Source: Halorubrum sp. (GTDB lineage: Archaea; Halobacteriota; Halobacteria; Halobacteriales; Haloferacaceae). From it: a stretch of 41,764 bases of DNA. The notes beneath the pieces are model-generated. The model saw only the letters and a list, made by a program, of their open reading frames with translations. It searched no databases and had not been told where the DNA came from. The position numbers and the translations under genes were made by a program. Shown piece after piece: positions 1 to 41,764 of the stretch (positions are counted from its first letter, which is position 1; every line of letters begins with the position of its first letter). The stretch is taken from assembly GCA_040405695.1 (NCBI GenBank), contig JARVCL010000090.1:1-41764 (forward strand), given 5' to 3'.

Positions 1-86
1 GTCGAATACACGCGTGCACGACAAGAAGTCCGTAATCGGCATCATCCGTGTTCGCTACCGCCTACGTCACGATCCTACTTCAACGT

Positions 87-1172
87 TCAAAGCTGAGTCA
101 GCTCTATGTCGAACGACTCGCGTGTCAGGCCCAGATCTCTGTCGCTCCATCCACTGGATCTGAACTCTGTTCCAGTTATTGAAGACGCGGCCGTTATGAG
201 TGAGTCGATAAGTGGTGTCCCGACGCCGACTCGGTCTGCCATCTCCGACATCGGGACGAGGCCGTACGGGATGTCCTCGTGGTAGAACCGGTGGTCGACC
301 GACTCTGGAGCACGGATCGATTTGTTCGGCTCGCTCTCTCTTAAGATGCGGAGAAATGACTCGCTCTCTCCGGCCTCAGAGGAGGTGGAACCTATCTCCG
401 CGAACAACTCGGGAAACGGCTGCAGGTCGAGGCCCAACTCGTCTCCAATTGCCAGTCGTTCGTCGTCTACTCGGGACATAACGTTCGCCACTGCGGGGGT
501 GGCACCGTCGTAGTAAAACCGGAAATCGCCACCCGTCGCCTCAATCCACGCGGCCGAAAGCACCGCGCCCGGAGGGTGTAACACCGCGTTCACGTTACAC
601 AGCGAGGTGTGGAGTACGCTCGAAACTGGAGTAATATCCGGATAGAGCTGCTCGATGTCCAGTTCGGTGGTCTCGGAACCCGACCCCGATATTGTGCCAC
701 ACCGGACGTTTTCCACTTTTGAGGAGACGTGAACGTGGTCCTCTCCGCGCTTTCGGCAGATGTATGTCAGCGTGTTGGTCTCAGATATGCGTGGAATCGG
801 GTCTTTCTTGCGGGACCGGAACATTTCGTGGAACAGCAGCGCCCCACCAGTACTCCCGGGATTGAGCAGTATTGGTGTGTCCGTGACGAGCCCTGATAGA
901 TCGGCTGCGAGGGATTCGAACGCCGTCGCTGGGAGCACCACGACGATGACATCGGCGCCCTCGACGACCGTCGCTAGGTCGCACGTGATAACGGGTATCG
1001 AGACAAACCCCTCGCCGATCGCTCCGCTGAACTCGATACCGCCACGATCATCTATCGCGGCGATCGTCTCGTACGACCGGTTGTACAGCTGTACTCGATG
1101 ACCGTCCGTCTGTAGATCGGCGGCGGCTGCGAACCCGCCGTTTCCCCCGCCGATTACTGCAACCGTGGCCAT
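87..1172 (-). CDS. NAD/NADP octopine/nopaline (opine) dehydrogenase family protein
   Basis: N-terminal Rossmann motif VIGGGNGG; ETNTLTYICR, NVNAVLHP, FYYDG and HRFYHEDIPYGLVP segments typical of opine dehydrogenases; 3 bp downstream of the enolase gene, so probably one operon. Confidence 0.88.
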   Translation of the reverse strand: MATVAVIGGGNGGFAAAADLQTDGHRVQLYNRSYETIAAIDDRGGIEFSGAIGEGFVSIPVITCDLATVVEGADVIVVVLPATAFESLAADLSGLVTDTPILLNPGSTGGALLFHEMFRSRKKDPIPRISETNTLTYICRKRGEDHVHVSSKVENVRCGTISGSGSETTELDIEQLYPDITPVSSVLHTSLCNVNAVLHPPGAVLSAAWIEATGGDFRFYYDGATPAVANVMSRVDDERLAIGDELGLDLQPFPELFAEIGSTSSEAGESESFLRILRESEPNKSIRAPESVDHRFYHEDIPYGLVPMSEMADRVGVGTPLIDSLITAASSITGTEFRSSGWSDRDLGLTRESFDIELTQL

Positions 1173-1175
1173 GGA

Positions 1176-2333
1176 TCACTCGATGCTGTACTCGGCGATC
1201 TTCGATTCGTCGACCGTGATCCCGAGACCGGGGCCCGACGGAACAAGGACCTCGCCGTCCTCGTAAGTAAACGGTTCTTCCACGATATCGTCCTCGTAGT
1301 ACACACCGGCGATCTCTCCGTCATACGCCTCGGCCGGACGGTTCACCGGCGTAACGCTCGCCATCCCGGCGATCGACACGGCAGCACCGAGGTGGAGATT
1401 GGCGGCGTTCCCGATTCCCATCTCGATCGATCCGCCGATATCACACCGCATCCCGACGGCCTCACCGACGACTCCGACCCGGTGGGCCCTGTGAAGCCCG
1501 CCGGGCTTTGTGACGTACAACGAGAACAGCTCCGCGGCGTTTCGTTCGTCGAGCTCGAGCACGCTCTGTGGTGTCCAAGCCCCCTCGTCGGCCATGATCG
1601 GTACGCGTACCTTATCAGCAACGACAGCCAGGTCGTCACGGTCCGCAACCGGCTGTTCCATGTACGCGATGTCGTACTCTTCCATGCGTCGGGTCACATC
1701 GATCGCTTTCGAGCGGAGTTCGTATCCCTCGTTTGCGTCGATACGGATCGTGACTTCCCGTCCGAGAGTCTCGCGGAGTCGTCGTACGAGCTCCACGTCC
1801 CGCTCCGCGTCGATTCCCGCTTTCATTTTGATCGTGGTCACTCCCTCACCGACCGCCCGTTCGGCTTCGGCGACCGCTTCGTCGTTGTCCATGATGCCGA
1901 GACTGTGTGCGACGGGTATCCTGTCCCGATGGGCGCCACCGAGGAGCTCGTACACCGGAACGCCGAGCTGCTTCCCAGCCAGATCGTGTAACGCGATGTC
2001 GATCGCCGCCTTCGCGTACGGGTGTCCTTTCACCTTCTGGTCCATCTCGTCGTTGATCGGCCCTATCGACAGCGGCGAACGTCCCTCAATCACCGGGAAG
2101 AGATAGTCATCAATGATGCTTCTGGCTGTTTTGGGTGACTCACCGTAGTACTTCATGTGTGCGCCCCCCCACGTCGTAATTGGCGGGGTCTCTCCCCATC
2201 CAACGAGTCCGGTATCGGTTTCGAGACGAACGATCAGATGTGATCCGATCGACGTTTCCATCTTGCTCGCCCAGTTGTGGGTTCGACGCTCTGGCAGTTT
2301 GACGAAGTGGTGATCAATGTGTTCAATCCGCAT
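1176..2333 (-). CDS. Enolase superfamily, muconate-cycloisomerase (MLE) subgroup enzyme
   Basis: GWGE capping-domain motif, AIDIALHDLAGK, KMK catalytic motif, metal ligands in DANE / EQP / ADE, C-terminal PGLG. Confidence 0.85.
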   Translation of the reverse strand: MRIEHIDHHFVKLPERRTHNWASKMETSIGSHLIVRLETDTGLVGWGETPPITTWGGAHMKYYGESPKTARSIIDDYLFPVIEGRSPLSIGPINDEMDQKVKGHPYAKAAIDIALHDLAGKQLGVPVYELLGGAHRDRIPVAHSLGIMDNDEAVAEAERAVGEGVTTIKMKAGIDAERDVELVRRLRETLGREVTIRIDANEGYELRSKAIDVTRRMEEYDIAYMEQPVADRDDLAVVADKVRVPIMADEGAWTPQSVLELDERNAAELFSLYVTKPGGLHRAHRVGVVGEAVGMRCDIGGSIEMGIGNAANLHLGAAVSIAGMASVTPVNRPAEAYDGEIAGVYYEDDIVEEPFTYEDGEVLVPSGPGLGITVDESKIAEYSIE

Positions 2334-2439
2334 ACAAGCACATCAGTCGGATGTGACTTAGTTGTGCCGCCCGCCATCGACACGACTCATCGGCGTCAAA
2401 CCGACTGCCCATGGTATCTTATGTCACCCGTTCAAAACG

Positions 2440-2449
2440 CTTTTATATA
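2440..2449 (+). promoter_or_regulatory. Candidate archaeal TATA box in the divergent intergenic region
   Basis: CTTTTATATA between the divergent enolase and tautomerase genes. Confidence 0.45.
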
Positions 2450-2492
2450 CCGAGACCGCCGGTTATCTTGAGGACAGCTCCCTCGCACACCC

Positions 2493-2684
2493 ATGCCCGT
2501 TGTAAGCGTCAAAATGTACGAAGGCCGAACCACCGAACAGAAACAAGCGATTGTGGAGGGGATAACGGAAACGATGGTTGACCACGCCGGCGCGAACCCG
2601 GAGACTCTTCACGTCGTGATAGAGGACGTGCCGGAGGACAGCTGGGGACGGAACGGAAAGCTCGGCATCCACCGGGAGGACTGA
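2493..2684 (+). CDS. 4-oxalocrotonate (2-hydroxymuconate) tautomerase family protein
   Basis: 63 aa; Pro immediately after the initiator Met, EGRTxEQK, and C-terminal WGxxG. Confidence 0.92.
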   Translation: MPVVSVKMYEGRTTEQKQAIVEGITETMVDHAGANPETLHVVIEDVPEDSWGRNGKLGIHRED

Positions 2685-2686
2685 CT

Positions 2687-3046
2687 ATGGGAGATGGTAT
2701 CGGCCACGTCTCACACCTCCTGTTACAAACGAGCGATCTGAATCGACTCGAAGCGTTCTACACTGATGTCATTGGCTTTTCGGTGAAGAAACGCGAGCGC
2801 TTCGGTGACGACCAGCCGCTCGTCGTCATGCACGAGCGTCTCGGTCTCACCGAGATCCCGCCAGCGGATGCCAGCGACGATCGCATCGTTGAGCACGTCG
2901 CGTTCCAGATTGATGACATCGACGGACTCGTAGAGTCACTACACCAGCACGACGTGGAAATTGACGACGGACCGAAGTCGACGAGTTATGGTACATCGGT
3001 ATACTTCTTCGATCCTGACGGGAACCGGATCGAATGTCACGACTGA
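2687..3046 (+). CDS. VOC / glyoxalase-family protein
   Basis: SHLLL...FYTDVIGF, EHVAF, YFFDPDGNRIE; His/His/Glu metal-ligand pattern. Confidence 0.88.
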   Translation: MGDGIGHVSHLLLQTSDLNRLEAFYTDVIGFSVKKRERFGDDQPLVVMHERLGLTEIPPADASDDRIVEHVAFQIDDIDGLVESLHQHDVEIDDGPKSTSYGTSVYFFDPDGNRIECHD

Positions 3047-3076
3047 CCCGCACGACGTCACGATGACCCGCACGAC
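3036..3076 (+). repeat. Tandem duplication (about 21 bp x2) spanning the VOC stop codon
   Basis: gtcacgactgacccgcacgac (3036-3056) followed by gtcacga-tgacccgcacgac (3057-3076). Confidence 0.8.
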
Positions 3077-3131
3077 CATACCGCGCCCGCACGCAACGGC
3101 GTTACAGAGCACAAAAGCAGATCACTAATTC

Positions 3132-4064
3132 ATGTACACACCGGACGACAAACGATTCATCGGCGCTGACGAACCGACTCAAACGACGCGACTCGACGGC
3201 GTCACTGCCGCCGTCATCGGCGGTGACGGGAGAGAACTCGAATACCTCAGGGGGCTGAAAGCTGACGGTGCCGAACTGCGGGCATGTGGCTGTCTGCCAG
3301 AGGCTGAAGAGATCATGGGACACCCCCAAACGGAGACGGCCGCGGAAGCCGTCGCGGGTGCGGACATCGTGCTAACGACTGTCGTCTACATCACCGAGGA
3401 CGGGTATATATACACTCCTGAGTGGGAAGGTGAGATACACCAGTCCGCCTTCGAGCACATAGACCCTGGCGCGACGCTGTACATCGGAACGAGCACGGAT
3501 GAGATCGACTCAATCGCGGACGACGTGGGATTCACTGTGACCGAATACGGGGACGACGACGAGCTCATGCTTCTCCGTGCGCCCACGATCGTCGAGGGCG
3601 CACTCAAAATCGCGATCGAGAACACGGACATCTCCATTCACGACTCGAACTCCGTCGTCATGGGATTCGGCCGAATGGGGTTCGCAATGGCTCGTGCGCT
3701 CGTTCCGCTCGGCGCCGATACGACGGTACTAGCTCGTGACAGAGCACAGCTAGCTCGAGCGCGCGAGTTAGGTGCGCAGCCGGTGCTACTCGAACACAAA
3801 ACCAACGTGCTGGCCGATGCGGAGATCGTCTTCAACACAATACCCGTCGAACTATTGGATCGCGAGACGCTCGAAGCGATGAACAAAAAGCCCGTCATCG
3901 TCGATCTCTCCAGTGTTCCCGGTGGGACCGACTTCGACGCCGCGGAGGAGCTGGGAATCACGGCGATCCTCGCTCGAGGACTCGGCGGGCGAGCACCGAA
4001 GACGGCCGGACGCAGCCAGTGGCAGGGTATCAGGCGAATGATCCTCGAAGCCGGCGACATCTGA
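3132..4064 (+). CDS. dpaA: Dipicolinate synthase subunit A (DpaA/SpoVFA)-like NAD(P)-binding oxidoreductase
   Basis: AVIGGDxRxLE N-terminus, EGAxxIAIENTDISIHDS, GFGRMG, FNTIP, DLSSVPGGTDF and APKTAG are colinear with Bacillus SpoVFA as recalled. Confidence 0.85.
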   Translation: MYTPDDKRFIGADEPTQTTRLDGVTAAVIGGDGRELEYLRGLKADGAELRACGCLPEAEEIMGHPQTETAAEAVAGADIVLTTVVYITEDGYIYTPEWEGEIHQSAFEHIDPGATLYIGTSTDEIDSIADDVGFTVTEYGDDDELMLLRAPTIVEGALKIAIENTDISIHDSNSVVMGFGRMGFAMARALVPLGADTTVLARDRAQLARARELGAQPVLLEHKTNVLADAEIVFNTIPVELLDRETLEAMNKKPVIVDLSSVPGGTDFDAAEELGITAILARGLGGRAPKTAGRSQWQGIRRMILEAGDI

Positions 4065-4077
4065 TCCGCACGACCGC

Positions 4078-5256
4078 TCAGTTCACAATTGGAAGCGAAG
4101 CGGCGGCATCGGTCAGCTTTTCGAACCCGTCGTCGGTGACTACCACTTCATCCTCAATCAGGAAGCCGCCGGATCCAAGCTCGTTGTACGGCGGTTCGAT
4201 ACACATGACCATGTTCTCGCGTATCGTTCCGCCGTCGGGGACGATTGTCGGGGTGTCGTAGATCTCAACGCCGATGCCGTGCCCGAGGTGGAACGGCGAG
4301 AACTCGTCGAACGCGTCGACGCCGGACGATTGAACAGCGTCGACGCCAGCTTCAAACACCGCGTCCGTTCCTGCACCATCTTGTAACTCGGATAGCGCGG
4401 ACTCTAGTCCAGCGTACAACGCCTCGTACTTCCGCTCGTGCTCATCGGACGCGGAGCCGTATGCGAACGTGCGACCGACGTCCGAACAGTAGTTCTCGTA
4501 GGTACATCCAGCGTCCCACCGGACGAGATCGCCGTCCTCAATCTCCCTATCCCCGGGGATCGGGTGTGTGTACGCGGTCCGGGTCCCGAACCCGACGGTG
4601 AGAAATAGTGGACGGCCGCCTTTTTCACACACACGGGCGCGGAATTCGTTTGCTAGATCCCGTTCGGTCATTCCAGGTTCGAGACATTCCATCGCTTCCT
4701 CCATCGACCGTTCGGTGATCGTTGCGGACGTCCGGAGTCGTTCGATCTCGGCGTCTGTTTTCACCTCCCGAAGCGAGTAGAACTGCTCGTCCGCCGGGAT
4801 CAGCTGCCGATCGGACACCCGCCGTTCCAACGCCTCGTACTCCTTTGGCTCGAACCCGCTCCGCTCAACCCCGACACGCGGGCCGTCGGCCAGCTCCGAT
4901 ATCGCGGCGGCGAGTGCGGGAATCGGGTCGTCAAAGTCCCGTTCGTTCTGTAAACGATGGATACGCTGATCGGTGGTGGAGAGCGAATCGCTCAGGTAGA
5001 TGTTCGTCTTCCCGTACGGGAACACGCCCTCTGGGTCAACGTCCATATCGACGAGGCTGCTCGTCTCTCTGGCCGGCATCACGAGGTACGGGCCACCCAT
5101 GCTGCGTGACCAAACGCTGTATCCAGCTTCTCCGAACCGAGTGGTTGCGATACAGTGCATCCCCGAGGAGTGAAACACGTTTTCCGGCGTTGCCGCGACT
5201 AACACGTCCAGATCGCCTTCCTCGAGCATGCTAGCCATTCGGGATTCTGTGAGCAT
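4078..5256 (-). CDS. M24 family (Xaa-Pro peptidase/creatinase fold) metallohydrolase
   Basis: Creatinase_N-like N-terminus, REVKTDAEI, full metal set DAG..SDVGRT, HGIG, EPP, IED; start at ATG 5256 chosen because TTTATTAT lies about 28 bp upstream on the minus strand. Confidence 0.88.
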   Translation of the reverse strand: MLTESRMASMLEEGDLDVLVAATPENVFHSSGMHCIATTRFGEAGYSVWSRSMGGPYLVMPARETSSLVDMDVDPEGVFPYGKTNIYLSDSLSTTDQRIHRLQNERDFDDPIPALAAAISELADGPRVGVERSGFEPKEYEALERRVSDRQLIPADEQFYSLREVKTDAEIERLRTSATITERSMEEAMECLEPGMTERDLANEFRARVCEKGGRPLFLTVGFGTRTAYTHPIPGDREIEDGDLVRWDAGCTYENYCSDVGRTFAYGSASDEHERKYEALYAGLESALSELQDGAGTDAVFEAGVDAVQSSGVDAFDEFSPFHLGHGIGVEIYDTPTIVPDGGTIRENMVMCIEPPYNELGSGGFLIEDEVVVTDDGFEKLTDAAASLPIVN

Positions 5257-5411
5257 CGATATCACATGTTACTCCGCGTGATAATAAAGAACCCGGCGAG
5301 GACCACGACGCCCGATCAGGATCACCACCGAAGCTTGGCCGATGCCATATCTGCGAACGTTTATAACTGTGGGGTGTGGTATCATATGATGAACGACTAC
5401 GACCAGAAACA

Positions 5412-6845
5412 ATGTCAAACCTACTAATCAAGGACGTCGATACGGTACTGACCGTCGATCCAGATGATCGGATACAAGAAAACTGCTCGATCGTGGTTCG
5501 AGACGGAGAGATACGAGAGATCGGTCCGGCCGACGAGATCGCAGCGACGAACGCCGAACCGGATTTCGACGAGGTGATCGACGGGAACGGATCGTTACTC
5601 ATGCCCGGACTGGTGGACGCCCACTTTCATCTCTCCGAGCACCTGAGCCGTGGGCTGTTTCCGGACAACCTCTCGACGCGTCCGTGGGTGTTCAATTGGG
5701 CGAAGCCGTACTACTCCGCGGTAGACGAGGAGGCGGAACGGTGGAGCATCAAGATGGCCTGCCTCGAGATGATAAAGACGGGGACGACCTGCTTCCTCGA
5801 GATGGGTTCTCAACACCACCCCGGCGTCGTCGTCGAGGCGGCGGGCGAGACGGGGATTCGGGGCATCACGGGTCGACACGCGGCGGACGTCGTCCCCGAC
5901 GAGATCCCTCCTTACTGGTCCGAGGAAATGGTCGACCACCACTTCTTCGAGGACGCCGACGAGGCGTTGGCCGCCCTGCGAGACGCAGTACACACGTGGA
6001 ACGACTCGGCCGACGGCCGCATCCGCTGTTGGGCGAACATCGAAGGGAAGGAGCCATGTAGTCCCGAGCTCCACCGCGGCGCATCGGAGCTCGCCGAGGA
6101 GCTCGGGGTCGGGACGACGTACCACATCGCGTCCTCGATCGAGGAGGCCGAAGGGAGCGAGCGGAAGCATGGCACGTGGCCCGTCGAACGGCTGGCGGAT
6201 ATCGGCGCGTTGGGTCCCAACGTGGTTCTCGCACACGTGGTCGCGGCGAAGGACCACGAGATCGATCTGCTCGCCGAACACGACACCAAGGTGGCGTTCT
6301 GCCCGGGAACCTCGTTCAAGCTCGCGAAGGGTGCTGCGGACATCGGAAAGTATCCGGAGATGCTCGACGCCGGGGTGAACGTGGTGTTGGGCTGTGACGG
6401 GACGTCCGCGGCCGGTTCGGCCGACATGCTCGAACAGATGTACATCACCGCGGGACTGTTCAAGGACGCCCGGCGGAATCCCGAGCTCGTTCCCGCGTCG
6501 AAAGCGATCCGGATGGCGACCATCGACGGCGCGAAGGGGCTGCTCTGGGACGACGAGATCGGCTCGGTTGAGGTCGGGAAGCGAGCGGATCTGATCATGT
6601 TCGATCTCGACTCGATCGAATGGACGCCACATCACCGACCGGTTCAGACGCTCGTGTACTCGTCGAACTCCCACAACATCCAACACACCATCATCGACGG
6701 CCAGATCGTCATGCGCGATCGAGAGGTCCTTACGATGGACGAGGAGACGGTCAAACGGAAGGCGAACGAGCACGGGCAACGCGTCGCCGAGGAGGCGGGA
6801 CTCCTCGATGGCGGCATCCCCACGACCACGACGCTGTACGACTGA
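5412..6845 (+). CDS. Amidohydrolase superfamily protein (MtaD/Atz/Trz-like deaminase group)
   Basis: MPGLVDAHFH, LAH, GCDG, ATIDGAK, GSVEVGKRAD motifs; ATG 5412 (MSNLLIKD) is the likely start. Confidence 0.88.
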   Translation: MSNLLIKDVDTVLTVDPDDRIQENCSIVVRDGEIREIGPADEIAATNAEPDFDEVIDGNGSLLMPGLVDAHFHLSEHLSRGLFPDNLSTRPWVFNWAKPYYSAVDEEAERWSIKMACLEMIKTGTTCFLEMGSQHHPGVVVEAAGETGIRGITGRHAADVVPDEIPPYWSEEMVDHHFFEDADEALAALRDAVHTWNDSADGRIRCWANIEGKEPCSPELHRGASELAEELGVGTTYHIASSIEEAEGSERKHGTWPVERLADIGALGPNVVLAHVVAAKDHEIDLLAEHDTKVAFCPGTSFKLAKGAADIGKYPEMLDAGVNVVLGCDGTSAAGSADMLEQMYITAGLFKDARRNPELVPASKAIRMATIDGAKGLLWDDEIGSVEVGKRADLIMFDLDSIEWTPHHRPVQTLVYSSNSHNIQHTIIDGQIVMRDREVLTMDEETVKRKANEHGQRVAEEAGLLDGGIPTTTTLYD

Positions 6846-6904
6846 ACTGACGCGCAGCTCCCCTGACGGGTGCTCTTTCGATCGTCTCCGAACCGTTGCT
6901 CCAC

Positions 6905-7300
6905 TCAGTACGTCCGGTAGCTCGCGGAACCGATATCGATCCGCACGAGCGTGTTATCGTCGTACGCGTCCGGCGGTGCGCCGTACTTCTCATTGATCTG
7001 CCGCGTCGCTCGCCGGTTCTCCGTTTCGTCCGTGATGATCGTCGCCGTTCCGAGCAGTGAAACCATCCACTCCGTGTCTCCGTCCTCGTCGGACTGTACG
7101 GAGAGCGCCACTTTCGGGTTCGCCCGAATGTTCGCGAGCTTCCGACCGGTGGTGACGATCTCCACGTACCCGTCCTCGTATCGATACCATACCGGGGCGA
7201 CGTGTGGACGCCCGTCCTGACACGTCGCGAGATGGATCATAAGCGGCTCACTCGTCAGTAGGGCTTCCACCGTCTCCGGGATGTCTGCCATACCGTTCAT
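6905..7300 (-). CDS. Pyridoxamine 5'-phosphate oxidase-like (PPOX, possibly F420-binding) protein
   Basis: LATCQDGRPHVAPVWY, KLANIRANPKVALSV; the true start may be ATG 7291. Confidence 0.85.
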   Translation of the reverse strand: MNGMADIPETVEALLTSEPLMIHLATCQDGRPHVAPVWYRYEDGYVEIVTTGRKLANIRANPKVALSVQSDEDGDTEWMVSLLGTATIITDETENRRATRQINEKYGAPPDAYDDNTLVRIDIGSASYRTY

Positions 7301-7407
7301 AACGGTATCCGTAATCTATAGTCTTCCGTCTACTCCTCGTGGAACACCCGGGACCTCGCGGGACGACGTGGGAGAACGATTAAACCTCCCTCGGTGCTAC
7401 TCGAACC

Positions 7408-8049
7408 GTGAAACGGGTGTATCTCGTTCGGCACGGACAGACGGCGTGGAACGCCGAGGACCGGATCCAGGGTTGGACGCGAGTCGGGTTGGACGAGACC
7501 GGACGAAGACAGGCCGAGAAGCTGGCGGCGTTTCTCGCACGGTCACATCCGGAGATCGGTCTGGTTGCCTCCTCGGACCTCCCTCGAGCGCTCGACACGG
7601 CGAAAACGATCGTCGCGACGGAGCCGTTCACGGAGCTGTCCGTGCGGGTCGATCCGGCGTGGCGGGAACGGAACTTCGGGGAGTTCCAGGGTCTCGATTC
7701 GTCCACCTTCTTCGAGGAGTATCCCGAGTACTCCATCCTCGATCACGGCGCTGCGGGCGCGAATCGGACGCCCAAAGACGGTGAGAGCTATGCCGAGTTC
7801 GACACGCGCGTCGTCGACGCGTGGACCGCGTTCGTCGAGACGCTTCCCGTGGACGCCGCCTGTCTCGTCGCTCATAGCAACGTGGTCCGGCAGATACGCG
7901 CTCACATCGAGGGGATGAACTATCGAGAAGCGATCACCGATATCGACGTTGCGAACTGCTCGGTCACCGAGATCCGTGTAACCGATGCTGACGCGTCGAT
8001 CGGGTATCGGAACCGGGACTCGTTCCTATCGGATTCTGTTCCGGAATGA
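7408..8049 (+). CDS. Histidine phosphatase (phosphoglycerate mutase-like) family protein
   Basis: LVRHGQT, SSDLPRA, ERNFGEFQG, GES, VAH; GTG start with GATTAAAC about 28 bp upstream. Confidence 0.9.
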   Translation: MKRVYLVRHGQTAWNAEDRIQGWTRVGLDETGRRQAEKLAAFLARSHPEIGLVASSDLPRALDTAKTIVATEPFTELSVRVDPAWRERNFGEFQGLDSSTFFEEYPEYSILDHGAAGANRTPKDGESYAEFDTRVVDAWTAFVETLPVDAACLVAHSNVVRQIRAHIEGMNYREAITDIDVANCSVTEIRVTDADASIGYRNRDSFLSDSVPE

Positions 8050-8061
8050 GGACGCTATCGT

Positions 8062-8128
8062 TCCGGTGCTCGGCCGTGCCGTTCCGCTCCGGTGCTCGGC
8101 CGTGCCGTTCCGCTCCGGTGCTCGGCCG
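8062..8128 (+). repeat. 26-bp tandem repeat, about 2.6 copies
   Basis: tccggtgctcggccgtgccgttccgc at 8062-8087 and 8088-8113 (identical), partial third copy at 8114-8128. Confidence 0.92.
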
Positions 8129-8175
8129 GTCGGTTCGTCAGTAGGTATAAGGCGGCACTCGCTGTATGTCGGATC

Positions 8176-10539
8176 ATGCCACGCGCATCCATCGTCTCGG
8201 TAAGTGGATACGATATCACCGATGACGTCGTGACGCTCCGATGTAACGTGGAGTATGACGACACGGCGGAGGTGGAAAAATACGAGCTCCCACGGACGGA
8301 CACCATCGTCTCGATCCGGTTCTACAACGCTACGACGTTCAGGTTCGAGCTCACGGCGGCACAGCAGCTGGACCACCAGGGCCTCGATCTCGACGAGGAC
8401 GCGATCACTGAACCGACGACGCTCGAAACGTCCGAGCGCGACGGACGTCTCGAGATCAGCACGGACGAGCTCCGCCTTCGGATCGGACTGGATTCGTGGA
8501 GCTTCGCCGTCAGTGCCGTCGATGGGACCGACCTGCTGGAGGAACAACAACGAGACGTGACGGCGAAACAGGAGGCTCGGACCGACTCGCTCGGGTTCAC
8601 GCTGGAGCGAGTCAACCGGTGGCCGTATCGCGTCGACTCAACGAGCGGATCGTTCACGTTGTACTCGGACGAACACGTCTACGGATTCGGCGAGAAGTTC
8701 ACCGAGTTCGACAAACGGGGCCAGCTGATCAACTCCTGGATCACACAGCCGAACGGCACGGAAACCGAGGACGCCTACAAGAACGTTCCATTTTTCCTCT
8801 CGACGCGTGGGTACGGGTTCCTCGCGGACACGTTTCAACGGACCGAGTTCGACATCGGACACTCCTCGACCATCTCCAAGGAGATCACCGTGGCCGATGA
8901 CTCCCTCTCGTTCGTCTTCTTTTATGGACCGTCGTTCAAGCGCGTTCTCCGGACGTACACCGCCTTGACCGGCCGTCCGGGTCAGGTCCCGAAGTGGAGC
9001 CTCGGCGTCTGGATGTCGCGACTCGGCTATCAGGATCGGGACGAGCTCGAGTCGGTCGCCGACGAGATCCGCTCGCGGTCGTTCCCGTGTGACGTCGTCC
9101 ACCTCGACCCGCCGTGGCTTCGTGACGGACATCTCTGTGATCTCGAATGGGACCACGAGAGCTTCCCCGACCCCGAAGGGATGATAGACGACCTCCACGA
9201 TCGGGGGTTCAAGCTCTGTCTGTGGGAGTATCCGTACCTCCTCTCGGAGACTGATGCCTTCGACGAGGCGCGTGAGAAGGGCTATCTGGTCACTTCCCCC
9301 ACCGGCGAGCCGTATCTCCTGTACCGGTTGAGCTGGGGTGATGACTTCGGTGGGATCATCGATCTCACGGATCCGGAAGCCCGCCGATGGTGGAAGGACA
9401 AACACGTACCACTCATCGAGATGGGTGTCGATGCGTTCAAAACGGACTTCGGCGAGTATCTTCCGGAGGACGCCGTGATGGCCGACGGACGTGCGGGGAA
9501 GGCGGTGCGCAACGAGTACTCACTGCTGTACACGAGCACGGTGTACGACGCGATGGCGGAGACGGGTGCCGACCCGCTGATCTGGGCACGTCCGGGATGG
9601 GCAGGGGGACAGCAGTACCCCGTCCACTGGGGTGGCGATCCGAACTCGACGTTCGAGTCGATGGGTGCCTCGCTTCGGGGTGGGCTGAGCCTCGCGCTCT
9701 CCGGATACGGGTTCTGGAGCTGTGACATCGGTGGTTTCCACGGGGAGCCGTCGACGGAGCTGTACGTTCGCTGGGCTCAGTTCGGACTACTCGGCTTGAG
9801 TCATGCCCGGTTCCATGGAACGACGCCCCGTGAGCCGTGGGCGTTCGGCGAGGAGGCGGCCGATATCGTTACTCGGTACGCACGGGAACGATATCGGCTT
9901 CTTCCGTACCTCCACCGCCTGTCAGTGGAGGCGACGGAGGACGGCATTCCCGTTCTCCGACCGCTCGTCCTGGAGTTCCAGTCCGACACGGCGGCGCACA
10001 CGAACGGGACCCAGTTGATGCTTGGCGAGGCACTGTTGGTCGCACCGGTGCTCTCCTCGACGCGGACGCTTGACGTCTACCTCCCGCCCGGGGAGTGGGT
10101 CGACCACTGGACTGAGGAGCGATACGACGGCGGAGCCACGATCACGGTCGACGTGCCGCTCGAAACGATGCCGGTGTTCCAGCGCGCAGGGACGATCGTC
10201 CCGACACGCGACCCGACGGAATGGGTCGATCAACGGCCCGCCGAGACGGTGATGCTTCGGACCGTGCTCGGTGCGGACGACACGGCCGCAGAAACGACGG
10301 TGTACGAGACCGATCCTAGGGGAGTAACCGTCACCGTCGACGGCAGCCCCGGATTGGATCGGATCGCGGTCACCATCGACGGGGAGGCGAGCGAGTTCGG
10401 TGCGACCGTCCGCGCCGTCGAACGACCGCCGGATCGGATCACCTGTAACGGCCGTTCATTGAGCCGCGTCACCGACGCGTCGGATGGCGGTCAGTGGAGC
10501 TACGACGAGGAAACGAAGACGATCACGGCGCTGTTCTAA
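8176..10539 (+). CDS. yicI: Glycoside hydrolase family 31, alpha-xylosidase (YicI-like)
   Basis: YGFGEKF, YKNVPF, nucleophile motif FKTDFGE, acid/base motif HWGGD, WSCDIGGF, RFHG...REPW; TATA-like GTATAAG about 28 bp upstream of ATG 8176. Confidence 0.85.
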   Translation: MPRASIVSVSGYDITDDVVTLRCNVEYDDTAEVEKYELPRTDTIVSIRFYNATTFRFELTAAQQLDHQGLDLDEDAITEPTTLETSERDGRLEISTDELRLRIGLDSWSFAVSAVDGTDLLEEQQRDVTAKQEARTDSLGFTLERVNRWPYRVDSTSGSFTLYSDEHVYGFGEKFTEFDKRGQLINSWITQPNGTETEDAYKNVPFFLSTRGYGFLADTFQRTEFDIGHSSTISKEITVADDSLSFVFFYGPSFKRVLRTYTALTGRPGQVPKWSLGVWMSRLGYQDRDELESVADEIRSRSFPCDVVHLDPPWLRDGHLCDLEWDHESFPDPEGMIDDLHDRGFKLCLWEYPYLLSETDAFDEAREKGYLVTSPTGEPYLLYRLSWGDDFGGIIDLTDPEARRWWKDKHVPLIEMGVDAFKTDFGEYLPEDAVMADGRAGKAVRNEYSLLYTSTVYDAMAETGADPLIWARPGWAGGQQYPVHWGGDPNSTFESMGASLRGGLSLALSGYGFWSCDIGGFHGEPSTELYVRWAQFGLLGLSHARFHGTTPREPWAFGEEAADIVTRYARERYRLLPYLHRLSVEATEDGIPVLRPLVLEFQSDTAAHTNGTQLMLGEALLVAPVLSSTRTLDVYLPPGEWVDHWTEERYDGGATITVDVPLETMPVFQRAGTIVPTRDPTEWVDQRPAETVMLRTVLGADDTAAETTVYETDPRGVTVTVDGSPGLDRIAVTIDGEASEFGATVRAVERPPDRITCNGRSLSRVTDASDGGQWSYDEETKTITALF

Positions 10540-10577
10540 TTGAAGCCGACCACGGCGGTGTTCTAATTGAAACCGAT
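10524..10577 (+). repeat. 27-bp tandem duplication including the GH31 stop codon
   Basis: cacggcgctgttctaattgaagccgac (10524-10550) versus cacggcggtgttctaattgaaaccgat (10551-10577); 24/27 identical. Confidence 0.88.
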
Positions 10578-10662
10578 ATGCGCCGTGAGCCGGGTTCTCG
10601 CACGTGGCATCACCACACACTGGGGAACGATTAAGTCCCCTGCTCGTGATCATTTCGTATCG

Positions 10663-11931
10663 ATGTCCGACCATTCAGACGACGACGAATACGTCATTCC
10701 GCCCGGAGGCGGCGTACCGTGGCGGGACCTGACGATGGAGGAGACCCTCCGTAGCCCCGACCGTGACGTGGAGATCACGGGAATCTCGCGGATCGTGATC
10801 CGGGGGAACTTCCCGTGGAGCCTCGTACGGGTCGAGACCGATGCCGGAGTCACCGGCATCGGTGAGACGTTCGTCGGCGAGGAATCGAGCGACACCGCTC
10901 GACGGCTGGAGGAGCTGCTCGTCGGCCAGAACCCGCTGGATATCGACCGGTTGATGGCCCACCTCGATCAGAACCGCGCCGGCACCGGTTCATTCGGGCG
11001 ATCGGCGTTTGCCGGGATCGAGATCGCGCTCTGGGATATCAAAGGAAAGCTACTCGATCTGCCGGTGTACGAGCTGCTGGGCGGCAAGTACCGCGACGAG
11101 GTACGGATCTACTGTGATACGCACGCCGGCGAGTCGCTCGGTCAAGCACAGAAGCGTGACCCGACCGAAGTGTACACGCCGGAAGCCTACGCGAACGCCG
11201 CTGCGGCGGTCGTCGAGGAGGGATTCACCGCGATCAAGTTCGATCTCGACGTCCCGACACACAGGGAAGTGGACACGGCAGCACGTCGGCTCGATAACGA
11301 GGCGATAGAACACAAGACGTCGCTGATAGCGGCGGTTCGCGATCGGATCGGATCTGATGTCGATCTGGCCGTCGATCTCCACTGGAACTTCACCGTCGAG
11401 TCGGCCATCCGGCTCGGCCGGAAGCTGGAGCCGTATGATCTTGCGTGGATCGAAGACCCTGTGCCGCCGGAGAAAACCGACGCACATCGTCGTGTGACAC
11501 AGGCGATCAGTACCCCTGTTTTAACGGGCGAGAACGTCACAACGCGCGAAGGGTTCCTGACGCTGCTCCGAAACGACGCTATGGATGTCGCCGCACCGGA
11601 CGTCAACAAGACCGGCGGACTCGCCGATCTTCAGCGCGTGGCGGACCTCTGTGATATGTACGGGATCCCGGTTGCACCACACAACATCTCGAGTCCCGTC
11701 GGAACGATCGCAGGCGTTCATCTCGCGGCCTCGATACCCAACTTCCTTGCGTTGGAGTACCACGCGCGGGACGTTCCGTGGTGGGGCGACCTCGTCGAGT
11801 GGGTCGGACGCGACGGGCCCGTCATCGAGGACGGATTTGTGGCCGTTCCGGACGCGCCGGGATTAGGGATTGAGCTCGATGAGGAGGTCGTCGAGAAGAC
11901 GGCAACCGACGAGTTCGACGGATGGGAGTGA
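10663..11931 (+). CDS. xacD: D-xylonate dehydratase-like sugar-acid dehydratase (mandelate racemase subgroup)
   Basis: GNFPW, NPLDIDRL, GGKYRDEVRIYCD, IKFDLDVP, EDPVPPE, HNISSPVGT and LEYH are colinear with Haloferax xylonate dehydratase as recalled; GATTAAG about 30 bp upstream of ATG 10663. Confidence 0.75.
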   Translation: MSDHSDDDEYVIPPGGGVPWRDLTMEETLRSPDRDVEITGISRIVIRGNFPWSLVRVETDAGVTGIGETFVGEESSDTARRLEELLVGQNPLDIDRLMAHLDQNRAGTGSFGRSAFAGIEIALWDIKGKLLDLPVYELLGGKYRDEVRIYCDTHAGESLGQAQKRDPTEVYTPEAYANAAAAVVEEGFTAIKFDLDVPTHREVDTAARRLDNEAIEHKTSLIAAVRDRIGSDVDLAVDLHWNFTVESAIRLGRKLEPYDLAWIEDPVPPEKTDAHRRVTQAISTPVLTGENVTTREGFLTLLRNDAMDVAAPDVNKTGGLADLQRVADLCDMYGIPVAPHNISSPVGTIAGVHLAASIPNFLALEYHARDVPWWGDLVEWVGRDGPVIEDGFVAVPDAPGLGIELDEEVVEKTATDEFDGWE

Positions 11932-11972
11932 CGGATCGCCTGTGACACCGTGCGGGCGATATCGTCCCGTGA

Positions 11973-12860
11973 TCACTCGTGGCGACAAGGGTTCCGTACG
12001 GTTCCGATCCCCTCGACGCCCACGGTCACCGTGTCACCGTCACCCAACAGTATCTGCGGATCCCTGAACACGCCGACGCCCGGAGGCGTCCCCGTCAGAA
12101 TGAGATCACCCGGCGAGAGGGTGAACGCGTCGCTCGCGAACGAGACGAGCTCCGGAACACCACGGATCAGGTCCGATGTCGTGGAATCCTGTACGCGTTC
12201 CCCGTTGACCTCCGCCCACAACTGTAGGTCGTGTGGGTCGTTGATGTCGTCCAGCGTGACGAGTTCCGGGCCGAGCGGGCAGAACGTGTCCAGGCTCTTT
12301 CCTCGTACCCACTGGTCGTCGTTGAACTGCAGATCCCGTGCCGAAACGTCGTTCGAGACGGTCAGTCCGGCGACTACGTCCAATGCGTTCTCGGCGGACA
12401 CGCGGCGTGTCTCCTCGCCGATCACGGCTGCGAGCTCGACTTCGTAGTCCACCTCGTTCGTGTATGACGGATCCCACGTGATCGGCTCCTCGGGGCCGAT
12501 GATCGAGCTCGGATACTTCGAGAACAGAAGCGGTTCGTCGGGGATCTCTTGATCTCCCTCCTCCGCGTGTTCAGCGTAGTTCAGTCCAACACAGATGATC
12601 TTCTCGGGATCTCCTATGGGTGCGTTCGTTGTCACGTTCTCGACGTCATAGGTCCACGATCCGGCGTCGCTGCCGTGGTCGGCGACGACTTCTGACAGCG
12701 CTTTCCATCGCGGGTTCTCGAGAAGTGCTCGGGTGTTCGATGGAAGATCGACGCCGATCGATCGTCCTGCTTGTTCCAGATCAATGATCTTGTCGGGGGC
12801 CGTGTGAACGCCGACCCGCGGGGTCTTTCCATCCGGCGGAGTGAACTGTCGTATTCGCAT
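11973..12860 (-). CDS. Fumarylacetoacetate hydrolase family protein (candidate 2-keto-3-deoxy-sugar-acid dehydratase/hydrolase)
   Basis: KIICVGLNY, FSK, DYEVEL, NDVSARD, GKSLDTFCPLGP, GDLILTGTP. Confidence 0.88.
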   Translation of the reverse strand: MRIRQFTPPDGKTPRVGVHTAPDKIIDLEQAGRSIGVDLPSNTRALLENPRWKALSEVVADHGSDAGSWTYDVENVTTNAPIGDPEKIICVGLNYAEHAEEGDQEIPDEPLLFSKYPSSIIGPEEPITWDPSYTNEVDYEVELAAVIGEETRRVSAENALDVVAGLTVSNDVSARDLQFNDDQWVRGKSLDTFCPLGPELVTLDDINDPHDLQLWAEVNGERVQDSTTSDLIRGVPELVSFASDAFTLSPGDLILTGTPPGVGVFRDPQILLGDGDTVTVGVEGIGTVRNPCRHE

Positions 12861-12956
12861 GCGTCTTAGTCGTTACTGGGGGGATATTTCAATCTTCGTG
12901 CGATCGTCCGCCGGCCCCGTGTCGGACGTGGGATCGTCAGCCTCGACCGCCTCCGC

Positions 12957-14081
12957 TCACTCCGATACTTTTGCTTTCGCCACTGCGTCCCAGTCGATCT
13001 CTACACCCAACCCGGGTTCTTTCGGTGGTTCGATCTTCCCGTTCTCTGGACGAAGCGTCTCAGTCAGGAAGAAGTCGCGTGCGGCCGGAGTAAACGGCGG
13101 CTCGTGAGGGAACTCACACCAATCCGTCTCCGTCGCCGCCATCACGTGGAGGTTGGCGGCCAGTCCCAGCCCGTTCGACCAGGTGTGTGGCGCGAACTCC
13201 AACCCCTCCGCACGAGCCCAATCACCGACCGTCTTCCCCCGTCTGATACCGGTCGCGAACAGCGCATCAGGTTGGAGCACGTCGAGTGATCCGTGCTTGA
13301 GGTACGCCTGAAGCGGCTCGATCCCGTTTACCGACTCCCCACCAGCGATCGGGATCGATGTCGAGCGTCGGAGTTCGGCGAGCCGTTCGTACTCGTGCAT
13401 TCCGAGCGGCTCCTCAAGCCAGCCGATCGGCTCGAGCGATTCGAGCTCACGGGCGACGCGTAGCGCTTCCTTTGCGGTCCATCGAACCGGTTCGCCGCCG
13501 AAGCGCATACTCCAACCCATGTTCGCGTCGACCATGAGGGTGAGTTCTGGGAATTCCTCCCGGACATATCTCGCGACCTGCAGATCGTCTTTGATGTTCT
13601 CCGACTGGAATCGAAGCTTTACTGCCTCGTATCCTTCATTTACCCGTTGTTCGACGTACGTCACTCGATCCTCCGCGGGCTTACATTCCCCCGTACTCGA
13701 ATATACTGGAATCGGATCGGCGTCGCCGCCGAGCAGTCGGTACACAGGCGCACCGAGGTGCTTCCCGAGGATATCCCACATCGCGAGCTCGAGGTGCCAC
13801 GCATCGGCACCGAGGAAATCGATCGTGTCCAACTTCCGGAGGATCGACTCGATCTCTCGCGGGTCTTCCCCTTTGAGCACGGCCTCGTAGCCGTCCGCGA
13901 TATCGAGCCCACCTCCAGGAAACGAGGGCATCGCAGTGTATCCGGTGATGTCTTCGTCAGTGTGAACCGCGAACAGGTCCACCTCGTGGGAGGTTGATCG
14001 GGAGCCTGGTGTCCATGCGGGTGCCCACGAACCGTCGAGCTCGTGCACGAGGTGATGCCGTTCAATGCTAACGATCTCCAT
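12957..14081 (-). CDS. Enolase superfamily, mandelate racemase subgroup (sugar-acid dehydratase-like)
   Basis: WDILGK, KLR, DAN / EEP / GES metal ligands, QPD, PH, EFP, PGLG; likely start MEIVS at 14081. Confidence 0.85.
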   Translation of the reverse strand: MEIVSIERHHLVHELDGSWAPAWTPGSRSTSHEVDLFAVHTDEDITGYTAMPSFPGGGLDIADGYEAVLKGEDPREIESILRKLDTIDFLGADAWHLELAMWDILGKHLGAPVYRLLGGDADPIPVYSSTGECKPAEDRVTYVEQRVNEGYEAVKLRFQSENIKDDLQVARYVREEFPELTLMVDANMGWSMRFGGEPVRWTAKEALRVARELESLEPIGWLEEPLGMHEYERLAELRRSTSIPIAGGESVNGIEPLQAYLKHGSLDVLQPDALFATGIRRGKTVGDWARAEGLEFAPHTWSNGLGLAANLHVMAATETDWCEFPHEPPFTPAARDFFLTETLRPENGKIEPPKEPGLGVEIDWDAVAKAKVSE

Positions 14082-14296
14082 GAGACGTACGTTGGCGGCA
14101 GGACAAGTAAATGTACGGTACACGCTGACGACGTTCGGAGCCGCAACTTCGTGAGGCGGTCACGTCAGCAGGAACAGATCAGGCGTGTTGGACATCGTTC
14201 TTCGGGGCGTTTGTGTGCCGTATCGGCACGTGAGGTGACCGTAGGTCCGTGTTCGAGCCACGACGTGCACCGCCGAAACGGTGAATCGGACCGGAG

Positions 14297-15379
14297 TCAC
14301 CAGGAAGTGATCGTGACGTCTTCAAGTGGCCGATCGAGCGGGATCGGGACGTGTCCACCCGAGTAATCGGAGACGTATAGGCCGACGATTATCTCCAGCG
14401 ATCGGAGCGCGTCCTCACCGCTGGATCGATTCGTCTCCGCCCCGTCCACCAGTTCGTTGACGTGTTCGACCGCGGTCGCGAACCCGTTCGCGTACTCGTC
14501 GGGGGACGGATCGACGTCGGGGAGCGGACGCTTGGTATGGCCGCCGTCCTCCAGATCCCAGTACTCCCATTGTCCTTGAGAGATGTCGATCGCGATCCGT
14601 CCGTCCGTCCCGATGAGGTGGTAGACGTACGCGGAGATGTCACGGGAGACGGTGCAATCGATCATCCCGAACGTCCCGTCGTCGAACACCACGTGGCCGC
14701 CGCCGCCCGAGTCGTCCACGGTCTCGTTCGCACCGAGCGCGGCCACCGCATCGTTTTCACCGTTGAGATAGCCGCTCACCTGCGTCGCTCTCGCGTCGGT
14801 CAGATAGATCATGGTATCGAGGACGTGCGTCGAGTTTCGCAGGAGCTCCCGCCGAAAGAGGCCCGTTATCGATCGGATCTCGCCGATGAGTCCCTCCCGA
14901 ACGTGTCGGTGTACCGTGGACATGCTGTCGGTGAACCGTGACGTGTGGTTGATCACCAGATCGGTGTCCTCTCGATCACAGACGTCGATCATCTCCTTGG
15001 CGTCGCTGACGCTGGAGGCGATCGGCTTCTCACACCAGATGACTTCCGGGTCGCCGATCTCGGCGGAGTCCACGACGTGGTCGTGATGGAGAAACGTGGG
15101 CGTGGCAACGGAGACGACGTCGAGGTCTTCCGACCGAAGCATCTCCTCGTGCCCGACGTATCGTCGCTCCGGATCGATGTCCCACACGTCGCCGAACGTG
15201 TCCAGCTTCTCCTCGTCGATGTCCGCGACGGCGACCAGATCGATCGAATCGTTCGCCGCGTATCCTCCCGCGTGACTGGCGTCTACCGGTTTTTTTCCGA
15301 TGTCGTCCTCGTCGTGAACGCCGAGGAGTCCGAGTCCGGCGACGCCACCTGTTCCGATGATGCCTGCTGTTCGCGCCAT
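14297..15379 (-). CDS. Gfo/Idh/MocA family oxidoreductase
   Basis: GIIGTG, HAGGY, SVATPTFLH, CEKP, NHTSRF. Confidence 0.88.
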   Translation of the reverse strand: MARTAGIIGTGGVAGLGLLGVHDEDDIGKKPVDASHAGGYAANDSIDLVAVADIDEEKLDTFGDVWDIDPERRYVGHEEMLRSEDLDVVSVATPTFLHHDHVVDSAEIGDPEVIWCEKPIASSVSDAKEMIDVCDREDTDLVINHTSRFTDSMSTVHRHVREGLIGEIRSITGLFRRELLRNSTHVLDTMIYLTDARATQVSGYLNGENDAVAALGANETVDDSGGGGHVVFDDGTFGMIDCTVSRDISAYVYHLIGTDGRIAIDISQGQWEYWDLEDGGHTKRPLPDVDPSPDEYANGFATAVEHVNELVDGAETNRSSGEDALRSLEIIVGLYVSDYSGGHVPIPLDRPLEDVTITSW

Positions 15380-15496
15380 GTCTCGTACTACTATGGACTT
15401 TACTTAAATCAGGGGGTGCCGACCGCCGTGCTCGGTCGGGACCGACCCGGCTCGAAACACCGTAGTGGACGGAAGCAGTGAATACGGATATGTAGG

Positions 15497-15526
15497 TCAC
15501 AATATATTATTAAGGAAAGTCTTAAA
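15497..15526 (+). promoter_or_regulatory. AT-rich promoter of the sugar ABC operon: candidate operator plus TATA box
   Basis: ACAATATATT at 15499-15508, then CTTAAAT about 28 bp upstream of ATG 15551. Confidence 0.5.
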
Positions 15527-15550
15527 TCGTATGCTGGACATGGGTATAAC

Positions 15551-16894
15551 ATGTCATCCCGTACCACGGACGGCTCTCGGCCGATATCGAGAAGACAAAT
15601 GCTCATCGGCTCCTCAGTAGCAGGGGGAGTAGCGCTCGCCGGCTGCTTGGGTGAGGATGATGTCAGCGAAGACGATCTCCCGGGCGCTATCACCTTCCTA
15701 CACTCGGAAACCGCGGACGAACGTCGGGCCGTGTTCAACGATCCGCTCGGTGTAGAGTACGAGGAGGAAACTGGAGTCGAAATGAACCAACGGGTCATTC
15801 AGGAGGCGGACTACGCCCAAGAGATCACGACGGCGGTCGCCTCCGACACGCTTCCGGACGTCGGATCCATCTCCAACGACGTCGTGTTGGCGGCTCGTGA
15901 GGCGATCGATCCGGCCACCGAACTCGTCGAGGAGATCGGCGAGGACCGCTTTTATGACAAGGTCCTGGACCTGACTCGTCTCCCCGACGGCAGCTATTCC
16001 GGAGTGCCGCTCCGCGCGTGGCCGCAGCTAACCATTGCACGCCAGTCTGCGTTCGACGAGATCGGTATGGACGCGCCACAGACGTGGAACGACTGGCTGG
16101 ACGCGGCGGAAGAGTTCCACGACCCCGATAACAACGAGTACGGCTGTCTCGTCGGAACGGCAGTGGACCAGTACACGCGGCAGTGTTTCGCCGGGTTCGC
16201 GCTCTCGAACAACGCGCGTGTCTTCGACGAGGACGGAAACATCATCTTCGATAGCGACGAGATGATCGAGGCGCTTGAGGTGTACGGCGAGCTCGCACAG
16301 TACACGCCGCCGGGAGACACGGACTCGAGCACGATCGGCGAGGTGTACGACGCCGGAAACGCAAACCTGTACTCCGGGAACGCGTACAGCCTCTACTTCA
16401 ACTCGCTCGGCCTCGAGGAGGGCGAGATGCTCGGCGAGTACCACGAGCCGGCTATCGAGGAAGACCGGGCCGCGACGTACGGCCAGGTCGAGGTCCTGAG
16501 CACCTTCACGGACAAAACTGCGGGCGAGCGTCAGGCCGCGGAGGACTGGATCCGGCTGCTGATGGGTGAGTTCGACATCTCACACCATATTCAGTACCTC
16601 CACATGCAGGTCGGCGGGTTCCAGCCGGTGCTGCCGGAGATCCCCGAGATGGAGGAGTACCGTGATAACGACATCATCTCCCATTGGCCCGACGAACTGA
16701 TCGACGAGACCCTGCCGGAAGCCCAACGATCGATCGAGCAGTTCGGCTTCCGCGACGGCACGGTGTTCCCCGAGATCGGTCCGATCGTCGGCAACTTCGA
16801 CATCGCACAGGCGGTGAGCGACGTCATCGACGGAGAGGACCCCAGAACCGTTGCCGAGGAAGCGGCAGACCGCATGCGGGACCGGATCGACTAA
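15551..16894 (+). CDS. Sugar ABC transporter substrate-binding lipoprotein (Tat-exported)
   Basis: SRRQML twin-arginine signal, LAGC lipobox, PQTWND motif, very acidic sequence. Confidence 0.9.
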   Translation: MSSRTTDGSRPISRRQMLIGSSVAGGVALAGCLGEDDVSEDDLPGAITFLHSETADERRAVFNDPLGVEYEEETGVEMNQRVIQEADYAQEITTAVASDTLPDVGSISNDVVLAAREAIDPATELVEEIGEDRFYDKVLDLTRLPDGSYSGVPLRAWPQLTIARQSAFDEIGMDAPQTWNDWLDAAEEFHDPDNNEYGCLVGTAVDQYTRQCFAGFALSNNARVFDEDGNIIFDSDEMIEALEVYGELAQYTPPGDTDSSTIGEVYDAGNANLYSGNAYSLYFNSLGLEEGEMLGEYHEPAIEEDRAATYGQVEVLSTFTDKTAGERQAAEDWIRLLMGEFDISHHIQYLHMQVGGFQPVLPEIPEMEEYRDNDIISHWPDELIDETLPEAQRSIEQFGFRDGTVFPEIGPIVGNFDIAQAVSDVIDGEDPRTVAEEAADRMRDRID

Positions 16895-16922
16895 TTCATC
16901 AGCCAGACTCCCCACTCATCGA

Positions 16923-17813
16923 ATGGCTATTATTGGATCAGTAAAACAGCGCTACGAGGACCTCTCGCTGCGTCAAAAGGAGATTGCGCTCGGGTACGCA
17001 CTCATCGCTCCATCGGTCATTCTGGTCGCGATCACGCTCGTGTACCCGCTTTTATACAACTTCTATCTCAGCTTCACCGACGTTCCGCTCACGCCCGCGG
17101 AGTCCCCGACGTGGGTCGGTACGGAGCACTACGTGACACTGCTCACCGATCCCGAATTCTACGAGGCGACGTTTAATACGCTCGTCTTCGCGTTCTTTAG
17201 TACCGCTGGCTCCGTCGTGCTTGGATTGTTTGTCGCGATGCTGTTCTCGAAGGACTTCTTCGCACAGAAACTCGCGCGCGGGCTCGTGCTTCTCCCGTAC
17301 GTCGCACCGACTATCGCCGCCGCGTTCATGTGGCGGTGGATCTGGGATCCGGCGTTCGGGATCGCGCCGTTCTACCTTGGAGATATCATCGCGATATTCA
17401 CCGACAGGGTGGATCTCAGAAATACGCTCGGGATGGTTATTGCCTATGAGACGTGGCGATACTTCCCGTTCACCTTCCTCATCATTCTCGCCCGGCTCCA
17501 GTCCATCCCAGAGGAACTATACGAGGCGGCCGAGGTTGACGGCGCAAGCCGCTTTGCCAAGTTCAAGGACATCACGCTTCCGGAGGTGAAGTTCGTCATG
17601 GCGACCGTGTTCCTGCTTCGTTGGATCTGGAACTTCAACTCCTTTGCGAGCGTGTGGCTGTTCACCCGGGAAGTTCCGATTCTCGGCGTGTTCGTGTATC
17701 AGACCGGTTTCGCACAGTTCGAACAGGGGTACGCAGCCGCCGTGTCGATGATCATGCTGGCGTTCCTCGCTGTGTTCTTGACCATCTATGTTAAGTGGGC
17801 GCTCGACTGGTAA
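16923..17813 (+). CDS. Carbohydrate ABC transporter permease
   Basis: Multiple hydrophobic helices; EAA loop LQSIPEELYEAAEVDGAS. Confidence 0.92.
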   Translation: MAIIGSVKQRYEDLSLRQKEIALGYALIAPSVILVAITLVYPLLYNFYLSFTDVPLTPAESPTWVGTEHYVTLLTDPEFYEATFNTLVFAFFSTAGSVVLGLFVAMLFSKDFFAQKLARGLVLLPYVAPTIAAAFMWRWIWDPAFGIAPFYLGDIIAIFTDRVDLRNTLGMVIAYETWRYFPFTFLIILARLQSIPEELYEAAEVDGASRFAKFKDITLPEVKFVMATVFLLRWIWNFNSFASVWLFTREVPILGVFVYQTGFAQFEQGYAAAVSMIMLAFLAVFLTIYVKWALDW

Positions 17814-17815
17814 TC

Positions 17816-18757
17816 ATGAGTAAGAAATCAGACGACACCGACGTACGCTCCGAACTCCGGATAGCGGTCTCCGAGAGCATCCGAACGACGAAGCGGGTGT
17901 ATTCGAACGTTTTCCGACGGTCGACGATAGAAGCCGGACTGTTAGAGAAGATAGTTCTCTATCTCCTCGTCGGGCTCGTCATGTTCATCTCGTTGTTCCC
18001 GTACTACTGGATGTTCGTCACGAGCGTCGCGCCACCGGAAGTACTGTACAGTCCACCACCGTCGTTGATCCCGGAAGAGGTTTCATTGGACACATATCGA
18101 CAGTTGTTCGCCGCAGAGATCACCTTCGTGACGTACTTCATCAACAGTCTCTTCGTTGCGACCGTCTCGTCGGCGCTGGCAGTTGGTATCGCGACGTTCG
18201 GTGCCTACAGCTTCGCCCGACTGGAGTACCCAGGTCGGTCGCTCCTCTCCCGTGGAGTGTTAGGTTCGTACATGATATCGGGGATCCTGATGGTGGTCCC
18301 GATATTCCAGATCGTCGTCTGGCTCGGCTTGGTGGACACGTTGACGAGTCTCATCGCAACGCATTTCATTTTCACCATTCCGTTGGGCCTGTATCTCCTC
18401 GGGAACTACTTCCGCTCGATCCCACATGAGATCGAGGAGGCGGCGATGATCGACGGCTACTCTCGATTCGAAGTGATCACGCGGATCACCGTCCCGATGA
18501 GCATTCCCGCGATCATCGCCGTGTACCTGTACTCGTTCATGTTGTCGTGGAACGAGTATCTGTACGCGGTTATCTTCATCCAGAGCCAGGAGAAGTACAC
18601 CCTCCCCATTGGGATCGAGTTCCTCCAGTTCGAGTTCGACTTCGTCTGGGGGGAGGTGATGGCGGCATCGCTGCTCATGACGATCCCGATAATCATCATG
18701 TTCCTCTATCTTGAGGAGTACATGGTTGAGGGACTGGATTTCGGCTCGATGGATTAA
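17816..18757 (+). CDS. Carbohydrate ABC transporter permease
   Basis: EAA loop IPHEIEEAAMIDG, WNEYL, TLPIGI. Confidence 0.92.
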   Translation: MSKKSDDTDVRSELRIAVSESIRTTKRVYSNVFRRSTIEAGLLEKIVLYLLVGLVMFISLFPYYWMFVTSVAPPEVLYSPPPSLIPEEVSLDTYRQLFAAEITFVTYFINSLFVATVSSALAVGIATFGAYSFARLEYPGRSLLSRGVLGSYMISGILMVVPIFQIVVWLGLVDTLTSLIATHFIFTIPLGLYLLGNYFRSIPHEIEEAAMIDGYSRFEVITRITVPMSIPAIIAVYLYSFMLSWNEYLYAVIFIQSQEKYTLPIGIEFLQFEFDFVWGEVMAASLLMTIPIIIMFLYLEEYMVEGLDFGSMD

Positions 18758-18782
18758 AATCGACGGCATTAGACCACTTTCC

Positions 18783-19865
18783 ATGAACACGGTAACACTC
18801 GAAAACATCCGAAAAGAGTTCGACGATATCGTCGCTGTCGACGGGATCAATCTCGAGGTTGAAGCCGGCGAACTTCTCGTTCTTGTCGGCCCCTCGGGGT
18901 GCGGAAAATCGACGACGCTCCGCATGATTGCGGGGCTGGAGGCCCCGACGTCCGGGAGCGTGTACATCGACGACGAGAACGTTACGGAGGTCGTCCCGCA
19001 ACAACGGGAGCTCTCGATGGTGTTCCAGAATTACGCGCTGTACCCGCACAAAAGCGTCAAGGAAAACCTGCTCTTCCCGCTGTATAAGATGGATCTCACG
19101 GAGGCGGAACGCGAGGAGAAGGTCCAGTGGGTAGCCGAGCTGCTCGACATCACGGATCTGCTCGAAAAGGATCCGGGACAGCTCAGCGGCGGCGAACGAC
19201 AGCGCGTGGCGCTCGGACGGACGGTCGTCAGAGAGCCAGGGTTGTATCTGATGGACGAACCGCTCTCCAATCTGGACGCGGAGCTGCGGGTGAACACCCG
19301 CTCCGAGCTTCGAGACTTACAACAGGAGCTCGGAACCACGACGGTATACGTGACCCACGATCAAGAGGAGGCGATGAGTATCGCTGACCGCTTGGTCGTA
19401 ATGAACGATGGCGAGCTCCAACAGATCGGGACGCCTCGGGAGCTGTATCAGGACCCGACCAATCGGTTCGTCGCGTCTTTCATCGGAGAGCCGAGGATGA
19501 GCTTTCTGCCGGCACGATCGAACAGCGGGGGCGAAATAACGGTTGATATCGGCGGCGACGTTTCGCTGGGGGTCTCCGTTCCGCGGGGTGCGGACGTCGA
19601 GACGCTCGGGATCCGTCCCGAGTCGATCTTCTTCGAGGACGGGGCGGACCCGGAATCCGGTGAATTGAGCACGCCGATCACGATGGACGTGACGACCGTC
19701 GATCCGCTCGGCCACTCCTACGAGGTGCTTCTCGAGCGAGGGGAGGGGTCACTCGTCGGGCTCCTCAAGCAGCCACCGGAACACGATTCGGTGTCAGTTA
19801 GACTGCTTTTGGACAAGCTGTATCTGTTCGATGCCGAGGGCGACCGCGTGGAGGTGATTCGATGA
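18783..19865 (+). CDS. Sugar ABC transporter ATP-binding protein (MalK-like)
   Basis: Walker A GPSGCGKS, VFQNYALYPH, LSGGERQR, MDEPLSNLD, VTHD. Confidence 0.95.
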   Translation: MNTVTLENIRKEFDDIVAVDGINLEVEAGELLVLVGPSGCGKSTTLRMIAGLEAPTSGSVYIDDENVTEVVPQQRELSMVFQNYALYPHKSVKENLLFPLYKMDLTEAEREEKVQWVAELLDITDLLEKDPGQLSGGERQRVALGRTVVREPGLYLMDEPLSNLDAELRVNTRSELRDLQQELGTTTVYVTHDQEEAMSIADRLVVMNDGELQQIGTPRELYQDPTNRFVASFIGEPRMSFLPARSNSGGEITVDIGGDVSLGVSVPRGADVETLGIRPESIFFEDGADPESGELSTPITMDVTTVDPLGHSYEVLLERGEGSLVGLLKQPPEHDSVSVRLLLDKLYLFDAEGDRVEVIR

Positions 19866-20986
19866 GCCGCGTCGAGCTCGAGAACGTCACGAAGGAGTTC
19901 AGCGAGGGGCTCAGTACGATCACGGCGGTTAATGACATCTCGTTGACGGTCGAGGACGGGGAGTTCCTCGTTATCGTCGGCCCGTCGGGCTGTGGGAAGT
20001 CGACGACACTCCGGATGTTGGCCGGCCTGGAAACCGTCACCGAGGGAACGATCCGGTTCGATGGCGAGGAGGTGCAAGAGCTGAAGCCGCCCGCTCGAAA
20101 CATCGCGATGGTGTTCCAGAACTACGCGCTGTACCCGAGCATGAACGTGAGAGAGAACATCGGGTACGGGTTGAAACACACGATGGGCATGCGAAAGGCC
20201 AAGCGGACCGAACGCGTCGACGACATCGCGGAGATGCTCGGTATCACTGACCAGCTGGATCAACAACCCAACGAGCTCTCCGGGGGCCAGCGCCAGCGCG
20301 TCGCGCTCGGTCGTGCGCTCGTCCGTGAACCGAACGTGTTCCTGCTTGATGAACCCCTCTCGAATCTCGACGCGAAGCTCCGTGCACGAATGCGACAGGA
20401 GCTCCAACAGATACACGACGACCTCGGGATCACGTCGATATACGTGACTCACGACCAGAAGGAGGCGATGACGATGGCCGACCGCATCGCGATCCTCGAC
20501 CAAGGGGAGCTACAACAGGTCGGCGAGGTGGAAGACGTGTACAACCGTCCAACGAACCGGTTCGTGGCCGGGTTCATCGGGAGTCCGTCGATGAACTTCC
20601 TCCCCGTGAGCCTTCGCCGGAACGGATCGACCGTCGAGGTGCGAACGGAGAGCTCGACCGTCTGTACGCTGGACGCCGACCGCTTCGACGGAAACTACTC
20701 GCGTGCGACTGCCGGCATCCGTCCCGAACACCTCGATCTGACGACTGACGCGGATAGCAGTTGGACGCGAACATCAGTCGGCGTCTCCGAATACCAGGGT
20801 GACAGTAATTTCGTGTATCTCACCGTCGAAGGAACGTCGTTGGTCTCACGGACCGCCGAATCGGCCTCGCTCTCTAGTGGCGACGACGTGTCGGTCAGCG
20901 TCGATCCGAACGACCTGTATCTGTTCGATCCCGACACGGGTAAAACCATCAAATCGCGGAGCGGAGCGGAGCTGACGTCGCGTTGA
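19862..20986 (+). CDS. Second sugar ABC transporter ATP-binding protein (MalK-like)
   Basis: GPSGCGKS, LSGGQRQR, LDEPLSNLD; ATGA overlap with the preceding ATPase gene. Confidence 0.95.
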   Translation: MSRVELENVTKEFSEGLSTITAVNDISLTVEDGEFLVIVGPSGCGKSTTLRMLAGLETVTEGTIRFDGEEVQELKPPARNIAMVFQNYALYPSMNVRENIGYGLKHTMGMRKAKRTERVDDIAEMLGITDQLDQQPNELSGGQRQRVALGRALVREPNVFLLDEPLSNLDAKLRARMRQELQQIHDDLGITSIYVTHDQKEAMTMADRIAILDQGELQQVGEVEDVYNRPTNRFVAGFIGSPSMNFLPVSLRRNGSTVEVRTESSTVCTLDADRFDGNYSRATAGIRPEHLDLTTDADSSWTRTSVGVSEYQGDSNFVYLTVEGTSLVSRTAESASLSSGDDVSVSVDPNDLYLFDPDTGKTIKSRSGAELTSR

Positions 20987-21003
20987 CCGAGCGGGTCGTC
21001 ACG

Positions 21004-22059
21004 TCACCGGAGTTGCGTTCCGGATTCCTCGCGAATCGCCTCGATAGCCGCTATATCCACGACTCCGTGTTCTCCGTCCGGCTCGACCGGACGATCCGAT
21101 AGAACACACGAAACGAAGTACTCGAACTCCTCACGGATCGCGTTCGCTTCCTCGAATCGGATCGTCGTCGTTCGGGTGCCGTCGTCGATCGTGACGTTCG
21201 TCTCTCCGAAGAACGCCGGCTCAATCCGGACCGACCCCGTCGTCGTCGTGACGTGGAGGTGGCTCGCCTTCGCCGCGTTCTGGCTCGCCGTGTACGCTCC
21301 CAACACACCGTCATCGAACTCAACGGTGAACGCGGCGTGCTCGTCGACGTCGCTGAACGCGTCCGTCGGCGAGCGCGACTGACCCGTAACGGTGACCGGA
21401 TCGGCATCGATGAGGAACCGTGTCGTATTCAACGGGTAGACCCCGAGATCGATCAGCGCCGCGCCGCCGGAGAGCTCCGCGTTCAACCGCCACTGGTCCG
21501 GGTCCGGCGAGATCATCTCGAAGAGGTCCTGTGACATGGAACCTCGAACGTGAACCGGTTCACCGAGCGCTTCCGTTCCGAGGAGGCTCCGCACCCATCT
21601 CACGGCCGGTTCGAAGTGGACCCGATACGCGATCATCAGCGTGACTCCCCCGTCGGCACAGTGGTCCACCATCCGTCGTGACCGTTCGGCCGACGTCTCC
21701 ATCGGCTTTTCACAGAGAACGTGTGCGCCGTGGTCCGCTGCCGCCCGTGTGAACTCGAGGTGCGTCGCGTTCGGCGTGGCGATGTACACCGCATCGTATC
21801 GGTCGTTGTCGACTCCCGCCGTGAACTCGTCGTACGTCAACACTGATCTCGCGTCCGCGTCGTCAGCCACCTCGGCCCCTTTTGATTCATCTCCCGTTAC
21901 GACGCAGGTAACCTCCGCGTGGTCCGACTCGGCGATGGCCGGAATCACCCACTCACGGGTGAACCCGCCTAGACCGACGAGCGCAAAGGAAACGATGCCG
22001 TCAGCCTGCTCCAAATCCCAGCTTTCTGTTACGTGGTTTTGAAAAGACGGTGGATACAT
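21004..22059 (-). CDS. xacA: D-xylose 1-dehydrogenase-like Gfo/Idh/MocA enzyme
   Basis: FALVGLG, YIATPNATH, CEKPME, MIAYR, DQWRL..SGG..LIDLGVYPLNTTRF, VDEH match haloarchaeal xylose dehydrogenases as recalled; sits in a xyloside locus. Confidence 0.75.
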   Translation of the reverse strand: MYPPSFQNHVTESWDLEQADGIVSFALVGLGGFTREWVIPAIAESDHAEVTCVVTGDESKGAEVADDADARSVLTYDEFTAGVDNDRYDAVYIATPNATHLEFTRAAADHGAHVLCEKPMETSAERSRRMVDHCADGGVTLMIAYRVHFEPAVRWVRSLLGTEALGEPVHVRGSMSQDLFEMISPDPDQWRLNAELSGGAALIDLGVYPLNTTRFLIDADPVTVTGQSRSPTDAFSDVDEHAAFTVEFDDGVLGAYTASQNAAKASHLHVTTTTGSVRIEPAFFGETNVTIDDGTRTTTIRFEEANAIREEFEYFVSCVLSDRPVEPDGEHGVVDIAAIEAIREESGTQLR

Positions 22060-22121
22060 ATGATCATAGGGTTCCGCCCGGGGTAAATAGCTATCCTTGC
22101 ACTACCAGTTACACGGCGAGG

Positions 22122-22979
22122 TCACTCTATGTTTTCAAGCTGTGCTTGACGCCACCGCTCGGCGTCCGCCGTCTGGTTGAATGTGTACAGTCTGAGCCGT
22201 CGGACATCGTAGGGATCCGCGTCGAAGTATGGCGCGAGCTCACGGATGAGTTCGCTCGGATCGTAGGTCCCACGAGAACGAAGCATTTCGACGGCAAACC
22301 CAGTTATACCAGTTGTTTTCTTGAGAAACTCGAGCGGCTTCGCGACACCCCACATGCGGCACAGAGACATGAGCCGCCAGTAGTTCATCACGCCGGGAAT
22401 GCCGACTTCGATCGGGATGGATATGCCGCGGTTACGAACGTTCTCTATCCAACCAACGATGTCATCCGAGCTGAACGAGAGTTGTGTCACAATGTAGGTC
22501 GCGTGTTTGGCCTTTTTTTCTAACGCTGCCGCCATCGCCTCATCCGGGATTGACTCATGTCCGGACGGATACCCGCCGATCCCGACCTCATTGAAGTCGT
22601 ATCCGAGGGAGTCAATTGCCAGCAACAGCTCACGTGCGGAGTCGAACTCCCCCACCGGGCTTTCCCTGTCGCCGCCGATAACGAATATCTCGGACGTCTC
22701 CACGGTCGTCAACCGCGACAGGATTCGGTCGAGTTCCGCTTCGTCCTCAATGAATCGGGCACCGAGGTGTGGGACCGCGTGATATCCTGCTTCGGCGGCT
22801 TGCACCGTTCGATCTATTGTCGGCACGATACCGTTTTCTGGATTCAACGTAATTCCCACACGCGATCCGGCAGGAACGTTCTCGAGCGCCTGTTCAAAAG
22901 TCTCGATCGAGTTCAGATCGTAGGTAATGTCCGTGAGCATTTTTTTAATCAGAGGGTTCACGCTGGTAATTGTTGACAT
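22122..22979 (-). CDS. metF: Methylenetetrahydrofolate reductase (MetF)-like flavoprotein
   Basis: VPHLGAR, FVIGGD, GGYPSGH, KK...YIVTQLSF, GIPG, LYTFNQ. Confidence 0.8.
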   Translation of the reverse strand: MSTITSVNPLIKKMLTDITYDLNSIETFEQALENVPAGSRVGITLNPENGIVPTIDRTVQAAEAGYHAVPHLGARFIEDEAELDRILSRLTTVETSEIFVIGGDRESPVGEFDSARELLLAIDSLGYDFNEVGIGGYPSGHESIPDEAMAAALEKKAKHATYIVTQLSFSSDDIVGWIENVRNRGISIPIEVGIPGVMNYWRLMSLCRMWGVAKPLEFLKKTTGITGFAVEMLRSRGTYDPSELIRELAPYFDADPYDVRRLRLYTFNQTADAERWRQAQLENIE

Positions 22980-22980
22980 A

Positions 22981-22996
22981 CAACAATATATTCTTA
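22981..22996 (-). promoter_or_regulatory. Candidate operator TAAGAATATATTGTTG between the TATA box and the metF-like start
   Basis: 15/16 identical to 30076-30091 on the opposite strand; TTTATAT TATA-like box just upstream on the minus strand. Confidence 0.55.
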
Positions 22997-23168
22997 CGAC
23001 GCTAATATAAATTTGTCGCCGTGGACGCTGAACTGCACCCGAATAGGCGGTTTTAGTCCACTTGGTGAAGACTCCGAGACGTTCCCATCAGATCTCACCG
23101 GTCGTCTACGTGCGTGCTCAACTGAATAATCGATACTTTTATTTATTCCATACCGACTTTTTGTTAAT

Positions 23169-23963
23169 ATGTACGATCTCCATATACATACTCGCTACTC
23201 CGACGGCGACAACATGTGGATGTTAAAGAACGCCGCCGAGGAGATATCATTCGACACCATTGGGTTCGTTGATCACGCTATTGTCACCGACGACGACCTC
23301 CGCACGCAGCAGAAATATAATCTCGCGCACGTCTTCGATAAGACCTATGAGTATAGGCGGAAAGCTATCAAGTTCCACCAGCAGGATACTGACGTCGAAC
23401 TGCTTGACGGGATTGAAATGGATTTTCAGATCGGAGACGAGTCTCAAATAGCATCTTTTTTCGCCGAAGCAGAGTTCGAGTACACGATTGGGAGCGTCCA
23501 CACCGTCCACGGAACCACAATCCCATATATTGATGCTTTTGAGCATGCATCAGAAGAGCAGATAACAGAGGCGGTTGAGGAGTACTACGTTCAACTGGAG
23601 GCGCTGATCCGGTCCGGGTTGTTCGACATTGCTGCTCACGTGGACCTGATCGAGACCACTCCGCATACATATGGGCGGACGACCCGAGAGCATGCCGAAC
23701 GGATCGCCGACGCGTTCGAGGAGAGTCAGACGGTCCCTGAGATCAATGTGAAACCAATACTCGAGGCTTCCGGAATAGAGTATCATCCGGATGATCCTCT
23801 CCGCTCCGAGCTGTTGAAGCGGAACGTTCCGTTTACTCTTGGATCGGACGCACACTCGGTAGAACAGCTTCGCGAGCGCGCGCCAAAACTCGAAGAGGTG
23901 CGACGCGAGCTAGACGCTGAGATCGTCGATCCCGAACAGATAGTTAGTGCATCTTCGACGTGA
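23169..23963 (+). CDS. PHP-domain hydrolase (HisJ-type histidinol-phosphatase family)
   Basis: DLHIHT.YSDG, VDH, GIE, GSVH, AHVD, EIN, GSDAH. Confidence 0.85.
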   Translation: MYDLHIHTRYSDGDNMWMLKNAAEEISFDTIGFVDHAIVTDDDLRTQQKYNLAHVFDKTYEYRRKAIKFHQQDTDVELLDGIEMDFQIGDESQIASFFAEAEFEYTIGSVHTVHGTTIPYIDAFEHASEEQITEAVEEYYVQLEALIRSGLFDIAAHVDLIETTPHTYGRTTREHAERIADAFEESQTVPEINVKPILEASGIEYHPDDPLRSELLKRNVPFTLGSDAHSVEQLRERAPKLEEVRRELDAEIVDPEQIVSASST

Positions 23964-24016
23964 CTGTAAGGCGAGCGGGGACGATGATTTAAGTCGTTCA
24001 TATCGAAACATAGCGC

Positions 24017-25591
24017 ATGGCTCCTTCACGCCCACACGTCCGTCCACCGACAACCGATGACGTCCGTGAGTACGCAACTCGACTGGGTCTGTCGCTGTCG
24101 GACCCGGAAATCGAAACCTACACGAAGCTCATCGCGTCGAAGCTCGGGGTGATCCGTGCACTCGATTCGCTTCCCGACGGTGAGACCTCCCCGATCGCCG
24201 CAGTCCGGGACAGGGGACACCTTCCGGACTCGGCTGCGGACCCGCACAACGCGTTCATTCGTCGATGTACCGTCGAGAGCTCAGACGACGGTCCGCTGAG
24301 CGGGATGACGGTTGGCGTCAAAGACAACATCGCGGTCGCGGGCGTCGAGTTGACAGCCGGAACGAAGGCGCTTGAGGGGTATGTTCCGTCGTTCGACGCG
24401 ACAGTGGTGACACGGTTGCTCAAGGCAGGTGCCACGGTGACCGGGAAGACTAACCTCGACGAGCTGGCGGTTTCCGGGAGCGGGGAGCCAACCGCCACCG
24501 GCGTGATCCGGAATCCACATAGTGACTCACATCTGGCGGGGGGATCCTCCGGCGGTTCCGCCGTCGCAGTCGTCAACGGGGACGTCGACATCGCGCTGGG
24601 AACCGATCAGGCGGGGTCGCTCCGCACGCCGGCCTCTTGGTGTGGCTGTGTTGGATTCAAACCGACGTACGGGCTCGTTCCTTACACCGGTTGTCTACCC
24701 GGGGGACCGACGTATGACCACGCCGGACCGATCACGCGTACAGTGTCGGAGTGTGCAGACGTGTTGTCGGTCCTCGCCGGACCGGACGGTCGGGACCATC
24801 GGCAACCGTTCGATGGTCCGGCGACCGTGGACCCAGTACCGGACGACTACACGGTCTTCCTTGAGAAACCGGTTTCTGAATGTTCCATCGGCGTCATTCA
24901 GGAGGGGTTCGGTCTCGAACACAGCGAGCCGATAGTGGACGAGACCGTCATGGAGGCGATGGACGCCGTCGCCGACCAGGGAGCGGACATCGAAGAGGTG
25001 TCGATCCCGTGGCACGACCATGGGGTGGTTATCTGGCTCGGCGTGGCGTGGAGCGAGAGCGCCGCGCTGCTACGGGACAACGGACAGGGTTACTACACTG
25101 ACGGACAGTACTTCACGCAGTACCTCCGGAAAATGGAGGAAGCACTCGAGACGCGCAGCGACGAGTTCGCCCCCACGGTCAAATCGAAGCTGCTTCTCGG
25201 GGAGTACCTCCGGGAAACCTACGGCGGCTACTACCACGCGAAAGCACAGAACCTCCGTGGACGACTGTGTGACGCATACGACGAACGATTGGCAACATAT
25301 GACGTCCTCGCACTTCCCACTACGCCGACCACTGCATTCGAACGGCGGGAAGACCTGACCACGACTGAGCTCGTTGAGCGCGCACAGGGGAAGAAGGGAC
25401 GAACACAGAACACTATGCCGTTTGATATGACAGGTCACCCAGCGATTACTATCCCATGCGGTCGGGACGACGACGGATTACCGATCGGACTCATGCTCGT
25501 CGGGAACCGGTTCGACGACGGGACCGTGCTCGCGGTCGCCGACACGCTCGAAAACGAGATCGCGTACGACCCTTCGCCTCCGTCACACTGA
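24017..25591 (+). CDS. Amidase signature family amidase
   Basis: VKDN (catalytic Lys), GGSSGGS, GTDQAGSLRTPAS (nucleophile Ser), TGHPAITIP; TTTAAG about 28 bp upstream. Confidence 0.92.
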   Translation: MAPSRPHVRPPTTDDVREYATRLGLSLSDPEIETYTKLIASKLGVIRALDSLPDGETSPIAAVRDRGHLPDSAADPHNAFIRRCTVESSDDGPLSGMTVGVKDNIAVAGVELTAGTKALEGYVPSFDATVVTRLLKAGATVTGKTNLDELAVSGSGEPTATGVIRNPHSDSHLAGGSSGGSAVAVVNGDVDIALGTDQAGSLRTPASWCGCVGFKPTYGLVPYTGCLPGGPTYDHAGPITRTVSECADVLSVLAGPDGRDHRQPFDGPATVDPVPDDYTVFLEKPVSECSIGVIQEGFGLEHSEPIVDETVMEAMDAVADQGADIEEVSIPWHDHGVVIWLGVAWSESAALLRDNGQGYYTDGQYFTQYLRKMEEALETRSDEFAPTVKSKLLLGEYLRETYGGYYHAKAQNLRGRLCDAYDERLATYDVLALPTTPTTAFERREDLTTTELVERAQGKKGRTQNTMPFDMTGHPAITIPCGRDDDGLPIGLMLVGNRFDDGTVLAVADTLENEIAYDPSPPSH

Positions 25592-25640
25592 TACGGCAAT
25601 TCGAACCGCGATGCGGCCGGTCAGCGGGGTCACGTCGGCT

Positions 25641-26387
25641 TTACCGATAACTGATCCCGCCGTCCGGGTGGAGCGTGCTGGCAGTGATGAACGAAGACTG
25701 ATCGCTTGCGAGGAACTCGATTGTATCAATAACATCATCCGGGGTTCCGTTCCGCGGTAACACCTGATAATCGGCTATGGTGTCGAGGTACTCCTCGCCG
25801 AGCTGTTGGCTCGCCTCGGAGGTCACCAGCCCGGGAGCCACGGCGTTGACCCGCACGCCGTCTTCTCCTACCTCGTTCGCTATCGCACGCGTGAGCGGCG
25901 GGATCGCTCCCTTCGACGTCACGTAGTGTGGGTACCCAGTAACCCCGTTGTACATCACCGCAGAGGCGATGTTGATAACGCTGCCTGATCCCTGCTCGGC
26001 CATGTGTGGAACCATCTGTTTACAACAGATGAAGACGCCAGTAACATTCACGTCCAGCACGGAACGCCACTCCTCGACCGGAATCTCGTCGAAGCTCCGG
26101 TCGCGCCCCTCGAGCAGCGGCTCGTACATCGCAGCGTTGTTGATCAACACGTCTATGGTTCCGAACCGGTTGAGGACCGCGTCGGTGAACTCGCTCACGC
26201 TCTCTTCGTCGGTCACGTCGGTCTCCATGCCCATCGCCTCAGCGTCCAGTCCTTCGGCAACTGTCGCCGCGTTCTGGATGTCTGCGATCGCGACCGACGC
26301 ATCCTTTGACGCGAATCTTTCTGCCATCCGCTTTCCGATACCGCTTCCGCCACCCGTCACCACGACGGTGTGCTCAGGGAACTCCAT
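25641..26387 (-). CDS. Short-chain dehydrogenase/reductase (SDR)
   Basis: TGGGSGIG, NNAA, YVTSK (YxxxK), VNAVAPG; likely start MEFPE at 26387. Confidence 0.92.
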   Translation of the reverse strand: MEFPEHTVVVTGGGSGIGKRMAERFASKDASVAIADIQNAATVAEGLDAEAMGMETDVTDEESVSEFTDAVLNRFGTIDVLINNAAMYEPLLEGRDRSFDEIPVEEWRSVLDVNVTGVFICCKQMVPHMAEQGSGSVINIASAVMYNGVTGYPHYVTSKGAIPPLTRAIANEVGEDGVRVNAVAPGLVTSEASQQLGEEYLDTIADYQVLPRNGTPDDVIDTIEFLASDQSSFITASTLHPDGGISYR

Positions 26388-26455
26388 CGTGAAGATCTCA
26401 CACACGGCCGGAACATAAAACCACGAGGAAATCAACGCTCCAGACGTGAACGGGG

Positions 26456-27286
26456 TCAGTCCTTCCATTTGAACGCGTACGCCTCAACGGGTTTGAGAAC
26501 GACGTACTCCACCACGAGAATCACGATGACGAACAGCATGAGATACGCCAGCACCGATTCGATCTCACCGATCTGGTAGTGGTACCGGAACCGCGTCCCG
26601 AGTCCTTCCTGGAGACCGAACACCTCCCCGAGAACGACGATCTTCCAGACCATCCCGAACACGTACCGATAGCTGCCGAATATATACGGAAGTAAATGTG
26701 GCACGTACACGTCTCTCCACAGCTGCACCGTGGAGGCCCCGAACGACTGCGCCATTGTGATCAAGTCCGTATCGATGTCCTGTGCACCCTGCCACATATT
26801 CACGATTCCAAACGGCGTCGACGCAATCACGACGGCAATGATGACGCCGCGTTCGTTGAATCCGAACCATACCATGCTGAGCAGGATTATCACGACGGTC
26901 GGTATCGTCATCGCGAACGGTAACAGACTCGATAACCCCTCTTCGAACGGGCGTGATGTCGTCATCAGTACTCCCGCGGTGACGGAGGCAGCCAGCGCAA
27001 GGAGGCTCGCGAGAACCGCGCGCCTCAACGAGTACTGCAGGTGATCGATGCCGGTAAGCCCGTGAAAGTCCTCAGTCAATGCAACCGTGACCGTTGTCTC
27101 GAACGTCATGACTGGCCGCGGCAGCGTATTCGGGTCACCGAGAACAATCGCGAGCGCGTCCCAAAGAGCGATTAGTGCTAGGATCGGTACGAAGACTTCC
27201 AAAATAATCCGGCGTGTCCGATCCCGCAGCATTCCCCACGACGGCAGCAGTTCTGAGGCCAACCGGTCGCCCGTACCGGTGCTCAT
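26456..27286 (-). CDS. NitT/TauT-family ABC transporter permease
   Basis: Hydrophobic helices; MAQSFGAS..LWRDVYVP and WK.VV.GE..G...GLG motifs. Confidence 0.88.
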   Translation of the reverse strand: MSTGTGDRLASELLPSWGMLRDRTRRIILEVFVPILALIALWDALAIVLGDPNTLPRPVMTFETTVTVALTEDFHGLTGIDHLQYSLRRAVLASLLALAASVTAGVLMTTSRPFEEGLSSLLPFAMTIPTVVIILLSMVWFGFNERGVIIAVVIASTPFGIVNMWQGAQDIDTDLITMAQSFGASTVQLWRDVYVPHLLPYIFGSYRYVFGMVWKIVVLGEVFGLQEGLGTRFRYHYQIGEIESVLAYLMLFVIVILVVEYVVLKPVEAYAFKWKD

Positions 27287-28050
27287 GGATCACTCCGTTC
27301 GATCCGTTCCATATGCTCGAAGAACGTATCCATCAGTGTCGTCTCGATCTCCGAGAGCCGGGGATCGTCCGGTTCACGAGGGCGGTCGCATTCGATCGTC
27401 GCACGGTTGAACACGTGCCCTTCGGTATCCAGAAACAGGATCTTATCCGATAAGTAGATCGCCTCACTAATGTCGTGAGTAACGAATAACACAGTTTTTC
27501 CAGTCTCCTGCCACAGATCGATGAGATCGTCACGGAGCTGGTGGGCCGATATCTCGTCCAACTCGCTGAACGGCTCGTCCATGAGTAACACGTCGGGATT
27601 GACCGACAGCGCCCGAGCAATGCCCACACGCTGTCGTTGCCCACCCGACAGACGAAGGGGATAGCTGTCGCGTTCGTCCCCAAGTCCGACCATCGATAGC
27701 GTGTCGGTGATCCGTCGGTCGTGCTCGTCCGACGGGACTCCCTGCGCTCTCATCGCGAACTTGATGTTCTCACCGACGGTCCGCCAGTCCAACAGTCTCG
27801 GCTCCTGAAACACGTAGGCGATCGGGAGATCCGACGAGGATGTAAGGTTTCCATCCCGACGTATTTTTCCCGTGTCCTGTGACAACAGTCCCGCGAGCAC
27901 GTTCAAAAGTGTCGACTTTCCGCATCCCGATGGACCCATTATGGTGGTGAACGACCCCTCCTCGATCCGCATGTCGATATCATCCAACGCGACGACGCGG
28001 CGGTCTCCGTCCTGAAACGATTTACTGAGGTTCTCGATCTGAATCGTCAT
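27283..28050 (-). CDS. NitT/TauT-family ABC transporter ATP-binding protein
   Basis: GPSGCGKS, VFQEPRLLDWRTV, LSGGQRQR, MDEPFSELD, VTHD. Confidence 0.93.
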   Translation of the reverse strand: MTIQIENLSKSFQDGDRRVVALDDIDMRIEEGSFTTIMGPSGCGKSTLLNVLAGLLSQDTGKIRRDGNLTSSSDLPIAYVFQEPRLLDWRTVGENIKFAMRAQGVPSDEHDRRITDTLSMVGLGDERDSYPLRLSGGQRQRVGIARALSVNPDVLLMDEPFSELDEISAHQLRDDLIDLWQETGKTVLFVTHDISEAIYLSDKILFLDTEGHVFNRATIECDRPREPDDPRLSEIETTLMDTFFEHMERIERSDP

Positions 28051-28051
28051 G

Positions 28052-28882
28052 TCATCTCACCCGTTTCGTTTCCGCGGCGTCGCCAGGACGCCAGCCAAAA
28101 TAATTGGTTTCGATACGATGTAGCGCGCGCTCGAGCAGGAACATTGCCAACATCATCGGGACGGACCAGACGATAATCATGTCCGCTCGCATCGCCTCGT
28201 AGTAGATGTTGATCACGTATCCGATCCCGGACGTCGCCCCAAATATCTCGGCCACGAGCGAGAGCTTCCAAGACAGCGCCACGGCGAGTCGCGCAGAGGC
28301 GAACACGAACGGCATGAGTGACGGGATCAACACGTGCCGCCATTTCATCGCTAGTCCGGCATCGAACGCGTTTGCCATCTCGAGGATGTCCTCGTCGATC
28401 GACTCCGCCCCCTTCCACACGTTCACCGTGATATAGGGGGCGACGATGAGAACCATGACGACGACCATGACGAGGTACGTCGTGATCCCGAACCACATGA
28501 CGGTGACGAACGCCCAAACGACGGACGGAAACGCTAAGACGATCATGACGGGTGCGGTGAGGTATCGCCCTCGTTTCGCCCATCCCATGACCGTCCCCAG
28601 CGTCACGCCGATCACCAACGAGATCACGCTCGCGATGGCGATCCGTTGAATCGATATGGACGCGTGTGTCAGGAACTGATACTGGCCTCCCCCGCTAACG
28701 ACGACCAAGACTTGCTCAGCGACGTAAATCACGCCAGGGAGGTCGCGCTGGGCGAAGAACAGCGAGGCAGTCTGCCAGCACAACAGGAATACCACGAACG
28801 CGATCACCGGTGCCATAGGGAGCACGCTCCCAACGCGGCGTCCCGCTCCCCGGAGTTCGATCGTACCGTCGAATGTGGACAT
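28052..28882 (-). CDS. NitT/TauT-family ABC transporter permease
   Basis: Hydrophobic helices; EMANAFDA..HVLIPSLMP and WKLSLVAE..G..SGIG motifs. Confidence 0.88.
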   Translation of the reverse strand: MSTFDGTIELRGAGRRVGSVLPMAPVIAFVVFLLCWQTASLFFAQRDLPGVIYVAEQVLVVVSGGGQYQFLTHASISIQRIAIASVISLVIGVTLGTVMGWAKRGRYLTAPVMIVLAFPSVVWAFVTVMWFGITTYLVMVVVMVLIVAPYITVNVWKGAESIDEDILEMANAFDAGLAMKWRHVLIPSLMPFVFASARLAVALSWKLSLVAEIFGATSGIGYVINIYYEAMRADMIIVWSVPMMLAMFLLERALHRIETNYFGWRPGDAAETKRVR

Positions 28883-28900
28883 ATCGGCGGTGAAACGGAG

Positions 28901-29974
28901 TTATATCCGGTCCTCGATCTCTTCGTGGGTGATGAACGTCTCCTCTGCCCCCGCAAACCCGGTGATCCCACCGTCTTCGAGGGTCAGATTCAGGAGTTCG
29001 GCGTTCGCATCGATCACGCTCTGGTTCCACTCGGTCGGGAATATTTCCTCGTCGTCGACGAGCTCTTGAATGACGTCCAGTTCCGCCTCCTCATCGAGAT
29101 CCAGCCCGGCGACCGTCGCGTACTCCTCGATGGCAGTATCGAAGTCCTCGCGGAACCCTTCGACGGCCTCAACCCAACCGTCCCAGAAGTCGAGCACGGC
29201 TTGGGGGTTTTCCTCGAGGAAATCGTCGTACGTTCCGAACAGGGTGACCTGCCCGGGGTGTCCCGTACGTTCCGTCCACTCCTCGACCGGAGAGAAGATG
29301 GACTCGAAGCGATCGTCCGCGAGCGCTGAGACGGTGAACCCGGTGAACATCAGCACCGCGTCGACCTCGCCGTCGATCAGGAAGTCGTACAGGACTGCGG
29401 AGTCCGTGTCAACCACTTCCTCGGGATCGTCTTCCAAGTCGAAGTCGTACATATCCGCCCACATGGCCGAGAACGTGCGGGTGGTTCCGGAGCCGAGCCC
29501 GGCCACGCCGAGGGTCCGCCCCTCGAGATCCGGAACGGACTCGATGTCGGAATCGGCGTGAGCGAACACCTGATTAATCTCGTTGAGATGGGGCGCGAAC
29601 ACGCTGATCGGCTCCCCGTCGTCGACGAACTCCGCGAGGTCCTGTGCGGAACCCTGTCCGATACCCTCCACGTCGCCGCTCGTGAAGCCACGGGCGTACT
29701 GGCCGAACCCGGTGATGTCGTAGGTGACGTTCAGTCCACGGTCGTTCCAGGCGTCTAAGTCGCGGCCGTAGTAGTGAACGAGGTTGTACAACGACGCTTC
29801 TGGAAGCAGTATGTGAACGTCCGTTGCACCGGAGCCGTCGGCACCAGAGGAGTCCTCTCCGGTACATCCCGCAAGCACTCCTCCGACGGCCGCACCACCG
29901 GCGGCAAGCAGACGCCGTCTCGTCGTGTTCCGTCCGGTATCGGTTCGATCGGTTTCCGATTGTCTGTGGATCAC
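28901..29974 (-). CDS. ABC substrate-binding lipoprotein (SsuA/NMT1/TauA-like, Tat-exported)
   Basis: TRRRLL twin-arginine signal, LAGC lipobox, IESVPDLEGRTLGV..GSGT motif. Confidence 0.85.
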   Translation of the reverse strand: MIHRQSETDRTDTGRNTTRRRLLAAGGAAVGGVLAGCTGEDSSGADGSGATDVHILLPEASLYNLVHYYGRDLDAWNDRGLNVTYDITGFGQYARGFTSGDVEGIGQGSAQDLAEFVDDGEPISVFAPHLNEINQVFAHADSDIESVPDLEGRTLGVAGLGSGTTRTFSAMWADMYDFDLEDDPEEVVDTDSAVLYDFLIDGEVDAVLMFTGFTVSALADDRFESIFSPVEEWTERTGHPGQVTLFGTYDDFLEENPQAVLDFWDGWVEAVEGFREDFDTAIEEYATVAGLDLDEEAELDVIQELVDDEEIFPTEWNQSVIDANAELLNLTLEDGGITGFAGAEETFITHEEIEDRI

Positions 29975-30055
29975 AATTACGATTCACCACTCTTCTTTGG
30001 ATATAGTTTACGGACCGGGCAACGTAACGTCTATAACAGTACATTTGGTGAATTC

Positions 30056-30091
30056 ATTAGAATAATAGGAATACATAGGAATATATTGTTG
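30056..30091 (+). promoter_or_regulatory. Candidate operator array in the divergent promoter
   Basis: ATTAGAATA / ATAGGAATA / ATAGGAATA at about 10-bp spacing; the last copy extends into TAGGAATATATTGTTG, which matches 22981-22996. Confidence 0.55.
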
Positions 30092-30203
30092 AGGGTCACG
30101 TCACGGCCGGACCGGGATCGGATCCGAATACGGAACTACACGCACTCGCCGTTCCGACCGACACCAAAGCATAACTCCGTAGGTTCTGTACGTATGCTCA
30201 CTA

Positions 30204-31676
30204 ATGACGATACGCCACGGTACCCATCTCGGTGAGCTCGGATACGTCGTGGGGAACGAGCGTCGAACGAGCACGGACGTGATACGCGTGTACGATCCAG
30301 CAACGACCGAGGAGATCGCGACAGTTCCGGAAGCGGGCCCGGACGGCGTCGATGTCGCCCTCGAGAACGCCGTCGAGGCGAACGCGATGTGGACGGAACG
30401 CGACGGGCGGGAACGCGGACGGTTGCTGTCGGCGATCGCCGACACGATACGGGAGAACGCGGACCGTCTGGCCGCGATCGAGACGCTTGAGTCAGGACGG
30501 CCGATCACCGAGTCGGGGTTTCACGTCGAGGGAGCAGCGAACTACTTCGAGTACTTCGCGGGCCTAGCTGACAAGATCGAGGGCGAACAGATCCCGCTGC
30601 CGGGGGATCGGTCGCGGATCGATTACACGGTTCGAGAGCCGTACGGCGTCACTGGCCACGTCGTTCCGTGGAACGCGTCGATAGCGCTCGCGTCCCGAAG
30701 CTTCGCTCCGGCGCTCGCGGCCGGTAACGTCGTGGTTGCGAAGGTGTCCTCACCCGCACCGCTCTCGGTGTTGGAGCTCGCGGAACTGGCGGGCGACGCC
30801 GGACTCCCCCCCGGCGTATTGAACGTCGTGACCGGAAGCGGATCGACGACCGGCGACGCGCTCGTTGGTGACCCACGGCTCAACGCGGTCGAGTTCACCG
30901 GCTCGACCGGCACGGGAATTCGGGTGATGAAGCGGGCTGCCGAAACCGTCAGTCCGGTCCACCTCGAGCTCGGTGGGAAGGGTGCGAACCTCGTGTTCCC
31001 CGACGCGGATCTCGACGCCGCAGCTCGAAGCGTGATCGACACGTTCCAGAACGCCGGACAGATCTGTTACGCGCCGACGCGGCTATTCGTTCACGAAGAG
31101 ATCTACGACTCGTTCGTCGCCGCCGTCATCGAGAGGGTCGAATCGATGACGGTCGGCCCCGGGTTCGAGGACCCGGACATGGGTCCGCTCATCTCGTCGG
31201 ATGCCCTCCAAGACGTCATCCGGGCCGTCGAAACCGCCGAACGCGACGATGCGCGTGTACTCACCGGCGGATCCGTCGCTCGCGAGGAGGGACACTTCTA
31301 CGAGCCAACGCTGCTCGAGAACGTGCCGGATGACGCGGCGCTCTCGTGTGAGGAGCTCTTCGGCCCCGTGTTCACCGTGTACGAGTTCGAAAGCACCGCC
31401 GAGGCCGTGGATCGAGCGAACGACGTGCAGTACGGACTGAACAATGTCGTCTGGACGACCGATCTCACGCGTGCACACGCCGTCGCGGGCGCACTCGAGA
31501 GCGGGACCGTGCAGGTGAACGAGTATCCTGTGCTCTCACCTGCAGCCCCCTCGGGCGGCATGAAACGGAGCGGCATCGGTCGGTCGAAAGGTCAACAGGC
31601 GATCGAAACGTTCACTCAGCGGAAGAATGTCGTCGTCTCGCTACCTCCCGGCGAGCGATTCGACGATCTCCACTGA
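30204..31676 (+). CDS. Aldehyde dehydrogenase family protein
   Basis: VPWN, FTGSTGTG, LELGGK, NAGQIC (catalytic Cys), EELFGP, GGMKRSG. Confidence 0.93.
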   Translation: MTIRHGTHLGELGYVVGNERRTSTDVIRVYDPATTEEIATVPEAGPDGVDVALENAVEANAMWTERDGRERGRLLSAIADTIRENADRLAAIETLESGRPITESGFHVEGAANYFEYFAGLADKIEGEQIPLPGDRSRIDYTVREPYGVTGHVVPWNASIALASRSFAPALAAGNVVVAKVSSPAPLSVLELAELAGDAGLPPGVLNVVTGSGSTTGDALVGDPRLNAVEFTGSTGTGIRVMKRAAETVSPVHLELGGKGANLVFPDADLDAAARSVIDTFQNAGQICYAPTRLFVHEEIYDSFVAAVIERVESMTVGPGFEDPDMGPLISSDALQDVIRAVETAERDDARVLTGGSVAREEGHFYEPTLLENVPDDAALSCEELFGPVFTVYEFESTAEAVDRANDVQYGLNNVVWTTDLTRAHAVAGALESGTVQVNEYPVLSPAAPSGGMKRSGIGRSKGQQAIETFTQRKNVVVSLPPGERFDDLH

Positions 31677-31770
31677 TCGCCGCCGACGAACGACGTCTCT
31701 TCCGGAGCAGTATCCGGGTGACCCATACATTTATTCGCGTACTGACGATCACTCACATAGGAGATAGCGA

Positions 31771-33882
31771 ATGGAATTTCGAATCGGGACCGACATCGGT
31801 GGGACCTGTACAGACTCAACCGTGATGACCGCTGATGGGGAGGTGTATATCGGAAAGGACCTGACGACGTATCCGGACTTCTCTGGCGGCATCTTCGACT
31901 CGCTTGCCGACGCTACCTCCGAAATGGATGTCGGCCTCGAAGAGCTGTTAGCGAACACGGAACTGTTTCTCCATGCGACTTCAGTCGGCGAGAACGCCCT
32001 GTTCGAACGCGAGGGGGCGGAGACGGGTCTGATCACGACGGCCGGGTTCGAAGAGACGCTTCACGCGACACGGGGGGGATACGGTCGATGGTCCGGACTC
32101 CCGTTCGACCGGATCAAGGACGTCATAAACTCGGAGAAACCCGAACCGCTGATACCCCGCGATCGGATCGCTGGCATCTCCGAACGGACCTACCGTGACA
32201 GGACGATCCGTGAACTCGACGAATCGGAGGTGGTAGACGCCGCGGATCGGCTCGTCGACGCGGGCGTGGATGCCATCGCCGGCTGTCTGCTCTGGTCGTT
32301 TACCTCACCGGAACACGAACGACGACTCAAAGAGATCATCGCGGAGCGGTATCCGGAGCTGTACGTGACGGTGTCTAGTGACGTCTCGCCAACAATGGGC
32401 GAGTACGAGCGAACCGCCACGTCAGTTCTGAACGCGTATCTCGGCCCGACAACCGAACGATACCTCAGCGGACTCCGGACGGGATTGGAGGACCGTGGAT
32501 TCGACGGCACGCTATTGTTGATGTTCGCACACGGCGGGTTGGTGGGCCGTACAGACGCCATCGAGCGACCCGTCGGACTGATCGAGTCCGGACCCGTCGC
32601 GGGCGTGCTGGGCAGCCAGTTCGTCGCGAACCAGCGATCCGCAGAGAACATCATCTCGACGGATATGGGTGGAACGACGTTCAAGGTTGGCGTCATCGAC
32701 GGCGGCCGGATCGAATACGCCGACGAACCGATGGTCGGTCGCCACCACTATCAGTTCCCGAAACGGGACGTCGACTCCATCGCGGTCGCCGGCGGCAGCA
32801 TCGTCTCGATCGACGAGGAAACCGGTGTCCCGACCGTCGGCCCGGAAAGCGCGGGCTCGGATCCGGGGCCGGTCTGTTACGGCTCCGGTGGTACGCAACC
32901 GACCGTCACCGATGTCGACCTCATCCAGGGATACTTCTCGCCAGAGTACTTCCTTGGGGGAGACGTGGAGATGGATTCGGACGCGGCATACGACGCGTTC
33001 GAGCGTGAGGTCGCGACGCCTCTCGGAAAGGATGTCGAAACCGCGGCCGCCGACATCTACAAGCTGACGAACTCCGTCATCTCCGATCTGATCCGTGAGA
33101 TGACCGTCGAGAAGGGGATCGACCCGCGCCAGTTCACCCTCGTATCGATCGGCGGTGCGGCCGGCATGCACGCCGCCTCGTATGCCCGTGAACTACGGAT
33201 CCCGGAGGTGCTCGTGCCGTACACCGCATCCGTCAATAGCGCACTGGGGCTGCTCTCGACGGACGTTACCCACGAGTTCATCGAGGTCGAAACCTTGACT
33301 CCCCCGTTCGACATCGACCGGATCAACGAGATATTCGCCGATCTCCGGCGTGAGGCGGAGGAAACGCTCGCGGACGGGGGCTTCGCCGGCGAGGAGATCC
33401 GGATCGAACGGTCGATCCAGATGCACTACCAACGCCAGGTACACGAGCTGTTGACCCCGGTCGAGACGGACGGGGAGCTGACGGCTGATTCGCTCGATGC
33501 GACCCTCGATCGGTTCGAGTCGTTGTACGAGCGACGCTACGGGGCGGGGTCCGCGTACACCGAGGGCGGGATCGAGATGACCGAGTTCCGCGTCCGTGGT
33601 GTCGGGCCACTTTCGACTCCGAGTCTGAACCGGGACGACCCGTCCGAACCGGCGGCGTCCACGGCTCACATCGGAACGAAACGGATGCAGTTCGAGGCCG
33701 CGGACGGCCGGATCGAGGCCGATCTATACGCCTTCGACGAGCTCGATCCCGGCGACGAGATCCGTGGCCCGGCAGTGATACTCACGCCGGTCACGACGAT
33801 CGTCGTCAACCCGGGCGACGTCGCTCGGGTCGACGCGTACAGCAACGTTCGGATCAGCATTATGGAGGAAACCGATGAGTAA
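31771..33882 (+). CDS. hyuA: Hydantoinase A / 5-oxoprolinase ATP-binding subunit
   Basis: DIGGTCTD, EYERTAT..LNAY, ESGPVAG, DMGGTT, GPESAGSDPGPVCY, GGAAGMH. Confidence 0.92.
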   Translation: MEFRIGTDIGGTCTDSTVMTADGEVYIGKDLTTYPDFSGGIFDSLADATSEMDVGLEELLANTELFLHATSVGENALFEREGAETGLITTAGFEETLHATRGGYGRWSGLPFDRIKDVINSEKPEPLIPRDRIAGISERTYRDRTIRELDESEVVDAADRLVDAGVDAIAGCLLWSFTSPEHERRLKEIIAERYPELYVTVSSDVSPTMGEYERTATSVLNAYLGPTTERYLSGLRTGLEDRGFDGTLLLMFAHGGLVGRTDAIERPVGLIESGPVAGVLGSQFVANQRSAENIISTDMGGTTFKVGVIDGGRIEYADEPMVGRHHYQFPKRDVDSIAVAGGSIVSIDEETGVPTVGPESAGSDPGPVCYGSGGTQPTVTDVDLIQGYFSPEYFLGGDVEMDSDAAYDAFEREVATPLGKDVETAAADIYKLTNSVISDLIREMTVEKGIDPRQFTLVSIGGAAGMHAASYARELRIPEVLVPYTASVNSALGLLSTDVTHEFIEVETLTPPFDIDRINEIFADLRREAEETLADGGFAGEEIRIERSIQMHYQRQVHELLTPVETDGELTADSLDATLDRFESLYERRYGAGSAYTEGGIEMTEFRVRGVGPLSTPSLNRDDPSEPAASTAHIGTKRMQFEAADGRIEADLYAFDELDPGDEIRGPAVILTPVTTIVVNPGDVARVDAYSNVRISIMEETDE

Positions 33883-36058
33883 TTCGACCCACGACGACGA
33901 CCTTCGCATAGACAGTATGGACCCCGTAACGTTCCAGATCATCAAACACCGCCTGGAACGGATCACGGACGAGGCGGTCGAAGCGCTCAAACGCGTTTCG
34001 GGCGCGCCGAACACGAACGAAGGTCACGACCTCATGGTTGCATTGTACACCAGCGACGGTGACCTGCTCACGGGGGGCGTCGGCTTTCTCCATCACTACC
34101 TCGGCGCGTCCGAGGCGACGAAACACGTCATCGATCGGTTCGAGGGCGAGATCAACGAGGGGGACATGTTCCTCCTCAACGACCCTTACACTGCGGCGTT
34201 ACACCCGCCGGACGTGTACATCATCTGTCCCATCTTCTTCGAGGGGGAGCTGAAAGCGTTCTCCGCGAGCTTCGTTCACGTCGCCGACATCGGGGCCGTC
34301 GATGCGGGCGGGTTCGCGCCGAACTCGACGTCCGTGTTCCACGAGGGGTTCCAGACCCCGGGTCTCAAGCTGATAGAGGAGGGTGAGGTTCGCCAGGACG
34401 TGCTCGACACGATACGGAACATGAGCCGGGATCCGGGGATGATAGAGCTCGACCTTCGGTCGGAGATCGCCGCGAACAACGTCGCACGGGACCGGATGCG
34501 AGACCTCATGGCCGAACACGGGGCCGACACGATCGAAACCGTGGGCAACGAGCTGATCTCGCAGTCGTCGAAACGGTTCAAAAAGCGGCTTCGGGAGCTC
34601 CCCGACGGACGGTTCGAGGAGCGTCAGTATCTCGACTCGGCTCCCGAAGACGAGATGTTCACGGTGCAGGTGGCCCTCGAGAAACGGGGCGACTCGCTCA
34701 CCTTCGACTTCTCGGGGACGAGCGGGGAGAGCGAGTACGGACTCAACTGTACGCGGATCGCGACGGTTGGTGGGGTGCTGGCTCCCGTCTTCCCGCTTCT
34801 GTGTCAGGACATGACGTGGAACGACGGGATCATCGATGCCGTCGACGTCAACGCCCCCGAGGGGACCATCGTGAACGCCGAGCGTCCCGCACCGATCTCC
34901 ATCGCGACGATCGCCACGCTCCAGATGTGTAACTCGCTGTCGACGCTCGCGGTGTCGAAGCTGCTCGGTGCCAGCGAGGAGTACGCCGATCGAGCGACGG
35001 GTGTCTGGCACGGGGCTCACTGTCACGTCTCCGTCGAGATCGAGTACGAGGACGAAACACACGTCGAGGGGATAAGCGACACATTCGCCGGTGCCGGCGG
35101 TGCGAGAGCCTTCGCCGATGGCGTCGATCTCGGCGGAGAGGTCGTCAACGTCGTCGCGCGGTGGGGGAACGCCGAGCGCCACGAGGCGGTGTTGCCGCTC
35201 ATGTACCTGTACCGGCAGTTCGTCGAGGACTCCGGGGGGCCGGGCGAGTTCCGCGGTGGCGTCGGTCACGAGTACGCCCTCGCTCCGATCCCGTTCGACG
35301 ACGTGGAGCAGGTCGACGTCGTCAATCTCGCACGTGGTGTCGAGATCCCCAACTCGACGGGCGTGTTCGGCGGCTATCCTGGCTGTAACATCGAGTACGC
35401 GATGTATGACGACGTCCCGCTCGGATCGGTCGAGACGTTCCCGCCGACGAAGACCCAGCTCTCACAACGGGGCGATCCGCGGTACACCCAGTGGGGCGTC
35501 GAGACGATCGAGGAGGACGGCGTGTTCGCCGTGCGCCTTCCCGGTAGCGGCGGGTACGGCGATCCGCTTGACAGGGACGCGAACGCGGTCGCAGCCGACG
35601 TCGTGGACGGAAAGATCGCTCCCGAAACCGCGAGCGAGGTGTACGGCGTTCCGGTCGGAGACGACGGCACGCCCTCCGAGGAGGTGTCGACCATCCGTGA
35701 CCGGAAGCGGTCCGCACGCCTGGAGGCGGCGGATCCGCCGGAACGATCCCTGGACGTGGACGTGACCGGGACGTCGAAGACGGCGTATCGGCTCGGAGCC
35801 AACCTGTCCGTCGAACGGGTCGAGGAACGGGCATATGTCCGCTGTGACGGTTGTGGGTCCGTCCTCGCACCCGCCTCAACGAATTGGAAAGAGTACGCGA
35901 GCGTCGCCGAACGCCCGGTCTCGCAGGCTGGAACCAACTCGTCGGCACCCGAGGGATACTGCCTGCGGGAGTTCTACTGTCCCGATTGCGGGACGCTTCT
36001 CGACACGGAGGTCGCCCACGAGGACGATCCGCCGCTGGTGAGCCAGCTATCGCTATAA
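33875..36058 (+). CDS. hyuB: Hydantoinase B / oxoprolinase subunit with fused C-terminal acetone-carboxylase-gamma-like Zn domain
   Basis: DPVTFQII, NDPY....HPPD, HVADIG, EG, DSGGPGEFRGG, GGYGDPLDR; tail CDGC..NWK..LREFYCPDCGTLLDTE. Confidence 0.9.
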   Translation: MSNSTHDDDLRIDSMDPVTFQIIKHRLERITDEAVEALKRVSGAPNTNEGHDLMVALYTSDGDLLTGGVGFLHHYLGASEATKHVIDRFEGEINEGDMFLLNDPYTAALHPPDVYIICPIFFEGELKAFSASFVHVADIGAVDAGGFAPNSTSVFHEGFQTPGLKLIEEGEVRQDVLDTIRNMSRDPGMIELDLRSEIAANNVARDRMRDLMAEHGADTIETVGNELISQSSKRFKKRLRELPDGRFEERQYLDSAPEDEMFTVQVALEKRGDSLTFDFSGTSGESEYGLNCTRIATVGGVLAPVFPLLCQDMTWNDGIIDAVDVNAPEGTIVNAERPAPISIATIATLQMCNSLSTLAVSKLLGASEEYADRATGVWHGAHCHVSVEIEYEDETHVEGISDTFAGAGGARAFADGVDLGGEVVNVVARWGNAERHEAVLPLMYLYRQFVEDSGGPGEFRGGVGHEYALAPIPFDDVEQVDVVNLARGVEIPNSTGVFGGYPGCNIEYAMYDDVPLGSVETFPPTKTQLSQRGDPRYTQWGVETIEEDGVFAVRLPGSGGYGDPLDRDANAVAADVVDGKIAPETASEVYGVPVGDDGTPSEEVSTIRDRKRSARLEAADPPERSLDVDVTGTSKTAYRLGANLSVERVEERAYVRCDGCGSVLAPASTNWKEYASVAERPVSQAGTNSSAPEGYCLREFYCPDCGTLLDTEVAHEDDPPLVSQLSL

Positions 36059-37489
36059 TGATGAGACATCCGTTCGGGTTGGAAGGCCGGAACGACGTCG
36101 GAGCGCCGTGGCAGCCGTCCGAACCTGCTCGTACAGATCGTGTGGATCGGTTCGTAACCCGCTCACTGACCCGTCCTCATAGACGACCTCTCCTTCACAG
36201 ACGACGAGATCGACTTCCGAGCCGAGCGTCTGGTACACGACGGCCGAGACGATGTCTGTGGCCGGGGTTAGCTGTGGCGCGTCCATGTCAATACAAACCA
36301 GATCCGCACGTTTTCCCTCCTCAATCGATCCGAGCTCCGCGGATCGTCCCATCGCCGACGCCCCCTCTATCGTGGCCATGTCGAGAACTGCCTGTGCCGA
36401 CAGCACGCCGGGGTCAAGCGAGTGCCCCTTGTGTGCGAGCGCTATCAATCGCATGTCTGCGAGGAGGTTCACGGAGTCACTGAGCACCGAGTTGTCCGTA
36501 CCGAGTCCGATGGTGACCCCCGCCCGTCGCATCGAGGGAACCGGTGCGAATCCGCTTGCGAGCTTCATGTTTGACGGGATGTTGTGTGCGACCGCGGTGT
36601 CCGTCTTGGCAAGCAGACGAACGTCCTTGTTCGAGACTTGTACGCAGTGACCTAGCAGCGTGTGTTCACCGAGATATCCGATGTTATTCAGATATTCGAC
36701 GCTGGAGAGCGGGCCTGACTCCTGTTCGGGAGCCTCTGAGACGTGTGTCGTCGTCATCACGTCGTGTCGTTCGGCGAACTCGACTGCGGCACGCAGTCCC
36801 TCCGTGGTCATACCCTCGACAATAACCGGGGCGATCCAGATCTCTTGCCGGTTCCCGCGCCCGTGATGCGTGTCGTGAAGCGACTCGACGTGTTCTATCC
36901 ACTCGTCTGTCGCCGCGGTGTACCGTTCCTGTGGCGGATGGCCCACGTCCGGCTCCTTGGCAGTGAACTTTTTTATCAGCGAGCGAAACTCCTCGTCTGC
37001 CGGTAGGTCACGGATCCCTCTCGCATACGCGCTCCGGATCCCTAGCTCCTCGTAGATGTCGAGCTTCCGTTCGATCGACTCCACGTCCTCGATCGGTATC
37101 TCGGCGTCGTTCTCAACGATGGTAGTGATCCCAGCCGACAGCGCCTCAACGCAGTACAGCTCGGCGGCCAGCTCGTGGTCGGACGGCGACATCTTCGCCA
37201 TTCCGGGCTGTTTGACATTGAAGAGCCAGTCATATAGTCCGCGGCCCTCGTTCCCGGCTCCCCGAAGCAGCACGTCGGAGACGTGAACGTGGGTGTCGAT
37301 GAGTCCGGGGATCACCACGTGGTCCTCGGCGTCGACGCGACGGTCCACTTGTCGGTCGATGTTGGCGCTTGGGCCAGCTTCCACCCGCGTGATCGTGCCG
37401 TCGTCGACCACGACGGTTCCCCGTTCGATCACGTCCCGTGACGGGTTTTGTGTGAGTATCGTTCCGTTCTCTATGACGAGGGTTTCCAT
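36053..37489 (-). CDS. AtzA/TriA-like amidohydrolase (s-triazine chlorohydrolase/deaminase clade)
   Basis: HVH, HVSE, GHCV and GTDN ligand motifs; LLRG..GRxLYDWLFNV, LYCxEA..GITTI.EN, KDVRLL, DSVN and GSIExGKRADL follow AtzA/TriA over the full length as recalled. Confidence 0.8.
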   Translation of the reverse strand: METLVIENGTILTQNPSRDVIERGTVVVDDGTITRVEAGPSANIDRQVDRRVDAEDHVVIPGLIDTHVHVSDVLLRGAGNEGRGLYDWLFNVKQPGMAKMSPSDHELAAELYCVEALSAGITTIVENDAEIPIEDVESIERKLDIYEELGIRSAYARGIRDLPADEEFRSLIKKFTAKEPDVGHPPQERYTAATDEWIEHVESLHDTHHGRGNRQEIWIAPVIVEGMTTEGLRAAVEFAERHDVMTTTHVSEAPEQESGPLSSVEYLNNIGYLGEHTLLGHCVQVSNKDVRLLAKTDTAVAHNIPSNMKLASGFAPVPSMRRAGVTIGLGTDNSVLSDSVNLLADMRLIALAHKGHSLDPGVLSAQAVLDMATIEGASAMGRSAELGSIEEGKRADLVCIDMDAPQLTPATDIVSAVVYQTLGSEVDLVVCEGEVVYEDGSVSGLRTDPHDLYEQVRTAATALRRRSGLPTRTDVSSL

Positions 37490-37579
37490 CGACCCATAGT
37501 ATACGCCAGCCGATCATAAGGATTCGGTAGCGTATCGCATGGCCTGGACCACTCATTCGTGCCGAGGCGACGGCAGCGA

Positions 37580-38938
37580 CTACTCCGGTCTGGGAACGAC
37601 GAACACGCGGAGATCGTTGACGTTGGTCCCGGTCGGGCCGGTTTTCAGGAGGGCGTCCGCGTCGTCGAGTGCCGGAAACACGTCGTTCCGGTCGAGAGCG
37701 GCCCGCGCACGGTCCTCGGAGACGGTGTCGGCATCGACGACGGCACCGGCGACGTCGGTCGAACCGTCGATTCCGTCGGTGTCCACGCTGCCGACGACGA
37801 TGTCGGCGCCGTCCAGCTCGACGCCGGCGCTCAACGCGAACTCCTGGTTCGGTCCTCCCTTGCCGTGGTCCTCGGCAAGCGTAACCGTCGTCTCGCCGCC
37901 GGACAGTAGGACGACGGGGGGTTCGGTCGGCGACCCAGTCTCACGGCACTCCTCGGCGATGGCGGCATGTGTGAGCGCCGATTCCTGGGCCTCGCCTTGG
38001 ACCCCGGCGGCGAGCAGCAACGATTCGTATCCGTGGTCGGTGGCCGTTTCCGCGGCGGCTGTAAGCGCGTTTCGGCCGTTTCCGATGACGTGAGACGAGA
38101 TACGATCAAACGCCGTATCGGAGGTAGTCGGAGTTTCGGGGACCTTGCCGTCGGCCCCGGCACGGAGGTGTTCACGGACGCTCGTTGGCAGCTCCAGATC
38201 GTATTCGTCCACCACCAAGAGCGCATCCCCATATGTGGTCGGGTCGGGAGCGGTCGGGCCGCTCCCGATCACGCCGAGATCGTCCCCCACGACATCACTG
38301 AGCACAAGGTTCACGACTGATGCAGGTGACGATCGTCGAGCGAGCCGTCCGCCTTTGATCGCGGAGCAGTGTTTGCGGACCGCGTTGATCTCGTCGATCG
38401 GTGCGCCGGACGCGAGCAGTTCCGTCGTGAGCCGTCGGAGATCTCCCACCCCGATCGAGTCAACCGGTGCGGCGAGAAGCGCGCTCCCGCCACCCGAGAT
38501 CACTGAGATGATCAGGTCATCGGCACCGGCCGCGTCGACTCGCTCGAGGAGGCGTTCGGTCCCCGCGACGCCCCGTGGGCTCGGCAAGGGGTGATCACCC
38601 GGGACCGTTTCAACGTCCGCCGTTTCCGCCGGGGTATCGGTGACGACGACCCCGCCGGCGAGCCGATCCCCGAGCCGTGTCTCCAACGCTGCCGCCATTT
38701 CTCCCGCCGCGTTACCTCCACCGATGACGATGACGTCGCCATACGCCGAGAGATCGTACGTCACGCTGGTTCCGTCGACCGCCGTGATCGTGAGCGATTC
38801 ACCGTGAACCGATACCGCATCGGCGACGATCGCGCTCGGATGTGCGGCCTCGATCCCTGCGAGGAGACAGTCGACGGCGAGCTCGTGAGCCGGCGTTCGA
38901 GAGAGGGATTCCCGGGTCTCGTCTGAAGGTCCGTCCAT
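37580..38938 (-). CDS. Glycerate 2-kinase (MOFRL/GckA/TtuD family)
   Basis: HPLP, ISGGGSAL, INAVRKH.S.IKGG, SDVVGD...IGSGPT, GGETTV, GGPNQE, TDGIDG, TGPTGTNVND; likely start MDGPS at 38938. Confidence 0.9.
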   Translation of the reverse strand: MDGPSDETRESLSRTPAHELAVDCLLAGIEAAHPSAIVADAVSVHGESLTITAVDGTSVTYDLSAYGDVIVIGGGNAAGEMAAALETRLGDRLAGGVVVTDTPAETADVETVPGDHPLPSPRGVAGTERLLERVDAAGADDLIISVISGGGSALLAAPVDSIGVGDLRRLTTELLASGAPIDEINAVRKHCSAIKGGRLARRSSPASVVNLVLSDVVGDDLGVIGSGPTAPDPTTYGDALLVVDEYDLELPTSVREHLRAGADGKVPETPTTSDTAFDRISSHVIGNGRNALTAAAETATDHGYESLLLAAGVQGEAQESALTHAAIAEECRETGSPTEPPVVLLSGGETTVTLAEDHGKGGPNQEFALSAGVELDGADIVVGSVDTDGIDGSTDVAGAVVDADTVSEDRARAALDRNDVFPALDDADALLKTGPTGTNVNDLRVFVVPRPE

Positions 38939-39021
38939 GTTCGCCTCTGACCGGGAGGGATAATCAATGTTGGAGGCCGTGTCGCACCCCGAAAAACGGC
39001 ATGTCGACGATGATGAACCGA

Positions 39022-40152
39022 TCACGCATCGAACGGCACGTGCCGCTCGATGGTCCCGATCACGTCGCTCGGATTGATGTCGAGACCGTCGATAGGGACG
39101 GGTTCGACCGTTCGCGTGGGCCACGCGCCGGTCGTCGTCAGTGTCTTCGTTCGGTCGCCCGCGATCAGGTGTGTGTCCTCGCTTTTCGTCCCCTGAACGG
39201 TCGGGTTCCACGCGTACGCCATCGGTTCGCGGACCGGTTCGGTTCCGGCGGGCGTCGCGACCCATTCACGTGCCGCGTATCCGGTCACGCCGCCCTGGTG
39301 GTGGTGTCGCCACTCCCCCTCGAACCCGAGCGTGTCGTACGCCTCCCGGATCGCCGCGAACACGTCCCCGGACGTCCCGGTTCCGTCAAGGACGCCGAGT
39401 GCCGCGGCGCGAGTGGCGGCGAGGGCGGTCGCCTCGATGCGCATCGCGGCTCGGTGTCGGTCCAGTAGCCACTCGGGCGGATCGAAGGCGACGGTTCGGG
39501 TGAGGGAGGCGTATAACCCGTCGCGTTCGGCGGTCACGGAGACGAGCACGTAGGACCCGAGCAGCGCGTCCGTCGGCGTGAAGTGACGATACGACCCCGC
39601 ACGCTCGGCGCCCCCGACGAGCACGACCGGGGCGTTCATGCCACCCGACGAGAGCTCGGTCTCGATCGCCCTCGCGACGTCACGTTCGAGGTCCTCGGCG
39701 TCGAGCTCCCGACAGACCTTCTCAACGGCGGCAGCGGCGTCCCGACCGAGCAGTCGATATCGATCGACGCCGTGTTCGGAAAGCGGGTAGCGGAGTCGGT
39801 CGATATCGATCGTATCGAACCCTGGAACGTCGAAATCCGCCGCTGCGGGCATCGGTGACCGGTTCGTGACCGCCTCCACAATCCACCGTTCGTGCCAAGG
39901 GAACGACTCCACGGAGACGACGTCCGAAAGTTCCTCTTGACGGAGTCGCTCCGCCTCGACGTTGCTCGTGACGACGCGGAACGTGCCGTCGTATCCCGCC
40001 GCCGCGATGCCGATATCCGCGTCCCGATCGATTACGTTGCTTCCGCCCACGAGCCAGGTGAATCCACCGGGACGCGCGAACCAGAGGGCCTCAAGATCTT
40101 GGCGATCGAGATAGTCGTCCAGACGACTGGCGCGAAGCGAAGGATCAAACAC
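39022..40152 (-). CDS. M24-fold protein with non-canonical metal site
   Basis: Creatinase-like N-domain; YRHFTPT, GLYASLTRT, HHQGG, WNPT, KSEDT. Confidence 0.75.
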   Translation of the reverse strand: MFDPSLRASRLDDYLDRQDLEALWFARPGGFTWLVGGSNVIDRDADIGIAAAGYDGTFRVVTSNVEAERLRQEELSDVVSVESFPWHERWIVEAVTNRSPMPAAADFDVPGFDTIDIDRLRYPLSEHGVDRYRLLGRDAAAAVEKVCRELDAEDLERDVARAIETELSSGGMNAPVVLVGGAERAGSYRHFTPTDALLGSYVLVSVTAERDGLYASLTRTVAFDPPEWLLDRHRAAMRIEATALAATRAAALGVLDGTGTSGDVFAAIREAYDTLGFEGEWRHHHQGGVTGYAAREWVATPAGTEPVREPMAYAWNPTVQGTKSEDTHLIAGDRTKTLTTTGAWPTRTVEPVPIDGLDINPSDVIGTIERHVPFDA

Positions 40153-40349
40153 TGATGGACACTCAACAGTATTGATCAGGCTCCTCGGATATTAATCGTT
40201 CGTCGAGTCAAGGAGCCCCCTCGCCACCCGGCAGGGTATCGAGTAATGAGTTCGTCCGCTACGCCTTTGACATCCGCCGGCAAAAGATGGTCGTTTAAAT
40301 TCGGGATGTTGCAGATGTTCAAATACATATTATTTCATGGTCAATTCGG

Positions 40350-41040
40350 GGTCGCGTTAAGTTAGTGAATGAGGCGCTCGACTTCAGAGTGCTTATGGCC
40401 GAAATCGAACGCCTCAGCGAACGTACCGCGTGGATCGACTTGTCGTTTGTGGAGCGAGATCGAACACCGCGCTGGGCGATTGAAGTAGGGATTCGGTGTC
40501 ACTTGGCCGGTATGTCACTACGTGAGGTAAGTAAACATCTCGAGGGGTTTGGGATCGATCGGAGTCACGTCGCCATTCATAACTGGGTTCATAAAGCCGA
40601 TCTACAGCCGATCTCAACCGTTTCAGAGGATCAACTCGCGGTTGACGAAAAGATGATCCGCCTCCACGGCCAGAAGTTCTGGCTGTACGGCGCGGTTGAT
40701 CCGTATACAAACGAGATCCTTCACGTGAGCCTCTATCCGACCGCAAATAAACAGACGACGCGATGGTTTCTCACCAAGCTACACCGGCGCTATCAACTCG
40801 ATACCGTGGAGTTTCTCGTCGATGACGCAGATCATCTCAGATCAGTCCTCGCTGAAGACGGCTATCGATTTCAAGTTATTCGGCATGGAAATCGGAATGC
40901 TATCGAACGTGTCTTTTAGGAAATAGAACGGCGAACATCATCGTTTGCGAATAGTTTCAGCAATGTCGCGCTAGAGACAGCTCAAAATTGGCTCGAAGCT
41001 GTCGCCGTCTACCACAATTCACGCCAAACTTAACGCGACC
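40350..41040 (+). mobile_element. IS6-family insertion sequence (691 bp), complete ends
   Basis: Perfect 14-bp terminal inverted repeats GGTCGCGTTAAGTT (40350-40363) and AACTTAACGCGACC (41027-41040); 8-bp direct repeat CAATTCGG at 40342-40349 and 41041-41048. Confidence 0.93.
40395..41033 (+). pseudogene. IS6-family DDE transposase with internal amber stop
   Basis: HLAGMSLR, SHVAIHNWVHK, VDE, WLYGAVDP, VDD, NRNAIER; TAG at 40917-40919, then the frame continues EIERRTSSFANSF...AVYHN to TAA 41031-41033 inside the right inverted repeat. Confidence 0.9.
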
Positions 41041-41185
41041 CAATTCGGCGATCCAATTTAGTCAATTACGTCGGTCAGGAAGTACCACTCTTTGGTTCGA
41101 GACAGTGATGACTGTGATGCCGATAATCTCATATACACTGAGACACGATCCACTAAAATTAGTTGCAGGACGACAAGATGCTTGT

Positions 41186-41692
41186 ATGAGCAAGAACCTC
41201 TCGCCCGCGGTCACGCTGACGCGTGAGCAGAAAGAGCAGCGGCGATTGGCCGCTGCTCAGGAACTTCTGGAAGGTGAGAAGACGCAAACGCAGATTGCCG
41301 AGGACCACGGTGTGACGCCGGGGGCAGTTTCCCAATGGAAGTCAACACTCGAAGAAGAGGGGATAGAGGGGCTGAAAACCACCACTGACGAGGGCAACCA
41401 AGGTCCTGATTATGCTCTTGATGAGCAAGACAGAGAGCAACTCGTCGAGTTGCTCGAAGACGGGGCCCAAGCACACGGTTGGGAAATTGATCTCTGGACA
41501 TCCAAGCGTGTGGCTACGCTGATCGAACAGGAATTCGATATCGACTACACTCCTCGCCATTGCTCGCGGATTCTCCGCGAGCTTGGCTACCGGCCGGTCA
41601 AACCCAGAGAAGGCGCTGCTGAGAAAGATCCTGAAGAGAAGCGTCGCTGGCTCAACGAAGAAGCCTCAGTCGATCACATCGGATTTGAGTGA
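41186..41692 (+). pseudogene. IS630-family transposase N-terminal (HTH/winged-helix) part, truncated
   Basis: RRLAAAQEL, IAE..GVT..AVSQW, GAQAHG....WTSKRVA.LI..EF.I.Y......LRELGY...KP...A.E.D; no DDE domain follows. Confidence 0.8.
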
Positions 41693-41764
41693 AAGTGTCT
41701 GCTTGGCAAAAGTGTGAAACCTACCGAAGCAGACAGCGAGATAGAGGAAGAGCACCTGCTTAAT
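41664..41764 (+). mobile_element. Left end of a probable ISH3-family IS; transposase begins at GTG 41714 and runs off the window
   Basis: 41714-41764 translates to (M)KPTEADSEIEEEHLLN, resembling haloarchaeal ISH3-family transposase N-termini as recalled; IS630 similarity stops near 41663; exact left boundary approximate. Confidence 0.65.

Follow-up and report, generated by a model that had tools for sequence, protein, structure and literature searches.

AtzA and TriA are a classic example of recently evolved enzymes. In 2012 sequences were too few to tell which of their two states came first (PMC3387218), in 2023 their old progenitor was still unknown (PMC7615792), and the usual assumption is that the deaminase came first (PMC7428800). 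A gene in the window, the 41,764-nucleotide stretch of Halorubrum sp. DNA analyzed here, bears on this question: an earlier note had placed its product in the natural family from which the triazine hydrolases arose, within a native catabolic context that might reveal the original substrate. We asked how the gene is related to AtzA and TriA, and which reaction its product is likely to catalyze. Our literature search found no paper on a haloarchaeal branch of the AtzA/TriA family. The gene and its family-specific segment are as follows:

36053..37489, minus strand: amidohydrolase of the AtzA/TriA family, haloarchaeal branch, hereafter P0001 (sequence search, fold match, and tree)
36836..37024, minus strand: segment between strands β3 and β4 with the family insertion (63 residues; 60 in AtzA; outgroup median 44)

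The open reading frame is uninterrupted, encodes 478 residues, and overlaps at its end by 6 bases with the stop of a convergent hydantoinase-B gene. Reads from four runs in three studies, none marked as a possible source, covered 29–30 of the 30 bins between positions 30000 and 40300; the runs listed included no RNA data set. The promoter scan returned 0 sites and 2 terminator-like sites, much like shuffled sequences. The protein is acidic (16% Asp plus Glu, compared with 12% in AtzA) and matches Pfam PF01979 with 165 bits. Together with the fold matches, this identifies the subtype III fold of the amidohydrolase superfamily, a (β/α)8 barrel with a composite β domain. The ESM Atlas contributed generic amidohydrolase clusters only.

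The motifs from which the likeness to AtzA and TriA had been proposed are all present in the translation, in register with AtzA residues 1–469. Among 23 PDB sequences matched at E ≤ 1e-10, AtzA from plasmid pADP-1 of Pseudomonas sp. ADP (PDB: 4v1x) scored highest, with 323 bits against 159 for the runner-up. P0001 matches AtzA at 188 of 482 columns (39%) and TriA at an equal number, short of the level of about 98% that marks AtzA/TriA proper. In our rows, TriA is represented by P0275, with nine of nine published TriA residues, and P0273, with eight of nine. The structural overlay agrees with the sequence search: the AlphaFold2 model of P0001 (pLDDT 84) finds 4v1x as its top structure (TM 0.90, Z 50.6; second-best Z 46.8). 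P0001 thus resembles AtzA in fold, in full-length homology, and in the insertion between strands 3 and 4, described in published AtzA work as residues 160–183; AtzA itself assembles into a hexamer of dimers. This segment comprises at least 55 residues in all 131 haloarchaeal rows and in 139 of 141 other family rows, but in only 7 of 112 outgroup rows.

These comparisons make it extremely improbable that P0001 is an ordinary MTA/SAH deaminase (MtaD). It matches TRZ/ATZ-type NCBIfam models and shares the fold and catalytic core of MtaD (PDB: 4f0r, 1p1m), yet it falls far below the curated cut-offs (271 against 522, 255 against 609, and 223 against 540, among the best 5 of 66 matches). The MtaD structure 4f0r reaches 159 bits, half the score of AtzA; most outgroup rows lack the insertion, P0001 lies outside the outgroup in the tree, and the genome of the window contains other MtaD candidates.

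For phylogenetic placement, 131 haloarchaeal, 141 other family, and 112 outgroup sequences (MtaD- and GuaD-like) were aligned. In the 384-row FastTree phylogeny, the AtzA/TriA family including P0001 forms one clade against the outgroups with a support of 1.0, and the same clade was recovered in a 69-row IQ-TREE phylogeny (100/99). Taken with the bit scores and the common insertion, this clade shows that P0001 is much closer to AtzA and TriA than to MtaD-type deaminases. Within the family, AtzA and TriA are nested inside a non-haloarchaeal clade of 19 rows (100/100) that includes relatives 72% and 57% identical, and 127 of 136 non-haloarchaeal members score above P0001 against AtzA. P0001 is part of a seven-row sub-branch (100/99), whose sister sub-branch shows 47–53% identity. 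An AU test rejected a single clade of the haloarchaeal rows with AtzA, TriA, and two further proteins, P0277 and P0278 (p = 0.017, for a grouping named after seeing the tree), and P0001 is not the immediate sister of AtzA/TriA. On these sequence-based trees, P0001 is a cousin of AtzA and TriA on a separate haloarchaeal branch, not their ancestor, which limits what the gene says about the origin of AtzA. The genetic settings differ as well: the AtzA gene is flanked by IS91, whereas the P0001 gene lies in a catabolic island. No hit bore the name of TrzA from Rhodococcus, which we take to be a further family member, about 40% identical to AtzA.

The earlier note was therefore right about family membership, while its strong form, in which P0001 stands for the stock that gave rise to AtzA and TriA and has kept the original substrate, is very improbable. 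Family, insertion, and length are indeed held in common. Against this stand the AU result and the pocket, where P0001 matches TriA at 13 of 34 positions, compared with 29 for P0277 and 21 for P0278. Asp328 and Cys331, the TriA state, occur in every one of the 20 nearest relatives of AtzA, so that, judging from these sequences, the deaminase state looks ancestral in the AtzA/TriA lineage. These relatives give phylogenetic support to the deaminase-first order, and they single out P0277 and P0278 as candidates for assay.

The predicted active site of P0001 comprises the following segments:

37274..37291, minus strand: His67-x-His69-x-x-Asp72, two metal ligands, with Asp where AtzA and TriA have Gln71 (alignment)
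37211..37213, minus strand: Lys93 at pocket position 92 (Val in AtzA, Leu in TriA), Lys in 128 of 131 haloarchaeal rows
36734..36745, minus strand: His249-x-x-Glu252, a metal ligand and the glutamate predicted to transfer protons (alignment)
36482..36496, minus strand: Asp332-Asn333-Ser-Val-Leu336, the catalytic Asp followed by neither the Asp/Cys of TriA nor the Asn/Ser of AtzA (alignment)

Using the AtzA metal ligands from PMC4356373, the predicted mononuclear ligand set is complete in P0001 (His67, His69, His249, His281, and Asp332, plus Glu252), and none of the 131 haloarchaeal rows deviates in the Asp-His-Glu triad or in the metal ligands. P0001 shares with AtzA the five metal ligands, Glu246, Asn328, and Glu125, but departs from it at Gln71 (Asp), Val92 (Lys), Tyr93 (Gln), Met155 (Gly), Phe157 (Arg), and Ser331 (Leu). 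With TriA it shares the scaffold and Leu84, but not the Asp328/Cys331 pair. P0001 retains only 12 of the 34 pocket residues of AtzA, so its substrate need not equal that of the TriA ancestor. The alignment equates Asn333 with AtzA 328, Leu336 with 331, and Leu85 with 84, which confirms that the GTDNSVL motif combines the Asn of AtzA with Leu at the Ser/Cys site. The supposedly TriA-like GLYDW motif does align its Leu with position 84, although this is uninformative, as Leu also occurs there in 96 of 112 outgroup rows. Nor does the Asn tie P0001 to AtzA: it is a fixed haloarchaeal trait (130 of 131 rows), and the nearest relatives of AtzA carry Asp328/Cys331. With Asp in place of Gln71 in 129 of 131 rows, the haloarchaeal branch has a pocket of its own, in which Asp72, Lys93, Asn333, and Leu336 surround an intact triad. 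Since the P0001 model is unreliable at residues 77–92, the geometry of Asp72 and Lys93 is drawn from the alignment only.

In the model of Noor et al., the Asp328/Cys331 pair of TriA is proposed to protonate the leaving amine, a role that Asn and Leu at these positions could not fill in the same way. P0001 might then displace a better leaving group (halide, thiol, or alkoxide) or open a ring, and its Asn at 328 and Glu at 125 do match AtzA, where Asn328 does not serve amine release. We nevertheless regard a non-deaminase as improbable: Glu252 is invariant in 131 of 131 rows, the corresponding Glu donates the proton to the leaving amine in GuaD- and CodA-type enzymes, which use no Cys, and the halide-stabilizing Ser331 of AtzA is Leu in P0001. 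By analogy with subtype III deaminases, Asp332 would deprotonate the metal-bound water and His281 would pass the proton on, with Glu252 supplying protons first to the ring and then to the leaving amine. More tentatively, Asp72 and Lys93 may recognize the substrate in place of the lost Gln71.

A further group of related enzymes is the GuaD cluster, which includes NdmH and 8-oxoguanine deaminase (PDB: 3hpa). These enzymes share the Asp-His-Glu triad and mononuclear site with P0001, but they are at most about 27% identical to it, and their essential Gln after strand 1, the trait associated with 1,6-addition, is Asp72 in P0001. The CodA cluster, associated with 1,4-addition, has its Gln after strand 3, and the alignment shows none in P0001 across the columns of AtzA 153–158. 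The haloarchaeal pocket lacks the glutamine that recent work treats as key to deaminase specificity, which, like the lost Asp/Cys pair of TriA, counts against a deaminase.

The genomic distribution of the branch points to purine breakdown. Among 401 haloarchaeal genomes, the gene occurs in 25 of 36 that encode uricase and in 5 of 365 that do not, a co-occurrence spanning 5 families; the genomes include kin, which are not independent samples, and for this reason a Fisher test was not relied on. In 20 of the 25 double-positive genomes the gene lies within 15 kb of uricase, and in 14 of 30 fetched loci a xanthine-dehydrogenase-like subunit gene directly adjoins it. One of 80 loci from a scan of metagenomes (1 of 64 parts of the collection) belonged to the branch and was likewise accompanied by xanthine-dehydrogenase-like genes, with ABC genes and a second amidohydrolase; the 80 loci returned from genomes (2 of 64 parts) reached at most 36% identity to the query. 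With the branch mostly beside purine-breakdown genes, its members likely deaminate a natural, nitrogen-rich ring compound, and this conserved context leaves a short list of substrates to consider.

The plainest candidate, guanine, is improbable as the substrate. A non-orthologous guanine deaminase would fit the adjoining xanthine-dehydrogenase-like genes, and one genome (G045) has uricase and the branch gene, with no close match to a second deaminase defined by Gln71 and a TPRF motif and nothing above the guanine deaminase cut-off. This TPRF-type enzyme, however, is already present in the other 24 of the 25 double-positive genomes, in 35 of 36 uricase genomes overall, and in the genome of the window (contig C27, 68%). 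It scores 237 bits against the guanine deaminase model, compared with 99 for the branch gene, and replacement of the strand-1 Gln, which the branch has lost, inactivates GuaD. The prevalence of the TPRF-type deaminase leaves room for an accessory substrate, and the 11 uricase genomes without the branch gene are as expected of an accessory step. The purine-cluster context suggests an accessory role like that of GuaD-cluster enzymes such as NdmH.

A pterin deaminase feeding a route from pterin through lumazine to xanthine would also travel with purine genes. We consider this unlikely, if somewhat less so than guanine. Such a route is known in Cupriavidus LA-1 (PMC12391406), the pocket Lys could bind a pterin carboxylate, and 2 of 30 loci (L056 and L058) combine the gene with components of molybdo-enzymes, an Amidohydro_2 protein, and a cytosine-deaminase-like gene. 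The last of these is the likelier pterin deaminase, because CDA-like proteins fill this role in Cupriavidus LA-1. No UbiD-type decarboxylase is found among the annotated neighbors, and PMC13197243 yielded no usable pterin-deaminase motif. Sequence similarity argues in the same direction. The structure 2paj, presumably of the isoxanthopterin deaminase type, scores just 74 bits against P0001.

The surroundings of P0001 itself differ from this general picture. The neighboring genes in the window are:

33875..36058, plus strand: hydantoinase B/oxoprolinase subunit with a C-terminal acetone-carboxylase-gamma-like domain, the convergent neighbor (annotation)
31771..33882, plus strand: hydantoinase A/oxoprolinase subunit (annotation)
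30204..31676, plus strand: aldehyde dehydrogenase (G247 and G386 have 65–66% orthologues close to the gene)
26456..29974, minus strand: ABC importer whose binding protein is NMT1/THI5-like (in G386, orthologous sets occur on the same contig)
25641..26468, minus strand: short-chain dehydrogenase (orthologues at 64% in G247 and 71% in G386)
24017..25591, plus strand: amidase-signature amidase, above the NF005565 cut-off (homologues near the gene in G247, G323, and G386)

The context of the window sub-branch is thus an ATP-dependent hydantoinase pair with amidases. All 3 other sub-branch copies with genome context have a hydantoinase-B orthologue (62–69%) within about 10 kb and amidases nearby. 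The pairing is not obligatory, since a Halorientalis plasmid carries a 58% hydantoinase-B orthologue among acyl-CoA genes with no such amidohydrolase in 32 kb. Uricase was found neither in the genome of the window (81% complete) nor in G247, G323, and G386. The purine link is that of the sister sub-branch, at 47–53% identity, and this weighs against a purine reading of P0001. The native context therefore narrows the substrate class as had been anticipated, without naming a substrate, and its clearer purine part comes from the sister sub-branch. A lumichrome pathway was also considered for the island. It was dropped, as the main text of PMC12746152 contains no mention of hydantoin, oxoprolinase, or ATP-dependent.

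Creatinine can be converted to a hydantoin, a substrate of ATP-dependent hydantoinase. In the window sub-branch, P0001 could accordingly act as a deiminase on creatinine or another small cyclic guanidine like it, supplying a hydantoin to the adjacent enzyme. The tail-to-tail arrangement with hydantoinase A/B in the window and in G247 fits this proposal, as do glycine cleavage genes in the G247 and G386 islands and a serine hydroxymethyltransferase gene in the latter. Its probability is nonetheless small, about that of a non-deaminase: sarcosine-oxidase-like and isochorismatase-family genes were on other contigs or not found in G247, G386, and the genome of the window, and hydantoinase B scores higher against acetophenone carboxylase (183 bits) than against solved hydantoinases (162 and 149 bits).

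On balance, and with confidence only slightly better than even, we favor P0001 as an intact metal-dependent hydrolase that likely deaminates a natural purine-like ring other than plain guanine, at the entry step of a nitrogen-scavenging island. The hydantoinase pair and the amidases might then open and dismantle the resulting oxo-ring. The sister sub-branch would pass its product on to xanthine dehydrogenase and uricase. A precedent exists in AtzB, which derived from N2,N2-dimethylguanine hydrolases (NdmH) (PMC13054789). A broader and decidedly more doubtful extension is that the AtzA/TriA family consists of old scavengers of nitrogen from modified purines or pterins, with AtzA recruited, like AtzB, from nucleobase clean-up. 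The haloarchaeal Asp/Lys pair would then be a third way of ring activation in subtype III, compared with the glutamines of GuaD and CodA, and the copy in the window would head an undescribed pathway with an ATP-dependent ring opener. Non-haloarchaeal members were encountered in 0 of 301, 0 of 351, and 1 of 401 entries of the genome samples. At one locus of a more distant non-haloarchaeal sub-branch (L229), the gene is accompanied by an NMT1-type ABC importer, Rieske oxygenases, and a glyoxalase-family dioxygenase.

The amidohydrolase gene of the window is intact, and its product is related to atrazine chlorohydrolase (AtzA) and melamine deaminase (TriA).

36053–37489, reverse strand: AtzA/TriA-family amidohydrolase ORF, intact, 478 residues

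Reads from four soda-lake and lake runs cover the stretch around the gene in 29–30 of 30 bins; the runs come from three studies, none of which is marked as a possible source. AtzA (PDB: 4v1x) is the top solved match by sequence among 23 PDB matches (323 bits versus 159 for the next) and also the nearest fold to the predicted model (TM 0.90; Z 50.6 versus 46.8 for the next match), which has a mean pLDDT of 84 and is weak at residues 77–92. Identity to AtzA, as encoded on pADP-1, is 39%. The closeness to AtzA/TriA claimed in the earlier note is thus borne out, and assignment to MtaD appears most improbable. None of the best 5 of 66 NCBIfam model matches reaches its cut-off.

Searching with the window protein gave 168 matches; the organism-named ones among the 120 listed (45–94% identity) are haloarchaea. 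Of the 1086 matches to AtzA, the 120 listed are two of TriA type plus 118 further proteins with 41–72% identity, and the named non-haloarchaeal members among the matches listed include Paenibacillus, Cohnella, Microbacterium, Acidimicrobiia and a cyanobacterium. From an alignment of 397 proteins, 13 shorter than 420 residues were removed, and FastTree then recovered a single 272-row clade (support 1.0), in which a haloarchaeal branch accounts for 131 rows (1.0) and AtzA/TriA are among the other 141. IQ-TREE (69 hand-picked rows, LG+G4) supported the family at 100/99 and the haloarchaeal branch at 100/100, and it grouped AtzA/TriA with the alignment proteins P0277 and P0278 (100/100), nested within a 19-row clade (100/100). 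A clade forcing these four together with the haloarchaeal rows was rejected (p-AU 0.017), the group having been named post hoc with the tree already seen. In addition, of the 136 non-xenobiotic rows that fall elsewhere in the family than the haloarchaeal branch (hereafter non-haloarchaeal rows, a label and not a clade claim), 127 outscore the window protein against AtzA. A loop insertion, observed by Peat et al. in AtzA only (PMC4356373), is present in 131/131 haloarchaeal and 139/141 other family rows versus 7/112 outgroup rows, and is a mark of the whole family. On the trees, the AU rejection, the AtzA scores and the family-wide insertion, the window protein genuinely belongs to the family, as a cousin of AtzA/TriA: natural membership, as first proposed, stands, and a role as direct stand-in for the AtzA/TriA ancestor is very unlikely. 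For tracing where AtzA came from, P0277 and P0278 are more suitable proteins to test. PMC7615792 gives the progenitor as not known as of 2023. Searches of open-access literature, which mostly lacks subscription papers, showed nothing on haloarchaeal AtzA relatives or a natural AtzA/TriA progenitor; the supplementary sequence networks of two papers by Drexler could include family members.

The haloarchaeal group adds a new, well-supported branch to a known kind of enzyme and has a pocket of its own. Across its 131 rows, the five metal ligands and Glu246 (AtzA numbering) are invariant; the rows carry Asp71 in 129, Lys92 in 128, Glu125 in 126, Asn328 in 130 and Leu331 in 105. Outside the branch, Asp328 occurs in 128/136 and Cys331 in 105/136 rows, so that Asn328, described in the earlier note as shared with AtzA, is a branch trait and no trace of that enzyme. 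At column 246, Gln replaces the catalytic Glu in 23/136 non-haloarchaeal rows. In the published model, TriA needs Cys331 and Asp328 to protonate the amine leaving group (PMC3387218); with Leu336 and Asn333 at these positions, the window protein is unable to copy this step. PMC12828455 and PMC13054789 describe GuaD- and CodA-type enzymes in which the HxxE glutamate protonates the leaving amine and a glutamine polarises the ring. The window protein retains the HxxE glutamate and has Asp72 at the GuaD-type glutamine position. Since position 92 lines the AtzA pocket (PMC4356373), Lys93 probably faces the substrate.

Fold, residues and gene contexts are best explained by a deaminase acting on a purine-like ring, a reading that we hold with roughly balanced confidence, tilting in its favour. 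Metal-activated water would attack the amidine or guanidine carbon, Glu252 would protonate the ring and also the leaving amine, and the oxo product would pass onward in a manner that depends on the sub-branch. A non-amine leaving group or ring opening is improbable for this chemistry. With the haloarchaeal branch, the natural substrate of the AtzA/TriA family becomes a question open to experiment.

The link to purine catabolism is strong and belongs to the sister sub-branch (15 rows, 100/100 in IQ-TREE), from which the 7-row sub-branch of the window protein stands apart (100/99). Among 401 sampled genomes of the class, 30 carry the family gene and 36 uricase: 25 have both (five families), 5 the gene only and 11 uricase only, and 20 of these 25 have the gene no more than 15 kb from uricase. 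We read the surroundings of 30 gene copies, taking some 9 kb of flanking sequence in either direction. Xanthine-dehydrogenase-like or urate-pathway genes lie near 18 copies, 14 of which directly adjoin a dehydrogenase subunit. The others have a xanthine permease only (2/30), a different molybdo-enzyme with a BMP-type (nucleoside-family) ABC importer (3/30), molybdo-enzyme parts with Amidohydro_2 and cytosine-deaminase-like genes (2/30) or hydantoinase A/B inside or just beyond the locus (4/30), and one copy is isolated. Four named plasmids show purine context by their own annotation; possibly overlapping the sample, they are not counted in it. In the sister sub-branch, the oxo product would proceed to xanthine dehydrogenase and uricase. 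Eight loci (L046, L053, L055, L057, L059, L060, L062 and L065) carry xanthine-dehydrogenase-like Mo and Fe-S subunit genes; no FAD subunit gene is among the ORFs that were picked over a range of about 9 kb.

Of the 36 uricase genomes, 35 also encode another deaminase, which has Gln71 and a TPRF motif, a motif linked to guanine deaminases. The guanine deaminase model fits this enzyme better than the family gene product, although its score is under the cut-off, and it is a candidate for the true guanine deaminase. On these grounds an accessory substrate is more likely than guanine for the haloarchaeal branch. A plain guanine deaminase, kept alive by the exceptional uricase genome G045, is improbable, slightly more so than ring opening; a pterin deaminase, though unlikely, ranks somewhat higher. 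The TPRF-type haloarchaeal family, with Gln after strand 1, is named 5'-deoxyadenosine deaminase (NF005557); examples are L051:7747-9162 and, in the window's own genome, contig C27:6952-8217.

Uricase was not found in the window's genome (81% complete) or in G247, G323 and G386, which carry other copies of its sub-branch. In these three, the neighbours of the gene include orthologues of hydantoinase A/B (61–74% identity) and amidases. Short-chain and aldehyde dehydrogenases of the window recur in G247 and G386, and the NMT1-type importer in G386; both islands also hold molybdo-enzymes, an arginase-family hydrolase and glycine cleavage genes, and G247 has Rieske oxygenases. The island reads as one for nitrogen heterocycle breakdown, in which the oxo product of the favoured deaminase would undergo ATP-dependent ring opening followed by amidases; a creatinine-type deiminase is here as improbable as a non-amine leaving group. 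Tight coupling of the two is disfavoured by a Halorientalis plasmid, whose hydantoinase-B orthologue (58%) lacks such an amidohydrolase partner within 15 kb on either side. Other features of the window are:

5376–6845, forward strand: second amidohydrolase of the island
39022–40152, reverse strand: 376-residue ORF with no Pfam or NCBIfam match
40365–41692: IS6 and IS630 transposases

The contig (C90) is a mobile catabolic island and likely plasmid-borne. Its GC content is 60.5% versus 65.2% for the genome, and a single G386 contig carries orthologues (58–77% identity) of 15 among the 29 window genes compared. The second amidohydrolase has Ser at the expected HxxE glutamate (His250-Ile-Ala-Ser) and Glu at the Gln71 site; its 76% orthologue lies near a second family copy in G386. 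The 376-residue ORF weakly resembles the M24 peptidase at 4078–5265 (23%, E 0.019).

Nine AtzA/TriA sites were compared in the 20 relatives scoring best against AtzA. The TriA residue occurs in all 20 at sites 84, 92, 328 and 331, in 18 at 125, 15 at 217 and 12 at 255; the AtzA residue appears only at 253 (2/20) and 255 (3/20), and sites 219 and 253 mostly hold other residues. This prevalence of TriA residues supports an order in which the deaminase state would have come first, an order assumed by Wackett and Robinson (PMC7428800); Noor et al. had too few sequences for such a test (PMC3387218). P0277, a 72% relative, has the TriA residue at eight of the nine sites and the AtzA residue at 253, and may itself have adapted to a synthetic compound. 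P0273 (L002:6001-7425, Klebsiella quasipneumoniae plasmid NZ_CP084773.1) likewise differs from AtzA in the TriA manner at eight sites and keeps Ile253. Because P0277 carries the same nine residues and the P0273 branch has zero length, P0273 agrees at these positions with the ancestor inferred for AtzA/TriA. The region 3' of its gene has an amidase, a nucleoside deaminase and an IS91 element. A natural AtzA–TriA intermediate is encoded at L003:3379-4803 (Klebsiella pneumoniae plasmid NZ_CP084848.1): a variant of TriA type that has Thr217 and Ile253, its gene followed 3' by an NCS2 permease and a nucleoside deaminase.
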